44,600 bases of DNA from Chlamydiota bacterium (lineage in GTDB: Bacteria > Auribacterota > UBA3054 > B51-G9), in the NCBI GenBank assembly GCA_030596365.1, contig JAUVKG010000001.1, positions 1 through 44,600 of the forward strand, written 5' to 3'. Of this stretch, positions 1 to 44,600 are shown one piece after another (positions within the stretch are counted from its first letter, which is position 1; each line of letters starts with the position of its first letter). A model generated the notes under the pieces. That model did no database searches, had not been told where the DNA came from, and saw only the letters and a program-made list of their open reading frames with translations. The position numbers and the translations under genes are program-made.

Positions 1-84
1 AATCTTTTTTACACGAATTGACTGTTTCACTTTATAAGCAATTGTATGTTCACGTCCGCCGCCGCCAATAATTAAGACATTCAT
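1..84 (-). CDS. purD: phosphoribosylamine--glycine ligase, first 28 codons only (gene runs off the left edge)
   Basis: This ORF is absent from the track because it is too short. Reading the minus strand from the ATG at 84..82 gives MNVLIIGGGGREHTIAYKVKQSIRVKKI. The VLIIGGGGREH..YK..QS block matches the conserved PurD N-terminus. Confidence 0.65.
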   Translation of the reverse strand, partial: MNVLIIGGGGREHTIAYKVKQSIRVKKI

Positions 85-173
85 ATTAGTTAATAGTTAA
101 TAGTTAATAGTTAATAGTTAATAGTTAATAGTTAATAGTTATTAGTTAATGGTTAATAGTTATCTGTTAATAG
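85..173. repeat. heptamer array TTAATAG, about 12 units with a few variants
   Basis: The array is read directly from the sequence and starts 1 nt from the purD ATG. The reverse-complement units (CTATTAA) occur at 18505-18545 and 633-644. Confidence 0.95.
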
Positions 174-637
174 CTTGCCCAGCCATAGGCGGGGTTAATT
201 GTCGAAGATCCGCCGAGGCGGAATATCAGTTATATATTTCTTTTGTATACTCTTTTTTATTATACAATAAATGAGAGAAAATATCCATAACATTATGCAG
301 GAGATATCCGATTTTTTTTGTAAGTAGCGTGATATAGGCTGATTTGCGAAATTGGTTGAAGGTGCTTTGAAATTACTGCCCACGGAACATTGGGAATCCG
401 GTGTATGCCCGGACACAGACTACACGGAAATTTTAAATAATAACTATTTAAACCTTAATATTTACGAACGTTTACAATATAAATAAAATTCTTTATCCGT
501 GTAATTCCGTGTTTTCCGTGGGCAATAAAAAAAAATACAACCTGTTCCGAGCACATTATCGCGCATTGAAAAAGGTTTGTTTATATGGTACAATTCAATA
601 ATGATTAACCCCGCCTATGGCTGGGCAAGCTATTAAC
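166..637. mobile_element. 472-bp segment bounded by 34-bp perfect terminal inverted repeats (MITE-like, non-autonomous?)
   Basis: GTTAATAGCTTGCCCAGCCATAGGCGGGGTTAAT (166-199) is the exact reverse complement of 604-637. A nested 11-bp inverted repeat TGCCCACGGAA (377-387) pairs with TTCCGTGGGCA (514-524). No credible transposase is present. Confidence 0.4.
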
Positions 638-679
638 TAATAACGCCACGCGAATCGCGTGGTAAAATTTATACTTAAT

Positions 680-1990
680 ATGAAAAAGATTATTGCTGGA
701 ATTGTATTATTATTTATTGCAGCAGTGCTGATAACACCTCTTTTTGTAGGCATTGCTGCAGAAAAGCAAATTAACAAACAGATTGACAAAATATCACTGG
801 CATCAGATGTTACAATTTCAAACGTTTATAAACGAAATTGGTTTTCATCAAACGCGGAAATATCATTTGATTTGTCGCAAATTCTTTCCGCATACGGTTT
901 ACTCCGGCTTGACACGATGCCTGTTTTTGGAAAGACAATGGTAAAAACACGATCAGAGATCATTCATGGACCGTTTCCTTTAAAACGTTTTTATCCTAAA
1001 CAGCCGTTGACAGTTCCATTACTTGGTGTAACAAAAAATGTAACAAAGATTATTTTCCCCACGAATGTGTTAAATTTCACGCCGACCATAACAACTTATA
1101 CGTCAATCTATCCTAACGGCAGCGGCAGCGGAGCATTTACAATACCAAAGGCAAATTATCAGTTTAGTGATGCGGATAATTTATTAAAGTGCAGTGAAAT
1201 AGATGGTGAGATAAGTTTTTCGTCTGATATGTCGAAATTATTTTTTGTTTTTAACGCTCCAAATATTTTTTTAAAACGTCTTGATAACGAATTTGAAGTT
1301 AACGGTTTGAAATGTTCGTGGCGTAATGATAGAGAAACAGCGGGAATACAATCCGGAGATTTTAAATTAACATTCGACAATATTATCTTCGGTAAAACCA
1401 AAATTAATAATTGCACATTTTCGAATTTCAGAAAAGAGGAAGGGAGCAATTTATTTTTTAACACAAGCATATCAATTAAATCTTTTAAAGATGACAATAC
1501 CGGTTTGGGTCCTGTTAAAATTGAATTATCGGGTGAAAATATTAAAAAGAGCGTTTATAAACAACTAACTTCTTTATTAAGCAATATCAATAACGATTCA
1601 GAAAATCAATTTGCACGTGTTTTGATGATGACACAGATTATAGGATTACTGCCTGAATTACTGTCGGAATCACCTGAAATTAATTTGAAAAAAATTGAAA
1701 TCGGAACTCCCGACGGCAAAGTGTCCATTAATGCGAGCATCAAAGCGGACAAAACGAAATTAATTAATCCGAATGATTTGAAAGAGATCATAAAATCTAT
1801 AACCGCTGGTTTTTCTATGGTAATACCGAATTCCATAGCGGAGAAATACATTTTTAACAATAAAAATCCGCGTTATATCATGCTGCAAAACATGATGATT
1901 GAAGATAGCGTTAATTACACACTGGATTTAGAATATAAAGACTCGCAATTTTTTGTAAACGGGGAACCGTTTTCGCCATCACAAAACTAA
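680..1990 (+). CDS. YdgA/DUF945-family membrane-anchored protein
   Basis: The N-terminal anchor is MKKIIAGIVLLFIAAVLITPLF. The motifs YKRNWFSSNAEISF and IIHGPFPL align with the YHRGVFSS and VDHGPFPL blocks recalled from E. coli YdgA. I prefer the ATG at 680 because the track start at 659 lies inside a hairpin (646-662). Confidence 0.6.
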   Translation: MKKIIAGIVLLFIAAVLITPLFVGIAAEKQINKQIDKISLASDVTISNVYKRNWFSSNAEISFDLSQILSAYGLLRLDTMPVFGKTMVKTRSEIIHGPFPLKRFYPKQPLTVPLLGVTKNVTKIIFPTNVLNFTPTITTYTSIYPNGSGSGAFTIPKANYQFSDADNLLKCSEIDGEISFSSDMSKLFFVFNAPNIFLKRLDNEFEVNGLKCSWRNDRETAGIQSGDFKLTFDNIIFGKTKINNCTFSNFRKEEGSNLFFNTSISIKSFKDDNTGLGPVKIELSGENIKKSVYKQLTSLLSNINNDSENQFARVLMMTQIIGLLPELLSESPEINLKKIEIGTPDGKVSINASIKADKTKLINPNDLKEIIKSITAGFSMVIPNSIAEKYIFNNKNPRYIMLQNMMIEDSVNYTLDLEYKDSQFFVNGEPFSPSQN

Positions 1991-2196
1991 AAAGATTTTT
2001 ACAATAAAAATTGAAAAAGTTCGTCATAAGCATAATGTAAAAAATAATTATTGAACGGTAAGAAAATGAATTAAGAATAGCCACGAAGACACAAAGGCTC
2101 AAAGAAGAAAAATATTACAAAATCATTAAAAGGAAATTTTTAAAAGTGCGTAGTCAAGTAGTGAGTGGTTTGTCCGACTTTTGACCTTTAGACCTT

Positions 2197-2227
2197 GAAC
2201 GTGAGTACAGCGTTACTTCGTTAGGAC
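2197..2227. repeat. copy of the GAACG..AGCGTTACTTCGTTAGGAC element
   Basis: See the entry for 15939-15965. Here the copy is preceded by the GACTTTTGACCTTTAGACCTT short tandem repeat. Confidence 0.8.
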
Positions 2228-2327
2228 TTTCGACTAATAAATTAACTTAGTGTCTTAGAGTCTTAGTGGCGATAATTAAAAATATATTTGTCAAAATAAT
2301 TAATGTCAAAATGATAAGAAAAATTAT

Positions 2328-4667
2328 ATGAAAAAAGTATTAATAAGCTTATTGGTTTTATTCTCAGGTATGGCTTGCGCAATGAGTATTACAAATGACT
2401 ATGCAGGGATGAAAGTCATTTATAGCGGGGTTCGAGGGCAAATGAAGATCTACAACTCTCTTGCAAATAACAGATGGAACATAGAACTTACCGATTTGCC
2501 GGATCCATCCATAGTTACCGGAGAATCAAAAAGTCGATTGCTGATAAAAAAGAAATTTAATGACCCTAATACAGTTATGATTGAAAGCATAACAGCTGAC
2601 GGGCCGATGCAAAGTATAACAGTAAATTTTCCGCCGGGAAATCGTAAGGCCTGCTTCGTTAGAAATATTGCTGTTAATGGTTTTGTAAATAATATTAAAA
2701 TTACGGGAGGGGATTTGGGGGATTTTGAAGGTCCGGACGGGATAGTTTACATTAAAGGTGATGTAGGCACGCTTAAAGTTGACGGTAAAAAATATAATGT
2801 TAAAAATTCAAAAGAAAGTCAGTTCTGGGGCGGAAATATTTGGGCGGATATTATTGTTACCGGCGGAGTAAAAAAATTACAGGTTAAAGGCGGAAATATT
2901 CATTATGATAATAACGGCGGCTCTTTTGGTAAACTTTCATTCGGTGGATATGTGAATCTGATCGCCGCCGATGGCGTTACAGTAAAAACCGACCGTGCAG
3001 ATAAGTACAGCAAAGTAATTTTTGGAGGAGGAATCAATTCAGAGATTAACGGACACGATTATCAAATAAAACAAATCAGAGCTAAAGGCGGAACGATTTC
3101 GTCCAGCGATATTAAATGCAGGCAAATTAAAAAGCTGACTGTTCTCGGTCAGAAAGCGGAAAATCCGCAGCCGATTATTCCTGAAGGCGATCAGGGAATT
3201 ATAGATACTTATGTCAGAACAACGGCTGATACAAACTCTAATTTATGCAGTCTTGATAAGGTTCTGGTAAAGAACGGACAGGTTAAAAACAGCCTTTTTG
3301 CCGTAAAAGGTGACGCGAAAAGCATCACACTGAACGGAGAAATTTCAAGCATAAAAGGGAATGTTGAAAATACAGTTGTTCGCGCGGGATTTGACGGTAG
3401 TTTAAATTATAACAATCCACCAAACATTACACCGCAAAGTTTTATAACTACAATCTTTGCCAATACCGAATTGGTAATCCCTTTTATAGTAGCTACAGAA
3501 GATTTATCAGAAGAATTGACTGTTTCAATTCGTCAACGCGGTGCGGCAATTGACGCGGTAATTTCTAATTACAACGGTCAAACTTTCAGTGGAACAAACA
3601 GATGGAATATTAACAAACCAATTGAAGCCGGTATGTTTGTATGGACCGGTTCTCCATTAGCCGCGGGAAAAAACTCAAATATTATTGTACGTGTTCGTGA
3701 TAATTCCGTACCTAATTTATATGCAGATATGATGTTGACAATTAACGTTTTTACAAATAACGCGTTGCCGGAAATTTTTCTATATCCGGATGACTCAACA
3801 CGTTTATACAGTCTTGAAGACGTCAATGATCTTTCCTGGACAGTTACTGTTTATGATGTTAATTATGAGGAAGAACTGACACTTTCTCACAGCGGACTTG
3901 ACATTGAAATAGATCAACTTGATAATTGGATTTACTACGCCCGTGCAATTAATCCAACAGTTGGCTGGTATTCAAACGTTACTTTCACAGTTACTGACAG
4001 TGAAGGTCTTCAAAACCACGCAATTATAGATGTTATTGTATTAAGTAATAACCCTCCGGCAGTAACCACTTCATTATCTAATAATACTGTTGTTTGTGCT
4101 GTGAGTAATCTGCTCGATTTTCAGATTATCGGGCAAGTGGCTAATCCGGACACGCTGACATTTGTCCGTCCACTTACTATGCCTTCAGTAATTGAATACA
4201 CCAATGCTGTTTTTAACAATGTAGTTATTGCAAGCAATAGTTTTCAATGGATACCGTCGGCAAATAATGTTGGAAGCTCGACATGGACTTTTTTGGTTTA
4301 TAACAGCGGCATTGTGCAATCCGCAGGAAAAATTTCTATTACTGTTATAGTAACAAATGGTGTGAATTCTGTTTTGGCACCTCAAAATGATGTTACAGAT
4401 ATAATCGGATATTATGAAGGAAATATAAATAAAATTTCTATCGCAGGGAATTCTTCATATTCTGACTTTATTGCCGGAACACATGACTACACTCCGGGCG
4501 ATTGGCAAAACGCTAATTACATTGGAGTATTAAAGAGCTTAAAAATTAATGGCATTGCCATAAGTAATATTTTCACATCAAGAAAAAAAATAAATATCAA
4601 CAAACGTGATGATTTTGATTTTGATGAAAATGATGTGTGGATTAGCGGGACGAAAGATGTGAATTGA
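2328..4667 (+). CDS. large secreted protein with an N-terminal GG-repeat (beta-helix-like) region and C-terminal cadherin/Ig-like repeats; function unknown
   Basis: The signal peptide is MKKVLISLLVLFSGMACA. Repeated motifs of the xxGGxI type occur (ITGGDLG, VTGGVKK, VKGGNIH, AKGGTIS). The C-terminal half has about 100-aa beta-rich repeats separated by NNPP/NNALP linkers. The N-terminal region resembles ORF 39153-40286. Confidence 0.6.
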   Translation: MKKVLISLLVLFSGMACAMSITNDYAGMKVIYSGVRGQMKIYNSLANNRWNIELTDLPDPSIVTGESKSRLLIKKKFNDPNTVMIESITADGPMQSITVNFPPGNRKACFVRNIAVNGFVNNIKITGGDLGDFEGPDGIVYIKGDVGTLKVDGKKYNVKNSKESQFWGGNIWADIIVTGGVKKLQVKGGNIHYDNNGGSFGKLSFGGYVNLIAADGVTVKTDRADKYSKVIFGGGINSEINGHDYQIKQIRAKGGTISSSDIKCRQIKKLTVLGQKAENPQPIIPEGDQGIIDTYVRTTADTNSNLCSLDKVLVKNGQVKNSLFAVKGDAKSITLNGEISSIKGNVENTVVRAGFDGSLNYNNPPNITPQSFITTIFANTELVIPFIVATEDLSEELTVSIRQRGAAIDAVISNYNGQTFSGTNRWNINKPIEAGMFVWTGSPLAAGKNSNIIVRVRDNSVPNLYADMMLTINVFTNNALPEIFLYPDDSTRLYSLEDVNDLSWTVTVYDVNYEEELTLSHSGLDIEIDQLDNWIYYARAINPTVGWYSNVTFTVTDSEGLQNHAIIDVIVLSNNPPAVTTSLSNNTVVCAVSNLLDFQIIGQVANPDTLTFVRPLTMPSVIEYTNAVFNNVVIASNSFQWIPSANNVGSSTWTFLVYNSGIVQSAGKISITVIVTNGVNSVLAPQNDVTDIIGYYEGNINKISIAGNSSYSDFIAGTHDYTPGDWQNANYIGVLKSLKINGIAISNIFTSRKKININKRDDFDFDENDVWISGTKDVN

Positions 4668-4668
4668 G

Positions 4669-4693
4669 AGTAAGCCGCGCTTCCCAGCGCGAG
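4669..4693 (+). repeat. stop-codon-abutting hairpin element AGTAAGCCGCGCTTCCCAGCGCGAG
   Basis: The hairpin is CGCGCT-TCCC-AGCGCG and begins 1 nt after the TGA at 4665-4667. A near-identical copy lies at 44429-44453. Confidence 0.85.
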
Positions 4694-4790
4694 CAGTGAG
4701 TAGCGAGTAGTGAGTAGTGAGTAGTGAGTAGTGAGTAGTGAGTAGTGAGTAGTGAGTAGTGAGTAGTGAGTGATGGAGTGATGGAGTGAT
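4693..4790. repeat. heptamer array GTGAGTA (about 11 units) followed by octamer GTGATGGA (about 3 units)
   Basis: The arrays are read directly from the sequence. Confidence 0.95.
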
Positions 4791-4958
4791 AGTTTGTTGG
4801 AGTTCCTCGCTTTAGCGTATGATTTGATTATCAGCATGTTGGACACAATCAAGTATTTTACATAATTCACAAAAAATATTGTGCTTGGATTTGCGACTTA
4901 ACTTTGCGAGCTTCGCGCCTTGGCGAGAGTAAAAATGGGTGAGATGAATGTGCGACAC

Positions 4959-5003
4959 TCGTCCCATATGTTCTATTTGTCCTATCTGTCCCATACGTCC
5001 CAA
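4959..5003. repeat. degenerate 9-nt array (GTCCCATAT/GTCCTATCT ...), reverse complement of the GGACA family
   Basis: The sequence reads TCGTCCCATATGTTCTATTTGTCCTATCTGTCCCATACGTCCCAA and lies next to the apbE stop codon. Confidence 0.75.
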
Positions 5004-5009
5004 ACTTCC

Positions 5010-6020
5010 TCACTCAAAAAAACCTTTTGATTGATGAAAGCGGAAATTTTTGCTTCCCTTTGCCGGCCGCTCAATAATAAAACATTCTACATCGGGAATT
5101 GTGCTGGCAAGTTGGAGCGCATTGGCAGGTGTTAAAGTGAAAAAAGCGGTTGCCCACGCATCGGCTTCAGCGCAGGTCGGCGCGGTAACTGTAACACTTA
5201 GGACTGTTGTTTTTACCGGCACGCCGGTATTTGGATTTATAATATGTGAATATGTGTTTGTCCCCTCTTTAAAATAATTTCTATAGTTCCCTGAAGTAGC
5301 AACTGCTTTATTTTTAACTTTCAGAATATCATTTTCTATAATATCTTTTGCAGCTACATTTTCCCGTGGAGTTTGAATTCCAACATGCCATACTTTCTCA
5401 CCGGAAGATGATGTTCTTATATCGCCACCCGCGTTGATAAGAAAATCAGAAAATCCGCAGCTCAATAATATTTCCACAGCTGCATCAACTGCAACGCCTT
5501 TAGCGACTGAGCTTAAATCGATATCCAGATTAGCTACAGTTGTGCTAACGGAATGTTTATCATATAAGACTATAAATTTATCTGAGCCAACTTTAATTTT
5601 TGCGATTTTTATTTCAATATCTGATGGCACTTTTTTTGAATTATTGTTCCCGAAACCCCATAATTCAACCAGCGGAGCGATTGTAACGTCATATTTCCCG
5701 TCAGTTTTTTCTGATATTTTTTTCGCTATAGTCAAGCATTTCAAAGTATAATCGGAAATTTTTATTATTTCATTTTGTCCGCCATTTTTAATTTTCGAAA
5801 TGTCACTAGCAGAAATAAATTTGCTCGTATTTGTTTCCACTTCACCAATAGCGTCAAATGCTTTATTAACGGCCTGTTGAACTTTTTTCTTATCATTCGC
5901 AATCACCTGTATTTCGACAAAGGTATGCATATACGATCTCTGCTCAGCGAATTTTTTATTTTCATTTTTCGAGCACGAGGAAATAAGAATAATTAAAATT
6001 ATAAAAACAATTTTGTTCAT
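5010..6020 (-). CDS. apbE: FAD:protein FMN transferase (ApbE family) lipoprotein
   Basis: A lipobox-like signal IILISSCS is present. ApbE hallmarks are present: AKG.AVD, INAGGD, ATSGNYRNYF and HIINPNTG. Confidence 0.85.
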   Translation of the reverse strand: MNKIVFIILIILISSCSKNENKKFAEQRSYMHTFVEIQVIANDKKKVQQAVNKAFDAIGEVETNTSKFISASDISKIKNGGQNEIIKISDYTLKCLTIAKKISEKTDGKYDVTIAPLVELWGFGNNNSKKVPSDIEIKIAKIKVGSDKFIVLYDKHSVSTTVANLDIDLSSVAKGVAVDAAVEILLSCGFSDFLINAGGDIRTSSSGEKVWHVGIQTPRENVAAKDIIENDILKVKNKAVATSGNYRNYFKEGTNTYSHIINPNTGVPVKTTVLSVTVTAPTCAEADAWATAFFTLTPANALQLASTIPDVECFIIERPAKGSKNFRFHQSKGFFE

Positions 6021-6401
6021 TGTAAATACTATAAATAATTACTTAACAAAAGTCAATTGCCTCACTATTCAGAACAACATGTTTTTTGCTCTGTGTAAAA
6101 ACGAGTGAGTATTAACCTAAGCATGTGCGTGACATAGCAAAATCATTAAGAAAATGGAAAATGATTTTTTTCATATCCTTCGTAGTTAAAGAAATTGAGT
6201 TATAAAGAATTAGACAGAATCATTTAGTGACAGAATCATTGATAACAGCAATAAAAAAACGATTTGGTGATTGGGTGATTGAAAATCATATCAATCATAT
6301 CAATCTTTCAATAATTGCCCCGGCACAGCCCCCGGGAAAAACATTTAAAGCGAACGAAAATCCTTTTACCCATAAATTTGTTCAGCAGAACAAATTTCCT
6401 C

Positions 6402-6441
6402 AGCTGTGCCTGTAACATGCTACCCCCGGCACAGCTTTTTT
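6402..6441 (+). terminator. intrinsic-terminator-like hairpin with a T-run in the GH5 upstream region
   Basis: AGCTGTGCC (6402-6410) pairs with GGCACAGCT (6428-6436) across a 17-nt loop, followed directly by TTTTTT (6436-6441). A second GGCACAGC copy at 6322-6329 could pair alternatively with the 5' arm. Confidence 0.45.
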
Positions 6442-6449
6442 GGTATAAT
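6441..6449 (+). promoter_or_regulatory. extended -10 promoter element (TGGTATAAT) 6 nt upstream of the GH5 ATG
   Basis: An exact TGnTATAAT lies at 6441-6449 and the ATG is at 6456, with no Shine-Dalgarno sequence between them. The identical nonamer occurs at 40870-40878. Confidence 0.4.
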
Positions 6450-6455
6450 ATTAAC

Positions 6456-7730
6456 ATGAATATAAAATTTTATGTTTTTTTATTCCTGCTGTGCGGAAAT
6501 CTTTTTTCTTATCCTCTTTGGTTACACACCAGTAACACACAAATCACCAACACAAAAGGCGAAGTTGTTCTGCTGCGCGGTGTGAATTTTGGTTCGTGGC
6601 TTCTCAATGAGTTATGGATGACAGATTTTCAACCGCGAGGGTCAAATTTAACCTGCGATTTGGATATCCGGATTATTCTCAGCAAAAGATTTGGAAAAAA
6701 GAAAGCCAAACAACTTTTAGAGATTTATCAACACTCATACATTAATGAGCAAGATTTTGATAACGTAAAAAAACTAGGTTTTAACTGTATCAGAATACCT
6801 TTCTTTTATAAAATTCTTGAAGATGATGATAAACCAGGTGTTTATAAAAAAAGCGGTTGGGATTTATTGGATTTCGCGGTATCAAATTGCGCAGCGAGAA
6901 ATATTTACTGCATTATCGATTTGCATGGAACACCGGGAGGTCAGAGTGCTGATCACACAACCGGTCAAACCGGTTTAAACAAATTATTTTGGGAGAGAAA
7001 GTTTCAGGACAGAACTGTTAAAATGTGGAAAGCAATTACACAAAGATATAAAAATGAACCTGCTGTTGCAGGTTACGATCTGATAAATGAACCTTATGGA
7101 GCGCCGACAAAAGATTCTTTGTTGAAATTATATTCCCGATTATATAAAGCGATTCGTGCTATTGATAAAAAGCATATAATTTTTCTTGCTGACCGCGGAC
7201 CGTGGCACGGCGGTCTCAATGAATTTCCGGTATTAAAAAAAGGCAGACACCCCATTCCGGCGACTATTTCCAATATGCCGGGTACAAGGCTTGATTTAGT
7301 CGCCGGAATTGGGGATTGGGAGAATGTTGTCTATCAGACTCACATATATGATTTTAAGGATTGGGGAGTTAAAGCGCACAAAAAACTAATTGATGATTTT
7401 GCGAAAGAAGAAATTGGCAAAAGAAAAAACGTACCGGTTCTAATCGGTGAATTTCACCCCTGGGGAGATAATAAAGTATGGGAAATGTATTTTAAGAAGT
7501 TTAATTCAAACAATTGGAATTGGACATTATGGACATACAAATGCAGCAGTAAAGCCGGTGACTGGGGAATTTACAGAACGAGTGTTACGCCAAATATTCT
7601 AAAAGATTCTTATAATGAACTTTCAAACAAATTCACACGCTACTCCACCGATTTCGCCACAACAGATAAAAAACAAATTGACGTGTTGAAAAGCGGGGCA
7701 CGTTTATCAATTATTAAACAGAATCATTAA
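6456..7730 (+). CDS. glycoside hydrolase family 5 (cellulase/beta-glucanase-like), secreted
   Basis: From the ATG at 6456 the protein begins with a signal peptide, MNIKFYVFLFLLCGNLFS. GH5 motifs are present: GVNFGSWLLNELWM, IIDLHGTPGGQS, DLINEP (acid/base) and LIGEFHPW (nucleophile). The track start at 6315 would add 47 aa translated from repeat and hairpin DNA. Confidence 0.8.
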   Translation: MNIKFYVFLFLLCGNLFSYPLWLHTSNTQITNTKGEVVLLRGVNFGSWLLNELWMTDFQPRGSNLTCDLDIRIILSKRFGKKKAKQLLEIYQHSYINEQDFDNVKKLGFNCIRIPFFYKILEDDDKPGVYKKSGWDLLDFAVSNCAARNIYCIIDLHGTPGGQSADHTTGQTGLNKLFWERKFQDRTVKMWKAITQRYKNEPAVAGYDLINEPYGAPTKDSLLKLYSRLYKAIRAIDKKHIIFLADRGPWHGGLNEFPVLKKGRHPIPATISNMPGTRLDLVAGIGDWENVVYQTHIYDFKDWGVKAHKKLIDDFAKEEIGKRKNVPVLIGEFHPWGDNKVWEMYFKKFNSNNWNWTLWTYKCSSKAGDWGIYRTSVTPNILKDSYNELSNKFTRYSTDFATTDKKQIDVLKSGARLSIIKQNH

Positions 7731-7899
7731 CAGCAGTTCACGTATAAAATTAAAAGTCAAAATAATGTAAGTCAAAACGATAAAACCACAAGATAAAATA
7801 AACCAACAATTATTGGTAATTTGAATTTTCGACTTTTACTGAAAAAAATTTTTTTGCTCATTAAAGCTGCATTTATAATCAAGAAAAACATTTAGTAAC

Positions 7900-8220
7900 T
7901 TAAGCCGTTACAGTAAAATCATCATGGTTTACCATTTCAACCATTTGCTCACCGTTTTTGCAAAAAGAAGCCGTCATTTCACCTTTGATATCAGAAAAAA
8001 CAGCTTTGGCAGGGTTAATACTTTCAATATTTATATCAGGACCACATTTGGCTGATAATGTCAAATTAGTAACATTGGCATCAGATACATTTGGCCGCTC
8101 AACGTTCCAGCTTCCATCATCATTCATTGATAATTCGGTACAAATATAATTATTTGTTGTAGCAATAGCACTACTGATGATCAGGCAAATTATCAAAGTT
8201 TGTTTTATTAAATTGTTCAT
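7900..8220 (-). CDS. small secreted protein, function unknown
   Basis: The ORF encodes 106 aa with a signal peptide (MNNLIKQTLIICLIISSAIA). It is the last gene of the co-directional ECF sigma operon. Confidence 0.5.
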   Translation of the reverse strand: MNNLIKQTLIICLIISSAIATTNNYICTELSMNDDGSWNVERPNVSDANVTNLTLSAKCGPDINIESINPAKAVFSDIKGEMTASFCKNGEQMVEMVNHDDFTVTA

Positions 8221-8273
8221 TTTTTATCCTGGATTAACGAGTTTTTTGCGATAAATTGTTTTTCGAATAGCCA

Positions 8274-8927
8274 CTATTTAATTTCCATTGACATTAAGTA
8301 CATCCCGCCTTTTTTATCTTTTGGTCCGCTGATAATTGAACGTTTACCTTTTTTGAAATTAAGAGTTTTGCTCCAAGTTTTTTTGCCGGGAACGTTCCAC
8401 ACAACTTTTGCTTTTATCCGTCCGTTATTACTGCTAAGGGGAGTTATTTTAACAGACCCTCCGCGCGAGAATTTAATTTTATATGAACTCTTTATTTTTG
8501 TAGTTTTACTTCCTGATTGTAAGAGTTTATAATCATTATAATCGAGATATCCTGTAAGTTCTTTTTCGCAATTTTCAAGATGGGAATTTGCTGATTTATT
8601 TTTTTTAGTCGTTTGACTGGCAAAAAGTATTCGTGCGTTAATATTTAATTTAGCATTTTTAGCAACGATAGCCGCGCTTCTTTTTTTGTTTGCAGTTATT
8701 TTTCTTGGGGTAATCGCTGTGCCGATTTTTTTCTTTTTAGTCACCACCGGGTTCGTTTTTTTCTTTTTAGTCACCACTGAGTTCGTTTTTTTGTTTTTAG
8801 TCACCACTGAGTTCGTTTTTTTGTTTTTCGTTTCCAATGCGTTACTATCATCAATTTTCGTTATTTTCCCAAAGCATGGCATAGTAATTAAACACATCAG
8901 CAGGAATAATAATAATTTATTTTTCAT
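8274..8927 (-). CDS. secreted Lys-rich protein with a 10-aa tandem repeat
   Basis: I chose the internal start at 8927 because it gives a signal peptide, MKNKLLLFLLMCLITMPCFG. The repeat KNKKTNSVVT occurs about 3.5 times and is encoded by a 30-bp DNA tandem repeat. The ORF overlaps the upstream ORF end by 11 nt. Confidence 0.55.
   Translation of the reverse strand: MKNKLLLFLLMCLITMPCFGKITKIDDSNALETKNKKTNSVVTKNKKTNSVVTKKKKTNPVVTKKKKIGTAITPRKITANKKRSAAIVAKNAKLNINARILFASQTTKKNKSANSHLENCEKELTGYLDYNDYKLLQSGSKTTKIKSSYKIKFSRGGSVKITPLSSNNGRIKAKVVWNVPGKKTWSKTLNFKKGKRSIISGPKDKKGGMYLMSMEIK
8726..8830. repeat. in-frame 30-bp tandem repeat, about 3.5 copies, inside CDS 8274-8927
   Basis: The units are 8726-8755, 8756-8785 and 8786-8815, plus a partial copy. 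They differ at 1-3 positions. Confidence 0.9.
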
Positions 8928-9366
8928 TTTCGGACACCACATTATATTTAAAATATTGAACAAAACTATCTCCACTATCCGTTTCATAAATAACAAAAGA
9001 TTCGTAATCATGAGTTTCCGCAACTGCTGATTTGTTGAACATAGTTGATAAAGCAATAATCGCAACAGCTGCTGTGGCAGTTAACCCCCACATCAGGGAT
9101 TTTCTTTTGCAAATTACAAAGCCGAAGCGATCAGCAATTCTCTCGCAGAACCCCGGTTTTTCTATTTGGTTTACTTCAGCCATAACCCGTTGACCAAGAT
9201 AATCCATTTTACTGTTATTAAATTCGCGGGAATAAGCGTTTTTAAGCAGGGATGAAATTTCTTTTTGCGCTTCAACATTTTCGCGCAGGTTTTCCGGCAT
9301 ATGAATTTCATTATTGAATTCATCTACAAATTTAGTAATTAGTTTTTTGTGGCGTATAGTTTTCAT
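8917..9366 (-). CDS. putative anti-sigma factor (single-pass membrane protein)
   Basis: Its ATG overlaps the sigma factor stop codon (ATGA at 9363-9366). It has a cytoplasmic N-terminal domain followed by one TM helix (MWGLTATAAVAIIALSTMF). The assignment rests on position only. Confidence 0.45.
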   Translation of the reverse strand: MKTIRHKKLITKFVDEFNNEIHMPENLRENVEAQKEISSLLKNAYSREFNNSKMDYLGQRVMAEVNQIEKPGFCERIADRFGFVICKRKSLMWGLTATAAVAIIALSTMFNKSAVAETHDYESFVIYETDSGDSFVQYFKYNVVSENEK

Positions 9367-10040
9367 GATCCAGGGTTAACATAAGGTTTTAAAATATCCC
9401 GTAGCTTTTCGCGCGCGTAATACAGTCGTGACATTACAGTACCAACCGAGCAATTCATAATTTCAGCTATTTCATTATAACTTAAGTCCTCCACTTCTCT
9501 AAGAAGAACAGTTTTCTTTTGTTTTTCGGGCAATTTATCTACTGCTTCAAATATTTTTTTATTTAACTCTTTATTAAGCAAATTAAGATCCGGTCTCATT
9601 GATATATCTTTCGAAGCCGGTTCCCGCAACATTTCATCCACCGGTACAAACACAGCCGAAGGGCGTCGTCGAACATAGTCGATTGAGTGATTCATCACAA
9701 TTCTGTAAAGCCATGTATAGAGCTTTGATGTTCCTTGAAAAGAATGCAATTTTCTATAAACTTTTATAAATGATTCCTGAACAATGTCCATTGCATCATC
9801 TTCATTATGAACCACCGACCATGCGAGCCTCGTCAAGCGGTGTTTATAACGATATATAATTGCAGCGAACGCTTTCTCATCACCGTTTTGGAATGCGTTA
9901 ACGAGCTGCACATCTGTTTTATCTGCCAATAAACCATCCGCGTGCAATACCGCGACTTTCTTTTTCCCCTTCTTTTCAGCAGGGAAAGAGTCTAATTGTC
10001 CTTTTGTATGATTTGACGCAGACATTTTAAATTTATTCAT
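9363..10040 (-). CDS. RNA polymerase ECF-type sigma-70 family factor
   Basis: Region 2 is recognisable (DAMDIVQESFIKVYRKL, YTWLYRIVMNHSIDYVRRR). Region 4 is recognisable (LPEKQKKTVLLREVEDLSYNEIAEIMNCSVGTVMSRLYYAREKL). Confidence 0.85.
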   Translation of the reverse strand: MNKFKMSASNHTKGQLDSFPAEKKGKKKVAVLHADGLLADKTDVQLVNAFQNGDEKAFAAIIYRYKHRLTRLAWSVVHNEDDAMDIVQESFIKVYRKLHSFQGTSKLYTWLYRIVMNHSIDYVRRRPSAVFVPVDEMLREPASKDISMRPDLNLLNKELNKKIFEAVDKLPEKQKKTVLLREVEDLSYNEIAEIMNCSVGTVMSRLYYAREKLRDILKPYVNPGS

Positions 10041-10625
10041 TTATATTATTTTCACGCCTTTTGCGCGCAGTTCATCGGCAAACATTTTGGTTTTTTCTTT
10101 CGGCATATTTATTTCACAAATTATATCCGTTTCAAATACCGGATTATTTAAAGTCCCTCCGGCAATTTCCACCTCATGTTTTACAGTATCATAAAGCGAA
10201 TACGGCAAGCGGATTTTCAGTGTTTCCATTTGCCGTTTGATTACTATTTCAGCATTTTCAATTGTTATACGCGCAGATGTGGCGTAAGCATCAATCAAAC
10301 CCCGAATTCCTAATTTTACGCCGCCAAAATATCTAATTACTACAATTATAACATTTTGCAGTTCAAAATGCGAAATCATTCCTAATATCGGGCGGCCGGC
10401 TGATCCACTTGGTTCGCCGGCATCACTATAATATTTCTGAGGATTTTCCGGGAATCCTGTTTTGTATGCCCAGCAGCAATGTGCTGCGTCAGGATAACGC
10501 GCAGAGTAATCGCGAATAAATTTCTGAACTTCGGCAACATTATCCGCTGGCAGTGCGAATCCGAGAAAGCGTGATCTACTGACCACAAGCTCTGATTCGG
10601 CGATGTTTTTTATGGAATTATACAT
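10041..10625 (-). CDS. yigZ: IMPACT/YigZ family protein (UPF0029)
   Basis: Family blocks are present: SRFLGFA, AAHCCWAY, SDAGEPSGSAGRPIL and VIRYFGGVKLG. Confidence 0.85.
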   Translation of the reverse strand: MYNSIKNIAESELVVSRSRFLGFALPADNVAEVQKFIRDYSARYPDAAHCCWAYKTGFPENPQKYYSDAGEPSGSAGRPILGMISHFELQNVIIVVIRYFGGVKLGIRGLIDAYATSARITIENAEIVIKRQMETLKIRLPYSLYDTVKHEVEIAGGTLNNPVFETDIICEINMPKEKTKMFADELRAKGVKII

Positions 10626-10633
10626 TTTTTATA

Positions 10634-10749
10634 TTGGACATTTAGGACAAATTGGACAAATTGGACAAATTGGTCATATTGGTCATATTGGTCATATGGA
10701 CATAATGGACAAATTGGTCATATGGACATAATGGACATAATGGACAAAT
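10634..10749. repeat. short tandem repeat array of 8-9 nt GGACA/GGTCA units
   Basis: The units ATTGGACAA, ATTGGTCAT and ATGGACATA are interleaved, about 13 in total, between the hemW stop and the yigZ start. Confidence 0.9.
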
Positions 10750-10833
10750 AGCATCCCGTCCTTCGGGCGTTCCTTTTTTAAGAAAACGCGCGCTGAGAAC
10801 CCAGCATACACGGGTCAAGAATGCGGCTTACTT

Positions 10834-11994
10834 TTATACAAATTCCGCCATTACCGAGTTTGCGATTTGGAATCCTCTTTTTGTCAGCGCGATTATATTT
10901 TTTTGTTTTCTTTTAATAAGTCCTGAATTTATTTGCTGCTGTATTTCGTTTTCAAAGAGTTTTTCTTCAGAATAAGATAATTTCACACCGGCTGTGAGCC
11001 GCAAACCGAGATAGATTTTTTCGCCAATTTTTTGTTTGTGAGTTAATTCCCGGCTGAAAAATCTGAATTTTTGTTTTGCGTTTATTCTTTCTATGTATTT
11101 TCTAATTGATTTAATATTCCGGAATCTTCTTTTTCCCGTACCGGCAGTTAAATAACAATAAGAATGTGCCGCGGCGCCAAAGCCGATATAATTTTTTGTT
11201 GTATCCCAATAAGTTATATTATGAGCTGACTCAAAGCCCTGTTTTGCGAAGTTTGAAATTTCGTAACGCGTGTACGAATTTGCAGACAAATATTTTTCTG
11301 CATTAATGAACCAATTCATTACAGTATCATCATCAGGCCACAGCCAATTTTTGGTTTTATTTTTTTTCCACTTGTCAAATGGGGTTCCCGGTTCAACGCT
11401 TAAAGAATAAATAGAAATATGTTCAGGCATCCATTTTTCAACAATACGTTTCAAATTGTTTTTAAAAGATTCTTTTGTTTGTCCCGGAATTCCGTAAATA
11501 AGATCTGTTGAAATATTTTTTGCGCCTGCTTGGCGTAAAAGTTTGTACGCCGTTTCTGCTTTTTCTGAATTGTGAAGTCTGCCAAGTTTAACTAATTCAT
11601 TGTCATCAAGCGATTGAACGCCGAGACTGAATCTGTTCACGCCTGCTTTAAGGATTAAGTCTGCGAATTTTTTTGTTAGTGAATTCGGGTTGCATTCAAC
11701 AGATATTTCCGCATTATTGTTTATAGAATAATTTTCGCGCAGCGTTTCAAGAGTTTTTAAAAGAAATTTCACTGGTACGCTTGAAGGCGTTCCTCCGCCA
11801 AAGAAAACAGATGTCACGTTTATTTTACCGGAAAGTTTATTTTGAAATTCAGCAGCAGCAATAATTTCCTTTTGCAGTGCATTAAAATATGGTTGGAAAA
11901 GATTATTTTCACCTGCAGTGCTTGGAAAATTGCAATATGAGCATTTACTTTCGCAAAAAGGAATATGGATATAAATACTTAACTGGTTATTCAT
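10834..11994 (-). CDS. hemW: radical SAM heme chaperone HemW (HemN-like, oxygen-independent coproporphyrinogen oxidase family)
   Basis: The radical SAM motif YIHIPFCESKCSYCNF (CxxxCxxC) is present, as are GGGTPS and the HemN C-terminal region. The length of 386 aa fits HemW rather than HemN. Confidence 0.85.
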   Translation of the reverse strand: MNNQLSIYIHIPFCESKCSYCNFPSTAGENNLFQPYFNALQKEIIAAAEFQNKLSGKINVTSVFFGGGTPSSVPVKFLLKTLETLRENYSINNNAEISVECNPNSLTKKFADLILKAGVNRFSLGVQSLDDNELVKLGRLHNSEKAETAYKLLRQAGAKNISTDLIYGIPGQTKESFKNNLKRIVEKWMPEHISIYSLSVEPGTPFDKWKKNKTKNWLWPDDDTVMNWFINAEKYLSANSYTRYEISNFAKQGFESAHNITYWDTTKNYIGFGAAAHSYCYLTAGTGKRRFRNIKSIRKYIERINAKQKFRFFSRELTHKQKIGEKIYLGLRLTAGVKLSYSEEKLFENEIQQQINSGLIKRKQKNIIALTKRGFQIANSVMAEFV

Positions 11995-12484
11995 ATAATG
12001 CTCTTTTAATCATGAACAAGTTGTCTTTCGGCTTACTTTTTACTTGAAAGATAATTTCCTGTGCAATGGGAACATCAGCGGGTAACAGATCATAATTTAA
12101 GAGTTCCTCAGGCGCAACGAAAGCGATTTCTTCGTGTTCGGAAGGCATAACTATACCTGACAAAATTTTTGCGTCAAAAGCCATAAGGCGAATGATTTTA
12201 TTATTTGTTTTGTGTTCTGATTCGATAATAAAATTACCAACTTCAATTTCCACGCCAAATTCTTCGTTGATTTCCCTCGCCAGGCACTCTTCACAGGTTT
12301 CTCCATGTTCAACTTTTCCGCCGGGGAATTCCCAGCCTGGATTACCGCATAAGCTGGTTTTTCGTCTTGCGATGAGAATTTTCCCATTATTTTTTATTAC
12401 TGCAGCTGTAACCGGAATAGTTTTCACTTTGACCTTTTTAGTGAAGTTCTTTATAATATTAGAGTAAAAGATTAACTTCTCCAT
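11987..12484 (-). CDS. NUDIX hydrolase (MutT-like)
   Basis: The Nudix box GWEFPGGKVEHGETCEECLAREINEEFGVEI is present. Confidence 0.8.
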   Translation of the reverse strand: MEKLIFYSNIIKNFTKKVKVKTIPVTAAVIKNNGKILIARRKTSLCGNPGWEFPGGKVEHGETCEECLAREINEEFGVEIEVGNFIIESEHKTNNKIIRLMAFDAKILSGIVMPSEHEEIAFVAPEELLNYDLLPADVPIAQEIIFQVKSKPKDNLFMIKRALYE

Positions 12485-12516
12485 TTAATAAACAAAAAAG
12501 GTAACCGGGGAATATT

Positions 12517-12885
12517 ATGAAAAAGTTTTTATTATTAACAGTTGTATCCATTGTATTATGCTCAGCTACACAAAGTTTTGCGGCTGGCGAACCAATTCTG
12601 ATGTTCACCGTTGATCACGAATGGACATGGCAAAATCTTTCTTACGGGCCGTTGGAAATGTTAGTCTCACCGGTATTTATAATAATTGGTCCTGTAGCAG
12701 GAGTAAATGGCGGTATAGAATATTTTAACGAAGAAGAAGACACAGTTTTTTACAGAACAATGAAATCCACCGGAGGAGCAATTACAGGACTGTTTATAGG
12801 TCTTGCAGCCGCTCCCGCCGTTCTTTTAAAAGGAGGAATAGATACACTTACCGGCGGTGCATTCACCACGGGCGCATTTTTCTAG
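12517..12885 (+). CDS. small secreted/membrane Gly-rich protein, unknown function
   Basis: The signal peptide is MKKFLLLTVVSIVLCSATQSFA. Hydrophobic Gly-rich segments follow. No family was recognised. Confidence 0.4.
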   Translation: MKKFLLLTVVSIVLCSATQSFAAGEPILMFTVDHEWTWQNLSYGPLEMLVSPVFIIIGPVAGVNGGIEYFNEEEDTVFYRTMKSTGGAITGLFIGLAAAPAVLLKGGIDTLTGGAFTTGAFF

Positions 12886-12895
12886 AGCGTCAAAT

Positions 12896-14155
12896 TCATC
12901 CTTCGAATTTTTTAAACAGGAGCACAGCGTTGTGTCCGCCGAATCCGAGATTACTTGATGCCACAACGTCAACTTTCTTTTCACGCGCTTTATTTGGCAC
13001 ATAATCAAGGTCACATTCAGGATCAGGCACTTCATAATTAATTGTCGGGGGAATAATTCCTGTTTCAAGAACCTTCATACAGACCATTGCTTCAACCCCT
13101 CCACATCCGCCAACCATATGTCCGGTCATTGATTTTGTAGAACTGACACACAGTTTGTACGCATGGTCGCCAAAGGCATTTTTAATTGCTATAGTTTCTG
13201 TTTTATCATTGTATTTAGTAGATGTACCGTGTGCATTGATATAACCGACAGCTTCGGGAGGCAGTCCGGCTTCTTTAAGCGCCATTTTCATTGCGAGAGT
13301 TACATATTTACCTGAAGGTTCGGGAGCGGTCATGTGGTATGCATCAGTAGTTTGGCCGCAACCGGCAATTTCGGCATAGATTTTAGCGCCGCGTGATTTT
13401 GCGTGTTTAAGAGTTTCGAGGATTAAAATTCCAGCTCCTTCAGACATAACAAATCCTGAGCGATTTTTTTCGAAGGGTCTGGAAACTCTTTTAGGATCAC
13501 CATCGCCGTCCCATTGCGACAAAGCTTTCATATTACCAAATGCAGCAATAGAAATTTCACAGACTGCTGATTCAGCTCCGCCTGCGATAATAATATTTTC
13601 ATTTCCGTATTGAAGTCTTTTTACTGCTGTTATAATAGCATCGGTGCCAGCTGCACAAGCGGTATTGACGCCAAAAGTCGCACCGTGGATCCCTTGTTTT
13701 AGCGCGACTGTATGTGCCGTAACTTCAGGTGTTCCCGAAGGAACGAGGAAGGGAGATACCCTGGCCGGGCCTTTTTGTACGATAACCATGGACATTTTAG
13801 AAATATTAGCAACTCCGCCCATTCCAGTGCCTACGATTACACCGACATCAAGATTTTCGCCGCGAGACTCAAAATCCAAACCGGCATCATTAATTGCTTC
13901 CGTTGCAGCAGATACACCGAGAAGAACACTGCGGTCATACCTTTGAGCATCTCTTGGAGTAAAGCCGTACTGCGTAGAATCTAAATCTTTGACTTCCCCG
14001 CCAATATGGACACGATAATCGCTTGTATCAAAATATGAAATTTTATCAATACCACTGCGACCATTAATCAGATTATCCCAATTAGCATCAACACCGATTC
14101 CGGTGCAGGCCATTGTGCCGATTCCGGTGATTACTATTCGTTTTTTTTCAGACAT
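12896..14155 (-). CDS. fabF: beta-ketoacyl-ACP synthase II
   Basis: The protein shows full-length KAS II similarity. The active-site context NTACAAG is present, along with the HGTST and GHMVGGCG motifs and a GFGGHNAVLLF C-terminus. Confidence 0.95.
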   Translation of the reverse strand: MSEKKRIVITGIGTMACTGIGVDANWDNLINGRSGIDKISYFDTSDYRVHIGGEVKDLDSTQYGFTPRDAQRYDRSVLLGVSAATEAINDAGLDFESRGENLDVGVIVGTGMGGVANISKMSMVIVQKGPARVSPFLVPSGTPEVTAHTVALKQGIHGATFGVNTACAAGTDAIITAVKRLQYGNENIIIAGGAESAVCEISIAAFGNMKALSQWDGDGDPKRVSRPFEKNRSGFVMSEGAGILILETLKHAKSRGAKIYAEIAGCGQTTDAYHMTAPEPSGKYVTLAMKMALKEAGLPPEAVGYINAHGTSTKYNDKTETIAIKNAFGDHAYKLCVSSTKSMTGHMVGGCGGVEAMVCMKVLETGIIPPTINYEVPDPECDLDYVPNKAREKKVDVVASSNLGFGGHNAVLLFKKFEG

Positions 14156-14264
14156 ATGAATTTTTATAACTTGTTATAATTTTGCTTGTTTACATGTAAA
14201 GGCTTTTTTATTATACTAAAAAAGCGATATTTGAGCAAAGCGTAATTAAAATATGGAGATTTTT

Positions 14265-14699
14265 ATGAAAAAAATGTCAGTTGGCGTACTTTATGGAAGC
14301 ACTTCCGATGAAACTGTTATGGCTGATTGCCTTAAAACACTGGATAAATTAGGCATTGGTTATGAAGTAAATGTAATGTCGGCACACAGAACACCGGCAG
14401 AAGTAGCTGATTATTCGCAAAAAGCCGCTTCAAGAGGTTTAAAAGTATTAATCGCCGGGGCGGGACTTGCAGCTCATCTCGCTGGAGCAGTTGCTGCAAA
14501 CACTAAACTTCCGGTCATCGGCGTACCATTAAGCGCAGGAACTCTTGGCGGTCTTGACGCGCTTCTTTCCACAGTACAAATGCCTCCCGGTGTTCCCGTA
14601 GCAACTGTTGCTATTGGTAAGTATGGCGCAAAGAACGCGGCGTGGCTTGCAGCGCGAATAATTGCGTTAAGCGATGCAGACATTGCATCTATTTTGTAG
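14265..14699 (+). CDS. purE: 5-(carboxyamino)imidazole ribonucleotide mutase
   Basis: The motifs GSTSD, SAHRTP and AGLAAHLAG are present. The ATG at 14265 has GGAG 6 nt upstream. The track start at 14253 is 4 codons longer. Confidence 0.9.
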
Positions 14700-14730
14700 A
14701 AATTGAATAAAAAATAGAAGAGTTAAGAAA

Positions 14731-15318
14731 ATGGCTATAAAAATTTCTGTAAGAGCAGATACACTAAACTTAACCGATGAAATTAAACCGGCGGCGGAAG
14801 CTGTCAGACGCGGCGATCTCGTGATTTTTCCCACGGAAACAGTTTACGGAATTGCCGCGCGCGCGGACATTCCTGCAGCGGTTCAAAAGATTTATATTGC
14901 AAAAGACAGATCAATAGATAAGCCTTTTGCTTATCATATTGGAAGTTGGGAAATGATGTTTCGTGTCACTGGAGAAATTCCAAAAGAGATTTCAGAATTA
15001 TTAAGAAGACATTTACCGGGAGCTTATACATTTTTGATGAACATTAACGGCGTTAAAACCGGCATCAGATTCCCAAAATGCCCTGTCGCACAGGCCTTTT
15101 TAAATGAATGCGATTGTCCTGTTATGGCAACAAGTGCAAATATCAGTGACGAACCAAGTCCAACAAATATTGATATGACTGCTGACATTCAAAAGTTTGC
15201 GGCTTATATAATAGATTTTGGACCGACACCGGAAAAGGGCGAGTCAACTGTTGTTGATTTAACCACGCATCCGCCAACTGTTATAAGACACGGGAGCGGG
15301 AAGTGGGAAAATCCGTGA
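14731..15318 (+). CDS. tsaC: L-threonylcarbamoyladenylate synthase (YrdC/TsaC type)
   Basis: The YrdC domain motifs FPTETVYGIAA, ATSANISDEPS and STVVDLT are present. The 195-aa length indicates a single-domain protein. Confidence 0.85.
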   Translation: MAIKISVRADTLNLTDEIKPAAEAVRRGDLVIFPTETVYGIAARADIPAAVQKIYIAKDRSIDKPFAYHIGSWEMMFRVTGEIPKEISELLRRHLPGAYTFLMNINGVKTGIRFPKCPVAQAFLNECDCPVMATSANISDEPSPTNIDMTADIQKFAAYIIDFGPTPEKGESTVVDLTTHPPTVIRHGSGKWENP

Positions 15319-15353
15319 TCCGTGATCCGTGATCCGTAATCCGTAATCCGTAA
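15312..15353. repeat. heptamer tandem array TCCGTGA x3 then TCCGTAA x3; the first unit contains the tsaC stop codon
   Basis: Six exact 7-nt units are visible. TGA or TAA occurs at 15316, 15323, 15330, 15337, 15344 and 15351, which covers all three reading frames. Confidence 0.95.
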
Positions 15354-15488
15354 TTAGACGTTGCTCGAAAAGGGTTCAGCCGCAAAGCGGCGTTAAAATC
15401 CCCCTAAACCCCCTTTATGAAAGGGGGAATTGCTTTAGATGACTTTCAGAATTTAAATGTTTTGCACCTTTTCGAGCGCCGTCTAATT
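15352..15488. repeat. 137-nt hairpin element (22-bp imperfect terminal inverted repeat) containing a 42-nt core that recurs inverted at 16051-16092
   Basis: AATTAGACGTTGCTCGAAAAGG (15352-15373) pairs with CCTTTTCGAGCGCCGTCTAATT (15467-15488) at 20 of 22 positions. Inner hairpins are GCCGC-AAA-GCGGC and CCCCCTTT-ATG-AAAGGGGG. Confidence 0.8.
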
Positions 15489-15644
15489 AGGTGTCAGGTG
15501 TCAGGTCCTGCCTATGGCGGGATAAATGTCATGCTTGCCACGCCACAGGCGGGGTGTCAGAAATTTCATCCCAATAAATCGGGATGAAATTGCAGCTACA
15601 AATTCAAATTTTTGATTTGAATTTAATCCAAACGAGAAAAAATC

Positions 15645-15899
15645 ATGTCAATGGAACAAACAATGAAAGAATTGCAGAAACAGGCTCAATGCCCTTACGC
15701 AGATGGAAAATTATTAATTTATGCTAAAGCGATGGACCCATATCACAGACGTTATATTATTCTTGAATGTCCCGCGAAAAGAAGAACGATTACTAATCCT
15801 GAGGAATGGAAAGTTTTTGAAGAAGAAATAAAAACTGTTTGCTGCGATCCTAATTTCGCGAAAATTTGCTCTGCGTACAAAGAAGTAAATAAAAAGTGA
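15645..15899 (+). CDS. hypothetical Cys-rich 84-aa protein
   Basis: The ORF carries six Cys residues (CPY, ECP, VCCD, ICS). No family was recognised. It lies between the two inverted copies of the 42-nt core repeat. Confidence 0.4.
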   Translation: MSMEQTMKELQKQAQCPYADGKLLIYAKAMDPYHRRYIILECPAKRRTITNPEEWKVFEEEIKTVCCDPNFAKICSAYKEVNKK

Positions 15900-15943
15900 C
15901 GTTTAACGTTTGACGTTTGATACTTGATGTTTGATGTTGAACG
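15898..15943. repeat. degenerate heptamer array (GACGTTT/AACGTTT/GATGTTT) starting within the stop codon of ORF 15645-15899
   Basis: The sequence reads GACGTTT AACGTTT GACGTTT GATACTT GATGTTT GATGTT. It is followed by the hairpin-containing repeat at 15939-15965. Confidence 0.8.
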
Positions 15944-15965
15944 CAAAGCGTTACTTCGTTAGGAC
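15939..15965. repeat. copy of the GAACG..AGCGTTACTTCGTTAGGAC element (other copy at 2197-2227)
   Basis: AGCGTTACTTCGTTAGGAC is identical at both loci. Each copy is preceded by a GAC-type short tandem repeat and contains an AACG/CGTT hairpin. Confidence 0.8.
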
Positions 15966-16033
15966 ATTGGACGTTGGGAATGGATAAATCACCTGATTAT
16001 ATGCTGCATGGAAAGGGGTTGACAAGAAAAGCA

Positions 16034-16092
16034 CCCCTCCTAAAACAGGAGGGGATTTTAGTGCCGCTTTGCGGCTGAACCCTTTTCGAGCA
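16034..16092. repeat. inverted copy of the 42-nt core (TGCTCGAAAAGGGTTCAGCCGCAAAGCGGC..TAAAATCCCC) plus an adjacent CCCCTCC/GGAGGGG hairpin
   Basis: The reverse complement of 16051-16092 matches 15362-15403 with 2 mismatches. Confidence 0.85.
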
Positions 16093-16160
16093 GCCCCTAG
16101 TCAAGCTCTTGACCGGCGAATGCCGGTTCCAGCTTGACATTAAAACATTAAGCTGGAAGC

Positions 16161-16670
16161 TTAATTTACTTTCATCCAACTTTCCAAACTATCTGCTGAC
16201 TGGTAGCCTTGTTTTCTTGAAATAATTCCACCGTTTTTGAAGTGGAATAACGCCGGTACAGCCTGGATTGAATATTTTGCAGAAAGTTCTTTATTTTTTG
16301 AAGCATTAATTTTTAGAATAATTATTTTATTTTTATATTTTCTTGCTAAATTATAAAGTTCCGGCATAAGTTTACGGCATGGAGGGCATGCTGTCAAATA
16401 AAAGTCGGCGATCAAATTTTTATCGCCCGCATTTTTTATTGCAGTTTCAAATTCAGCGGTAGAATTGATATCTATCACATTAGTTACATCTTCCGGTGTT
16501 TTTGGAACACCGGCAAAAAGATTACTTAGCAGCAAACCGAAAACCGCTCCGAGTGCTGCGGCGCCCCACCAGGTACTTGTAAACGGGCATGTTCCCGTAC
16601 TGCATTTCCCGAAATAGCCCAATGCGCCCCCGATTGCCGCGCCGGCAATTATGAACAAGATTTTTGTCAT
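16161..16670 (-). CDS. membrane-anchored thioredoxin-family protein
   Basis: The N-terminus has a Gly-rich TM region. The C-terminal thioredoxin fold carries the CPPC active site (DFYLTACPPCRKL) and the AVPALFHFKNG motif. Confidence 0.8.
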   Translation of the reverse strand: MTKILFIIAGAAIGGALGYFGKCSTGTCPFTSTWWGAAALGAVFGLLLSNLFAGVPKTPEDVTNVIDINSTAEFETAIKNAGDKNLIADFYLTACPPCRKLMPELYNLARKYKNKIIILKINASKNKELSAKYSIQAVPALFHFKNGGIISRKQGYQSADSLESWMKVN

Positions 16671-17218
16671 ATTATCTCCTGATTTTTAAATTTATCCTCA
16701 TTCCATGTTGCAGGATTGTTAATTATATAATTTTCTATTCTAATGTAATCATTTTCATTTCGAATAATATGGTCCCAATATCGTAATTGCCACAAATGTT
16801 TTTCAAAACGTTGCCAATTTATATTTTTTACACCTCGAATATATTCGTTGGTTGTCATTGTTTTAAACCAATCCATAATATCAAATAATGATATTTTAAG
16901 AGGACGCCCACGTAGGGACGTCCCTACGTGGGCGTCCTCTTTATAATTATCCGATGTTTCAATAATACAATGGAAATGATTTGGCATTACAATATATTTG
17001 TGGCATTTCATCTTTATAAATTTATTTTCCAATTCATGATACCATTTTTCGATCATTTTCCCTGCATCATTCAATATCATTTTATCGTCAACGATTTTAC
17101 CAAACAAACATTTGTGGTTTTGTACACACGTGGTGATAAAATATAATCCCTCCAGTGAATAATCGTATCCTTTTAACCGGATTGAACAGCGGTGATGTTT
17201 TTCTGGATTGTATTTCAT
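16667..17218 (-). CDS. REP-associated tyrosine transposase-like protein (RayT / IS200-like Y1 HUH family, COG1943)
   Basis: The HUH motif MPNHFHCII is present. The C-terminal block LWQLRYWDHIIRNENDYIRIENYIINNPATW contains the catalytic-Tyr region typical of the family. The stop codon overlaps the thioredoxin start (ATGA). The ATG at 17218 lies 3 nt downstream of the queA stop at 17222. Confidence 0.8.
   Translation of the reverse strand: MKYNPEKHHRCSIRLKGYDYSLEGLYFITTCVQNHKCLFGKIVDDKMILNDAGKMIEKWYHELENKFIKMKCHKYIVMPNHFHCIIETSDNYKEDAHVGTSLRGRPLKISLFDIMDWFKTMTTNEYIRGVKNINWQRFEKHLWQLRYWDHIIRNENDYIRIENYIINNPATWNEDKFKNQEII
16898..16941. repeat. perfect 44-bp palindrome inside the RayT-like CDS
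   Basis: AAGAGGACGCCCACGTAGGGA-CG-TCCCTACGTGGGCGTCCTCTT. I verified by hand that each arm is the exact reverse complement of the other. It encodes EDAHVGTSLRGRPL. Confidence 0.95.
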
Positions 17219-17221
17219 TAT

Positions 17222-18274
17222 CTATTGAAGCAACATTGCATCGCCATAAGAATAAAATCTGTATTTATTTTTGATAGCTTCGGAATAAATTTTTTGCCAT
17301 TTATTTTCACTTGTGAACGCTGCAATAAGCATTAATAAAGTTGATTTGGGAAGATGAAAATTTGTTATAAGAGCATCAATTGAACGAATTTTATATGGAG
17401 GGTAAATGAAAATATCTGTTGCTTTTGATACCGGCTCAAATATCCCGCTATCACTAATACAAGACTCAAGAACACGAAGTGAAGTTGTTCCCACAGCGAT
17501 AATTCTTCTTCCTGACGTTTTAGCTTTATTAAGTTTGCCGGCGATTTTTTGAGTTAAAACAAATTCTTCGCTGTGCATTAAATGTTTTGTAATATCAGAA
17601 GATTTAACAGGTGCAAAAGTTCCTGGTCCAACATTAAGAGTAACCTGCAGAAACTCGCAACCCTTATTTTTTATTTTCTGAATTAATTCTTCCGTAAAAT
17701 GAAGTCCTGCAGTAGGTGCCGCAACGGCTTTACCTTCGGCTGCATAAACTGTTTGATAACGTTCTATATCTTCTTTTGAAGAAGGACAATGTGGTCTTTT
17801 AATATAAGGTGGCAATGGAATTGTTCCTGATAATTCAAGTAGTTTTTGAAAATCTTTTTCCGGACAATTGAACACAATTACACGTTCGCCATTGTTTTTT
17901 ATTTCGATAATTTCGGCAACAATTTTTCCAACAAGTAGTTTAACACCAACTTTACAGCTGCGTCCCGGTTTAACCATTGCCTGCCATTTCACGGGAGAGA
18001 TTTCTTTAGTAAGTAATATTTCTATTTCCGTGTCTGTATCGATGCGTTTTGCGAAAAGTCTTGCTGGAATAACTTTACAATTATTAACAACGAGGACATC
18101 AGTTTCTTTTAAAAAAGAAATAACATCACTAAAGCGTTTGTGTTGAATGTTTTCTGTTTCGCGGGAATAAACAAGCAATCGACTTTGATCTCTACATTTA
18201 ACAGGTTTCTGAGCTATGAGCTCATCCGGGAGATCATAGTTGTAGAAGTTGAGGTTTGATGTGGGAGATGGCAT
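17222..18274 (-). CDS. queA: S-adenosylmethionine:tRNA ribosyltransferase-isomerase
   Basis: The protein shows full-length QueA similarity: YDLPDELIAQKP, SRLLV, AAPTAGLHFT, GTTSLRVLES and FYSYGDAMLL. Confidence 0.95.
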   Translation of the reverse strand: MPSPTSNLNFYNYDLPDELIAQKPVKCRDQSRLLVYSRETENIQHKRFSDVISFLKETDVLVVNNCKVIPARLFAKRIDTDTEIEILLTKEISPVKWQAMVKPGRSCKVGVKLLVGKIVAEIIEIKNNGERVIVFNCPEKDFQKLLELSGTIPLPPYIKRPHCPSSKEDIERYQTVYAAEGKAVAAPTAGLHFTEELIQKIKNKGCEFLQVTLNVGPGTFAPVKSSDITKHLMHSEEFVLTQKIAGKLNKAKTSGRRIIAVGTTSLRVLESCISDSGIFEPVSKATDIFIYPPYKIRSIDALITNFHLPKSTLLMLIAAFTSENKWQKIYSEAIKNKYRFYSYGDAMLLQ

Positions 18275-18284
18275 GTATTCGCAG

Positions 18285-18312
18285 CTCGTAGTTCGTAGTT
18301 GGTAGTTCGTAG
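18285..18312. repeat. heptamer array TCGTAGT x4 (one variant) just upstream of the queA start
   Basis: The sequence reads CTCGTAGTTCGTAGTTGGTAGTTCGTAG. Confidence 0.85.
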
Positions 18313-18447
18313 AAATAAAGGTATTCGGTGTTCAATTCGATTTAAGAACAAGGAACATCGATTTTTGATATTCGATTTATTAACTTCTTAAATCTTAAAT
18401 CGTTAATCGGTGTTCGGTGTTCGCAAAGCATCCGGCGTATGCCGGGC

Positions 18448-18545
18448 AGGTGTCAGGTGTCAGGTGTCAGTATTCAGTATTCAGTATCTAGTATCTAGTA
18501 TCTAGAATTAACTAATAACTATTAACTATTAACTATTAACTATTT
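18448..18545. repeat. compound heptamer array: GGTGTCA x3, GTATTCA x2, GTATCTA x3, CTATTAA-type x5-6
   Basis: The arrays are contiguous and read directly from the sequence. They end 3 nt from the SpoIID-like stop codon (18548-18550). Confidence 0.95.
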
Positions 18546-18547
18546 TT

Positions 18548-19756
18548 TCATCTTTGAATTTCAGCGCCCGGATAAAAATGTTTAAGTATTTGTTCGTAAT
18601 CAAAGCCTTTTTCTGCCATAACTTCTGAACACCACTGGCACATGCCGACAGCGTGACCCCATCCCCTGCCTACGAACTGTAATCTTCCTTTTTTGATTCT
18701 AACTTTGAAGAGGGTTGATCTGATATTATTATATCCGAGAATTCTTCTGCATTCTTCTCCGGTAAGAACGACAGATTTTGATTTTGACGAAAATTTAATT
18801 TTTGCAGCTCTGCCGCTTTTAAAGCGTTCGATTATTTTAACTTTCAGAATTCTTCCTGTTAAAGGTTTTCCTGCTTTATTAAGTTTTTGGGAACAATTTT
18901 CAAGAGCAACGGAATAATTCCAGGCATAATTTTTTGTTCCTTTGCAGTAAGGTGAAGTAACAGCGGGTGGATACTCTTTAATAGTGGAAAATATATTTTT
19001 CGCCTCTTCAGTTTTTCCACCACAACAAGTATAAAAGAAAGTACATAAAACTTTTCCGTTATATGTTAATATTTCGCCTTGAGTATCAAGAACAGCTTTA
19101 GTAGTAGAAAGAGCTTCGCCCGTAACGCCGCCATAAAGTTGATGAATTGGTGAAATAATATCGTAATTTTCATAGTTGCTGTTTTGCATGTGCGACACGG
19201 CATAAGTTCTTGCAGCAACAGCCTGAGTTTTTAAAGCTGCTTGAGGCCATGCCGGAAAAGTTTCCCTTGGAACAACACCCATGATATACTCATCGAGAGG
19301 GAGAGTATTAACAACGGTCAAAAAGTTTTTGCCGTCTGCTATTATGTCAATCCTACCGCGATAAACGATATTTTCTTTGAATTTATCCTGGACTCTAATG
19401 CTTTGCGGCATATCTGATAGAACAATAATATGCGAGCTTTTAGTATTATAACCATTTATAAAAACATTTCCGTTTTGCACACTAAAGACGGCTTTTTTTA
19501 TAGAGCTAAAACGCTGTATCCGCTTATGATGCACTTTATCATAAAAAGTTCCGGGACCAATGACACTAACGACTGCAGTTGGTTTTGACACCATAATTGC
19601 CACTCTGATTATCTTTGCGGAAGATGAAGGTCTGAGAACATCATTAATCGGACGTGGCAAAGCAGAGCGGAATGTTGTACATCCTGAAATAAAAAAAGCA
19701 AAGGTCAGGAAGAAGAAGATTCTAAAATAATTTAATATTTTTTGTTTTTCGTACAT
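18548..19756 (-). CDS. SpoIID/LytB domain protein (amidase enhancer-like)
   Basis: The motifs AALKTQAVAARTYA, FFYTCCGGKTEEA and GRGWGHAVGMCQWCS are present. Confidence 0.85.
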   Translation of the reverse strand: MYEKQKILNYFRIFFFLTFAFFISGCTTFRSALPRPINDVLRPSSSAKIIRVAIMVSKPTAVVSVIGPGTFYDKVHHKRIQRFSSIKKAVFSVQNGNVFINGYNTKSSHIIVLSDMPQSIRVQDKFKENIVYRGRIDIIADGKNFLTVVNTLPLDEYIMGVVPRETFPAWPQAALKTQAVAARTYAVSHMQNSNYENYDIISPIHQLYGGVTGEALSTTKAVLDTQGEILTYNGKVLCTFFYTCCGGKTEEAKNIFSTIKEYPPAVTSPYCKGTKNYAWNYSVALENCSQKLNKAGKPLTGRILKVKIIERFKSGRAAKIKFSSKSKSVVLTGEECRRILGYNNIRSTLFKVRIKKGRLQFVGRGWGHAVGMCQWCSEVMAEKGFDYEQILKHFYPGAEIQR

Positions 19757-19757
19757 A

Positions 19758-20765
19758 TTATTTAATCATTCTAACGCGTTTGACTGGAAGGTAGATACAC
19801 CATGCCCGTCCTTTAATAAGTTTAAGCGGAGCAAATCCCCAATATCTACTATCAGCAGAAGCCGCGCTATTATCTCCGAGCATAAAATAAGAATTTTGCG
19901 GAACAACGATTTCGGAAACGATTGTGTCTGTAAGCGGATTAAAACCTGCGGATTTATTTTCGACTTGTTTTTCGACAACGCGGTATGGTTTTCCGTTAAT
20001 CAGGATCGAATCTTTAATTTTATCGAGGTGGTAGCGTTCCACAATCGACATAATTTGCGGAAAGTAATTTTTTAAATCTTTTCCGAGCAATCCTCCTCCG
20101 CGATTTACAGCTGAAACAAGAAAAGAAGATAATCCGACTGCTGCTCCTTTTTTAATAGAAAACAGTTCATTTCTAATATGAGAGTTTGTTTTTACCGCTT
20201 CAATCAGCTGTTTATCAATAATAGAGTCGACAGCAGTTTTTACGGTAACGAATCTGTCGCAAAGCATACCTGCATTAGTATAATAAACATAATTAGCTGT
20301 AGCAGGAGAGTTAGTAACGATTTTATCATTAACAAAGAGTTTACCTTCTTTAATTTTGATGTGATCGCCTGGAGTTCCCGCGCATCGTTTTATATAATCA
20401 ATACGCTCGTCAGTTGGATTTTCGAATACAACCACATCTCCTACTTCCGGCAGTCTCATACCCGGAATCATAATTCTATAATCCGGAAGCGGAACATGCC
20501 AATTTAAGAAAGGAATTTTTATTTTACTGCTGAAGCCATAAGCGCATCTAAGCACGAGCAAGTGATCGCCAAATCCATTTCCCATTTCATTTGCGCCATA
20601 CAAAGTTGGTTCCATCGACCCTGTAGGGATTTTGAACAATTCAATTGTATTAGATTTAAGGAAAAAGAAAAAGGCAAGTAGAAGCACAAGGCCTAAAGTT
20701 TCTTTAAGAACAGCGAGCCATTTAGGTTGTTTATTTTTTTTTTGTTTTGATTTATCTTTATTCAT
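19758..20765 (-). CDS. lepB: signal peptidase I
   Basis: An N-terminal TM segment is followed by the GSMEPTL Ser box, the YIKRCAG Lys box and GDNSAASADSRYWGF. A long insertion sits between boxes D and E. Confidence 0.85.
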   Translation of the reverse strand: MNKDKSKQKKNKQPKWLAVLKETLGLVLLLAFFFFLKSNTIELFKIPTGSMEPTLYGANEMGNGFGDHLLVLRCAYGFSSKIKIPFLNWHVPLPDYRIMIPGMRLPEVGDVVVFENPTDERIDYIKRCAGTPGDHIKIKEGKLFVNDKIVTNSPATANYVYYTNAGMLCDRFVTVKTAVDSIIDKQLIEAVKTNSHIRNELFSIKKGAAVGLSSFLVSAVNRGGGLLGKDLKNYFPQIMSIVERYHLDKIKDSILINGKPYRVVEKQVENKSAGFNPLTDTIVSEIVVPQNSYFMLGDNSAASADSRYWGFAPLKLIKGRAWCIYLPVKRVRMIK

Positions 20766-20954
20766 ATTTTAAAAGACTATTTAATCGTTTCTGTTTTTTG
20801 TTTAGATTTTCATATAAAGTTTCCGGAGTATTATACACTATCTATATTTTTTCTACAAGATAATTTTTAACGTTTTCTAAACCCGTTTGGAAAAAAATAT
20901 ATATTATATTTTTTTACTAACAACCCAAAGCAAGGATGCTTTGGTTACTATAAA

Positions 20955-22838
20955 TTATTTTAGTGAACAGGCATTCCATTTTTGCAGGCCGCATTGAACA
21001 CACTTTCCGTTAAAACATGATGGAGTTTCTTCCATTTCAATTGCTTTATTTCGTTCTTTAAGCATGAATTCTTTTGACACGCCGTAATCAAGAACATCCC
21101 ATGGAAGAAGAGATTCCGGTTGTATTTCCTTAAGATAATCATCAGGATTAATTCCTGCATCAGCGAAAGCCTGTTCCCATTTATCAACATCGAGTTGTTC
21201 AGTCCATTGGTCGAAACGGCATCCTGCTTTGAAGGCATATTCAGCTACATCGGCGAGTTTTCTATCCCCGCGAGCGAAAACAGCTTCAAGTTTGCTGAGT
21301 TGAAATTTATGGAAGGAAATTTTAACGCGTCTTTTTGGAAGATATTTATAAATATAATTTCTTTTTTCAATCAAATCATTAATTGAAGAAAAATCTGCCC
21401 ATTGGAAAGGTGTAAAAGATTTTGGAATAAATGCTGCTATGGAAACGTTAATTTGGAGAGATGAATTTTTCCCATTCTTTTTAAGCGCGATGAGTTGCTG
21501 TACAAGTTGTACCATTTCTTTAATATCATCAAAAGTTTCCGTAGGAAGTCCTATCATAAAATAAGCTTTAACCCTTGACCAGCCGAGATCAATAATTGAC
21601 TGAATTGTATTAATAATTTCCTGGTTTGAGAGTTGTTTATTAATAACACGGCGTAATCGCTCGCTTCCGGCTTCCGGTGCAAAAGTAAAGCTGGTTTTTC
21701 TAACTTTTTCCGATGTATCGGCAAGAACAGCAGCATAAGAATCAATGCGAAGCGAAGGCAAAGCAACAGCAACCGGAGCGTCAGGAAAAAGGTTTTTATT
21801 TCTCAGAGTTTTAAGAACATCAGCGATATTCGAGTAATCACCTGACGAGAGGGAAGTTAAACTTATTTCATCATATCCGGTATTTTTAATAATAGAGGAT
21901 GCTTCTTCAATAACTTTATCAGCAGTTTTCTCACGAAGCGGCCGTGTCACCATTCCTGCCTGACAAAATCTACATCCGCGAACACAGCCGCGCATAATTT
22001 CGATTTGTGCTCTATCGTGAATTGCTTCGCAATAAGGGATGATTGCAACATCTGCGACGGGGATATTGGAAATATTTTCCGCGAATTGTTTTGGTACAGG
22101 AAAAGGAAGATCATCACAAGAAGGTTTTACCGCACATATTCTTTGTGCCGGGTCATTGGATTTAATAGTTTCGTACAAAGCCGGCGCGTAAATTCCCGGT
22201 ACTTTTTTTGCAAGATCAGCAAGCAATTTTTTATCAGGAACGAAAGAATTATCATTAATTTTTTCTATAGCCCATTCAGCAATTTTTTTTATCGTTTCTT
22301 CACCGTCTCCGAGGGCAAAAGCATCTATAAAAGGTTCCAAAGGCCCTGGTGAATAAACATTACCTCCCGCGATAACAAGGGGATATTTTTTGCTCCAACG
22401 ATTTTCCGAGCGAATTGGAATACCTGCCAGGTCAAGAATTGCTAATATATTAGTATAAGAAAGTTCATATTGAATTGAGAATCCGATTATATCGAATTCA
22501 GCGAGAGGTTTTGAAGATTCAAGAGAGCAGAGGGGGATATTTTTTTCACGGAGAATTTTTTCTGCGTCGATCCATGGAGAATAGCATCTTTCAGCAATGA
22601 CACCTGGAATTTTATTAAGAATAGAATAAAGGATTTTAAGACCAAGATGACTAATACCGATTTCATAAGCATCAGGAAATATCAGTACAACACGCAACAC
22701 AGCATCATCCCAGTTTTTATGGGAGCTGTTAATTTCGTGATTTATATATCTTGAAGGCCGTTCAACGAATGGCAGGATTTGTTCTTCGATAATATTTGAC
22801 CAGTCAACTTCGTTTTTTTTCCTTTTCTTTATATTCAT
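20955..22838 (-). CDS. B12-binding-domain radical SAM protein (TIGR03960-like)
   Basis: The radical SAM motif EIMRGCVRGCRFCQAG and the N-terminal block PSRYINHEIN are present. I prefer the start at 22838 (MNIKKRKK). The track start at 22898 would overlap the upstream gene by 95 nt. Confidence 0.8.
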   Translation of the reverse strand: MNIKKRKKNEVDWSNIIEEQILPFVERPSRYINHEINSSHKNWDDAVLRVVLIFPDAYEIGISHLGLKILYSILNKIPGVIAERCYSPWIDAEKILREKNIPLCSLESSKPLAEFDIIGFSIQYELSYTNILAILDLAGIPIRSENRWSKKYPLVIAGGNVYSPGPLEPFIDAFALGDGEETIKKIAEWAIEKINDNSFVPDKKLLADLAKKVPGIYAPALYETIKSNDPAQRICAVKPSCDDLPFPVPKQFAENISNIPVADVAIIPYCEAIHDRAQIEIMRGCVRGCRFCQAGMVTRPLREKTADKVIEEASSIIKNTGYDEISLTSLSSGDYSNIADVLKTLRNKNLFPDAPVAVALPSLRIDSYAAVLADTSEKVRKTSFTFAPEAGSERLRRVINKQLSNQEIINTIQSIIDLGWSRVKAYFMIGLPTETFDDIKEMVQLVQQLIALKKNGKNSSLQINVSIAAFIPKSFTPFQWADFSSINDLIEKRNYIYKYLPKRRVKISFHKFQLSKLEAVFARGDRKLADVAEYAFKAGCRFDQWTEQLDVDKWEQAFADAGINPDDYLKEIQPESLLPWDVLDYGVSKEFMLKERNKAIEMEETPSCFNGKCVQCGLQKWNACSLK

Positions 22839-23922
22839 GTTGCTTTTTTTCTTCTGAAATGGAGGCGAAGTTTTTATCTTCATTAACAATATCCGCAAAG
22901 AATATTCTTCCTGATGCTCCCTGAAGCATAGATGTCAGTTCTACTTCGGCACGTTTACCAATAAAAGATCTTGCATTTGTAATGACGACCATAGTTCCGT
23001 CATTAAGAAAGCCAACGCCCTGATTTATTTCCGAGCCTTCTTTAACAATATTAACGGTCATTTTTTCCCCTGGAACAAAAGGCGTTTTAAGGGCATTAAC
23101 GAGGCCGAAGACATTTATGCACGGGATATGTTGAATACGCGCCACCTGTTGAAGATTATAATCAGTAGTCAGAATGGTAACGTCGATTTCTTTTGCAAGT
23201 TTCATAAGTTTATCATCGACTTCTTCAATATCATGATAATCGATATTAGTAACTTCCACAGTAATATTAGGCGCTTCCTGGAGTTTTTTCAATGTTTCAA
23301 GCCCCCGCCTTCCTTTTGATCTTGTAAACGGCACTTGAGAATCAGAAACGATCTGCAATTCGTGCAAAACGAATTCCGGAACAATGATTTTATTTTTCAT
23401 AAATCCGGTTTTATAGATCTCAACGATTCTACCGTCTATAATAGCGCTTGTATCTAAAACAACCGGTCGCATAGATTTATCACGGTTGCGTTTATAATAA
23501 GGGATAAAGATACTAAATTCATCTTTACCCCGAATAGCGACAACAATCCCAATATAAACAAAAAGAATATAAAGGGCAAAAGTTCCGGCGGAAAAGAAAG
23601 CATGATGAGCAAAAATATAATTCGTAATATATAACGGCAACAAGAAAGCAAGCTTAGTAATCAGCCAGGCAATAATTGCGCCCGAGGCAAGTCCTACAAT
23701 AATAACTGCGAGATGACGAAGAGACAATCTCCTTAAAAATAGTTCTGTAAGAATCGCGATAATAGCTAGCAATAATCCTGCCAGGGCGCCAAAGAGAACA
23801 ATAATTGGCGTTGTTGTTTCCGGGAAGAGATTAGCATTTGTATCAAATTTAAGCATAGCGGCGATCAGCGCACCTGTAATGGTACAGCCAATAAGCATAA
23901 GACTTCTAAGCACAACAAACAT
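22804..23922 (-). CDS. PIN/TRAM domain membrane protein (YacL-like)
   Basis: Four N-terminal TM helices are followed by a PIN domain (VVLDTSAIIDGRI ... ILTTDYNL) and a C-terminal TRAM-like beta domain. Confidence 0.75.
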   Translation of the reverse strand: MFVVLRSLMLIGCTITGALIAAMLKFDTNANLFPETTTPIIVLFGALAGLLLAIIAILTELFLRRLSLRHLAVIIVGLASGAIIAWLITKLAFLLPLYITNYIFAHHAFFSAGTFALYILFVYIGIVVAIRGKDEFSIFIPYYKRNRDKSMRPVVLDTSAIIDGRIVEIYKTGFMKNKIIVPEFVLHELQIVSDSQVPFTRSKGRRGLETLKKLQEAPNITVEVTNIDYHDIEEVDDKLMKLAKEIDVTILTTDYNLQQVARIQHIPCINVFGLVNALKTPFVPGEKMTVNIVKEGSEINQGVGFLNDGTMVVITNARSFIGKRAEVELTSMLQGASGRIFFADIVNEDKNFASISEEKKQHEYKEKEKKRS

Positions 23923-23933
23923 AATAAAACTCC

Positions 23934-25472
23934 TTATTCGCCTCGTATAGAAAGTAAAAATTCTGCGTTACTCTTTCTTTTTTTCATTTGCTCAATAATT
24001 GTTTCCATTTTTTCGGTTGGATTCATACCGCTAAGAGCTTTTCTTAGAAGCCATACTTTCGAAAGTTCTTCAGGGTGGAGCAGAAGTTCTTCGCGTCTTG
24101 TTCCTGAGCGCTCGATATCAATAGCCGGGAACACGCGTTTATCACTAAGTTTTCTATCGAGGTGGCACTCCATATTACCTGTTCCTTTAAATTCTTCAAA
24201 AATAATATCATCCATTTTGCTTCCGGTATCAATTAGAGCAGTTGCAATAATTGTAAGACTTCCGCCCTCTTCACAGTTTCTTGCCGAGCCGAAGAAACGT
24301 TTAGGTTTATGAAGTGCATTTGCATCAAGGCCGCCGGTAAGGATTTTTCCGCTTACAGGCTGAACGGTATTATAAGCTCTGGCAAGACGAGTAATACTAT
24401 CAAGAAGAATAACCACGTCACGTTTATGTTCAACAAGCCGCTTCGCTTTTGCGATAACCATTTCAGCAACCTGGATATGCCGCTCCGGTGGTTCATCAAA
24501 AGTAGAACTTATAACTTCACCTTTAACATTACGCTGCATATCAGTAACTTCCTCCGGTCGTTCGTCTATAAGGAGTACAATAAGAGCAGCTTCCGGAGCG
24601 TTTTTAGTTATTGCGTTAGCGACGTCCTGCATAATGATAGTTTTACCGGTACGTGGCTGAGCAACAATCAGTCCGCGTTGTCCTTTACCGATAGGAGTCA
24701 TTAAATCCATAACACGTGTTGTGATTTTGTTGGAGTCATTTTCAAGAACATAACGTTTCTCGGGATATAAAGGAGTGAGATTTTCAAATAAGATTTTATT
24801 TTTATTTTCGTCCGGAACATCGTTATTAACAGTTTCTACTTTCAAAAGAGCAACGTATTTTTCTTTATCTTTTGGCGGTCTGAATACACCTGCGATAGTA
24901 TCTCCTGTTTTTAACTCAAAGCGTCTAATTTGAGATGGTGAAACATAAATATCTTCCGGGCAAGGCAGATAATTATAATGAGGCATTCTAAGGAAGCCGA
25001 ATCCATCCGGTAGGACTTCAAGAACGCCTTCTCCGAAAATATAACCGACTTTTTTAGTTTGTGCCTTAAGAATTTCAAATATAAGATGATGACGTTTAAG
25101 ATTTCCTATATTAGGTATTTGCAAATCTCTGGCAATTTCTGACAGATCCGTCATTGTTTTTTTCTGCAATTCAATTATATTAAGTGCATTTTCACGAGCA
25201 AAAACGATAGCTGAATCTTCTCCTGCATTATTTTTCGCCGGTTTTATTTTATCATCAGTTTTTTCTTCTGTTTTGACCGAAGTTGTTTCTTCGATTACAG
25301 GCAACTCCTGCTGCACGGCATTATTATCAGCTGTTTGTTCAGTTGATTGAATATTGACAGTTGCATCAGCGTTTTCAATTTCGACTGATTTAGTTATTTT
25401 CTTAGCAGTTTTTTTTGCAACTTTTTTTGTTATTTTTTTTGCTGTTTTTTTTGTCGTCCTTTTTGTAGCCAC
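23934..25472 (-). CDS. rho: transcription termination factor Rho, with a Lys-rich N-terminal extension
   Basis: The RNA-binding domain is present ([16 protein letters not shown]). The Walker A context is [13 protein letters not shown], and RLARAYN and the C-terminal SGTRREELL are also present. The N-terminus has about 100 aa of [10 protein letters not shown] repeats followed by an acidic stretch. Confidence 0.95.
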
Positions 25473-25499
25473 AATTGTACCTTTTTCGTTTATGTTTAA

Positions 25500-26132
25500 T
25501 TAATATCTTTTTTCTATTATTTTAAGAACTGAATAAAAGTTATTCCTAAATTCTTCAATAGATTTGTTATTTTCTACAGTATAATCTGCCTGTTCAATTC
25601 TTTCTTCTTCGCTCATCTGGTTCTCAATTCTTGATGATATTTGTTCATCAGTCCATTTCCTATATTTTTTAAGACGATTTATTCTTGTTTCCTGCCTGGA
25701 AGCAATAACAACAACAACATCTACATTTTTGCTTAAGTTACTTTCCAGGAGTAAAGGAACAATAAGAACAGCAAGAGGAACTTTATTATCGCGTTGTTTT
25801 TTAATCCATTCCGCAGCTTTCTGTTTAACGATCGGATGAATTAATTGTTCAAGAAATTTGATGGTTTTTATGTTTTTAAAGGCAATTGATGCAATTAGTT
25901 TTCTGTCTGGTTCACCTGAATCAAGTAATGGGTTTACATTATAAAATCGATTAAAATAGCTGATAATTTCTTGAATTACAGTATTGTTGTATTTTAAGAT
26001 TTCATGAGCCCATCTATCAGCATCGGCAGTAACAATTCCTTTATTTTCACAAAAAGATTCCGCGGTAGATTTTCCGGCGCCAATTCCGCCTGTTAAACCG
26101 ATAATAGTGGTCGGCGAGGAGTTATTCATCAA
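25500..26132 (-). CDS. coaE: dephospho-CoA kinase
   Basis: The P-loop motif IGLTGGIGAGKST is present, and the overall length and layout fit CoaE. Confidence 0.9.
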   Translation of the reverse strand: MMNNSSPTTIIGLTGGIGAGKSTAESFCENKGIVTADADRWAHEILKYNNTVIQEIISYFNRFYNVNPLLDSGEPDRKLIASIAFKNIKTIKFLEQLIHPIVKQKAAEWIKKQRDNKVPLAVLIVPLLLESNLSKNVDVVVVIASRQETRINRLKKYRKWTDEQISSRIENQMSEEERIEQADYTVENNKSIEEFRNNFYSVLKIIEKRY

Positions 26133-27019
26133 AAGAGTTCTGGTTGAATATCATTGTTTTTTTTACGAGTTGAAGAACGAAAGCCAAGATATTCAGTTAT
26201 TTTTAAAAATTTATTATTATCAGGTTCGCGTATAATTAAATCTTCAAATTTTTCCTTAACTGGAACATTACAATCAATTTTGATTAGATTTCTATATGCG
26301 TTAATATTAGCGGCAGCTTCCTGGAAGCTTTTCTTAATTGCCGGTTTCAGTTTATCAAGATTAGAATATATATTATCAATGGAATCGAGTTGATTCAGCA
26401 ATAGCTGAGCTGTTTTACAACCGACTTTTTTTACACCTGGAATGTTATCAGCAGTGTCACCCACCAGAGTAAGGTAATCAATAATTTGATCAGGTCTAAC
26501 ACCGAATTTATTAGTTACAGCAACGTTATCAATTACTTCCATAGATTTCATTGTGACGTTAAGCATCGCAATTTTATCATTAACAAGTTGACAAAGATCT
26601 TTATCAGCCGATGCTATGAGGACATTAACGTCATTTCCGGCTGCGGCAACAGCTAAAGTTCCGATAACATCATCAGCTTCGAATCCCGGATATTCAAGAC
26701 AGAGAATATTTAAAGCACGAATTAATTCTTTAATCCAGGGGATCTGTTCAGAAAGTTCAGCCGGCATAGGCGGTCTTTGGGCTTTATATTCCGGGAATTG
26801 TTCATGTCTGAACGTTGGTTTAGGAGTATCAAACAGCACAGCTATATAGTCTGGCGAAACCTGACTAATCATACGTTGGAGCATACGATTAAAGCCAAAT
26901 ACGGCATTAGTATGCACTCCGGCGCTGTTAGCCATTGGCGGAACAGCGAAATAAGCGCGATAAACGAACGCCATTCCATCTACAAGCAAAGTAGTTTTCA
27001 CAAGATTAGACAAATCCAA
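26129..27019 (-). CDS. stand-alone 5'-3' exonuclease (Pol I N-terminal/FEN-like domain)
   Basis: The motifs LLVDGMAFVYRAYFA, FDTPKPTFRHE, PGFEADDVIGTLA, SADKDLCQLV and LVGDTADNIPGV are present. No polymerase domain follows. Confidence 0.9.
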   Translation of the reverse strand: MDLSNLVKTTLLVDGMAFVYRAYFAVPPMANSAGVHTNAVFGFNRMLQRMISQVSPDYIAVLFDTPKPTFRHEQFPEYKAQRPPMPAELSEQIPWIKELIRALNILCLEYPGFEADDVIGTLAVAAAGNDVNVLIASADKDLCQLVNDKIAMLNVTMKSMEVIDNVAVTNKFGVRPDQIIDYLTLVGDTADNIPGVKKVGCKTAQLLLNQLDSIDNIYSNLDKLKPAIKKSFQEAAANINAYRNLIKIDCNVPVKEKFEDLIIREPDNNKFLKITEYLGFRSSTRKKNNDIQPELF

Positions 27020-27152
27020 GAAGAAAGTTTGACAGAAATAATTATCACATTAAACTGCGATAAAATAAATCCATATCTGCATCATAAATTATGATGTGAG
27101 AATGATTGCCGGCGGAGTCATCTCCGCCGTATCATAAAATTTAAATATTCAA

Positions 27153-29588
27153 TTATTGAGCAGAAGCAACATGGTGTGTCTGCCCTGACGGATCGATCAA
27201 TTTTGCTGTCAGGAAAACCAAGAGGTTAGACTTTTTAGACACTTCTGACTCACCTCTAAAGAATCTGCCTATTAAAGGAAGGTCGCCAAAAATAGGTGTT
27301 TTATCATGAGTTTTAATAATTTGGTCGTGCATTAATCCGCCCATAACAATTGTATCGCCATCATTAACTAAAACAGTAGTTTTTAATGATTGAACAAAGA
27401 ACTGAGGAAGTTCGTAAACATTATTTCTTGAAGATACAAACTGTCTGAAGCCGAGTAAATCAGAAACTTCCGGATTAATATCCAGTTCGATAGTTTGATT
27501 ATCTGCTTTAACAGAAGGAGTAACATACAATCTTGTACCATATTCTCTTGAATCCCATTCTTTTGGAGTAACGGCATAATCATAAACTACACTATACGCG
27601 TCACCAACATCTACATCCTGATCTTCCGCTTCTTCAATTGTTTTGTTATATCTTAAAGTAATTACGCTTTTAATTTCACCGCGCTGTCCGTTAAGGACGG
27701 TAATTTCCGGAGCAAAAATAGTATGAATACCTTCGGAATTATCTAAAGCATAGATAACTGAGCGAAATTTTGCAGGACCAATAACGCCGGAAATATCAAA
27801 CACTTTACCAAGCGGATCGTTCACGGTTTTTTCTTCCGCGTGCATTTTACCTAAATTTTGCTGATATGTGCTCAGAGTATTCAGGCTCGGAAGATAAGCA
27901 GAAGAAACAGTTGTTGTATAAGTTGAATACATATCTTGAAGCTGCTGTTCGTAAATAGGAGCCATTGTGCCGCCCTGCGAAATTACAGGTGAATAAACTT
28001 GAACCATATTTTGATAAGCTTTATATTCGGCACCTGCTTTCTGGCGTTGCTGTAAGACAACAGATTGCTGCTGTTCAATAGATGAATAAGCTGATTCGAT
28101 ATCATAAACATCTTTCTGGAGATAGGCGGGCATTTGAGGACGAAGAGCTTTTTCACGCAGGTAATCTTCGTATGGGTCGCCTGTAGAAACCAGTTCAGGT
28201 CTACTGTATGCTGAAGCGACAGGATCATAAGTATTTTCATTCATAAAGGATCTGATATATCTTAGACCCGGAGTAAGTTCTTTTTGTTTATTAGGAGCTT
28301 CAAGAAAGAATCTGTCTCCGTATTTAGAATCACGATTCCATCTATAATTTTTTGTAAGGAACTGTCTAAAAACAAGTTGATTCATATCATCGCTACGCAT
28401 AGTAACAAATCTTGCCTGGATTTTCACCTGAAAAGGAGTTTTACTGAATCTTTTAATAAATTCTTCTATTATTTTAAGATTTGCATCAGTATTTCTAACA
28501 ATAAGTCTATTGTTTCTGGTGTCGTAAGTAACGGTTGCACCTTCAGTTACCGGAATACCAATTTTCTCAAGAAGCTTAGTTACTTTCTTATTTGAGCTTC
28601 CTTCAACATCCGGCAGATCAATCATATCAAGACTACGAGACAACTGAAAGACTTTTCTTTTAAGAGTAACATTTTCTTTACTGTTAATAACAACAGCATT
28701 ATCATCTATTCGGTATGTAAGTCCTTTAACTTTACAAACATATTTAATAACTTCAATTAAAGGAATATTTGAAAGTTTAAGAGAAATAGTATCATTTTTT
28801 GATTCCGTAAGCTGTTTAATAGCTTCAGGATCAGTAACGATTGAGACTTTCGGATCACTAATTTGGAATAAATGTTCAAAAACAACAGGAAGCTGCGCAT
28901 CGACAAATTGAATTGAAGGTATTACTTGTTCAACATTCTTATCCATAAGTCTTTGTGTTAATCCACCGGCTTGACTAATGACATCTTCAATTTCTTTTTC
29001 ACGCCATGGTTTAATCAGCCATGCTTTTGAAATATCCTGCAAGCGTTCGCGTCTAACGATATCAAAATCATCAAGAGTGATTTTATTTAATTCTTCCTGA
29101 CAAGTTCTAATATATCGTCTTGCGGTAATATTATAAGGGTCTCTTTGAACGACTTCTTTGAAAGTATTTAGCGATTTTCTATATTCGCCTTCTCTATAAT
29201 ACTCGCGACCTTCGATCATGAGGACATTAATTTCCATATCGCCTTTTGAGCTTCTTTTTTGTATTTGAGTATTATAAGCGAACGCTTTTTTAACACGAGT
29301 CCAAAAGCCTTCTACATCCCCCACATCCTTAGGATTAGATTCATTAAGGTCAGTAACTTCATATCCCTGACTTTTTTCGTTCTTTTTATAAATGCTGGAC
29401 ATTTTATCCCAAAAAGAAACTGGCTCTTCATTTTGGGTTTCGCCTTTTTGCATTTCAACGTTATTAACTAAGTTCTGCTCTTTTTCAATAATATTATCAG
29501 ATTTTGCGTCATCTGCTGCAAAAGATAAAGAAACAATAAGCAGCGCCATAGTGGCAATGAAGAAATTTCGTGAGTGCAAGGTATTCAT
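27153..29588 (-). CDS. secretin-family outer-membrane channel protein (second of a tandem pair)
   Basis: A signal peptide is followed by one TPR-like unit. An N0/STN-like domain is present (IQFVDAQLPVVFEHLF...GLTYRIDDNAVVINSK), then a Secretin_N-like unit (RLIVRNTDANLKIIEEFIKRF). The C-terminal secretin motif is VLVNDGDTIVMGGLMHDQIIKTHDKTPIFGDLPLIGRFFRGESEVSKKSNLLVFLTAKLI. Confidence 0.8.
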   Translation of the reverse strand: MNTLHSRNFFIATMALLIVSLSFAADDAKSDNIIEKEQNLVNNVEMQKGETQNEEPVSFWDKMSSIYKKNEKSQGYEVTDLNESNPKDVGDVEGFWTRVKKAFAYNTQIQKRSSKGDMEINVLMIEGREYYREGEYRKSLNTFKEVVQRDPYNITARRYIRTCQEELNKITLDDFDIVRRERLQDISKAWLIKPWREKEIEDVISQAGGLTQRLMDKNVEQVIPSIQFVDAQLPVVFEHLFQISDPKVSIVTDPEAIKQLTESKNDTISLKLSNIPLIEVIKYVCKVKGLTYRIDDNAVVINSKENVTLKRKVFQLSRSLDMIDLPDVEGSSNKKVTKLLEKIGIPVTEGATVTYDTRNNRLIVRNTDANLKIIEEFIKRFSKTPFQVKIQARFVTMRSDDMNQLVFRQFLTKNYRWNRDSKYGDRFFLEAPNKQKELTPGLRYIRSFMNENTYDPVASAYSRPELVSTGDPYEDYLREKALRPQMPAYLQKDVYDIESAYSSIEQQQSVVLQQRQKAGAEYKAYQNMVQVYSPVISQGGTMAPIYEQQLQDMYSTYTTTVSSAYLPSLNTLSTYQQNLGKMHAEEKTVNDPLGKVFDISGVIGPAKFRSVIYALDNSEGIHTIFAPEITVLNGQRGEIKSVITLRYNKTIEEAEDQDVDVGDAYSVVYDYAVTPKEWDSREYGTRLYVTPSVKADNQTIELDINPEVSDLLGFRQFVSSRNNVYELPQFFVQSLKTTVLVNDGDTIVMGGLMHDQIIKTHDKTPIFGDLPLIGRFFRGESEVSKKSNLLVFLTAKLIDPSGQTHHVASAQ

Positions 29589-29639
29589 GGAACCTCCAAT
29601 TTATCGGTCATTATATAAGTTAAAAATTACTATTTGTAT

Positions 29640-32120
29640 TTACAAAGATGCTACAGTTTCATCATCAATAGATTCTTCATCAGTGTCCTGTGCCTGTTCT
29701 TCTGTTTCAGCTTTTTCGGCTTGTTTTTTGAGTTGTTTTTCACGCAGTTCTTTATAAGATTTTCCACCTGGTGTAACAATATTAGTTGTCACAAATATAA
29801 GCAGATTACGTTTATCCTGATATGAACCTTCTGCACGGAACAAACGTCCTACCAACGGTAAATCTCCCCAGAAGGGAACTTTATCATTATATTTTTTCAG
29901 TTCTTCCATTATCATTCCGCCAAGAACAATAGTTTCACCATCATTAACAACAACGTGAGTTTTTACTTCTGAAGTTTTAAATCTTGGAACAGATAATACG
30001 ATCGGCTCAATCGGCGGAATAATATTATCATTACCAACATAGACAGTTACCAGATGCGGCTCAATTTCTTCACTTACCTGAGCAGTAACTTCCATACTTA
30101 CAGTTTTGCCATTTTCGCCTATTGTTGGAGAAACAACAAGTTGAATACCAACATCTTCTTTTAAGGTACTTTCTACAGTTGCGTAACCGGCATAAGTACC
30201 TGCAACAGCATTCATGCTAAAGCCACCGAATATTCCACCGCCGCCCTGGCCTGTGAAATAAATAATAGCAGGTTTATAAACGGTATATTCATCAGGATAC
30301 ATAACTTCAGTAATTTGTCTTATACTGACACGCGACTGACCACTTACAGTAGTAATTTTAGGAGCTGAGAGAATATCTGTATCGGTCTGATTACTAATTC
30401 CATGAAATATCAAACCTATTTCAGGTGATGTTAATGCGCTTGTAAAGAAACCGATAACATTATCAGTAATCATGTTATTACCTTCACGAAGACCAACCAT
30501 GCCAAGACCTTGTTTTAAAGTGTCTGAATAACGGCTGTTTCGTCTTCCGGTTGCATATCTGCGAAGAGCTCCGGTAAGATCTGTCGGATTAATTATTCCT
30601 CCTTGCGAAACACCTGCACGATCGCTGCCACGGCTATAAATATTGAAAGGACTTTTAAGTTTCATTCCGATTGATAACTCTTCAAGGTTTTGATCACTTA
30701 TTAAAACGAAACGGGTTTGAATTTCCACCTGCAGTTGTTCTTCATCAGTACCAAGCTCTTTAATAAATCCATCGATTTCGTCAAGGATTCCCGGAGTTTG
30801 TCTAATAACTAATGTTCCGGTACTTGGTTCAAGAAATATAGTTGATCCTGCCGGCCAGCTTGGAACTGAGTTTTTAATCATACGTACGATTTCAGGTTCA
30901 ACAGATGCACTTTCGAATTCATCTCCTGTATCTTCTGTATCATCACCAAATAAATCAAATTCTCCTGTATCTTCACTTGTTGACGCTTTTTCTTCAGCTG
31001 TACTTAAAGCACGGGCAGAAACTGTCCAGAATTTTGTTTCCATTTCGCCTTCGCCTTTAGAAATAACGATGGCATACTGGTCAATAGTATAAGTTAAGCC
31101 TTGCTGTTCACAAACATACTGAATCGCCTGAAGAGCAGTAGGATTATAAAGTTCAATACTTGTAGTCTGTTCCTGCGAGGTGCCAAGGTTAACAATAATG
31201 CTTAATTCTGCAACTTCAGCGATATAATTAAGGACTTCCTGAATTTGCGCATCTTTAAAAGAAAGATTTTCAAGTTTAACATTGGCTTTCTGTATGATTG
31301 CCGCGCGGCGCTTCATTTCAGGTGAAAGTTCTTCTGTATCGTCTGCAGTTGTTGCTTCTACATATTCTTCGGGATGATGGAAAAAAGATTTTATTAAATC
31401 TTCCATTATCTGCCGACGTTCAATTCTTCTATCATCAGCAATTATTCTTCCCTGTTTTCTAATAAGTTCTTTAAGGAATCTTCTGGGCTGAGGATTTTCC
31501 GGTTCGATTTGTATAGCTTGTTTATAAGTGGCTTTTGCTTCTTCGCATCTGCTTTGAACTTCAAGGTCACGTGCCTGTTTCATATACAATCTACATTTTT
31601 CGCCATCGCTCATGCTTTCGGCAGCAATTTTGCCGATATTTTTTGAAACAGATTCTGTTATACGCTGTCTTGCAAGCAGTACGCCTTTAATTGCGACTTT
31701 ATTTTTCGGTTTATGAACGAGGGCTTCTCTGTACCATTTAGTTGCCGCTTCATAATCTCTTATAGCAATACGTGATTCTGCATATCCTATATAGACATCA
31801 AAAAGGATTGAGTTAACTTTAGATATTTTTGATTTTGCTGTAAGATTAGCCGGGTTTTTATTTAAAGCTTCTGTTAAATAATGATATGCTTTTTTATATT
31901 CACCCTGATTCATTGCTTTAATAGCCTGAGTTGTAATCTCTTCTGATTCAGCGCGCATTTCTTCTCTTTGCAGAGCTATTTGTTCAGCAAGTTGCGGAGA
32001 AAGTAATTTCGCTTTCTGTTTTAACGCTTCATCTATTGGTGACTGTGCAACTGCCAGTTGTGATAATAGCAGTAATGACAGTACGCCTCTTGAAATTGCT
32101 TTTAGGATGGGCTTTTTCAT
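29640..32120 (-). CDS. secretin-family outer-membrane channel protein with an N-terminal TPR region (first of a tandem pair)
   Basis: A signal peptide is followed by about 170 aa of TPR-like repeats. An N0/STN-like domain is present (FKDAQIQEVLNYIAEVAELSIIV...GLTYTIDQYAIVISK), then an acidic linker. The secretin C-terminus is VVNDGETIVLGGMIMEELKKYNDKVPFWGDLPLVGRLFRAEGSYQDKRNLLIFVTTNIV. Confidence 0.85.
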   Translation of the reverse strand: MKKPILKAISRGVLSLLLLSQLAVAQSPIDEALKQKAKLLSPQLAEQIALQREEMRAESEEITTQAIKAMNQGEYKKAYHYLTEALNKNPANLTAKSKISKVNSILFDVYIGYAESRIAIRDYEAATKWYREALVHKPKNKVAIKGVLLARQRITESVSKNIGKIAAESMSDGEKCRLYMKQARDLEVQSRCEEAKATYKQAIQIEPENPQPRRFLKELIRKQGRIIADDRRIERRQIMEDLIKSFFHHPEEYVEATTADDTEELSPEMKRRAAIIQKANVKLENLSFKDAQIQEVLNYIAEVAELSIIVNLGTSQEQTTSIELYNPTALQAIQYVCEQQGLTYTIDQYAIVISKGEGEMETKFWTVSARALSTAEEKASTSEDTGEFDLFGDDTEDTGDEFESASVEPEIVRMIKNSVPSWPAGSTIFLEPSTGTLVIRQTPGILDEIDGFIKELGTDEEQLQVEIQTRFVLISDQNLEELSIGMKLKSPFNIYSRGSDRAGVSQGGIINPTDLTGALRRYATGRRNSRYSDTLKQGLGMVGLREGNNMITDNVIGFFTSALTSPEIGLIFHGISNQTDTDILSAPKITTVSGQSRVSIRQITEVMYPDEYTVYKPAIIYFTGQGGGGIFGGFSMNAVAGTYAGYATVESTLKEDVGIQLVVSPTIGENGKTVSMEVTAQVSEEIEPHLVTVYVGNDNIIPPIEPIVLSVPRFKTSEVKTHVVVNDGETIVLGGMIMEELKKYNDKVPFWGDLPLVGRLFRAEGSYQDKRNLLIFVTTNIVTPGGKSYKELREKQLKKQAEKAETEEQAQDTDEESIDDETVASL

Positions 32121-32164
32121 CGTGTTTGCTCTACTCCGTGGTTATTTATTTGAGTAATTAATTA

Positions 32165-33136
32165 TTATTTAGCTTTTGCTTTATATTTTCTACCTTTAAC
32201 ATCAAATGTACATGACTTCTCATTTTCATCTAATGATTCAACTTTTGCTTTTTCTTTGTATTTAGGAAGATCAATTACATCATTTTTTCGTATGACAACC
32301 GGTTTTGCCCCGTCTTTTTTAGCCATAATTTCAGCTTCAACATAATCATAATAATTAGTTTCGCCGACGATTAAGGTAAACGGTGTGCCTGTTTTTATTT
32401 CAGTCATTGCAACTTCACTCTTATCTATATATTGCGTTGCACTAACCATACTATTCCATTTACCAACTTTTTTGAACGTTACTGTTCCTATTTCATAAAC
32501 GGGAGTAGTACCATCAGTAATTTTTTGACCTTCTTTCGTAAATTTTGTTTTTCCTTTGTATTTTAATTGAATAGACACCTTTGAAGCTTTCATAAGCATA
32601 ACAGGTCTTGACGGTCTATAAACTTTTAACAAAGTATAATCATCTAAAATAATATTAGGATCTGACGGGTCTTTAGGATTGCTGTTAAGTTTATATTCTG
32701 CAACATTGGTTATTCCGTCTTTGTCAGCATCTTCATTTGCATCATTTGGATTAGTCCAATCGAGCCCGTATTTCTGTTCCCATTTGTTATCCATTCCATC
32801 CCCGTCAGCATCTTTTTTATAATCTACAGTGGTGCCGCATTCAGGACAGATTCTGGAATATTTAGGCTGCAGTTTTTTACATTTGGGACAATACTGAAGA
32901 TCTTTATGCAAGAAAGAATTCGGGCTAAGCTTATCAGGAACTTCGCTTCCGGAAAGTTTTATAGATTCTTTATAACCTATAAGAAGGCTGCTATCTTTAA
33001 TTAGATCAGCGTTCTTGGCTTTTTCAAACGACCCGGATTCACTACCCGAAGTAAAAGAAATAGCTACTACAATAAGTGCTATAACCACAACGGCTGCCAG
33101 TAAAATCTTTTCCCAATGTTGCTTTAGTATATTCAT
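32165..33136 (-). CDS. bitopic protein with CxxC..CxxC zinc-ribbon, thrombospondin-type-3-like Asp-rich repeats and a beta-rich C-domain (PilP-like candidate)
   Basis: The TM helix is ILLAAVVVIALIVVAISF. The zinc-ribbon is CPKCKKLQPKYSRICPECG. The Asp-rich region is DADGDGMDNKWEQKYGLDWTNPNDANEDADKDGITNVAEYKLNSNPKDPSD. It sits between the PilO-like ORF and the secretins. Confidence 0.55.
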   Translation of the reverse strand: MNILKQHWEKILLAAVVVIALIVVAISFTSGSESGSFEKAKNADLIKDSSLLIGYKESIKLSGSEVPDKLSPNSFLHKDLQYCPKCKKLQPKYSRICPECGTTVDYKKDADGDGMDNKWEQKYGLDWTNPNDANEDADKDGITNVAEYKLNSNPKDPSDPNIILDDYTLLKVYRPSRPVMLMKASKVSIQLKYKGKTKFTKEGQKITDGTTPVYEIGTVTFKKVGKWNSMVSATQYIDKSEVAMTEIKTGTPFTLIVGETNYYDYVEAEIMAKKDGAKPVVIRKNDVIDLPKYKEKAKVESLDENEKSCTFDVKGRKYKAKAK

Positions 33137-33158
33137 CAGTCAATAAGTATGTTATTCG

Positions 33159-34037
33159 TTATTTTTTTTCTGATTTAATCTTGCTGTCAGCTTTGTCATC
33201 GAAATCAAGTTGAATATTATCAACAAGAAGCTGGACAGACAAAATTTCAGTTATGTCCGAAGGGTCACTAACTTCACCCATAGACTGTACTTCAAGTTTA
33301 TTAGTTATTTTGGCAAGTCTGTAAAAGTAGCCTTTATTTCTTATTCCGGCAAGTATAGTATACAAGCTTTCCGGTTTAGTTCTAAATTCAAATTGAACAG
33401 GAACAGCATCATAAAGTTCTTTTTCTTCTTCTGCTTTTTTAGATACTCTTCCTGTAGGTTCATCGTCAAACATTTCTTCATCATCATCAATGTCATCATT
33501 TGACATTCCGGCAGGATTTCTGTCTATAACAGTTATTTCTTCAACTTGCGCGTTATCAGAGCAAAGGACATCAAGTACATCTTTGATAATAACGAACTGT
33601 CGGGTTAATTTGGGTAAATCGGATGTTTTTGGAACGTTTGGACCAAGATATTCAGACCAACCGATATCTTCCGGTATTCTGATATTTTTTTCTGTGCTTA
33701 AATCTACGATTTTATCTTTAGTATCTCTGATTTCTGCTTTAATACTTGAGGGATTAAAAACAGGCAGTTTTTTCTTAGGAGCAACTTTAATCATCTCATC
33801 ATTTATGCTGTTCAGCTCTTCAAGTTTCTCCTCATAAGCTTCAACAAGTTTTTTTGTGGGTGCTCCGCCATATTTTTTTGTTATGGACTTGTATTGCGAT
33901 TTTGCGCTTTCAATGTCATCGCACGCTTCCTGCGAACTACTAACAGCGCCGCGCCACATTATAATTCCAACTATTAATAATATAACTGCTCCCGCGAGAG
34001 CAATTAAAAAGCCTTTGTTTTTGTTCAGATCAAGCAT
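33159..34037 (-). CDS. bitopic coiled-coil protein (PilO-like / Amuc_1100-like candidate)
   Basis: An N-terminal TM helix (GFLIALAGAVILLIVGIIMW) is followed by a predicted coiled coil, an acidic tract (DDIDDDEEMFDDE) and a C-terminal alpha/beta region. The assignment rests on position and topology only. Confidence 0.45.
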   Translation of the reverse strand: MLDLNKNKGFLIALAGAVILLIVGIIMWRGAVSSSQEACDDIESAKSQYKSITKKYGGAPTKKLVEAYEEKLEELNSINDEMIKVAPKKKLPVFNPSSIKAEIRDTKDKIVDLSTEKNIRIPEDIGWSEYLGPNVPKTSDLPKLTRQFVIIKDVLDVLCSDNAQVEEITVIDRNPAGMSNDDIDDDEEMFDDEPTGRVSKKAEEEKELYDAVPVQFEFRTKPESLYTILAGIRNKGYFYRLAKITNKLEVQSMGEVSDPSDITEILSVQLLVDNIQLDFDDKADSKIKSEKK

Positions 34038-34077
34038 TTTCGTCTGTTTCTCTGTTGTTGCGAATAATTCCGCATTA

Positions 34078-35784
34078 TTATCTACGTCTGGACTTGCCTT
34101 TACGATTATTAGCCTCTTTTATATCTTCCAGATCGGGTTTGTCGTTGTAATTGGTATCAAGGTCAATGTCCAACTCGAAAGTGTAGTATTTTTTCTCTTT
34201 AGTCATTCTGCGTTGAGTAAAGCCTGCAAATCCGGGGATTTTTGCAACTCTCTTCTTGCGTTTCGGCATATCGTCCATCCAATTACCATAATAACCACCA
34301 CGAAGCAGCAATCTCACCGGGCGGCTATAAAGTTCAGATTTTTCATCTACAATAATTCCCCCCGGACCGGCATTATCGGATTCTAATAATTCTCTTTCAT
34401 AAATATCGCCAAAAGTTATATTTTCAATTCCGCTAAACCACAGATTTGAAGGAATAGCTTTGCTAAAATCCTGTAATGCTTTAACATATAGATCACGACT
34501 CAAAATTACGCGATGGATTTCATCTATTTCGAGTTGTTTTTTATCGATTTGTTTTTGAATTTTACCAATTTTGCTGTTAAGTGTTGTTACTTTACTTAAT
34601 TCATTATTGGCGTTATCTGCCTGTTCTTTCACATCTGTACTTTTCATGCTTACAAGTGCAAAAAGAACAAAGAATATTGCAGCAAATATATACGCGGATG
34701 TCGCAATCCAAACTTTCTTCCGTTCCAACGACTGCTGAAGCTGAACTCCTTTCGGCAGAATATTTATTGCATAAGGAGCTAAACCGGCGCCGGCAAGCGC
34801 GCAACCAAGTGCCTGCGGATAGAGAGAAGGATTTTCTATTGTTTTATCAAATGCCTGAAAAACATTAAATTCCGATACATCTATTTTAAGACGACCGGAA
34901 AGAAAAGTTGTCAAGCCGGGAATATTACTATAACCGCCACAGACAAGAAGTTTTTGCGGTTTTTCTCCTCCCAGTTGAGATTTGAAAAACGTTAATGATC
35001 TTGTAATTTCCATTACAAGTCTTGACATTGTTGCACGCACATTTTTCAACACATCAGATTCTTCACCTGCGGGAGCAGCCAAATTGATTTGGGTAGCAAT
35101 TGTTTTTTTAGCTTCTTCTTCCGACATATTCAAGTTTTTAACAAGGGAAGAAACTATAGTTTTACCTGTAACCGGCAAAGTTCTAATCCAGATTTTTTTA
35201 CCGTCAACTATAACAAGATCACTTGCGGTAGCACCAATATTAAGAATTGCAACGGAAGTTTCCGCTTCACCGCCCGAAGAATGTAAACATACATTTCCGA
35301 TTGCCATTGCTCCGCAGTCAATTGAATTAGCTTCAAGACCTGCTTCGGCTAATATTGAGATAATATTTTCAACGACTTCTTTTTTAACTGCTGCAAGAAC
35401 GAGGTGACTCTGGTCGTTTTCTTCTCCCACAATCACGCTATCCCAATCAACGTTATTTAAAGAAACCGGAATTTGCTTATCGGCTTCCTGTTCAAGCTGA
35501 TTTTTAATATCCTCAGTTTTAATCTTCAGTGCTCTGATAAGCACTTGATCATTTGGAGCAGTGATATATAATTCGTCTTCTGGTTGGATAAGTTTTTCGC
35601 TTTTCCATGATTTCAGCACATTAACAACCGCTTCGCGCCAAGCTGAATCATCAGCATCAATTGCGAGATTTAAATCCTGCGACTTGCATTCTTTTATTCC
35701 CGGTTTATCGGAAATAATTGACAGAGCCACATATTTCAGTGTTTCATGTCCGAGATCGATACCTATTATTTTTTTGTCGGCCAC
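34078..35784 (-). CDS. PilM-PilN fusion protein (actin-like ATPase-fold PilM domain fused to a PilN-like TM/coiled-coil domain)
   Basis: The gene has a GTG start with AGGTGAGGA 7-8 nt upstream. The PilM-like actin fold shows IGIDLGHETLKYV, DCGAMAIGN, ILNIGATASDLVIV and LLVCGGYSNIPGL. An INILP motif (compare the PilN N-terminal INLLP) follows directly, then a TM helix (IATSAYIFAAIFFVLFALV) and a coiled coil. Confidence 0.8.
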   Translation of the reverse strand: MADKKIIGIDLGHETLKYVALSIISDKPGIKECKSQDLNLAIDADDSAWREAVVNVLKSWKSEKLIQPEDELYITAPNDQVLIRALKIKTEDIKNQLEQEADKQIPVSLNNVDWDSVIVGEENDQSHLVLAAVKKEVVENIISILAEAGLEANSIDCGAMAIGNVCLHSSGGEAETSVAILNIGATASDLVIVDGKKIWIRTLPVTGKTIVSSLVKNLNMSEEEAKKTIATQINLAAPAGEESDVLKNVRATMSRLVMEITRSLTFFKSQLGGEKPQKLLVCGGYSNIPGLTTFLSGRLKIDVSEFNVFQAFDKTIENPSLYPQALGCALAGAGLAPYAINILPKGVQLQQSLERKKVWIATSAYIFAAIFFVLFALVSMKSTDVKEQADNANNELSKVTTLNSKIGKIQKQIDKKQLEIDEIHRVILSRDLYVKALQDFSKAIPSNLWFSGIENITFGDIYERELLESDNAGPGGIIVDEKSELYSRPVRLLLRGGYYGNWMDDMPKRKKRVAKIPGFAGFTQRRMTKEKKYYTFELDIDLDTNYNDKPDLEDIKEANNRKGKSRRR

Positions 35785-36193
35785 TTGTATTCCTCACCTA
35801 ATATATATTAAGTATTTAAACTGATAAAGTGCTTGTATATTTACATTTTGCGCACAATTTTATACGCTTTAAATATTTAAGCACTTGCGTTATTTTGCGA
35901 GAACCCTACTTTAAAATTTACAAACTTTTTCATTAATTGTGCAATATGATACCAAAAGTATTTGCTATTGTCAAGCACTTATTATATTAATTGATACATC
36001 ATCGTTTTTATTCCACCAGCCTTGTGGTAATGGGGTATATAATTACAACAATACCTCATATATTCAACAAATCGGAAGGCCATTTATCCTTTGTCTGAAA
36101 GGTGATGATAAATCAGTCCGGGGTATACAGTATATCACCGAAAAAGAGCGTTTTCTTGCAAAAATTTGCTGCCTGATTTTCAATCAACTCGTG

Positions 36194-37288
36194 TTATATT
36201 TTGTTCTTCTTAACTTTGGCAAGTTTTTTTCTTAATTCGCTGACATCCTCTTCCTGGTTTCCGGTAACGGTAATACGCTGCGCACGGCCAAGTGCCTGTA
36301 TTACAATATCATATTGACGAGTTTCGAATGCGGTTTTAGCAATATTTATTTGTATTTCGGGATTTTCAGGCATATATGTTCCTGCCTGCCGGTATCTATG
36401 AAGTGCTATTTTATATTCTTTTTGTTCTACGGCTGTTTTCGCCCATTTAACATACAACAGAGCTATTTCTTTTTCAATTTCATTTCCTTGTTTAATTAAG
36501 TAAACTTTTTCAAGAAGATTTATTCCCTGATTGTATTTACCTTCTTCCCCGAGAAGAATTGCTTTCATGTATTGAGCATCAACAGAATTGGGTTTTAAAG
36601 CAAGAGACATTTTTATTTTAGACATCGCTATTTTATAATCATGTCTGTTGTAAGCCATTAATGCAAGATAATATAAAGCAGGCGCAGCAACAGGAGAATC
36701 AATTTCAACTTTTTCCCACGCTGCTACCGCTTCATTTGTTTTAGCCAAATATAATTTTGCCAGGCCTAGATTATACCACACAGCGCTATTATTTGAGACT
36801 ATTCCTGTTACCTGTTCGTAACAGGTTGCGGCAGAAGCATACTGTGTTAATGATGAATATCCGACTCCAAGATTGTATAAATAATCAGGATTTCTGGGAT
36901 CCATATAAACTGCGCGTTCTAAATATTTAACGGCTTCTTTTCGTCTGTTATTTCGTCCAAGAGTTACTCCAAATAAATATACAAGACGAGGATTCCTGTT
37001 ATCTACCGAAATTGCTTTTTCAAAATATGGTATGCTGTTTTCAAACTGACCTATTCGCTCATAACACGCGCCAAGATTAAGATATGCTTCCCCAAGATTA
37101 GGGTCATGCTGGACCGCCGATCTGAACGAACGTATCGCGGAACGGTAATTTTGACGTTTAACTTGTTTAATTCCTTCGCGAAAATATGTTTGAGCCTGTA
37201 TTGGAGACTGTTGAAATGTATTTGTCTGCACAGCCTGTAAATTAACTGTGGCTAAAATTAATAATATTGTTATTGTTAATTTTATCAT
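36194..37288 (-). CDS. secreted tetratricopeptide-repeat protein
   Basis: A signal peptide is followed by at least 8 TPR units (AYLNLGACYERIGQFENSIPYFEKAI, and others). It lies upstream of and co-directional with the pilus-like module, separated from it by 409 nt. Confidence 0.8.
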   Translation of the reverse strand: MIKLTITILLILATVNLQAVQTNTFQQSPIQAQTYFREGIKQVKRQNYRSAIRSFRSAVQHDPNLGEAYLNLGACYERIGQFENSIPYFEKAISVDNRNPRLVYLFGVTLGRNNRRKEAVKYLERAVYMDPRNPDYLYNLGVGYSSLTQYASAATCYEQVTGIVSNNSAVWYNLGLAKLYLAKTNEAVAAWEKVEIDSPVAAPALYYLALMAYNRHDYKIAMSKIKMSLALKPNSVDAQYMKAILLGEEGKYNQGINLLEKVYLIKQGNEIEKEIALLYVKWAKTAVEQKEYKIALHRYRQAGTYMPENPEIQINIAKTAFETRQYDIVIQALGRAQRITVTGNQEEDVSELRKKLAKVKKNKI

Positions 37289-37292
37289 TAGC

Positions 37293-37373
37293 AGGTAGTC
37301 AGGTGTCAGGTGTCAGGTGTCGGGTGTCAGGTGTCAGGTGTCGGGTGTCGGGTGTCAGGTGTCAGGTGTCAGG
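37293..37373. repeat. heptamer array GGTGTCA/GGTGTCG, about 11 units
   Basis: The array is read directly from the sequence. It begins 4 nt from the ATG of the TPR gene at 37288. Confidence 0.95.
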
Positions 37374-37378
37374 AATAT

Positions 37379-37577
37379 AATTCCATCATTCCATCAATCC
37401 ATCATTCCATCAATCCATCAATCCATCATTCCATCATTCCATCATTCCATCATTCCATCATTCCATCATTCCATCATTCCATCATTCCATCAATCCATCA
37501 TTCCATCAATCCATCATTCCATCATTCCATCATTCCATCATTCCATCAATCCATCATTCCATCAATCCATCATTCCA
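37379..37577. repeat. octamer array TCCATCAT/TCCATCAA, about 25 units
   Basis: The array is read directly from the sequence. It ends 20 nt from the 3' end of rnpB. Confidence 0.95.
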
Positions 37578-37596
37578 ATAATTCATAAATCAAATT

Positions 37597-37974
37597 GTAC
37601 TGCCCGCGGCATAAGCCGGATTCTGTCTCCCCGTTTAGGAGAGGGTAACCATTCATCTTTGCGACCTACCCGAAACATATAAACGGCAGGCGCGTCCGGA
37701 AGCGAACTTCCAATGTTTCCTATATGGTCTTGCACCGGATGGGGTTTTCCGTGCCCGCTACGTTACCGTTAGCGGCGGTGAGCTCTTACCTCGCCTTTTC
37801 ACCCTTACTCTGAATCCAGCAAGCTGAATTCAGGGCGGTATATTTTCTGTGGCACTTTCCGTCCACTCGTTAAGAGTGTCCCTTGGTTTCTCAAGGCATC
37901 CTGCCTACAGGTGTCCGGACTTTCCTCTTCGAACAAACAATGTTTGTCCAAAACGGTTACCGCGCGGGCAGTAC
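37597..37974 (-). ncRNA. rnpB: RNase P RNA, bacterial type A
   Basis: The reverse complement contains GAGGAAAGTCCGGAC (P4 5' strand), GTAAGGGTGAAAAGG, GGTAAGAGCTCACC and ACAGAATCCGGCTTAT (P4 3' strand). The terminal P1 pairing is GTACTGCCCGCG with CGCGGGCAGTAC. Confidence 0.9.
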
Positions 37975-38047
37975 AATCATTATTATTTGATTTTTTATAC
38001 AGCTATACTATTATACCGAAAACTGAGAATAAATGCTTGTATTTTAA

Positions 38048-38083
38048 GGTGTCAGGTGTCAGATGTCAGATGTCAGGTGTCAG
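38048..38083. repeat. heptamer array GGTGTCA/GATGTCA x5
   Basis: The sequence reads GGTGTCAGGTGTCAGATGTCAGATGTCAGGTGTCAG and lies upstream of rnpB. Confidence 0.9.
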
Positions 38084-38186
38084 AGAAAAATTACAAATCT
38101 ATGATTTGTCTAATTTTACGAGGATTCTCGGAATGGATAAAAATTCAAAGATTTTGACCATTTCGGCATTTTAAATAAAATTTGTA

Positions 38187-38216
38187 TTCATTCGTGTTTA
38201 TTAGTGTTCATTAGTG
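38187..38216. repeat. 10-nt tandem repeat TTCATTCGTG/TTTATTAGTG/TTCATTAGTG
   Basis: Three units are visible. Related units (ATTCGTGTA) occur at 44536-44567. Confidence 0.8.
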
Positions 38217-38257
38217 GTTAAAGGAATTGCATTAGTTTTTTCCGTGGTATTAGTGTC

Positions 38258-38285
38258 AAAAAAATGCCCCGCAAAATCACGGGGC
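38258..38285 (-). terminator. rho-independent terminator downstream of the COG1579 gene
   Basis: The minus strand reads GCCCCG-TGATTTTG-CGGGGC followed by ATTTTTTT. Confidence 0.7.
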
Positions 38286-38343
38286 ACAAATTTTCAAAAA
38301 TGTATTATCTCAAAATATCAAATGTCATCAAACTTTTTTAACT

Positions 38344-39081
38344 TTATCCAGCTAATGCTTCATTGTTTTCTATATAAAGAATTCTGCCGCAGTTTTTGCA
38401 GGTAACTAATGCATCGCCATCATTTAATGACATAATATCGGCAATGATCTGAGCGGGTAAACTTATGTGACATCCTCCGCACATACTATTATTTGCCTGA
38501 ACGATAATTTTTGGTGCACGTTTTTCATACAAATTATTATACGCCGAAATATATTTATCATTAATTTCTTTAACGACATCTTTCCGAATAAGTTTGTATC
38601 TTTTAGATTTTCCCTGAATTTCCAACAATTGTACTTTTACTTCATCGGCTTTTTTCAGCAAATCTTTTTTAATTTCATCAACCTGCGTCTTACCTTTTTC
38701 AAGATCGACTGAATTTTCTTCGGTTTGCTGAATATGATTTGCTAAATCCTCTTCCGCTTTAACTTTTGCTTCCTGTGCAGCTTTTATTTCTTTTGAAAGT
38801 GCTTGGTAAGCGTCATTTTTTTTAACTAATTTCTGATTACCTTCAAGATGTTTTATTTTCAGTTCTGCATCTTCAACATCAAGTTCAAGTTTCTTTTTAT
38901 CAATTTCCATCTGATTTTTATTTTCCTTTTTGGAAAATTGATCGTCAGCTGCCTGCTGATAACAAATCTGCTCATCACGTAACTTCTTAATTACATTGTT
39001 TTTCTCGCGTTGTATTTCAATTATTTCTTTATCAAGATTTTGCAAGTCGAGAAGTTTTTTGAGAGTATTGTTCATAAGCAT
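38344..39081 (-). CDS. COG1579/DUF164 coiled-coil protein with C-terminal C4 zinc-ribbon
   Basis: The N-terminus is LLDLQNLDKEI, followed by a long coiled coil. The C-terminus carries CGGCHISLP...CKNCGRILY. Confidence 0.8.
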   Translation of the reverse strand: MLMNNTLKKLLDLQNLDKEIIEIQREKNNVIKKLRDEQICYQQAADDQFSKKENKNQMEIDKKKLELDVEDAELKIKHLEGNQKLVKKNDAYQALSKEIKAAQEAKVKAEEDLANHIQQTEENSVDLEKGKTQVDEIKKDLLKKADEVKVQLLEIQGKSKRYKLIRKDVVKEINDKYISAYNNLYEKRAPKIIVQANNSMCGGCHISLPAQIIADIMSLNDGDALVTCKNCGRILYIENNEALAG

Positions 39082-39109
39082 TTATGGTAATTAAAAAAAG
39101 TGGAGATAT

Positions 39110-39138
39110 AAAAAAAGCGGAACTTTTATCGTTCCGCT
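39110..39138 (-). terminator. rho-independent terminator downstream of ORF 39153-40286
   Basis: The minus strand reads AGCGGAAC-GATAAAA-GTTCCGCT followed by TTTTTTT. Confidence 0.75.
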
Positions 39139-39152
39139 TTTAATTTTCTTTA

Positions 39153-40286
39153 TTATTTTAAATTCTTATATGTTGCGTCAATTGGAAATGCTCCATTCGG
39201 TGTTATTACATCACAACCAACGACCTCCGCAAATGTTGTGTGTTTCTTGTTCAACCGTACTTTCGATACCGAATAAGAATAAAAATCACAGTTCGCAAGC
39301 GTTGTATATTGACCATATTTTTTAGTGCTGATACTTATCTTCCCTACTGCTCCTATCGGTGTTGTTGGTGATGAATCATCGCCTGCAATAACTTTTGCTC
39401 CGGAACCGCCGCGAACACAAATAACTTTTCTTACTCCGTTCGCGGAATGATTAGATCCCGAAATGATTGTTCCTCCAAGACCGTTGGACACAAACACTTT
39501 ATCAATTTTACCTTCTGTAGTAGATGTTCCCGTAATATTTCCACCATTAATTGTTGTTTTTTTGTAACGACGGCCTTTTACGATCAATTGATTAATTCCA
39601 TGAACTGCTTCGCAATTTCCAAGCTTTCCACCACGAACATTTACAGCATTAATATAACTTTCACGCCCGTCTCCGGACTGTTTTACTGATACAGTGCCTG
39701 TAGTGAAATTTGTTTTTCCGCCACTTATAGTCATAGCCGAACGTGGATAATCCACTTTTACGACATTAATTTTGCCACCTTTTACATCAACATTTACATT
39801 AGGTACATTTCCTATAGTTTGCAAACTCTGTCCGATAACTCTGACACTCATAATAGGCAGATGATGATAACGCTTCAAAAATTCTCCGCTCATTCCCGCT
39901 TTAACCGTAATGCCACCGGATTCTAATGCAGAGTCTTGCATATTAAGAAAGCCGAACGGGACTTTTGTTCCATCGGGCATATCTATTGATTTAATAGAAG
40001 TTGCTGCAAAAAGTGTATATTGTTGGAAGGCCTGCCATGATATGCCATCAAACACAATATAAAGGCGAAGGCCGTTTACATTAGGTTTATAGATTGTGAA
40101 TCGTGATTCATAACCATCCTGGTTCACCCAGAAATCTACTAATTTTGTCGGGTTGGGCGAGCCATCAGTTTTAATATCTGTTCTTGCCTGAAATACGTAA
40201 TGTTTCCAGTCTCCTGCCAAAGCAGATGACACTAGTATAATAGCTACTAACGATAGGACAATTGTTCGTGCGATTTTTGGATTCAT
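39153..40286 (-). CDS. secreted GG-repeat (beta-helix-like) protein, paralogous to the N-terminal region of ORF 2328-4667
   Basis: A signal peptide is present. Repeated motifs include VKGGKINVV, ISGGKTNF, VRGGKLGN, INGGNITG and VRGGSGAKV. Confidence 0.6.
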   Translation of the reverse strand: MNPKIARTIVLSLVAIILVSSALAGDWKHYVFQARTDIKTDGSPNPTKLVDFWVNQDGYESRFTIYKPNVNGLRLYIVFDGISWQAFQQYTLFAATSIKSIDMPDGTKVPFGFLNMQDSALESGGITVKAGMSGEFLKRYHHLPIMSVRVIGQSLQTIGNVPNVNVDVKGGKINVVKVDYPRSAMTISGGKTNFTTGTVSVKQSGDGRESYINAVNVRGGKLGNCEAVHGINQLIVKGRRYKKTTINGGNITGTSTTEGKIDKVFVSNGLGGTIISGSNHSANGVRKVICVRGGSGAKVIAGDDSSPTTPIGAVGKISISTKKYGQYTTLANCDFYSYSVSKVRLNKKHTTFAEVVGCDVITPNGAFPIDATYKNLK

Positions 40287-40383
40287 GATATTCGCTCCAT
40301 GGTTATATGTATTTATTACAATTAATAAAAGTTTTAAAATTCGTTCTGCACAATCTTTTTTATGAATAAGAGATTATGGTCTA

Positions 40384-40459
40384 TGGTGGAGAATACCGGG
40401 ATTGAACCGGTGACCTCCTGGTTGCAAACCAGGCGCTCTCCCAGCTGAGCTAATTCCCC
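40384..40459 (-). tRNA. tRNA-Ala (anticodon UGC), CCA encoded
   Basis: The reverse complement is GGGGAATTAGCTCAGCTGGGAGAGCGCCTGGTTTGCAACCAGGAGGTCACCGGTTCAATCCCGGTATTCTCCACCA. It has the G3:U70 identity pair and a TGC anticodon in a 7-nt loop. Confidence 0.95.
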
Positions 40460-40519
40460 TTTTCATAAGAAAGACCTTCGCGTTGCGCATTATTGCTAAA
40501 GCAAACAACGTGTTAAGCA

Positions 40520-40596
40520 TGGTGGGCCTAGATAGACTTGAACTATCGACCTCGCGCTTATCAAGCGCGCGCTCTAACCAACTGAGCTATAGGCCC
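40520..40596 (-). tRNA. tRNA-Ile (anticodon GAU), CCA encoded
   Basis: The reverse complement is GGGCCTATAGCTCAGTTGGTTAGAGCGCGCGCTTGATAAGCGCGAGGTCGATAGTTCAAGTCTATCTAGGCCCACCA. It folds as a cloverleaf with a GAT anticodon. Confidence 0.95.
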
Positions 40597-40613
40597 GCAT
40601 TATTTTCGTAAAT

Positions 40614-40642
40614 ATGTTAACAAAAAAAGTATTGAAAGTCAA
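40614..40642 (-). promoter_or_regulatory. sigma-70-like promoter for the tRNA-Ile/tRNA-Ala pair
   Basis: The minus strand carries TTGACT (40642-40637), a 17-nt spacer, then TAACAT (40619-40614). The -10 element lies about 17 nt upstream of the tRNA-Ile 5' end. Confidence 0.45.
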
Positions 40643-40869
40643 CCCCGTTTCTATTTATTATTTATTATTAAATATTTATTATTTACAAAAGGAGTCGCAC
40701 TCGGAAGAACAACTTACTTAATTTTCATTTATTCAACCGGCGGATAATAGATGGGCTTCTCGAAAAGGCCGGTACGTCATTTTGACCCGAAATGATTGCT
40801 AAATAAAAATAATATTGCAGAAATTTCGCATCAAATTCTTTGCTAAACATAGATTTTAAACAATTTTTG

Positions 40870-40878
40870 TGGTATAAT
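40870..40878 (+). promoter_or_regulatory. extended -10 element TGGTATAAT upstream of polX
   Basis: An exact TGnTATAAT is present. This would give a leader of about 160 nt before the ATG at 41044. Confidence 0.4.
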
Positions 40879-40913
40879 GTTGGAATATAGATTAGTGGAA
40901 TGATGAAATGGAG

Positions 40914-40933
40914 GGACGCCGTCCCCGGCGTCC
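40914..40933. repeat. REP-like GC-rich hairpin GGACGCCG-TCCC-CGGCGTCC
   Basis: The stem is 8 bp with a 4-nt loop. It shares the GGACGCC arm sequence with the RayT internal palindrome. Confidence 0.8.
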
Positions 40934-40988
40934 TAAATGGAGAAACACCCCGCCCGAAATTCTCCGTGCGCTTCACGAACATTGGGTG

Positions 40989-41015
40989 TTGTCCATTTTG
41001 TCCATTTTGTCCATT
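40989..41015. repeat. 9-nt tandem repeat TTGTCCATT x3 (reverse complement of the GGACA units at 10634-10749)
   Basis: The repeat is read directly from the sequence and lies in the polX leader. Confidence 0.9.
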
Positions 41016-41043
41016 AAAAACAAACCCAAAAACACAAATTGCC

Positions 41044-42798
41044 ATGCCTACTAATAACGAAATAGCAAAAATTTTAAGTGAAACTGCTGATATCCTTGAA
41101 ATCCAAGGCGCAATTGTTTTTCGCGTTCGCGCTTATAGAAACGCCGCACGGGTTATTGAAAATATGACGGATAAACTTTCTGATATTGTCGCACGCAACC
41201 CTGATGAACTGAATTCAATTCGAACTATCGGCAAAACGCTTCACGACAAAATTATTGAGTTTTGCGAAACGGGGAAGGTAGAAGAATTCGACAAATTAAA
41301 AGAATCTCTGCCGCCCGGATTACTTGAAATGCTTAAAATTCAGTCTTTTGGTCCAAAAAGGGTTAAACTTGTTTATAATAAACTTGGAATTGATAGTGTT
41401 AATAAATTAGAAGAAGCTGCTTCGGAAGGAAAAATCCGCGTTTTACCGGGAATGGGTGAAAAAAGTGAGACTAAAATTCTAAAAAGTATCCGCGATTTTC
41501 GTACGCTGCAAACCGATAGAAAACCCTGGGCGGAAGCTGAGGAAATTCTTCAGAATTATCTTGGCTATATTACTAAAATAGACGGAATTCATCATATACA
41601 ACCGGCAGGAAGTTTCCGTCGATGTCGTGAGTCGGTTGGTGATTTGGATATTTTAGTTACCTGCAACGAAAACGCAGGTGGAATAATTCAGCATTTTGCT
41701 GAGTATCCTGAAGTTTTGGAAATACTCGCTCAAGGCGAAACAAAATCAAGTGTAGTTTTAAAAAGCAAAATTCAGGTTGATCTCCGCGTTGTAAAACCGG
41801 AAAGTTTCGGCGCGGCAATGCAGTATTTTACAGGCTCAAAAGAACATAACGTCGCTCTGCGCGCACTCGCGAAAGATAAAAATATGAAGTTGAGTGAATA
41901 TGGCGTTTTTCAAAATGATGAATCTATCGCTGGAAAATCCGAGGAGGAAGTTTATAACGCAATCGGGCTCGACTGGATTCCTCCTGAAATCAGAGAAAAC
42001 CGTGGAGAAATTGAAAAAGCAAAAAATCATACCTTGCCAAACCTTATTTCTTTAGATAAAATTAAAGGCGATTTGCACTGTCATACTACTCATACTGACG
42101 GATCTGCTAGTCTCCCCGAAATGGCTGCCGCGGCAAAAAAACTCGGTTATGAATACATCGCGATTACAGATCATTCGAAAGCAGTAACTATTGCTCACGG
42201 GCTTAGCGCGGAAAGGTTGCTTGATGAGATTATGGAAATCGATAAATTCCGCGGACAAAATCCCGGTATTTATATTTTTAAAGGAATAGAAGTTGATATT
42301 ATGGCTGACGGTTCGCTTGACCTCGATGACGAAATATTATCAAAGCTTGATTTTGCGATTGCCGCTATTCATTCAAGATTTGGTATGAACTCAGATGAAA
42401 TGACAGAGAGAATTGTTCGCGCGATTCAAAATCCTTACGTAAGGTGCGTCGCTCATCCTACAGGAAGATTAATAGGTGAAAGGATTCCTTATGAAATGGA
42501 CATTTCAAAAATAATTTCCGCTGCTAAAGAAAATGATGTTGCTCTTGAAATTAATTCTTCTCCTCACAGACTTGATATGAACGAATCCTTTACTTTCCAG
42601 GCACGCGAAGCCGGAGTTCCTATCTGCATAAACACGGATTCCCACTCGCCTGATGGATTCCTTAACATGCGATATGGTATAAATATCGCACGCCGGGCAT
42701 GGTGTACGGAAGATAATATTGTAAACTCATGGTCATTGGGAAAACTTAAAAGCTGGTTTAAACCACCTAAAGAAGTTGTTCAGTGCGAGCTGTTTTGA
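41044..42798 (+). CDS. polX: DNA polymerase/3'-5' exonuclease PolX (family X polymerase with a PHP domain)
   Basis: From the ATG at 41044 the protein begins MPTNNEIAKILSETADILEIQG (HhH). The Pol beta-like motifs GSFRRCRESVGDLDILV and MQYFTGSKEHN are present. The PHP motifs GDLHCHTTHTDG and AITDHS are present. The track start at 40900 would translate hairpin and repeat DNA. Confidence 0.9.
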   Translation: MPTNNEIAKILSETADILEIQGAIVFRVRAYRNAARVIENMTDKLSDIVARNPDELNSIRTIGKTLHDKIIEFCETGKVEEFDKLKESLPPGLLEMLKIQSFGPKRVKLVYNKLGIDSVNKLEEAASEGKIRVLPGMGEKSETKILKSIRDFRTLQTDRKPWAEAEEILQNYLGYITKIDGIHHIQPAGSFRRCRESVGDLDILVTCNENAGGIIQHFAEYPEVLEILAQGETKSSVVLKSKIQVDLRVVKPESFGAAMQYFTGSKEHNVALRALAKDKNMKLSEYGVFQNDESIAGKSEEEVYNAIGLDWIPPEIRENRGEIEKAKNHTLPNLISLDKIKGDLHCHTTHTDGSASLPEMAAAAKKLGYEYIAITDHSKAVTIAHGLSAERLLDEIMEIDKFRGQNPGIYIFKGIEVDIMADGSLDLDDEILSKLDFAIAAIHSRFGMNSDEMTERIVRAIQNPYVRCVAHPTGRLIGERIPYEMDISKIISAAKENDVALEINSSPHRLDMNESFTFQAREAGVPICINTDSHSPDGFLNMRYGINIARRAWCTEDNIVNSWSLGKLKSWFKPPKEVVQCELF

Positions 42799-42899
42799 TT
42801 TCGCGTTAGCGCCCGGCGTATGCTGGATGGATTTTAGATTACTATTATTCCATAAATTATAAAAGATGAATTTAAAACTTATACAATTCGTATTTTTTT

Positions 42900-43033
42900 C
42901 TTTGCGAGCTTAGCGCCTTAGCGAGAGTTTCTTTTATATTTATATTTTTTTAATTTTGTTTATTAACCCGAATATCAATAACAGTAGCTTTTTCAAGAAC
43001 AATTTATCTCGCAAAGGCGCTAAGCTCGCAAAG
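42900..43033. repeat. REPIN-like inverted doublet of a 27-28-nt unit (CTTTGCGAGCTTAGCGCCTTAGCGAGAG); a third copy lies at 4902-4929
   Basis: 42900-42927 and the reverse complement of 43007-43033 match at 26 of 27 positions and are 79 nt apart. 4902-4929 matches with 2 differences. Confidence 0.85.
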
Positions 43034-43174
43034 GAAATACAAATAAAGTAACGCATTAGAGGTTCTTCGACAAAAAATGATTTTATTAATCCAGCTAATT
43101 GTAAATTGAATTGACAATTAGCAAAGTTTCATCCAGTTCTTGAACAATTATTTCTGTTTTGCTATCATATATCT

Positions 43175-44428
43175 ATGATTGACTCATTAAACAAAATTTT
43201 TGCAAGTAAAGAAGAAACTGTTAATAAATGGCTTGAAAATAAAGCCGCAGGATTGAAAATCCCTTTTTATTCTTCAGCGGACATCCGGGATTCGGGATAT
43301 AAAGCCGCATGTATTGATTTGAATCTCTTTCCCGCCGGTTTCAATAATTTATGTGAAAGATTTTCCGATGAAGCTATTGACTCAATTAAAAAGGTCATAC
43401 AATTAAAATTTAACGGCAAACCACATAAAAATGTTTTGATCGTTCCGGAAGCTCACTCAAGAAATAAATTTTATAATGCTCATCTTTTAAGCCTAAGCGG
43501 TATTCTTGAAAAAGTCGGGCTGTCTGTAACTATTGCCGCAATGGACCCGGAAAATAAAAATCATCTGCTCGAAACTTTTGACGGTAATTTTTTAAAAACC
43601 GTGCCGTTTATTCGCAAAAATAATCTTCTCGTTGATCAAAACGATAATCCTTTCGATTGGATTCTCCTGAATAACGATCTTTCGGATGGAGAAATTAACC
43701 AGCTTGACGGTTTGAATCAACCTGTTCTTCCGCCGATATGTTTTGGATGGCACAAGCGTCGCAAATCTTATTTTTTTAAAAGTTACAATGATTTAATTAA
43801 TGAACTCGCTGATGAATTTGAGTTTGATTCATGGCTTTTAAGCGCAATAACCGATCTTGAAACTGATGTCGATTTTAATACTGAAAGTGGCCGCGAAAAA
43901 GTTGCTTCAGCTGTGGATCAGGTTTTGCAATCGGTAAAGAAAAAATATGATGAATATGGAATTAAAGATTCCCCCGGAGTTTTCATAAAAAATGATTCCG
44001 GTACTTATGGAATGGGGATTATGGTCGTTAAATCACCGGACGAAATCCTTAATATGAATCGGAAAGCACGAAATAAAATGGCTGTCGGGAAAGGTAAACA
44101 ACCTATTAATAACGTGATAGTTCAGGAAGCTGTTCCTACAAGAAATATTACCGATGATTTTGTTACCGAACCCGTTGTTTATCTTATCGGAACTCAAATA
44201 ATCGGAACTTTCCTGCGCGCCAACAGCGAACGTGGCGCAAGCGACAATCTTAACGCGAGAGGAATGAGTTTTTACAGATACTGTACACTGCATCCGGTTG
44301 ATTTTCCCAGCGAATGCGTTTGTAACAGCGATAGTCAGATAATTTACCGGATGCTTGGGAAAATCAGTGCAATTGCCGCCGCTAAAGAAGCGGATTTTAT
44401 GAAAGAACCATGCGTGGCAGAGGTGTGA
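43175..44428 (+). CDS. gshA: glutamate--cysteine ligase (GshA, PF08886-type)
   Basis: Blocks recalled from the betaproteobacterial GshA family are present: PFYSSADIRDSGYKAACIDLNLFPAGFNNL, LLNNDLS, GTYGMGIMVV, NKMAVGKG, EPVVYLIG and SDNLNARGMSF. Confidence 0.85.
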   Translation: MIDSLNKIFASKEETVNKWLENKAAGLKIPFYSSADIRDSGYKAACIDLNLFPAGFNNLCERFSDEAIDSIKKVIQLKFNGKPHKNVLIVPEAHSRNKFYNAHLLSLSGILEKVGLSVTIAAMDPENKNHLLETFDGNFLKTVPFIRKNNLLVDQNDNPFDWILLNNDLSDGEINQLDGLNQPVLPPICFGWHKRRKSYFFKSYNDLINELADEFEFDSWLLSAITDLETDVDFNTESGREKVASAVDQVLQSVKKKYDEYGIKDSPGVFIKNDSGTYGMGIMVVKSPDEILNMNRKARNKMAVGKGKQPINNVIVQEAVPTRNITDDFVTEPVVYLIGTQIIGTFLRANSERGASDNLNARGMSFYRYCTLHPVDFPSECVCNSDSQIIYRMLGKISAIAAAKEADFMKEPCVAEV

Positions 44429-44453
44429 AGTAAGCCGCGCTTCCAAGCGCGAG
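44429..44453 (+). repeat. stop-codon-abutting hairpin element AGTAAGCCGCGCTTCCAAGCGCGAG
   Basis: It begins immediately after the gshA TGA (44426-44428). It differs from 4669-4693 at one position. Confidence 0.85.
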
Positions 44454-44501
44454 CCATGGAGCCATGGAGTGATGGAGTGATGGAGTGATGGAGTGATGGA
44501 G
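44452..44501. repeat. octamer array (GCCATGGA x2, GTGATGGA x4)
   Basis: The array is read directly from the sequence. It uses the same octamer as 4768-4790. Confidence 0.95.
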
Positions 44502-44600
44502 AATTGGATGCGATTGTATTAATAAATAAATCTGAATTCATTCGTGTAAATTCGTGTAATTAGTGTCTCAATATTTTTTTTGCAAAATGACATTCGTGTC

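Follow-up and report, generated by a model that had tools for sequence, protein, structure and literature searches.

A perfect 44-nt palindrome inside a subclass 2.4 RAYT gene: a probable in-frame REP and candidate substrate of the encoded enzyme

The stretch of DNA analyzed here (44.6 kb in full, referred to below as the window) carries on its minus strand, at positions 16667 to 17218, an open reading frame for a 183-aa enzyme of the Y1 HUH class. In the survey by Quentin, Siguier, Chandler, and Fichant (2018, BMC Genomics 19:475; PMC6006769), the TnpA_REP enzymes of subclass 2.4, which correspond to RAYT group 4 of Bertels et al. (2017), are defined by the signature NH[IFV]H, WQ, and YIxNNP (Table 1 of that paper), and the window protein has all three motifs, as NHFH, WQ, and YIINNP. 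The HuH motif, N80-H81-F82-H83, is encoded at 16970 to 16981 on the minus strand (the reverse complement of atggaaatgatt, AAT CAT TTC CAT) and is invariant among 50 homologues; W143 and Q144 are encoded at 16787 to 16792 on the same strand (the reverse complement of ttgcca, TGG CAA); and the catalytic tyrosine motif, Y164-IINNP, encoded at 16712 to 16729, also on the minus strand, aligns to YIYINP of 4ER8. That structure, TnpArep, is the best sequence match in the PDB, and it is also the top Foldseek match (4er8_A, E 4e-7) of an AF2 model of the window protein (pLDDT 83, pTM 0.78), followed by IS200/IS605 TnpA structures. The Pfam Y1_Tnp model is matched at 23.6 bits (cutoff, 23), and the NCBIfam model REP_Tyr_transpos at 58.4 bits against a cutoff of 80, although this model may derive from other subclasses and the domain is split by an insert in the window protein. 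Judged by its sequence, the open reading frame is a RAYT/TnpA_REP gene of subclass 2.4 (group 4).

The gene lies between queA and a thioredoxin-family gene (thioredoxin plus DUF6132) with no intergenic space: queA is 3 nt away, and the downstream thioredoxin gene overlaps the RAYT gene by 4 nt. Since the RAYT gene abuts both neighbors, there is no room for flanking REPs, and none of the kind seen in the REPtron layout is present at this locus. REPs that flank the gene are common in the subclass 2.4 family and are not a defining character of it. A tblastn comparison of the window neighbors (queA, the thioredoxin gene, and others) with 80 homologous loci revealed no conserved neighborhood; the operon position of the RAYT gene is specific to the source lineage.

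Within this gene, positions 16898 to 16941 form a perfect 44-nt palindrome, AAGAGGACGCCCACGTAGGGAC|GTCCCTACGTGGGCGTCCTCTT, for which a repeat finder reported arms of 22 nt each, 100% complementary, with a spacer of 0 nt. The original prediction had described 21-nt arms around a central CG; this is the same object, and its sequence and coordinates are confirmed. The palindrome is far beyond chance: with as many as three mismatches allowed, its arm occurs nowhere else in the window, none of 100 shuffled sequences gave a match, and no other long GC-rich palindrome is present in the 44.6 kb. An arm sequence of this type reads GGACGCCCACGTAGGGAC. As had been noted from the letters alone, the element is much richer in GC than the rest of its gene (0.64 compared to 0.28; window, 0.37), and it sits in frame between the codons of the HuH motif and those of the tyrosine motif. 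It belongs to neither strand in particular and spans codons K93 (from the second base) to L107, which encode the peptide (K)EDAHVGTSLRGRPL. As single-stranded DNA the 44-mer folds at -30.3 kcal/mol (z -9.6), and as RNA at -49.9 kcal/mol (z -10.0). In an Rfam scan covering the full 44.6 kb, RNase P RNA and two tRNAs were the only matches, and none fell at the palindrome.

The segment codes for the loop between strand β3, which carries the HuH motif, and helix αC. In the structural model, residues 81 to 88 are a strand, 89 to 110 a coil, and 111 to 132 a helix, with pLDDT values below 50 at residues 93 to 104. The Gly/Arg/Pro-rich linker encoded by the palindrome is thus predicted by the model to be disordered and exposed at the surface, with the HUH/Tyr core intact.

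The palindrome has the layout a(GGACGCCC)-ACGTAG-b(GGACGTCC)-CTACGT-c(GGGCGTCC) and consists of two overlapping inverted REPs fused through a common self-complementary arm b. Arm a occupies 16902 to 16909; it is the partner of arm c in the long hairpin, shows covariation (columns 8 to 15 of alignment A2), and on the other strand forms the distal half of the stem in the GTAG-led REP. The plus-strand GTAG foot is at 16912 to 16915, 0 nt 5' of arm b, the central octamer at 16916 to 16923 that is common to both REPs. The CTAC at 16924 to 16927 on the plus strand is the GTAG foot of the REP on the coding (minus) strand, giving the arrangement called a "double foot," and arm c, at 16930 to 16937, can pair either with b (8 bp, one of them T.G, around the loop CTACGT) or, perfectly, with a. 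On either strand, therefore, a GTAG foot leads into an 8-bp stem that closes a 6-nt loop, and the alternative fold is a single hairpin of 20 to 22 bp.

PMC6006769 defines a REP by GT[AG]G located 0 to 2 nt 5' of a hairpin, and here GTAG directly precedes GGACGTCC-CTACGT-GGGCGTCC on each strand, conserved or covarying in 25 species. The same paper also gives a rule that the basal stem have at least 7 fully paired nt; the short GTAG-led stem, with 8 bp including one T.G, is not fully Watson-Crick, whereas the long fold has 20 to 22 perfect pairs and holds GTAG inside the stem, like the "double foot" REPs reported there for subclass 2.4. With the foot buried in a fully paired 22-bp hairpin, recognition would need the alternative short fold.

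A second hairpin had been predicted at 40914 to 40933, and it is present, as GGACGCCG tccc CGGCGTCC; its arms are the sole other occurrences of the 7-mers GGACGCC/GGCGTCC in the window. Together with a GGAG foot, it makes up a possible solitary REP-like hairpin on the plus strand at 40910 to 40933 (foot, GGACGCCG, TCCC, CGGCGTCC) in the intergenic DNA between a tRNA gene (40523 to 40596, minus strand) and the probable start of polX (41044). It resembles the subclass 2.4 REP GTAGGGACGCCACGCTGGCGTCC in the supplement of PMC6006769, and the in-gene copy of one homologous locus (L001) also has GGAG instead of GTAG, so that, on sequence likeness, a relationship to the in-gene REP is possible. A search of the 44.6 kb for other REP copies (arms with up to three mismatches, and all GC-rich hairpins) yielded just this hairpin, by way of the common 7-mer, and so the source genome has in this stretch one copy and one possible relative.

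Homologues from 80 species have GTAG-tagged hairpins at the same loop, and some homologues have no hairpin there. Two layouts are seen: a compact palindrome (peptide DAHVGTSLRGRP) and, in what we call type B, two separate inverted REPs (VGADLRVCP...GEHIGSPLH). The original prediction had mentioned Gly/Arg/Pro-rich linkers in homologues, and they do occur, at the same place and palindromic. Of 74 species, 64 have in their linkers a perfect stem of 8 bp or more, while coding segments of the same genes, taken as controls, had one in 10 of 74 cases upstream and 8 of 74 downstream. The core is kept in about 86% of species. Linker length ranges from 22 to 110 aa, tandem duplications of the arms occur, and in 23 of 40 sequences the palindrome is extended by 3 nt or more in a lineage-specific manner. 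These duplications and extensions lend indirect support to a further suggestion, that the site is a recombination hotspot. The hairpin has been lost in L011, L062, and P0092, so the protein does not depend on it. Phase variation through out-of-frame linker indels found no support: a frameshift at this place was seen in only 1 of 80 loci (L038), in consensus assemblies that would hide minority variants. Another locus, L014, has a stop elsewhere.

Complementarity of the arms is preserved across these sequences: 86.8% of cells are paired, compared to 34 to 47% in slid controls, and double changes account for 57 cells, compared to 22.6 ± 5 in shuffles, none of 500 of which reached the observed value. 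The center pair of arm b covaries between A-T and G-C (12:11) across 25 species. Template-switch mutation can by itself generate such symmetry (PMC7202029), and since it alone could give both the central symmetry and the extensions, complementarity is no proof of selection.

Copies outside the loop were found in some lineages. Among metagenome sites with the core pattern, 22 of 82 lie outside RAYT genes and are mostly intergenic, several of them from one sample set. In one locus (L159) the species-specific arm GGTCGCC is common to the copy within the gene and another one 290 nt upstream; in 15 type B loci the same REP lies immediately upstream of the gene; and in-frame copies of the palindrome also occur within unrelated ORFs in L133 and L120. 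Around the compact form such copies are scarce, with extra ones in only 2 of 75 loci (476 kb of flanks). A viral origin was considered and rejected, the core pattern having 0 matches in 2.9 million viral contigs.

We consider it probable that the palindrome is a REP carried in frame within a subclass 2.4 RAYT gene and a candidate cognate substrate of the encoded enzyme. The original prediction had offered, among other readings, that a tolerant loop of a RayT-like HUH enzyme had received a REP-type substrate as an insertion, and the motifs, the fold, the REP anatomy, the homologue linkers, the dispersed copies, and the low-confidence coil all speak for that choice. It was to be abandoned if the palindrome were an assembly artifact, or if related hairpins were lacking elsewhere and the homologues had nonpalindromic linkers; instead, more than 70 assemblies share the palindrome, related hairpins exist elsewhere, and the homologue linkers are palindromic. 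When the locus becomes single stranded, during lagging-strand replication or transcription, the element would fold, and the folded element would serve as a cognate binding site, and possibly a cleavage site, for the gene's own enzyme. Enzyme and substrate would be kept genetically linked by the in-gene copy, which would be retained even where dispersed copies are few or absent. The complementarity of the arms may be maintained both by selection for recognition and by hairpin-driven template switching and slippage, and the latter processes could also give rise to the lineage-specific arm extensions and the tandem arm duplications. As a side effect, the mRNA would contain a very stable hairpin, probably lowering expression.

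A stronger version of this reading can be proposed only tentatively. The in-gene REP would then be a selected, self-contained cis element, the principal or only conserved substrate of the RAYT in the compact clade, acting either as a master copy that re-seeds REPs or as a throttle through self-binding or self-cleavage, with hairpin-templated repair keeping the palindrome perfect. The proposal rests on conservation of the core at the nucleotide level, on the scarcity of dispersed copies around the 75 compact-form genes, and on the lineage-specific extensions. Third-codon-position entropy is 0.30 bit in the core, compared to 0.81 to 0.86 in the HUH and WFKTMTTNEYIR codons, and across species with 45 to 65% protein identity synonymous sites vary less in the 36-nt core than in the catalytic motifs. 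This estimate was made on the protein-ascertained genome set; the metagenome loci were left out because they had been found via the core pattern itself.

The element might instead be a neutral passenger, a REP that landed or re-inserted in a tolerant loop and whose symmetry comes from quasipalindrome correction and slippage rather than from function, a view that we regard as possible and still doubtful. REPs accumulate in and near the gene of the enzyme that moves them, and the element would persist because imprecise loss would kill the gene. Quentin et al. suggest (PMC6006769) that the insert has little impact on activity, and the disorder of the loop in the model, the variable length of the linker with its arm duplications, and the absence of the hairpin from some homologues agree with this. 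The extensions, together with a symmetry that runs through an unpairable center, fit templated mutation (PMC7202029), and the in-frame copies in the unrelated ORFs of L133 and L120 are in line with intragenic REPs reported in several species (PMC3733652). Against neutrality stand a synonymous conservation that exceeds that of the catalytic motifs and the retention of the core by most species. The rarity of dispersed copies makes continual re-seeding from a large REP pool unlikely in most lineages, and the bias toward G.T over A.C, described next, suggests that pairing of the GTAG-led fold matters.

That bias also bears on a less likely explanation, in which the element acts in the mRNA, as a hairpin in the coding sequence (a 20- to 22-bp duplex) that stalls ribosomes or is a target of RNase III and keeps a potentially genotoxic nuclease at a low level. 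The GTAG-led b:c hairpin is 97% paired in 25 species, and its non-Watson-Crick cells are G.T in 16 cases and A.C in at most 3, so the coding-strand hairpin tolerates pairs of the G.U type and almost none of the A.C type. The predicted RNA fold is very stable, and for a gene packed into an operon with a 4-nt downstream overlap, posttranscriptional damping would be a sensible point of control. The mirror hairpin, however, shows the complementary mismatch pattern, which makes the GTAG-led hairpin the well-paired one on both strands, as expected of a DNA element read both ways; because the palindrome itself imposes this mirroring on the compact form, the asymmetry is no means of telling RNA from DNA. 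Type B hairpins give little further information on strand asymmetry, with 61 of 72 perfect and few mismatches left. At 8 to 9 bp they fall below the length that RNase III needs, one member of each pair carries its GTAG on the template strand, and in some genomes the palindrome is found in intergenic DNA as well, all of which count against a regulator in the mRNA.

It is very improbable that the protein is what is conserved, the Gly/Arg/Pro-rich peptide functioning, for example, as a flexible DNA-binding arm and the palindrome being a by-product. The peptide DAHVGTSLRGRP does recur in many homologues, and it is basic, in an enzyme that binds DNA. Nevertheless, the core has no codon periodicity, its entropy being 0.30 at third codon positions compared to 0.33 at the first two; complementarity is kept through paired changes that alter the peptide (T-S to A-P, V to A); and the residues are modeled with pLDDT below 50. 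The same DNA is found in noncoding DNA and in other reading frames, and the second clade has, in the same place, an unrelated peptide derived from a different REP. Finally, perfect palindromes can arise from some library or assembly artifacts, such as a chimeric fold-back read, and the probability of this here is negligible, given an intact, in-frame ORF with its downstream catalytic motifs, an independent metagenome contig (L121) whose near-identical copy has the AAGAG/CTCTT extension as well, and related copies in more than 70 other genome or metagenome assemblies.

Among domesticated bacterial transposases that coexist with their own populations of miniature repeats, the RAYT-REP pair is the best studied, and its cellular role is debated. 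To our knowledge, subclass 2.4 is the only group with a repeat inside the gene of the enzyme. The example in the window, which we take as a probable REP within the gene of its own enzyme, is unusually compact: it combines a 183-aa enzyme with one loop-less 44-nt element, lacks flanking repeats, and lies in a housekeeping operon. It offers a convenient construct for asking whether the enzyme recognizes its own linker DNA and whether the hairpin controls expression. For annotation, it illustrates that Gly/Arg/Pro-rich low-complexity inserts, and the subthreshold HMM scores that result from them, need not mean pseudogenes or assembly errors.

The window palindrome is a further example of a published arrangement and not a new kind of element. 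Quentin et al. (2018; PMC6006769) describe subclass 2.4 tnpAREP genes that contain in-frame REPs between HuH and Y and whose variable insert includes short DNA repeats; they give a taxonomic range that includes Bacteroidetes and Chlorobi-like phyla. The element agrees with those in-gene REPs in the protein signature, the position of the insert between β3 and αC, the reading frame, the variable length, the short repeats, and the GTAG...CTAC double foot. It differs in that their cases have REPs both flanking and inside the gene, whereas the window gene has neither a flanking REP nor intergenic space, and most compact-form loci have no other copy within several kb. The accessible text and supplement of that paper contain no description that we could find of a compact, overlapping, loop-less palindrome.

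The RayT/TnpA_REP of E. coli with its REP/BIME elements (4ER8; Ton-Hoang 2012, Messing 2012, Corneloup 2021) has in common with the window locus the HUH/Y1 fold, a GTAG foot 5' of a GC-rich single-stranded DNA hairpin, and a single-copy, domesticated-looking gene. It belongs, however, to subclass 2.2 (group 2; DHLH, YIHYNP), and its REPs are bulged, number in the hundreds, and are extragenic, the gene itself having no internal REP. The only RAYTs that have been assayed are those of groups 2 and 3 (PMC8266576); they bind REP DNA in single-stranded form, depend on GTAG, and cut at a flanking CT. REPINs, like the window element, are RAYT associated and consist of two inverted REPs that fold into one long hairpin, but in classical REPINs a spacer separates the units, and the elements lie outside genes in populations of tens to hundreds; the window element has in effect a negative spacer, its units overlapping, is coding, and is represented in the 44.6 kb by the one copy and its possible relative. 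The Rickettsia palindromic elements and the intragenic GTAG/CGTC REPs (Di Nocera et al. 2013; PMC3733652) are likewise short in-frame palindromes tolerated as extra peptide. Those repeats are scattered in assorted host genes, whereas the window element sits in the gene of its own presumed transposase, at a site conserved across phyla.

The palindrome at 16898-16941 reads AAGAGGACGCCCACGTAGGGAC|GTCCCTACGTGGGCGTCCTCTT (44 nt), and the repeat finder gave it two arms of 22 nt, 100% complementary, with a spacer of 0 nt. No other long GC-rich palindrome occurs in the window; the GC fraction of this one is 0.64, compared to 0.28 for the remaining gene and 0.37 for the window. No second copy of an arm with up to 3 mismatches was found elsewhere in the 44.6-kb window, and none of 100 dinucleotide-preserving shuffles contained an arm match. 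In the ORF, the palindrome begins at the second base of codon K93, ends with the last base of L107, and encodes (K)EDAHVGTSLRGRPL; the HuH motif (N80-H83) lies on one side of it and the Tyr motif (Y164-IINNP) on the other. The original prediction had described its sequence, arms, GC content, and in-frame position between these motifs, and every particular was borne out. The folding that it proposed as a check gave strongly stable structures for both ssDNA (-30.3 kcal/mol, z = -9.6) and RNA (-49.9 kcal/mol, z = -10.0).

The ORF that carries the palindrome (16667-17218, - strand, 183 aa) encodes a RAYT, the Y1 HUH transposase associated with REPs. It passes the Pfam Y1_Tnp cutoff narrowly (23.6 bits, cutoff 23) and falls under that of NCBIfam REP_Tyr_transpos (58.4 bits, cutoff 80); the sole meaningful PDB sequence match is 4ER8, E. 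coli TnpA_REP. An AlphaFold2 model built with 50 homologues as input is confident (pLDDT 83, pTM 0.78); in structure it matches 4er8_A best and IS200/IS605 transposases next. Strand 81-88 (HuH) is followed in the model by coil 89-110 and helix 111-132, and the palindrome-encoded residues 93-104 have pLDDT values of <50; the element is in frame in what is predicted to be a disordered loop. Y1 HUH proteins have been classified by Quentin, Siguier, Chandler and Fichant 2018 (PMC6006769). The window protein's motifs, NHFH, WQ, and YIINNP, are the signature of their subclass 2.4, and by these motifs it fits that subclass, which is the same as group 4 in Bertels et al. 2017, has the motifs NH[IFV]H, WQ, and YIxNNP and a median length of 194 aa, and has members in Cyanobacteria, Bacteroidetes, and a range of other phyla (PMC6006769).

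The gene is closely flanked on both sides. The upstream neighbor queA (17222-18274) is separated from it by a 3-nt gap, and a thioredoxin/DUF6132 gene (16161-16670, - strand) overlaps the RAYT stop by 4 nt; the product of the latter carries a DUF6132 membrane segment at its N terminus, fused to a thioredoxin domain. This spacing implies a position in a housekeeping operon, with no space for flanking repeats, and the RAYT gene appears to be cotranscribed with the housekeeping genes, queA being upstream. The queA/thioredoxin neighborhood was not conserved in the other species compared.

On either strand the palindrome has the layout a(GGACGCCC)-ACGTAG-b(GGACGTCC)-CTACGT-c(GGGCGTCC), with three 8-nt stem segments. 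Arm b is self-complementary, and so each strand has GTAG directly before an 8-bp b:c stem that contains one T.G pair and is capped by a 6-nt loop, CTACGT; the alternative pairing a:c gives a hairpin of 20-22 bp. A REP is defined as a GC-rich hairpin with GT[AG]G on its 5' side at a distance of 0-2 nt (PMC6006769). The window element is a palindrome of REP type and belongs to the family that is associated with RAYTs of subclass 2.4, and its layout indicates that it is two inverted REPs overlapping via arm b.

A protein search yielded 5,821 relatives with lengths of 173-297 aa, and in an alignment of 50 homologues the length variation is concentrated at the position of the palindrome. Many of the 50 share the peptide DAHVGTSLRGRP, and others carry VGADLRVCP...GEHIGSPLH instead. 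Linker DNA was read from the genes of 80 species, most of them MAGs of Bacteroidota and Ignavibacteriota/Chlorobiota and some from Chloroflexota and Desulfobacterota, and two layouts were seen at one site. Type A, the compact form to which the window belongs, is a long loop-less palindrome about GGACGCCCACGTAGGGRC|GYCCCTACGTGGGCGTCC, and its flanks often hold tandem repeats that reuse arm pieces (DAH... on the left, GRP... on the right). Type B consists of two separate REPs: GTAG + GGGCAGAC-ctgcgt-GTCTGCCC on the coding strand and, further along, GGGCGAAC-acatag-GTTCGCCC + CTAC, a GTAG-led hairpin when read on the opposite strand, with partial tandem duplications between the two. The type B units share the layout of the window element, namely, GTAG, 8 bp, and the loop CTGCGT or CTACGT. 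Arms a, b, and c repeat one another almost identically in both direct and inverted orientation, and slippage between them would readily account for the tandem arm arrays of the homologues.

The longest perfect linker stem has a median of 15 nt (maximum, 29; loop, 0) in type A and a median of 8 nt (loop, 6) in type B, compared to a median of 5-6 nt in 240-nt coding controls from the same genes. As the original prediction had suggested checking, linkers at the same site are palindromic in homologues too: stems of at least 8 bp occur in 64/74 linkers versus 10/74 upstream and 8/74 downstream controls. In one homologous locus (L036:4001-4810), the N-terminal beta-hairpin contains another in-frame REP-type insertion (VGAGVGAGLRARP...GDHAGSPQ) besides that in the HuH-Tyr linker, implying that at least two protein loops accept REPs. 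Genes are disrupted in only 2 of the 80 species: L038:1138-1743 has a frameshift within the REP-bearing linker, with the frame restored further on, and L014:4001-4633 has a stop in place of the conserved Trp of WFKTMTTN. These two may be pseudogenes or sequencing errors.

Alignment A2, a 50-nt core from 25 species ascertained via the protein rather than the palindrome, was used to examine complementarity. The long palindrome is 86.8% paired, a value that falls to 34-47% with a shifted partner column. Nine pairs have changed on both sides, and 57 double-change cells were observed versus 22.6 +/- 5 after shuffling (0/500 shuffles reached 57). Paired switches include GTAG/CTAC to GGAG/CTCC (locus L001) and to GCAG/CTGC (L043 and L049), GGAC/GTCC to GGTC/GACC (L018), and GGGAC|GTCCC to GGGGC|GCCCC. 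The central pair, whose bases are unable to pair in a hairpin, shows clean switches as well (A-T 12, G-C 11, G.T 2), as expected if the short REP folds use the center as a stem arm or if the symmetry comes from a templated process. The GTAG-led short hairpin is paired in 97% of cells over the 25 species, the non-Watson-Crick cells being 16 G.T and at most 3 of A.C type; in the mirror hairpin of that strand, 17 cells are of A.C type and read as G.T on the opposite one, and so the GTAG-led fold stays well paired on both strands. Because the sequences share descent, all these counts are suggestive rather than independent. Across phyla, comparison of the sequences shows the element's position and complementarity to be conserved.

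Mean third-codon-position entropy in the protein-ascertained set is 0.30 bit for the 36-nt core, versus 0.86 for the HuH codons and 0.81 for the WFKTMTTNEYIR codons, and the core has no codon periodicity (0.30 at third positions, 0.33 at first and second). These values point to constraint or homogenization at the DNA or RNA level rather than on the peptide. An earlier entropy estimate that included pattern-ascertained loci was discarded as biased.

Past the shared 17-nt arm, columns are near-random across species (~1.8 bits) yet complementary within each. Palindromic extensions of at least 3 nt occur in 23/40 sequences and of at least 5 nt in 11/40, where chance would give ~2.7% (binomial p ~5e-26); the window extension AAGAG/CTCTT recurs in a near-identical metagenome contig (L121), and dispersed copies show the same lineage-specific behavior. 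Template switching during replication at quasipalindromes is a known mutational route that perfects imperfect inverted repeats (PMC7202029), and complementarity by itself is thus no proof of selection. The main alternative, a tolerated passenger whose symmetry reflects mutation bias alone, is a serious if unlikely one, and the nucleotide-level conservation and high retention argue against it. The stable RNA fold would also suit an RNA-level regulator, which we consider distinctly improbable. Both a peptide-level function and an artefact can effectively be dismissed.

The degenerate core CCACGNAGGGRCGYCCCTNCGTGG matched 98 metagenome stretches and gave no match in viral contigs. Of 82 metagenome sites examined, 60 are in RAYT genes, always in the identical codon phase, and 22 lie outside them, mostly in AT-rich intergenic DNA, with 12 of these 22 from two related sample sets (~32% GC). 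At L133:3220 and L120:448, the palindrome is in frame (..GAHVGAPLRGRP..) in unrelated ORFs of 1154 and 235 aa, and these copies are intragenic REP insertions outside the transposase gene. In locus L159, a copy located 290 nt upstream from the RAYT gene has the same species-specific arm, GGTCGCC, as the in-gene copy, which makes in-gene and dispersed elements one family within a genome. The same REP lies just upstream of the gene in 15 type B loci; extra copies near type A genes were found in only 2/75 loci (476 kb of flanks). By these matches, the element is a dispersed repeat in some genomes. Many dispersed CGGTCGCCCACGTAGGGGCGCCCCTACGTGGGCGACCG copies, each with its own extra 4-10 nt palindromic flank, were seen in L083-L087, L097, L098, L103, L124, L129, L154, L156, and L159 (two related sample sets), with solo arm fragments nearby in L087, L154, and L159.

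The window itself has one candidate relative. The second hairpin with a GGACGCC arm that had been predicted is present at 40910-40933 (foot included) as GGAG + GGACGCCG + TCCC + CGGCGTCC. This GC-rich hairpin is intergenic, with a tRNA gene on one side and the probable polX start (41044) on the other, and it has the only other GGACGCC 7-mers of the window. Its layout is REP-like with a variant foot, GGAG, and it resembles GTAGGGACGCCACGCTGGCGTCC, a REP listed for subclass 2.4 (PMC6006769); it is plausibly a solitary relative of the same family. The PolX-type polymerase ORF (40900-42798, + strand, 632 aa; HHH_8, pol beta palm/thumb, and PHP) has domains beginning at residue 51, and so its true start is probably ATG 41044. 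This would leave the first 48 codons, which contain the hairpin and a TTGTCCATT x3 array (40989-41015), as likely 5' untranslated sequence.

Numerous short tandem arrays, with repeat periods of 7-9 nt and units that differ between arrays, also occur in intergenic regions of the window (87-173, 4691-4771, 10631-10746, 15310-15354, 18447-18544, 37292-37373, 37380-37577, 38047-38083, and 44456-44508), for example, TAGTTAA x12, GAGTAGT x11.6, ATATTGGAC x13, CAGGTGT x11.6, and ATTCCATC x24.8. We take these to be reminiscent of the cyanobacterial heptamer STRR repeats. The 25-copy ATTCCATC array immediately precedes the gene for a bacterial class A RNase P RNA (37595-37972, - strand, 224.7 bits), and tRNA genes lie at 40387-40459 and 40523-40596, both on the - strand.

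The first option of the original prediction, a REP-type substrate in a tolerant loop of a RayT-like enzyme, proved right with respect to the REP-type family, the disordered loop, the same-site homologues, and the dispersed copies. When single stranded, such a REP-type element would fold, and the fold would most likely be a cognate site for the encoded enzyme, with the internal copy keeping enzyme and substrate linked. Template switching and slippage would shape it, and the mRNA hairpin would probably lower expression. Biochemistry is available for RAYT groups 2 and 3 only, and comprises ssDNA REP binding, dependence on the GTAG guide, and cleavage at CT or CA in the flank (PMC8266576).

The beta3-alphaC insert of subclass 2.4 has been described as highly variable with short DNA repeats, and a structural model places it away from the active site; the "double foot" REPs of the subclass, GT[AG]G...C[TC]AC, could stem from a central deletion in an inverted REP dimer (PMC6006769). 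In-frame REPs in other genes have been documented (Di Nocera et al. 2013), and our literature search found no later work on in-gene REPs. Only low-abundance 16-mers are associated with group 4 RAYTs (Bertels et al.), in agreement with the scarcity of dispersed copies here. In-frame REPs between HuH and Y in subclass 2.4 genes were already published in 2018 (PMC6006769), and the window adds a further example. Compared to that account, somewhat new features are the compact overlapped-doublet form, a conservation that exceeds that of the catalytic motifs' synonymous sites, and how scarce dispersed partners are; these features are compatible with a functional in-gene copy.

Follow-up and report, generated by a model that had tools for sequence, protein, structure and literature searches.

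Related systems and the nature of the locus

The closest described system to the locus considered here is the Akkermansia locus known as MUL2, which is reportedly required for mucin acquisition (PMC13174399 and bioRxiv 10.64898/2025.12.30.696933, both of which cite Davey et al. 2023); an earlier sequence-only reading of the present DNA held the function of the Akkermansia locus to be still unclear, which is no longer wholly so. The synteny at MUL2 in Akkermansiaceae takes in a secretin, dephospho-CoA kinase and rho (PMC13174399), and further Akkermansia pilus proteins are encoded at distant loci (bioRxiv 10.64898/2025.12.30.696933). A second point of comparison is the type IV pilus scaffold of P. 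aeruginosa, where pilMNOPQ forms one self-contained operon (PMC5285504).

The DNA analysed here is a 44.6-kb stretch (the window) from an uncultured, PVC-like host, and it carries an operon distantly related to that of the pilus-like Akkermansia Amuc_1098-1101 ("MUL2") envelope machine. The window appears to span a whole NCBI contig, as the identical proteins P0042 and P0155 are listed with a longest contig of 44600. We consider it likely that this one operon encodes a PVC-type (Amuc_1098-1101, "MUL2"-type) version of the scaffold by which a type IV filament machine spans the envelope; the term type IV filament machine is used here for the type IV pilus and type II secretion superfamily.

The operon and its relatives

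Five minus-strand ORFs lie between positions 27153 and 35784, separated by 40, 22, 44 and 51 nt, and their coordinates in the ORF listing match exactly those of the five co-directional ORFs first described. They are long for a genome of ~36% GC, no fewer than six other contigs carry orthologs in identical order (34-95% identity), and dN/dS against the related locus L004 is 0.10-0.15 for each; on these grounds of length, ordered orthologs and low dN/dS all five are genuine genes, and all are under purifying selection. A single operon is suggested by the close spacing of the genes together with a promoter-like consensus sequence. The best sigma-70-like promoter match of the region (TTGACA-17-TATCAT with TG, 11/12; 35946..35974, minus strand) lies ~160 nt ahead of gene one, on its upstream side, and is only suggestive since it is a consensus match and the count of promoter-like sites around the operon shows no excess over shuffled sequence.

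The link to Akkermansia Amuc_1101/1100/1099/1098, drawn in the sequence-only reading, proved correct, as the best NCBIfam match of each protein is the corresponding Amuc model; furthermore, NCBI names on orthologs include "Amuc_1100 family pilus-like protein" and "pilus assembly protein PilM". All five scores are nevertheless under the curated equivalog cut-offs, and with such scores on a distant branch function is not confidently transferable. The five-gene order is constant throughout the clade of the window. In the canonical loci L011 and L013 the order is Amuc_1102, PilM fusion, Amuc_1100, Amuc_1099 and one secretin, with the secretin of L011 followed by a 5'-3' exonuclease gene, an intervening gene and coaE; downstream exonuclease-coaE-rho synteny is common to the window and to Amuc-type loci elsewhere.

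Inner membrane components

The first gene (34078-35784, minus strand) encodes a 568-aa protein that was assigned to the Amuc_1101 family from Pfam, NCBIfam and TM prediction, and which comprises a cytoplasmic actin-like PilM domain (~1-340), one TM helix (360-378) and then, in the periplasm, a coiled coil with a PilN-like core. It matches Pfam PilM_2 (E=2e-29, 103 bits) and NCBIfam Amuc_1101_fam (E=5e-61; 207 bits against a cut-off of 650); an FtsA identity was rejected at 28 bits, below cut-off, and the protein is therefore PilM-like, as first proposed, rather than FtsA/MreB-like. All 42 of its nearest outside relatives match Amuc_1101_fam, are 520-700 aa long and share the PilM-TM-PilN-like build, 16 of them matching Pfam PilN and eight T2SSL, and in a profile comparison the Amuc_1101-type family aligns over the full length of both partners with a PilM-PilN fusion bearing the Pfam PilN domain (hhalign probability 100%). 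The PilM-PilN fusion is, on these comparisons, a trait of the family, and not an addition relative to Akkermansia as had been supposed.

The second gene (33159-34037, minus strand) encodes a 292-aa bitopic protein of the Amuc_1100 family, PilO-like by NCBIfam, AF2 and Foldseek. A TM helix lies at its N terminus (9-27); the rest comprises long helices and a ferredoxin-like core, with residues 178-205 forming an acidic loop that is disordered. NCBIfam Amuc_1100_fam matches at E=3.6e-15 (56 bits against a cut-off of 180), and Pfam PF28028 (Amuc_1100) is precomputed on the identical protein P0042. With the AF2 model (pLDDT 77) the best ten Foldseek matches are all Amuc_1100 chains, from the crystal structures 6KNY, 6LAD and 6LAF (TM-score 0.61-0.71; E 1e-9 to 3e-8), followed by PilO 2RJZ (E 6e-4), and a PDB search with a six-sequence profile is likewise led by Amuc_1100 (6KNY). 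The fold is Amuc_1100 first and PilO second, in keeping with the PilO-like reading made from the sequence.

The third gene (32165-33136, minus strand) encodes a 323-aa bitopic protein, assigned to the Amuc_1099 family from NCBIfam, motif conservation and AF2. It has a TM helix (11-29), a zinc ribbon of the form CxxC...CxxC (83-100) and, at 109-147, two DxDxDG calcium motifs of thrombospondin type 3, both invariant; the C-terminal domain (167-321) is all-beta and confidently predicted, in an AF2 model of pLDDT 85.5. Its own Amuc_1099_fam score falls short (E=1.4e-8; 34.7 bits against a cut-off of 50), and the assignment runs via Kiritimatiellae members above the cut-off; its orthologs P0163 and P0166 exceed it. 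A label of PilP-like given to this protein fails, since the Pfam scan gave no PilP and Foldseek against the PDB gave no match at E<0.05 and no PilP; a lipobox is absent and no similarity to GspC (HR-domain) was detectable in sequence or fold. The zinc ribbon, also thought to be an addition, is found as the same CxxC...CxxC in above-cut-off Amuc_1099-family members from Kiritimatiellae and other lineages, and is likewise a trait of the family. Both the 292-aa and the 323-aa proteins therefore match families of pilus systems and not unrelated ones.

In type II secretion a single GspL chain combines an actin-like domain in the cytoplasm, one TM helix and a ferredoxin-like domain in the periplasm, and the genes of the system, gspE, gspF and gspG-K among them, are normally found in one operon. 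The 568-aa protein has this GspL-type architecture, and it is conceivable, although rather unlikely, that the locus encodes one half, GspL-GspM-GspC-GspD, of a type II secretion-like system, in which a pseudopilus piston would export, for example, glycan-degrading enzymes with no pilus and no uptake. The T2SSL matches among the Amuc_1101-family relatives point this way, as do a weak GspM match of the Amuc_1100 homolog of L013 (1.7e-6) and the generic NCBIfam matches of the two secretins, for which GspD (120 and 123 bits for A and B) is best, marginally above PilQ (119 and 115). Against it, the 568-aa protein itself matches PilM_2 and not T2SSL, PilN matches outnumber those to T2SSL among its relatives, the solved structures that the 292-aa fold resembles include PilO but not GspM, and gspE, gspF and gspG-K are all absent from the window. 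Pilus and type II sister systems are inseparable by sequence alone.

Two secretins

Secretin A (826 aa; 29640-32120, minus strand) and secretin B (811 aa; 27153-29588, minus strand), both assigned from Pfam and NCBIfam, are a real difference from the canonical loci, as the duplicated secretin noticed at the outset has one counterpart in L011 and in L013. Secretin A consists of a signal peptide, N-terminal TPR repeats, N-domains and the secretin domain (Pfam Secretin 1e-29, plus TPR_2 and TPR_14), and aligns over its full length with the single secretin of L011. Secretin B has a signal peptide, weak STN/N0 and Secretin_N matches and a secretin domain bearing a long insertion (Pfam Secretin 4e-34). 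Neither has a Pfam match to an AMIN domain, and Amuc_1098_fam scores are similar (A, 1e-69, 236 bits; B, 2e-70, 238 bits; cut-off 750). Identity between A and B is 23-35% in local stretches only, that of secretin B to its orthologs is 49-86%, and dN/dS against L004 is 0.10 for A and for B; the two are anciently diverged, equally constrained paralogs that are lineage-specific when set against the one secretin of Kiritimatiellae-type loci.

The low identity, the different N-terminal regions (several TPR motifs in A, at most one in B) and the sufficiency of one secretin in the canonical loci could mean that only one of the two belongs to the machine, the other serving a different system encoded elsewhere or acting not as a channel but, for instance, as a periplasmic ring or adhesin anchor. 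We regard this as rather improbable, given that the genes are adjacent (51 nt) and keep their order in every clade locus that extends there, that both are strongly and equally constrained, and that each is nearer to the Amuc_1098-type secretin than to PilQ.

Upstream gene and genomic neighbourhood

A secreted 364-aa protein with TPR Pfam matches is encoded 409 nt upstream of the operon (36194..37288, minus strand). The gene is directly upstream of the module in every clade locus (identity 36-91%), and it is not present in L011 and L013, where Amuc_1102 occupies its position. No lipobox cysteine was found in the protein, and NCBIfam PilW, third among generic TPR matches, scores 70.8 bits against a cut-off of 154; it is possibly an accessory protein, pilotin- or PilF/PilW-like, and a putative member of the module. 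The gene for pilin-like Amuc_1102 (MUL2A, one of two Akkermansia genes named MUL2A and MUL2B) was not found in the clade, an absence that the sequence-only reading did not mention, and the machine may therefore work differently from that of Akkermansia. Two secretins, no Amuc_1102 and a conserved upstream TPR gene in its place are thus specific to the clade when it is set beside the single-secretin loci of Kiritimatiellae and one further lineage.

The flanks are as first described, with genes for 5'-3' exonuclease, CoaE and Rho (Pfam) downstream, and the TPR gene and rnpB (37595-37972, minus strand) upstream. The prepilin motif G[FMILVAY][STA][LIVMF][IVLMTP]E is absent from all six frames of the whole window. 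Beyond the five genes there are 27 ORFs of 150 aa or more, and the 26 scanned against Pfam (leaving out one antisense ORF inside the operon) include no PilB/GspE, PilC/GspF or PilD, only housekeeping and unrelated families or nothing; the three ORFs with no Pfam family gave no NCBIfam match either. These scans uphold the reported absence of prepilin, ATPase, platform and peptidase genes from the window. Housekeeping genes form the edges of the operon here and in relatives with longer flanks.

That such a module is an unusual orphan does not follow, as pilMNOPQ is self-contained (PMC5285504), the classical pilMNOPQ operon of L005 sits amid housekeeping genes, and no neighbouring prepilin was found at L011 or L013, nor at clade loci L001, L003, L004, L006 and L008. 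The pilus-like module of the sequence-only reading thus stands in its PilM-, PilN- and PilO-like parts and its secretins, but not in the PilP-like label, the two supposed additions or the emphasis on orphan status.

The same reading also proposed a trans-envelope conduit that works without a classical pilus motor, or with distant partners. In its bold form this would be a self-sufficient conduit with neither filament nor ATPase motor, for example a gated glycan or DNA uptake channel. Motor, platform and pilin genes are indeed absent from the window and from ~10 kb around the module in relatives, the pilin-like gene is missing from the clade, and MUL2 is linked to mucin uptake in Akkermansia (PMC13174399); classical pilMNOPQ operons are, however, also unlinked (PMC5285504; L005), so that lack of linkage weighs little. 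The PilM domain, whose role in known systems is coupling to motor and platform, has moreover been kept under purifying selection (dN/dS 0.125 against L004), and a secretin-PilMNO machine that runs without a motor is not known. The conduit is quite improbable. Lastly, a decaying, functionless remnant of a lost pilus system, which the lack of nearby partner genes and the missing Amuc_1102 might suggest, is effectively refuted by five intact ORFs, an order conserved down to 34-49% identity and dN/dS of 0.10-0.15.

Proposed machine

The predicted membrane topology of the five proteins agrees with the scaffold of a type IV filament machine. In this topology the PilM actin-like domain lies in the cytoplasm, covalently joined through one TM helix to the periplasmic PilN-like part, and the Amuc_1100/PilO fold of the 292-aa protein stands behind its N-terminal membrane anchor. 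On the model of PilMNOPQ in P. aeruginosa (PMC5285504), the parts that resemble PilN and PilO may pair at the inner membrane, and the 323-aa protein, membrane-anchored and predicted to be periplasmic with its zinc ribbon, two calcium-binding motifs and beta domain, may take the PilP/GspC position, bridging this pair to the N0 domains of the outer-membrane secretin ring(s), a role suggested by gene position. The PilM domain would be the link between the scaffold and both a motor ATPase and a platform protein; the genes for these, and for any fibre subunits, would lie in other parts of the genome, the usual arrangement for pilMNOPQ (PMC5285504). By analogy with MUL2, the function of the machine is probably in surface attachment or in acquiring glycans or other macromolecules.

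Comparison with known systems

With type II secretion the locus shares the fused build of GspL, in which an actin-like domain in the cytoplasm is joined by a TM helix to a domain in the periplasm, and it has counterparts of GspM, a PilO homolog, and of the secretin GspD; it differs in that the operon lacks gspE, gspF and gspG-K, its 568-aa protein matches PilM_2 rather than T2SSL, and its 323-aa product is not GspC-like. The PilM-PilN-PilO-PilP-PilQ system of P. aeruginosa and M. xanthus similarly stands alone among housekeeping genes and has a PilM actin-like domain, bitopic PilN- and PilO-like proteins and a terminal secretin with matching predicted topology, and the candidate TPR helper recalls the PilF/PilW pilotin of the type IVa pilus. 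In the window, however, PilM and PilN are a single polypeptide, the secretins are two, TPR-bearing and without an AMIN match, and the third protein is not PilP-like (lipobox, Pfam and fold are all negative).

Akkermansia MUL2, whose families are NCBIfam Amuc_1098_fam, Amuc_1099_fam, Amuc_1100_fam, Amuc_1101_fam and Amuc_1102_rel and Pfam PF28028 and PF28178, has one secretin where the window has two paralogs, and Amuc_1102 where the window has a secreted TPR gene; the host of the window belongs to an uncultured lineage, not to Verrucomicrobiales, and scores are sub-equivalog. Amuc_1098-Amuc_1102 nevertheless has the same order of fusion, Amuc_1100/PilO-like protein, Amuc_1099-like protein with zinc ribbon and TSP3 motifs, and TPR-bearing secretin, the downstream coaE-rho is common to both, and the 292-aa fold is like that of the Amuc_1100 crystals.

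Structure and coding content of the operon

The five minus-strand ORFs that had been placed between 27153 and 35784 are found at exactly those coordinates, in the order of a 568-aa ORF (34078-35784), a 292-aa ORF (33159-34037), a 323-aa ORF (32165-33136), an 826-aa ORF encoding secretin A (29640-32120) and an 811-aa ORF encoding secretin B (27153-29588), with intergenic gaps of 40, 22, 44 and 51 nt. A sigma-70-like site at 35974-35946, the best on the minus strand and a consensus match only, precedes the first gene by ~160 nt, and the 409-nt gap upstream of this PilM gene contains no minus-strand ORF longer than 39 aa. The order of the five genes is kept in other contigs and dN/dS, calculated against the related locus L004, is 0.10-0.15 for each of them, therefore the genes are real; in the same comparison the two secretin genes are the most constrained in the operon.

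Homology of the encoded proteins

The proposed resemblance to the Akkermansia Amuc_1101/1100/1099/1098 locus stands: the best NCBIfam hit of each protein is the matching Amuc family and the fold of the 292-aa protein is that of Amuc_1100. Against the NCBI equivalog cut-offs the scores are 207/650, 56/180, 34.7/50 and, for the secretins, 236 and 238/750, all of which fall below; as the canonical Amuc-type locus L013 from Kiritimatiellae is also under the cut-offs for 1098, 1100 and 1101, these cut-offs define close Akkermansia-like equivalogs and not the wider family.

The 568-aa protein was expected to be PilM-like rather than FtsA-like, and this is upheld by a Pfam PilM_2 score of 103 bits (cut-off 27) against only 28 bits for FtsA, which is below the FtsA cut-off. 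It scores 126.6 with TIGR01175 (cut-off 133), among the NCBIfam models it fits Amuc_1101_fam best (E=5e-61, residues 1-461) and it has a single transmembrane helix at residues 360-378. In an exhaustive search against 1.84 billion representative proteins, its own clade accounted for only four representatives, beyond which the score falls from 396 to 175 bits and a large set of 520-700-aa proteins follows. When 41 proteins from this search were aligned together with the window protein, all 42 matched Amuc_1101_fam, 16 had a detectable Pfam PilN domain and 8 had T2SSL, a Pfam match that is absent from the window protein itself. A full-length alignment links the family profile to a PilM-PilN fusion bearing the Pfam PilN domain (hhalign probability 100%). 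The PilM-PilN fusion proposed from the sequence does exist, but Amuc_1101-family proteins are normally built in this way and the fusion is not an addition specific to this locus.

The 292-aa protein has an N-terminal anchor at residues 9-27 and matches Amuc_1100_fam with E=3.6e-15. The Pfam set used for the local scan did not include PF28028 or PF28178, so the protein has no family there and precomputed Pfam labels were used instead; the identical database protein P0042 carries the precomputed label PF28028, Amuc_1100. In a Foldseek search with its AlphaFold model (pLDDT 77) the ten best PDB matches were the Amuc_1100 structures 6KNY, 6LAD and 6LAF, with E-values of 1e-9 to 3e-8, followed by PilO of P. 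aeruginosa at 6e-4. A six-sequence profile of the protein also has Amuc_1100 as its top PDB hit; phmmer searches of PDB sequences with the single 292-aa and 323-aa sequences returned nothing meaningful. Here too the Amuc_1100 family has a PilO fold and a membrane anchor, which supports the view that Amuc_1100 serves in inner-membrane alignment and is not a pilin.

In the 323-aa protein an anchor (residues 11-29) is followed by a CxxC...CxxC ribbon (83-100) and two invariant DxDxDG thrombospondin-type-3 motifs, and the C-terminal half is predicted with confidence to be all-beta (pLDDT 85.5). The match of the 323-aa protein to Amuc_1099_fam (E=1.4e-8) is below the cut-off, which is passed by its clade orthologs P0163 and P0166 and by the distant members P0216, P0217 and P0219. 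The distant members, which come from Kiritimatiellae and other lineages, share both the zinc ribbon and the DxDxDG motifs with it, therefore the ribbon is ancestral to the Amuc_1099 family and the suggestion that it had been added here does not hold. The ribbon has gone from one subclade of the window's lineage that includes a ruminant-gut MAG (13 of 43 sequences) and is dispensable in some lineages; in the alignment of orthologs of 32165-33136, three of the four cysteines are gone from this subclade and DxDxDG is kept, as in L006 (12555-13541). The proposal that the 323-aa protein is PilP-like was rejected, as the confident model has no PilP/GspC fold and no PDB match with E<0.05 among the 50 Foldseek matches listed; there is no Pfam PilP match at E<=0.1 and no lipobox at the N-terminus, which is a transmembrane anchor, so that a PilP role would come only from the position of the gene.

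Both secretins have a signal peptide and a Pfam Secretin domain, and for both the best NCBIfam hit is Amuc_1098_fam (~1e-70), well ahead of GspD and PilQ, the generic models of which score nearly equally. Secretins A and B share 23-35% local identity, orthologs of each are 45-87% identical, and both are nearer to the secretin of the canonical Amuc-type loci L011 and L013 than to classical PilQ. The duplication is a genuine difference, as L011 and L013 have one secretin each (946-1010 aa); no description of tandem or heteromeric secretins was found in the searchable literature.

Conservation of the locus and its neighbours

The whole block is kept in the related loci L001, L003, L004, L006/L007 and L008 as far as the contigs reach and down to 34-49% protein identity, in the order tRNA-Ile, tRNA-Ala, secreted 377-aa protein, CdsZ-like zinc-ribbon protein, rnpB, TPR protein, the five genes, exonuclease, CoaE and Rho. 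It is a core-genome segment and not an island. L001 lies on a 4.04-Mb contig that is apparently a circular assembly, and the clade records include a ruminant-gut MAG and 'Chlamydiota bacterium' B51_G9 of the Guaymas Basin. Some orthologs have already been labelled as Amuc_1100 family or PilM by the NCBI pipeline, with the secretins and the Amuc_1099-like protein left as hypothetical.

In L011 and L013 the layout is Amuc_1102 (PF28178 / Amuc_1102_rel), PilM fusion, Amuc_1100, Amuc_1099 and a single secretin. The Amuc_1102 sequences of these two loci found nothing by tblastn in the window or the clade loci, Amuc_1102_rel matched none of the unannotated window ORFs and PF28178 is not listed in L001, L006 or L008. 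A disguised Amuc_1102 was sought in the secreted 377-aa neighbour (39153-40286), which had no NCBIfam or PDB sequence match. The TPR protein gene (36194-37288, minus strand) that precedes the operon in the window's clade is absent from L011 and L013.

On the other side of the operon, the order secretin - (5'-3' exonuclease) - coaE - rho (27153-23934 in the window) is common to the clade, to L011 and to Akkermansiaceae MUL2, MUL2 being the Akkermansia Amuc_1098-1102 locus. In L011 the secretin is followed by an exonuclease, one intervening gene and CoaE, and for Akkermansiaceae MUL2 synteny of the secretion channel protein, dephospho-CoA kinase and rho has been described (PMC13174399). This linkage of an envelope machine to housekeeping genes is conserved unusually deeply, and no terminator-like site was found between secretin B and the exonuclease gene. 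Rho itself (23934-25472, minus strand) has a Lys/Thr/Ala-rich N-terminal extension of ~100 residues before Rho_N.

The rnpB gene (37595-37972, minus strand) has tandem arrays on both sides (37292-37577 and 38047-38083), namely (CAGGTGT)x11.6, (ATTCCATC)x24.8 and (AGGTGTC)x5.3, the 7-mers CAGGTGT and AGGTGTC being rotations of one unit. They create spurious 'SIIPSFHH' repeat ORFs. The 81-83% relatives L003 and L004 have no such arrays in the corresponding intergenic regions, so the arrays are genome-specific, or possibly an assembly artefact. Beyond rnpB lies a 245-aa C4 zinc-ribbon coiled-coil protein (38344-39081, minus strand) that is kept in synteny throughout the clade and has the chlamydial regulator CdsZ as its best NCBIfam match (E=1e-24, 87 bits against a cut-off of 275), which lends weak support to a PVC/Chlamydiota-like affiliation. 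The 377-aa signal-peptide protein next to it (39153-40286, minus strand) also has no Pfam match; a similar-sized gene occupies its position in the relatives, with sequence similarity only in L003 and L004 and weakly in L001. Further along is an adjacent tRNA-Ile(GAT)/tRNA-Ala(TGC) pair (40384-40596, minus strand) with no rRNA gene nearby; an adjacent tRNA pair is at the matching position in L001, L003, L004, L006 and L008, the anticodons having been read in the window only. In most bacteria the Ile/Ala pair is found in the 16S-23S spacer, and the matching pair in the relatives hints at unlinked rRNA genes in the window's lineage.

Absence of pilin, motor and platform genes from the window

The sequence-only reading that the window has no pilin, ATPase, platform or peptidase gene is borne out by a six-frame motif search and by Pfam scans. 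No prepilin motif was found in any frame of the 44.6 kb, apparently one entire NCBI contig of 44,600 bp, and PilB/GspE, PilC/GspF and PilD were not found among the 26 ORFs of at least 150 aa that were scanned (out of 27 outside the five genes, the other being an antisense ORF inside the operon). These 26 ORFs belong to housekeeping or unrelated Pfam families or to none, the families including 5'-3' exonuclease, CoaE, Rho, PIN-TRAM, radical SAM enzymes, signal peptidase, SpoIID, QueA, thioredoxin, PolX, GshA and FabF. A 183-aa ORF between queA and the thioredoxin gene (16667-17218, minus strand) has a weak match to IS200-like Y1 transposases (E=6e-5, at the Pfam cut-off), and the ORFs at 2328-4667 (plus strand, 779 aa) and 8274-9065 (minus strand, 263 aa) match no family of Pfam or NCBIfam.

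The description of the module as an "orphan" is not a novelty, and the missing pilin, ATPase and platform genes are uninformative, because pilMNOPQ operons stand alone (PMC5285504), as in the classical control L005, because no prepilin motif is found near the canonical loci L011 and L013 or the clade loci L001, L003, L004, L006 and L008, and because in Akkermansia further pilus proteins are encoded at distant loci (bioRxiv 10.64898/2025.12.30.696933). P0036, a 622-aa candidate for an Akkermansia-like Amuc_1101, was rejected as it belongs to a classical pilMNOPQ operon, and was kept as a control.

Possible function and significance

In the PilMNOP-PilQ network PilM clamps the N-terminus of PilN, PilN pairs with PilO and PilP provides the bridge to the secretin N0 domain; the five genes form one operon and a TPR lipoprotein acts as pilotin (PMC5285504). 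By homology with this network, the Amuc_1100-like protein would pair with the PilM-PilN-like fusion for alignment at the inner membrane, and the Amuc_1099-like protein would join the two to the secretin or secretins. It is conceivable, and we regard it as improbable, that the operon is a MUL2-type machine rebuilt in a deep PVC-like lineage, in which the pilin-like Amuc_1102 was lost and two anciently diverged secretins together form a heteromeric or stacked outer-membrane channel, an arrangement for which the searchable literature gave no example in any secretin system. Macromolecules would then be taken up through a trans-envelope conduit that has no filament or is otherwise unusual.

As the module has the same core-genome setting (exonuclease-coaE-rho) both in Kiritimatiellae and in a lineage of ruminant gut and marine sediment, it is an ancient PVC envelope machine passed on by vertical descent rather than an adaptation to the gut. 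Much work has been devoted to the Akkermansia Amuc_1098-1102 proteins, both as 'pili-like' proteins that act on the host and as MUL2, the locus for mucin acquisition. A variant with two secretins and without Amuc_1102 is a natural experiment that can show what such a machine can do without and how its outer-membrane channel is put together.

Comparison with MUL2, type IVa pili and type II secretion

A type II secretion system has gspC-M in one cluster, GspE, GspF and pseudopilins included; neither the window nor the regions that flank the module in its relatives were found to contain any of them. In architecture, a fusion of actin-like, transmembrane and periplasmic parts, the 568-aa protein is like GspL, but T2SSL is matched by 8 of the 42 family members and not by the window protein. 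Given this GspL architecture and the near-equal GspD and PilQ scores, T4P-like and T2SS-like operation are not separable by sequence. With type IVa PilMNOPQ the operon has in common the actin-like fold of PilM, but PilP is a lipoprotein with an HR beta-sandwich that binds the secretin N0 domain and no match to it was found for the 323-aa protein.

The closest likeness is to MUL2. The Akkermansia cluster has been described as 'pili-like' and as having a high abundance in the outer-membrane fraction (PMC5332112). MUL2 is reported to matter for the acquisition of mucin, a role known only from Akkermansia genetics, and Amuc_1100 to resemble PilO/PilN in structure (PMC13174399; bioRxiv 10.64898/2025.12.30.696933). 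The Amuc_1101-type PilM-TM-PilN chain, Amuc_1100 and Amuc_1099, with its anchor, ribbon and TSP3 motifs, are all found in the window operon. MUL2-type loci have a single Amuc_1098-type secretin, whereas the window has two paralogs, and they have Amuc_1102 (MUL2A, Ig-like and archaeal-pilin-like) directly upstream of the PilM gene, where the window's clade has no Amuc_1102 homolog and a secreted TPR gene takes the upstream position. A survey of MUL2 placed it within orders of Verrucomicrobiota (PMC13174399), and the loci found here extend its range to Kiritimatiellae and to a PVC-like lineage. The window operon is a divergent variant of a known system, and what is new here is that the secretin is duplicated, that Amuc_1102 has been lost and that a TPR gene is the neighbour.

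Follow-up and report, generated by a model that had tools for sequence, protein, structure and literature searches.

Fast-changing 7-9-base tandem repeats in the intergenic DNA of an uncultured bacterium reach their greatest extent between rnpB and a TPR protein gene

Introduction

Dispersed arrays of tandem heptamers have been known in cyanobacteria since 1990 and were later found in giant sulfur bacteria and some Bacteroidetes. Here, we have analyzed a stretch of 44,600 nucleotides (the window) from an uncultured bacterium with a GC content of approximately 36%, in which the spacer between the RNase P RNA gene (rnpB) and a TPR protein gene consists almost entirely of short tandem repeats. 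An earlier note on this DNA had proposed that changes in their copy number might tune or phase-vary the expression of downstream envelope genes. The question raised by this locus is whether such a spacer is a dedicated switch, another kind of regulatory signal, or the product of repeat growth in unconstrained DNA.

Composition of the spacer

Of the 306 nt that make up the spacer, 280 (92%) belong to arrays, which bears out the claim that repeats fill it. Its minus-strand order is rnpB, a unique lead, octamers, a junction, heptamers, and the TPR ATG at 37288. The features are listed below; loci of relatives are designated by L numbers.

37595..37972, minus strand: rnpB, bacterial type A RNase P RNA (Rfam RF00010, 224.7 bits, full-length model match)
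37578..37594, minus strand: unique lead after rnpB, 17 nt (17-18 in the parsing), TTTGATTTATGAATTAT, parsed as TTTGATTTATGAATTATT; compared with L005, L017, and L002
37380..37577, minus strand: octamer array, 24.6 copies of GGAATGAT/GGATTGAT (TRF and unit parsing)
37374..37379, minus strand: AT-rich junction TTATAT, 6 nt, which reads TATAAT on the plus strand at 37376-37381
37292..37373, minus strand: heptamer array, approximately 11 copies of CCTGACA/CCCGACA (TRF and unit parsing)
36194..37288, minus strand: TPR protein gene, 364 aa (Pfam, NCBIfam; PilW/PilF-like by weak profile matches)

TRF reported the octamer array with period 8, 24.8 copies, and a score of 347, and unit parsing resolved it into 24 full units (17 GGAATGAT and 7 GGATTGAT) plus a partial GGAAT. 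The heptamer array (period 7, 11.6 copies, 93% matches, score 134) was parsed into seven CCTGACA, three CCCGACA, one CCTGACT, and one degenerate ACCTGCT, followed by a single A and the ATG, so that it ends 3 nt before the TPR start codon. Both scores exceed the maxima of 36-83 obtained in 20 second-order Markov simulations of the window. The earlier description of about 25 octamers, about 11 heptamers, and a TATAAT junction was accurate, whereas its lead of 20 nt and its 4-nt gap before the ATG are in fact 17 and 3 nt, and the rnpB 3′ end that it set at 37597 is placed at 37595 by Rfam. The TATAAT of the junction is missing at the homologous junction of L002. In RNA form, the units read (CCUGACA)n and (GGAAUGAU)n.

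A coding reading of the spacer was rejected: the plus-strand ORFs 37310..37588 and 37317..37682 cross the repeats and rnpB and are spurious, and each array contains stops in all gene-strand frames. The spacer also differs from a CRISPR, which has repeats of 24-48 nt and unique spacers; the units here are 7-8 nt long, abutting, and spacerless.

rnpB and its flanks

With a permissive threshold, rnpB was the only Rfam family found in 35700-38400, the two other matches having E values of 0.24-0.42, below gathering. Upstream of it lie two further features:

38010..38040, minus strand: putative rnpB promoter block (ACAAGCATTT...TTTTCGGTATAAT; -10 TATAAT at 38015..38010), recognized by sequence conservation
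38047..38083, minus strand: second array of the CCTGACA heptamer class (CTGACAC, 5.3 copies; TRF), just upstream of the block

The block is conserved in the window, L005, L012, and L019, and we infer that it is the rnpB promoter. An orthologue of the CTGACAC array is present in L019. A promoter-like CTGACA-17-TAAAAT also occurs at 38069..38041 on the minus strand.

The TPR gene and the pilus-like genes

The N-terminus of the TPR protein is signal-peptide-like, and the protein is predicted to be secreted. Its gene is under purifying selection (dN/dS of 0.15-0.22 against orthologues), with arrays present or absent. A promoter lies between this gene and pilM:

35946..35974, minus strand: TTGACA-17-TATCAT, TG-extended, sigma-70-type

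It matches the consensus at 11 of 12 positions, is unique in the window, and has invariant columns in an alignment of eight lineages. This predicted promoter (35974..35946) probably serves pilM together with the downstream pilus-like and secretin genes. The view that the TPR gene heads the pilus-like region thus fails in transcriptional terms, because an invariant promoter of their own, located 3′ of the TPR gene, precedes the genes from pilM to the secretin. The PVC assignment is based on profile matches to the Amuc_1098-1101 family and to CdsZ-like proteins.

Signals for transcription and translation in the spacer

Scanning the minus strand of 37289-37594 yielded no sigma-70-like promoter and no intrinsic terminator. 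Since the pilM promoter fits the consensus of the scan almost perfectly, this consensus is applicable to the lineage. The earlier statement that the spacer holds neither a Shine-Dalgarno (SD) sequence nor a conventional promoter is confirmed, and since promoter and terminator are both lacking, read-through from rnpB becomes a live option. It had alternatively been suggested that the repeat units themselves form a promoter. CTGACA indeed agrees with TTGACA at five of six positions; however, none of the CTGACA copies on the gene strand is followed by a -10 hexamer at a distance of 16-18 nt, and no -35/-10 pair flanks or spans the arrays on that strand. A promoter of a type beyond the sigma-70 scan may be present inside the arrays. 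On the plus strand, GTGTCA-18-TATAAT (37352-37381) matches at 10 of 12 positions; it would be antisense into rnpB, and it is probably fortuitous given that its TATAAT is absent in L002.

An SD-like 4-mer precedes 9 of the 35 window genes and is missing from the other 26 (approximately 74%). SD absence is therefore the norm here and not peculiar to the TPR gene.

The spacer RNA has a predicted folding energy of -33.3 kcal/mol, compared with -51.5 +/- 4.3 in shuffled sequences (z = +4.2), and all 100 of 100 shuffles fold better. A long hairpin of the G-rich octamers with the C-rich heptamers was considered and rejected on the same ground, the fold being weaker than that of every shuffle.

For the RNA of the heptamer array alone, the predicted folding energy is 0 kcal/mol. 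Rho loading (rut) sites are C-rich, G-poor, unstructured tracts of about 70-80 nt or more in untranslated RNA, and the array (82 nt, 46% C, 14% G) has a rut-like composition in a genome that encodes Rho (rho at 23934..25472 in the window). It might accordingly be read as a rut site of tunable length that sets the read-through from rnpB into the TPR gene, in keeping with the absence of a hairpin terminator between rnpB and the ATG and with the composition of the preceding octamer array (0% C, 37.5% G). However, the likeness is one of composition; units of the CCTGACA class also occur upstream of the rnpB promoter and elsewhere, at untranscribed or irrelevant positions where termination would make no sense, and C-poor, A-rich units take their place at the same site in other lineages (AACAAAG in L019). 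We regard a rut function as very unlikely.

Arrays of the same kind elsewhere in the window

Arrays cover 998 of the 5793 non-coding bases of the window (17%) compared with 84 of 38807 genic bases (0.2%), and they are found in 10 of the 16 spacers of at least 150 nt. Examples are as follows:

18278..18544, minus strand: spoIID-like/queA spacer with six heptamer arrays, the CTACGAA array ending 3 nt before the queA ATG; orthologous spacers in L020 and L021
10631..10746, minus strand: 9-mer array, 13 copies, separated by 5 nt from the ATG of a UPF0029/yigZ-like gene
44456..44501, plus strand: array of ATGGAGTG, 5.8 copies, from the same octamer family as the array after rnpB, just 3′ of a glutamate-cysteine ligase gene
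4691..4790, plus strand: GAGTAGT array (11.6 copies) and GAGTGATG array (2.9 copies) where two genes converge with their 3′ ends

Arrays are thus positioned before start codons, after stop codons, in mid-spacer, and between convergent genes, with about half of them, in this small sample, at or after stop codons or in mid-spacer. They also follow the gshA- and Sua5-like genes. Distances of 0-5 nt separate arrays from the ATG at the TPR gene, queA, the yigZ-like gene, and the respective orthologues; in L020, the array at 12836-12930 matches in position that of the window upstream of the yigZ-like gene. Units directly next to start codons have more C than G on the mRNA strand in five of seven independent cases, with one tie.

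Among 60 arrays from the window and relatives, 27 have period 7, more than any other period, and at least 38 heptamer classes were counted in approximately 150 kb; the sample comprised the 44.6-kb window and about 100 kb of relatives rather than a whole genome. Several unit classes recur. The ACACCTG class is present at four window loci (15489, 18447, 37292-37373, and 38047) and has been kept in a lineage at a dS of about 1, the AACTATT class is found at 87 and 18507, and the AATACCG class in four lineages or loci. The ATGGAGTG unit of 44456..44501 also builds the L002 array after rnpB. A specific tie between arrays and envelope genes does not hold, because arrays also occur at housekeeping genes (queA and the yigZ-like gene), on the flanks of rnpB, and at 3′ ends.

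Orthologous spacers and repeat turnover

Scans of metagenome and genome collections with the TPR protein added three useful loci. Among relatives whose TPR proteins are 86-100% identical, the arrays of the spacer vary in copy number, unit mix, and even presence:

Window: 24.6 octamers and 11 heptamers
L002: 11.5+3 octamers, a 146-nt island, and approximately 15 heptamers; the contig spans the whole spacer
L017: two CTGACAC and four CGAATAC
L005: arrays absent; only the seed ACTGACACCAAACACCTGCTAATG
L008: three ACGAGAY
L019: 15 AACAAAG, running into the ATG

Differences among the window, L002, and L017 amount to whole units. In the near-identical strain L001, the TPR gene (1095 nt) has one substitution relative to the window, the TPR-pilM spacer (409 nt) is unchanged, and two CCTGACA units (14 nt) are missing, the allele being read at the end of a short-read contig. 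These changes in copy number among relatives support the view that the arrays are prone to slippage.

Turnover is alike at the queA and yigZ-like loci. Units beside start codons have been replaced among orthologues, both at queA (CTACGAA vs CGAATAC) and at the TPR gene (CCTGACA vs AACAAAG vs ACGAGAY). Arrays are also borne by related loci as far as a 4-Mb genome whose QueA is 62% identical. We rejected the possibility that the window had lost an ancestral island with a terminator and a promoter, since the unique sequence of L005 and L017 is a dispersed two-hairpin element that also occurs at 15562-15632 of the window.

Repeats of this length are hard to assemble, and the short-read contigs of relatives often end within arrays (L001, L003, L004, L007, and L014), which could point to an over-expanded or chimeric repeat in one assembly. 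Nevertheless, the same units are found in the same order in at least five independent assemblies (L001-L004 and L014 among the relatives), several contigs of which break within the arrays; variants agree at the level of units, with L002, L003, L004, and L014 differing by single bases only, and L002 spans the entire spacer. Because independent assemblies share the same arrays, they are not the artefact of a single assembly, and we consider an artefactual origin extremely improbable.

Comparison with known repeat systems

Mazel et al. are said to have described in 1990 the short tandemly repeated repetitive (STRR) heptamer families of cyanobacteria, and Vioque reportedly found in 1997 that STRRs lie inside the rnpB gene of heterocystous cyanobacteria. 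Like STRRs, the arrays described here are made of tandem 7-nt units in many dispersed intergenic families that are nearly absent from coding DNA, have strain-specific copy numbers and whole-unit indels, are associated with rnpB, and place one unit family at several unlinked loci (ACACCTG and AACTATT classes). Unlike STRRs, they belong to a non-cyanobacterial host, include many 8-mers and 9-mers (the larger array here has period 8), and flank rnpB instead of interrupting it. None of the canonical units STRR1 (CCCCAGT), STRR2 (TTGGTCA), and TAACTGA occurs even twice in tandem in the window; the resemblance to STRRs is therefore one of kind and not of sequence family. Repeats in tandem immediately 3′ of rnpB are also reported for Escherichia coli, where Reed and Altman (1983) are said to have found units of about 100 nt with terminator-like structures, unlike the microsatellite-like 7-8-nt units here. 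The literature found on slipped-strand heptamer repeats consisted mostly of organelle papers.

TAACTGA occurs as intergenic direct repeats in marine Beggiatoaceae, some Cyanobacteria, and Bacteroidetes (MacGregor 2015, PMC4679880), and in Beggiatoaceae these repeats were proposed to form a genome-wide post-transcriptional network (PMC4679880). Both systems have mostly intergenic heptamer direct repeats, many of which end a few nucleotides from the starts of genes without a ribosome-binding site, and both have indels in 7-nt steps between strains; in some TAACTGA genomes, long arrays with other heptamers occur as well (PMC4679880). According to record names, several relatives found here share the Guaymas Basin sediment habitat. 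In contrast, the present arrays comprise many unrelated unit classes instead of one, are often located at 3′ ends, and have 11-25 copies versus 2-6 in BOGUAY (PMC4679880). By analogy with this system and with Nostoc heptamers (bioRxiv 10.1101/2022.06.06.494920), the 7-9-nt units beside start codons could be a limited vocabulary of cis-regulatory sites bound by an RNA- or DNA-binding factor of the S1/Csp/CsrA type in a genome-wide post-transcriptional network. The recurrence of the same unit classes at unlinked loci and across lineages, the 0-5-nt distance of arrays from the start codons of the TPR gene, queA, the yigZ-like gene, and their orthologues, and the lack of an SD motif in the affected genes would fit this proposal. 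However, the heptamer classes are too many for one factor, orthologous start-codon units are replaced by unrelated ones, many arrays follow stop codons or lie between convergent genes, and array-free orthologues exist, so such a network appears rather unlikely.

In Haemophilus influenzae, the 7-bp repeat (ATCTTTC)n in the 5′-UTR of hmw1A/hmw2A sets the expression level through a leader in which the repeats and a G-rich arm form a long hairpin cleaved by RNase III (PMC12721329). Here, too, a variable heptamer array lies between upstream transcription signals and the start codon of a surface protein, and it is probably transcribed as a leader, as was shown for hmw. The locus could then be a contingency or rheostat locus, at which slippage alters leader or promoter geometry and thereby phase-varies or grades TPR expression. 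Copy number differs in near-identical strains and close relatives, the gene that immediately follows the array encodes a secreted envelope protein, and precedents exist in heptamers of a 5′-UTR (PMC12721329) and in the AGAT repeats of the uspA2 5′-UTR (cited in PMC4679880). The arrays lie outside ORFs and promoter hexamer pairs, presumably in the leader. On the other hand, the hmw mechanism requires a long hairpin, whereas the leader here is predicted to be unusually unstructured, with less structure than every shuffle, and no -35/-10 pair flanks or lies within the gene-strand arrays. Moreover, hmw-type repeats are confined to contingency genes, whereas those in the window extend beyond surface and host-interaction genes and are found genome-wide, including at housekeeping genes and 3′ ends; the pilus-like operon owns an invariant promoter; and array-free relatives keep the TPR gene under equal constraint. 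Taken together, a contingency function seems improbable.

A probable slippage-based explanation

In our judgment, the most reasonable, and moderately probable, explanation is that these are genome-wide and lineage-wide slippage repeats that fill unconstrained intergenic DNA, with a structure-free TPR leader transcribed by read-through from rnpB and no dedicated pilus switch. Short tandem repeats, mostly of 7 nt and some of 8-9 nt, would grow and shrink by replication slippage, having expanded from short local seeds: GATTTATGGA just after rnpB and CTGACAC approximately 15 nt before the ATG. The GATTTATGGA motif is found in the lead of relatives and looks like an octamer seed. Expansion would halt at constrained sequence, namely rnpB and the last 10 nt or so ahead of the ATG. 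Because the TPR gene has no recognizable promoter and rnpB no terminator, the TPR mRNA would most likely arise by read-through from the rnpB promoter, as judged from sequence. The arrays would then provide a structure-free leader without SD, suiting the SD-independent initiation that most genes here must use. Shifts in copy number may alter TPR expression somewhat as a by-product, and a tuning role of the arrays is possible.

Some observations sit less easily with this explanation. The recurrence of unit classes at unlinked loci speaks against plain slippage of random seeds and hints at a preferred vocabulary, whose source could be a copying mechanism, a factor that binds the units, or selection. 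Several arrays lie 0-5 nt from start codons, the window and L020 agree in the array position at the yigZ-like gene, and start-abutting units tend to have more C than G. In a bolder form, these features might reflect a lineage-wide cis-regulatory code, in which a small 7-9-nt vocabulary (CCTGACA, CGAATAC, TAGTTAA, and GTCCAATAT-like 9-mers) builds SD-less, structure-free leaders beside start codons that are read by an RNA-binding factor or Rho, and the C-rich heptamers control the share of transcription from the strong rnpB promoter that passes on to the TPR gene, the number of units being a rheostat setting that is inherited and can be reversed. We consider such a code unlikely; if true, it would add a third, unrelated lineage in the same sediments to the cyanobacteria and Beggiatoaceae in which the heptamer phenomenon is known. 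Slippage in unconstrained DNA is the reading that we retain.

Biological meaning

By itself, the finding reveals no new regulatory mechanism. It serves as an annotation warning, since ORF calls through arrays should be avoided, and it accounts for the breaks that short-read assemblies of this lineage have at these spacers. An uncultured lineage with PVC-type pilus genes thus has a dense, very dynamic set of 7-9-base arrays with its own unit vocabulary, in which the rnpB-TPR spacer is the largest. Clear comparisons of orthologous loci with and without arrays make this set a natural test bed for the seeding and turnover rate of arrays, one which shows that genes tolerate them right against their start codons.

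Structure of the rnpB–TPR spacer

Tandem repeats occupy 280 of the 306 bases between the RNase P RNA gene (rnpB) and the TPR gene, in agreement with the earlier note, which had described the spacer as filled by heptamer and octamer arrays. The features concerned are as follows:

37595-37972, minus strand: rnpB, full-length bacterial type A RNase P RNA (Rfam, 224.7 bits)
37380-37577, minus strand: period-8 array, 24.8 copies (Tandem Repeats Finder, TRF; score 347)
37292-37373, minus strand: period-7 array, 11.6 copies (TRF; score 134)

TRF scores of simulated sequences were far below both values. Parsed on the minus strand from the rnpB side, the spacer starts with 17-18 unique nt, followed by 24 complete octamers (17 GGAATGAT and 7 GGATTGAT) and one partial unit, a 6-nt AT junction (TATAAT on the plus strand, 37376-37381), and a heptamer array of seven CCTGACA, three CCCGACA, one CCTGACT and a degenerate ACCTGCT. 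A single A then precedes the ATG at 37288, from which a 364-aa TPR protein with a signal-peptide-like N-terminus is encoded. C is absent from the octamer tract; the heptamers comprise 46% C and 14% G. Stops interrupt all frames of every array, so none is a translated extension. An assembly artefact was ruled out because matching arrays are found in independent assemblies of related strains. By reading of the unit sequences rather than by a tool count, the octamer array has some 41 ATG triplets, and an in-frame TGA closes each of them within three codons (ATG ATG GAA TGA); if the array were transcribed, minimal upstream ORFs would be densely packed along it.

Transcription, folding and initiation

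A consensus scan of the gene strand between rnpB and the TPR ATG detected neither a sigma-70-like promoter nor an intrinsic terminator. Such a scan is informative for this lineage, given a nearby promoter that fits the consensus almost perfectly, in the 409-nt TPR-pilM spacer (35785-36193):

35974..35946, minus strand: pilM promoter, GCTTGACA-17-TATCAT (TTGACA-17-TATCAT) with TG extension, 11/12 matches

The reported absence of a Shine-Dalgarno (SD) sequence and of a conventional promoter before the TPR gene was thus upheld on the gene strand, the former being normal here, since an SD-like 4-mer is present in only 9 of 35 genes. The suggestion that CTGACA units serve as a -35 element found no support on the gene strand of the spacer: they match TTGACA at 5/6 positions, but no -10 hexamer lies 16-18 nt downstream of them. 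Upstream of rnpB, a CTGACA unit is found 17 nt from TAAAAT. On the plus strand, a heptamer unit and the array junction form a promoter-like GTGTCA-18-TATAAT (37352-37381, 10/12 matches), directed antisense through the octamers into rnpB; its TATAAT is not conserved in the related locus L002.

The spacer RNA folds at -33.3 kcal/mol versus -51.5 +/- 4.3 for shuffled sequences, and 100 of 100 shuffles fold better, which specifically excludes a hairpin of the hmw type. The folding energy of the heptamer tract alone is about 0, as is that of an AACAAAG tract in the relative L019. We consider that the TPR gene of the window strain may be transcribed by read-through from rnpB, a reading to which we assign an even chance, and that the arrays would then provide a structure-free leader compatible with SD-independent initiation.

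The pilM promoter is invariant in all eight lineages aligned, among which TPR identity is only 72-100%, and is followed by a conserved leader of approximately 160 nt and a GAGG Shine-Dalgarno before the pilM GTG. Judging from this conserved sequence, the TPR gene, which the note places at the head of the pilus-like region, is not the transcriptional head of the operon; given the separate pilM promoter, the direct reach of the arrays is the TPR gene, whatever they do. The order Zn-ribbon gene, rnpB, TPR, pilM, Amuc_1100-like, Amuc_1099-like and two secretins is kept in uncultured relatives with TPR proteins 72-100% identical to that of the window. The tandem secretin genes (826 and 811 aa, 27153-32120, minus strand), both resembling the Amuc_1098 family, follow the pilM, Amuc_1100-like and Amuc_1099-like genes, and the first has N-terminal TPR repeats.

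Distribution of arrays in the window

Approximately 20 arrays (at least 2.9 copies, periods 7-9) are present in the 44.6-kb window, covering 17% of non-coding versus 0.2% of genic bases and occurring in 10 of the 16 spacers that are 150 nt or longer. More arrays have period 7 than any other period (27 of 60 arrays in the window plus relatives). The following spacer is an example:

18275-18547: queA upstream spacer, 273 nt, six heptamer arrays, the last ending 3 nt before the ATG

Likewise, 5 nt separate the end of a 13-copy 9-mer array from the ATG of a UPF0029/yigZ-like gene, and other arrays directly follow stop codons (15310, 15897, 44456) or separate convergent genes (4691-5000). The spacer heptamer recurs upstream of the rnpB promoter (38047-38083), at 15489 and at 18447, and the octamer family at 4768 and 44456. 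The arrays are therefore not tied to envelope genes, whose tuning by slippage had been envisaged, and the rnpB-TPR locus is the most extreme instance of a feature spread across the genome. Among the few arrays in coding DNA is a 12-nt repeat (3.8 copies, 25409-25453) inside the N-terminal extension (approximately 100 aa) of rho (23934-25472, minus strand). A 30-nt repeat (3.4 copies, 95% matches) lies at 8726-8828, where ORFs on both strands overlap. A tRNA-Ile(GAT) and tRNA-Ala(TGC) pair, typical of rRNA operon spacers, is located at 40384-40596 (minus strand), and no rRNA genes were detected anywhere in the window.

Comparative analysis of orthologous loci

Contents of the rnpB-TPR spacer in uncultured relatives (TPR identity to the window in brackets)
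L002 (91%): 11.5 octamers (ATGGAGTG-type), 146-nt unique island with a hairpin resembling a terminator, another 3 octamers, approximately 15 heptamers
L017 (92%): no octamers; 2 CTGACAC and 4 CGAATAC
L005 (86%): no array; ACTGACACCAAACACCTGCTAATG alone, a seed-like sequence
L008 (81%): three ACGAGAY
L012 (76%) and L018 (77%): REP-like hairpins and heptamer scraps
L019 (72%): about 15 AACAAAG up to and into the ATG

The spacer is different in each lineage, and comparison of related strains confirmed that copy number, unit type and presence all vary. L019 also has CACCTGA heptamers upstream of rnpB, like the window. In L001, a near-identical strain, the TPR gene (1095 nt) carries one substitution relative to the window, the 409-nt spacer downstream of it is unchanged, and exactly two CCTGACA units are missing; this last difference calls for caution, as it falls at the end of a short-read contig. 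Purifying selection on the TPR gene is equally strong whether or not arrays are present (dN/dS 0.15-0.22).

Similar turnover is seen around queA. Downstream of the spoIID-like stop codon, TAGTTAA is repeated 5 times in the window and 7.6 times in L020; the unit at the queA ATG is CTACGAA in the window and CGAATAC in L020, and no array is found there in L021. The 9-mer array before the yigZ-like gene keeps its position. In a more distant relative (L022; 62% QueA identity, 4.04-Mb circular contig), the nonamer TTTCAATCT is repeated 58.8 times over 516 bp (4332-4847), and the array is overlapped by a called 121-aa gene that is probably spurious. Between queA and a thioredoxin-like gene, the window has an ORF weakly matching Y1/IS200-like transposases (16667-17218, minus strand), which is absent in L020 and L021.

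The unique sequence of L005 and L017 (strong hairpin, T-run and palindrome AAATTCAAAT-N5-ATTTGAATTT) was considered as an ancestral rnpB terminator and TPR control region lost in the window. This reading was not retained, since the two-hairpin block also precedes an unrelated 84-aa ORF in the window and is thus itself a dispersed element. It comprises approximately 75 nt, AAATTCATCCC...GGGATGAATTT and then the palindrome, 20-35 nt upstream of an ATG each time (window 15562-15632, plus strand; L005 2539-2631; L017 150-236), and is a candidate MITE/REP-like element or terminator-operator cassette. REP-like GC-rich hairpins (e.g., GTAGGGGCAATCCCTTGTGGTTGC, CCCCTC...GAGGGG) share spacers with arrays (L018 400-511, L002 320-360, L012 2575-2790, window 15395-15430), and a 29-nt stretch is common to L002 and L018 in inverted orientation. 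The rnpB-TPR spacer is most safely regarded as a site where different lineages have dumped different repeats.

Origin and possible roles

There is little doubt that the arrays form a dispersed, intergenic, heptamer-dominated, lineage-wide and hypervariable population that stops at constrained sequence, namely rnpB, its conserved promoter block and the ~10 nt immediately preceding start codons. We infer that arrays may grow by slippage out of short local seeds; candidates are GATTTATGGA after rnpB and CTGACAC ahead of the ATG, each present once in array-free relatives. Such slippage alone does not account for the recurrence of the heptamer classes ACACCTG, AATACCG and AACTATT at unlinked loci (window 15489, 18447, 37292-37373, 38047; L012, L017, L019, L020) and in lineages separated by dS ~1. 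This recurrence, the placement of several arrays against start codons and the tendency of start-codon-adjacent units to have more C than G in the mRNA sense (5 of 7 independent cases) keep three alternatives alive: units could be a vocabulary recognized by a regulator, as proposed for TAACTGA repeats (PMC4679880); copy number could act as a rheostat, by analogy with Haemophilus influenzae hmw1A (PMC12721329); or the tracts could load Rho, which is encoded in the window. We put the chance that the arrays have no dedicated function at about even.

Cyanobacterial short tandemly repeated repetitive sequences (STRRs) and the TAACTGA-type repeats of Beggiatoaceae, cyanobacteria and Bacteroidetes are likewise tandem intergenic heptamers at many loci; they differ between strains by indels of whole units and often abut start codons that lack an SD. 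The window arrays differ in falling outside those sequence families (TAACTGA, CCCCAGT and TTGGTCA never occur in tandem in the window) and in a host with PVC-type Amuc_1098-1101-like pilus genes. They belong to a described, still unexplained class, and the rnpB-TPR feature is real and striking as a single locus but ordinary for this genome.
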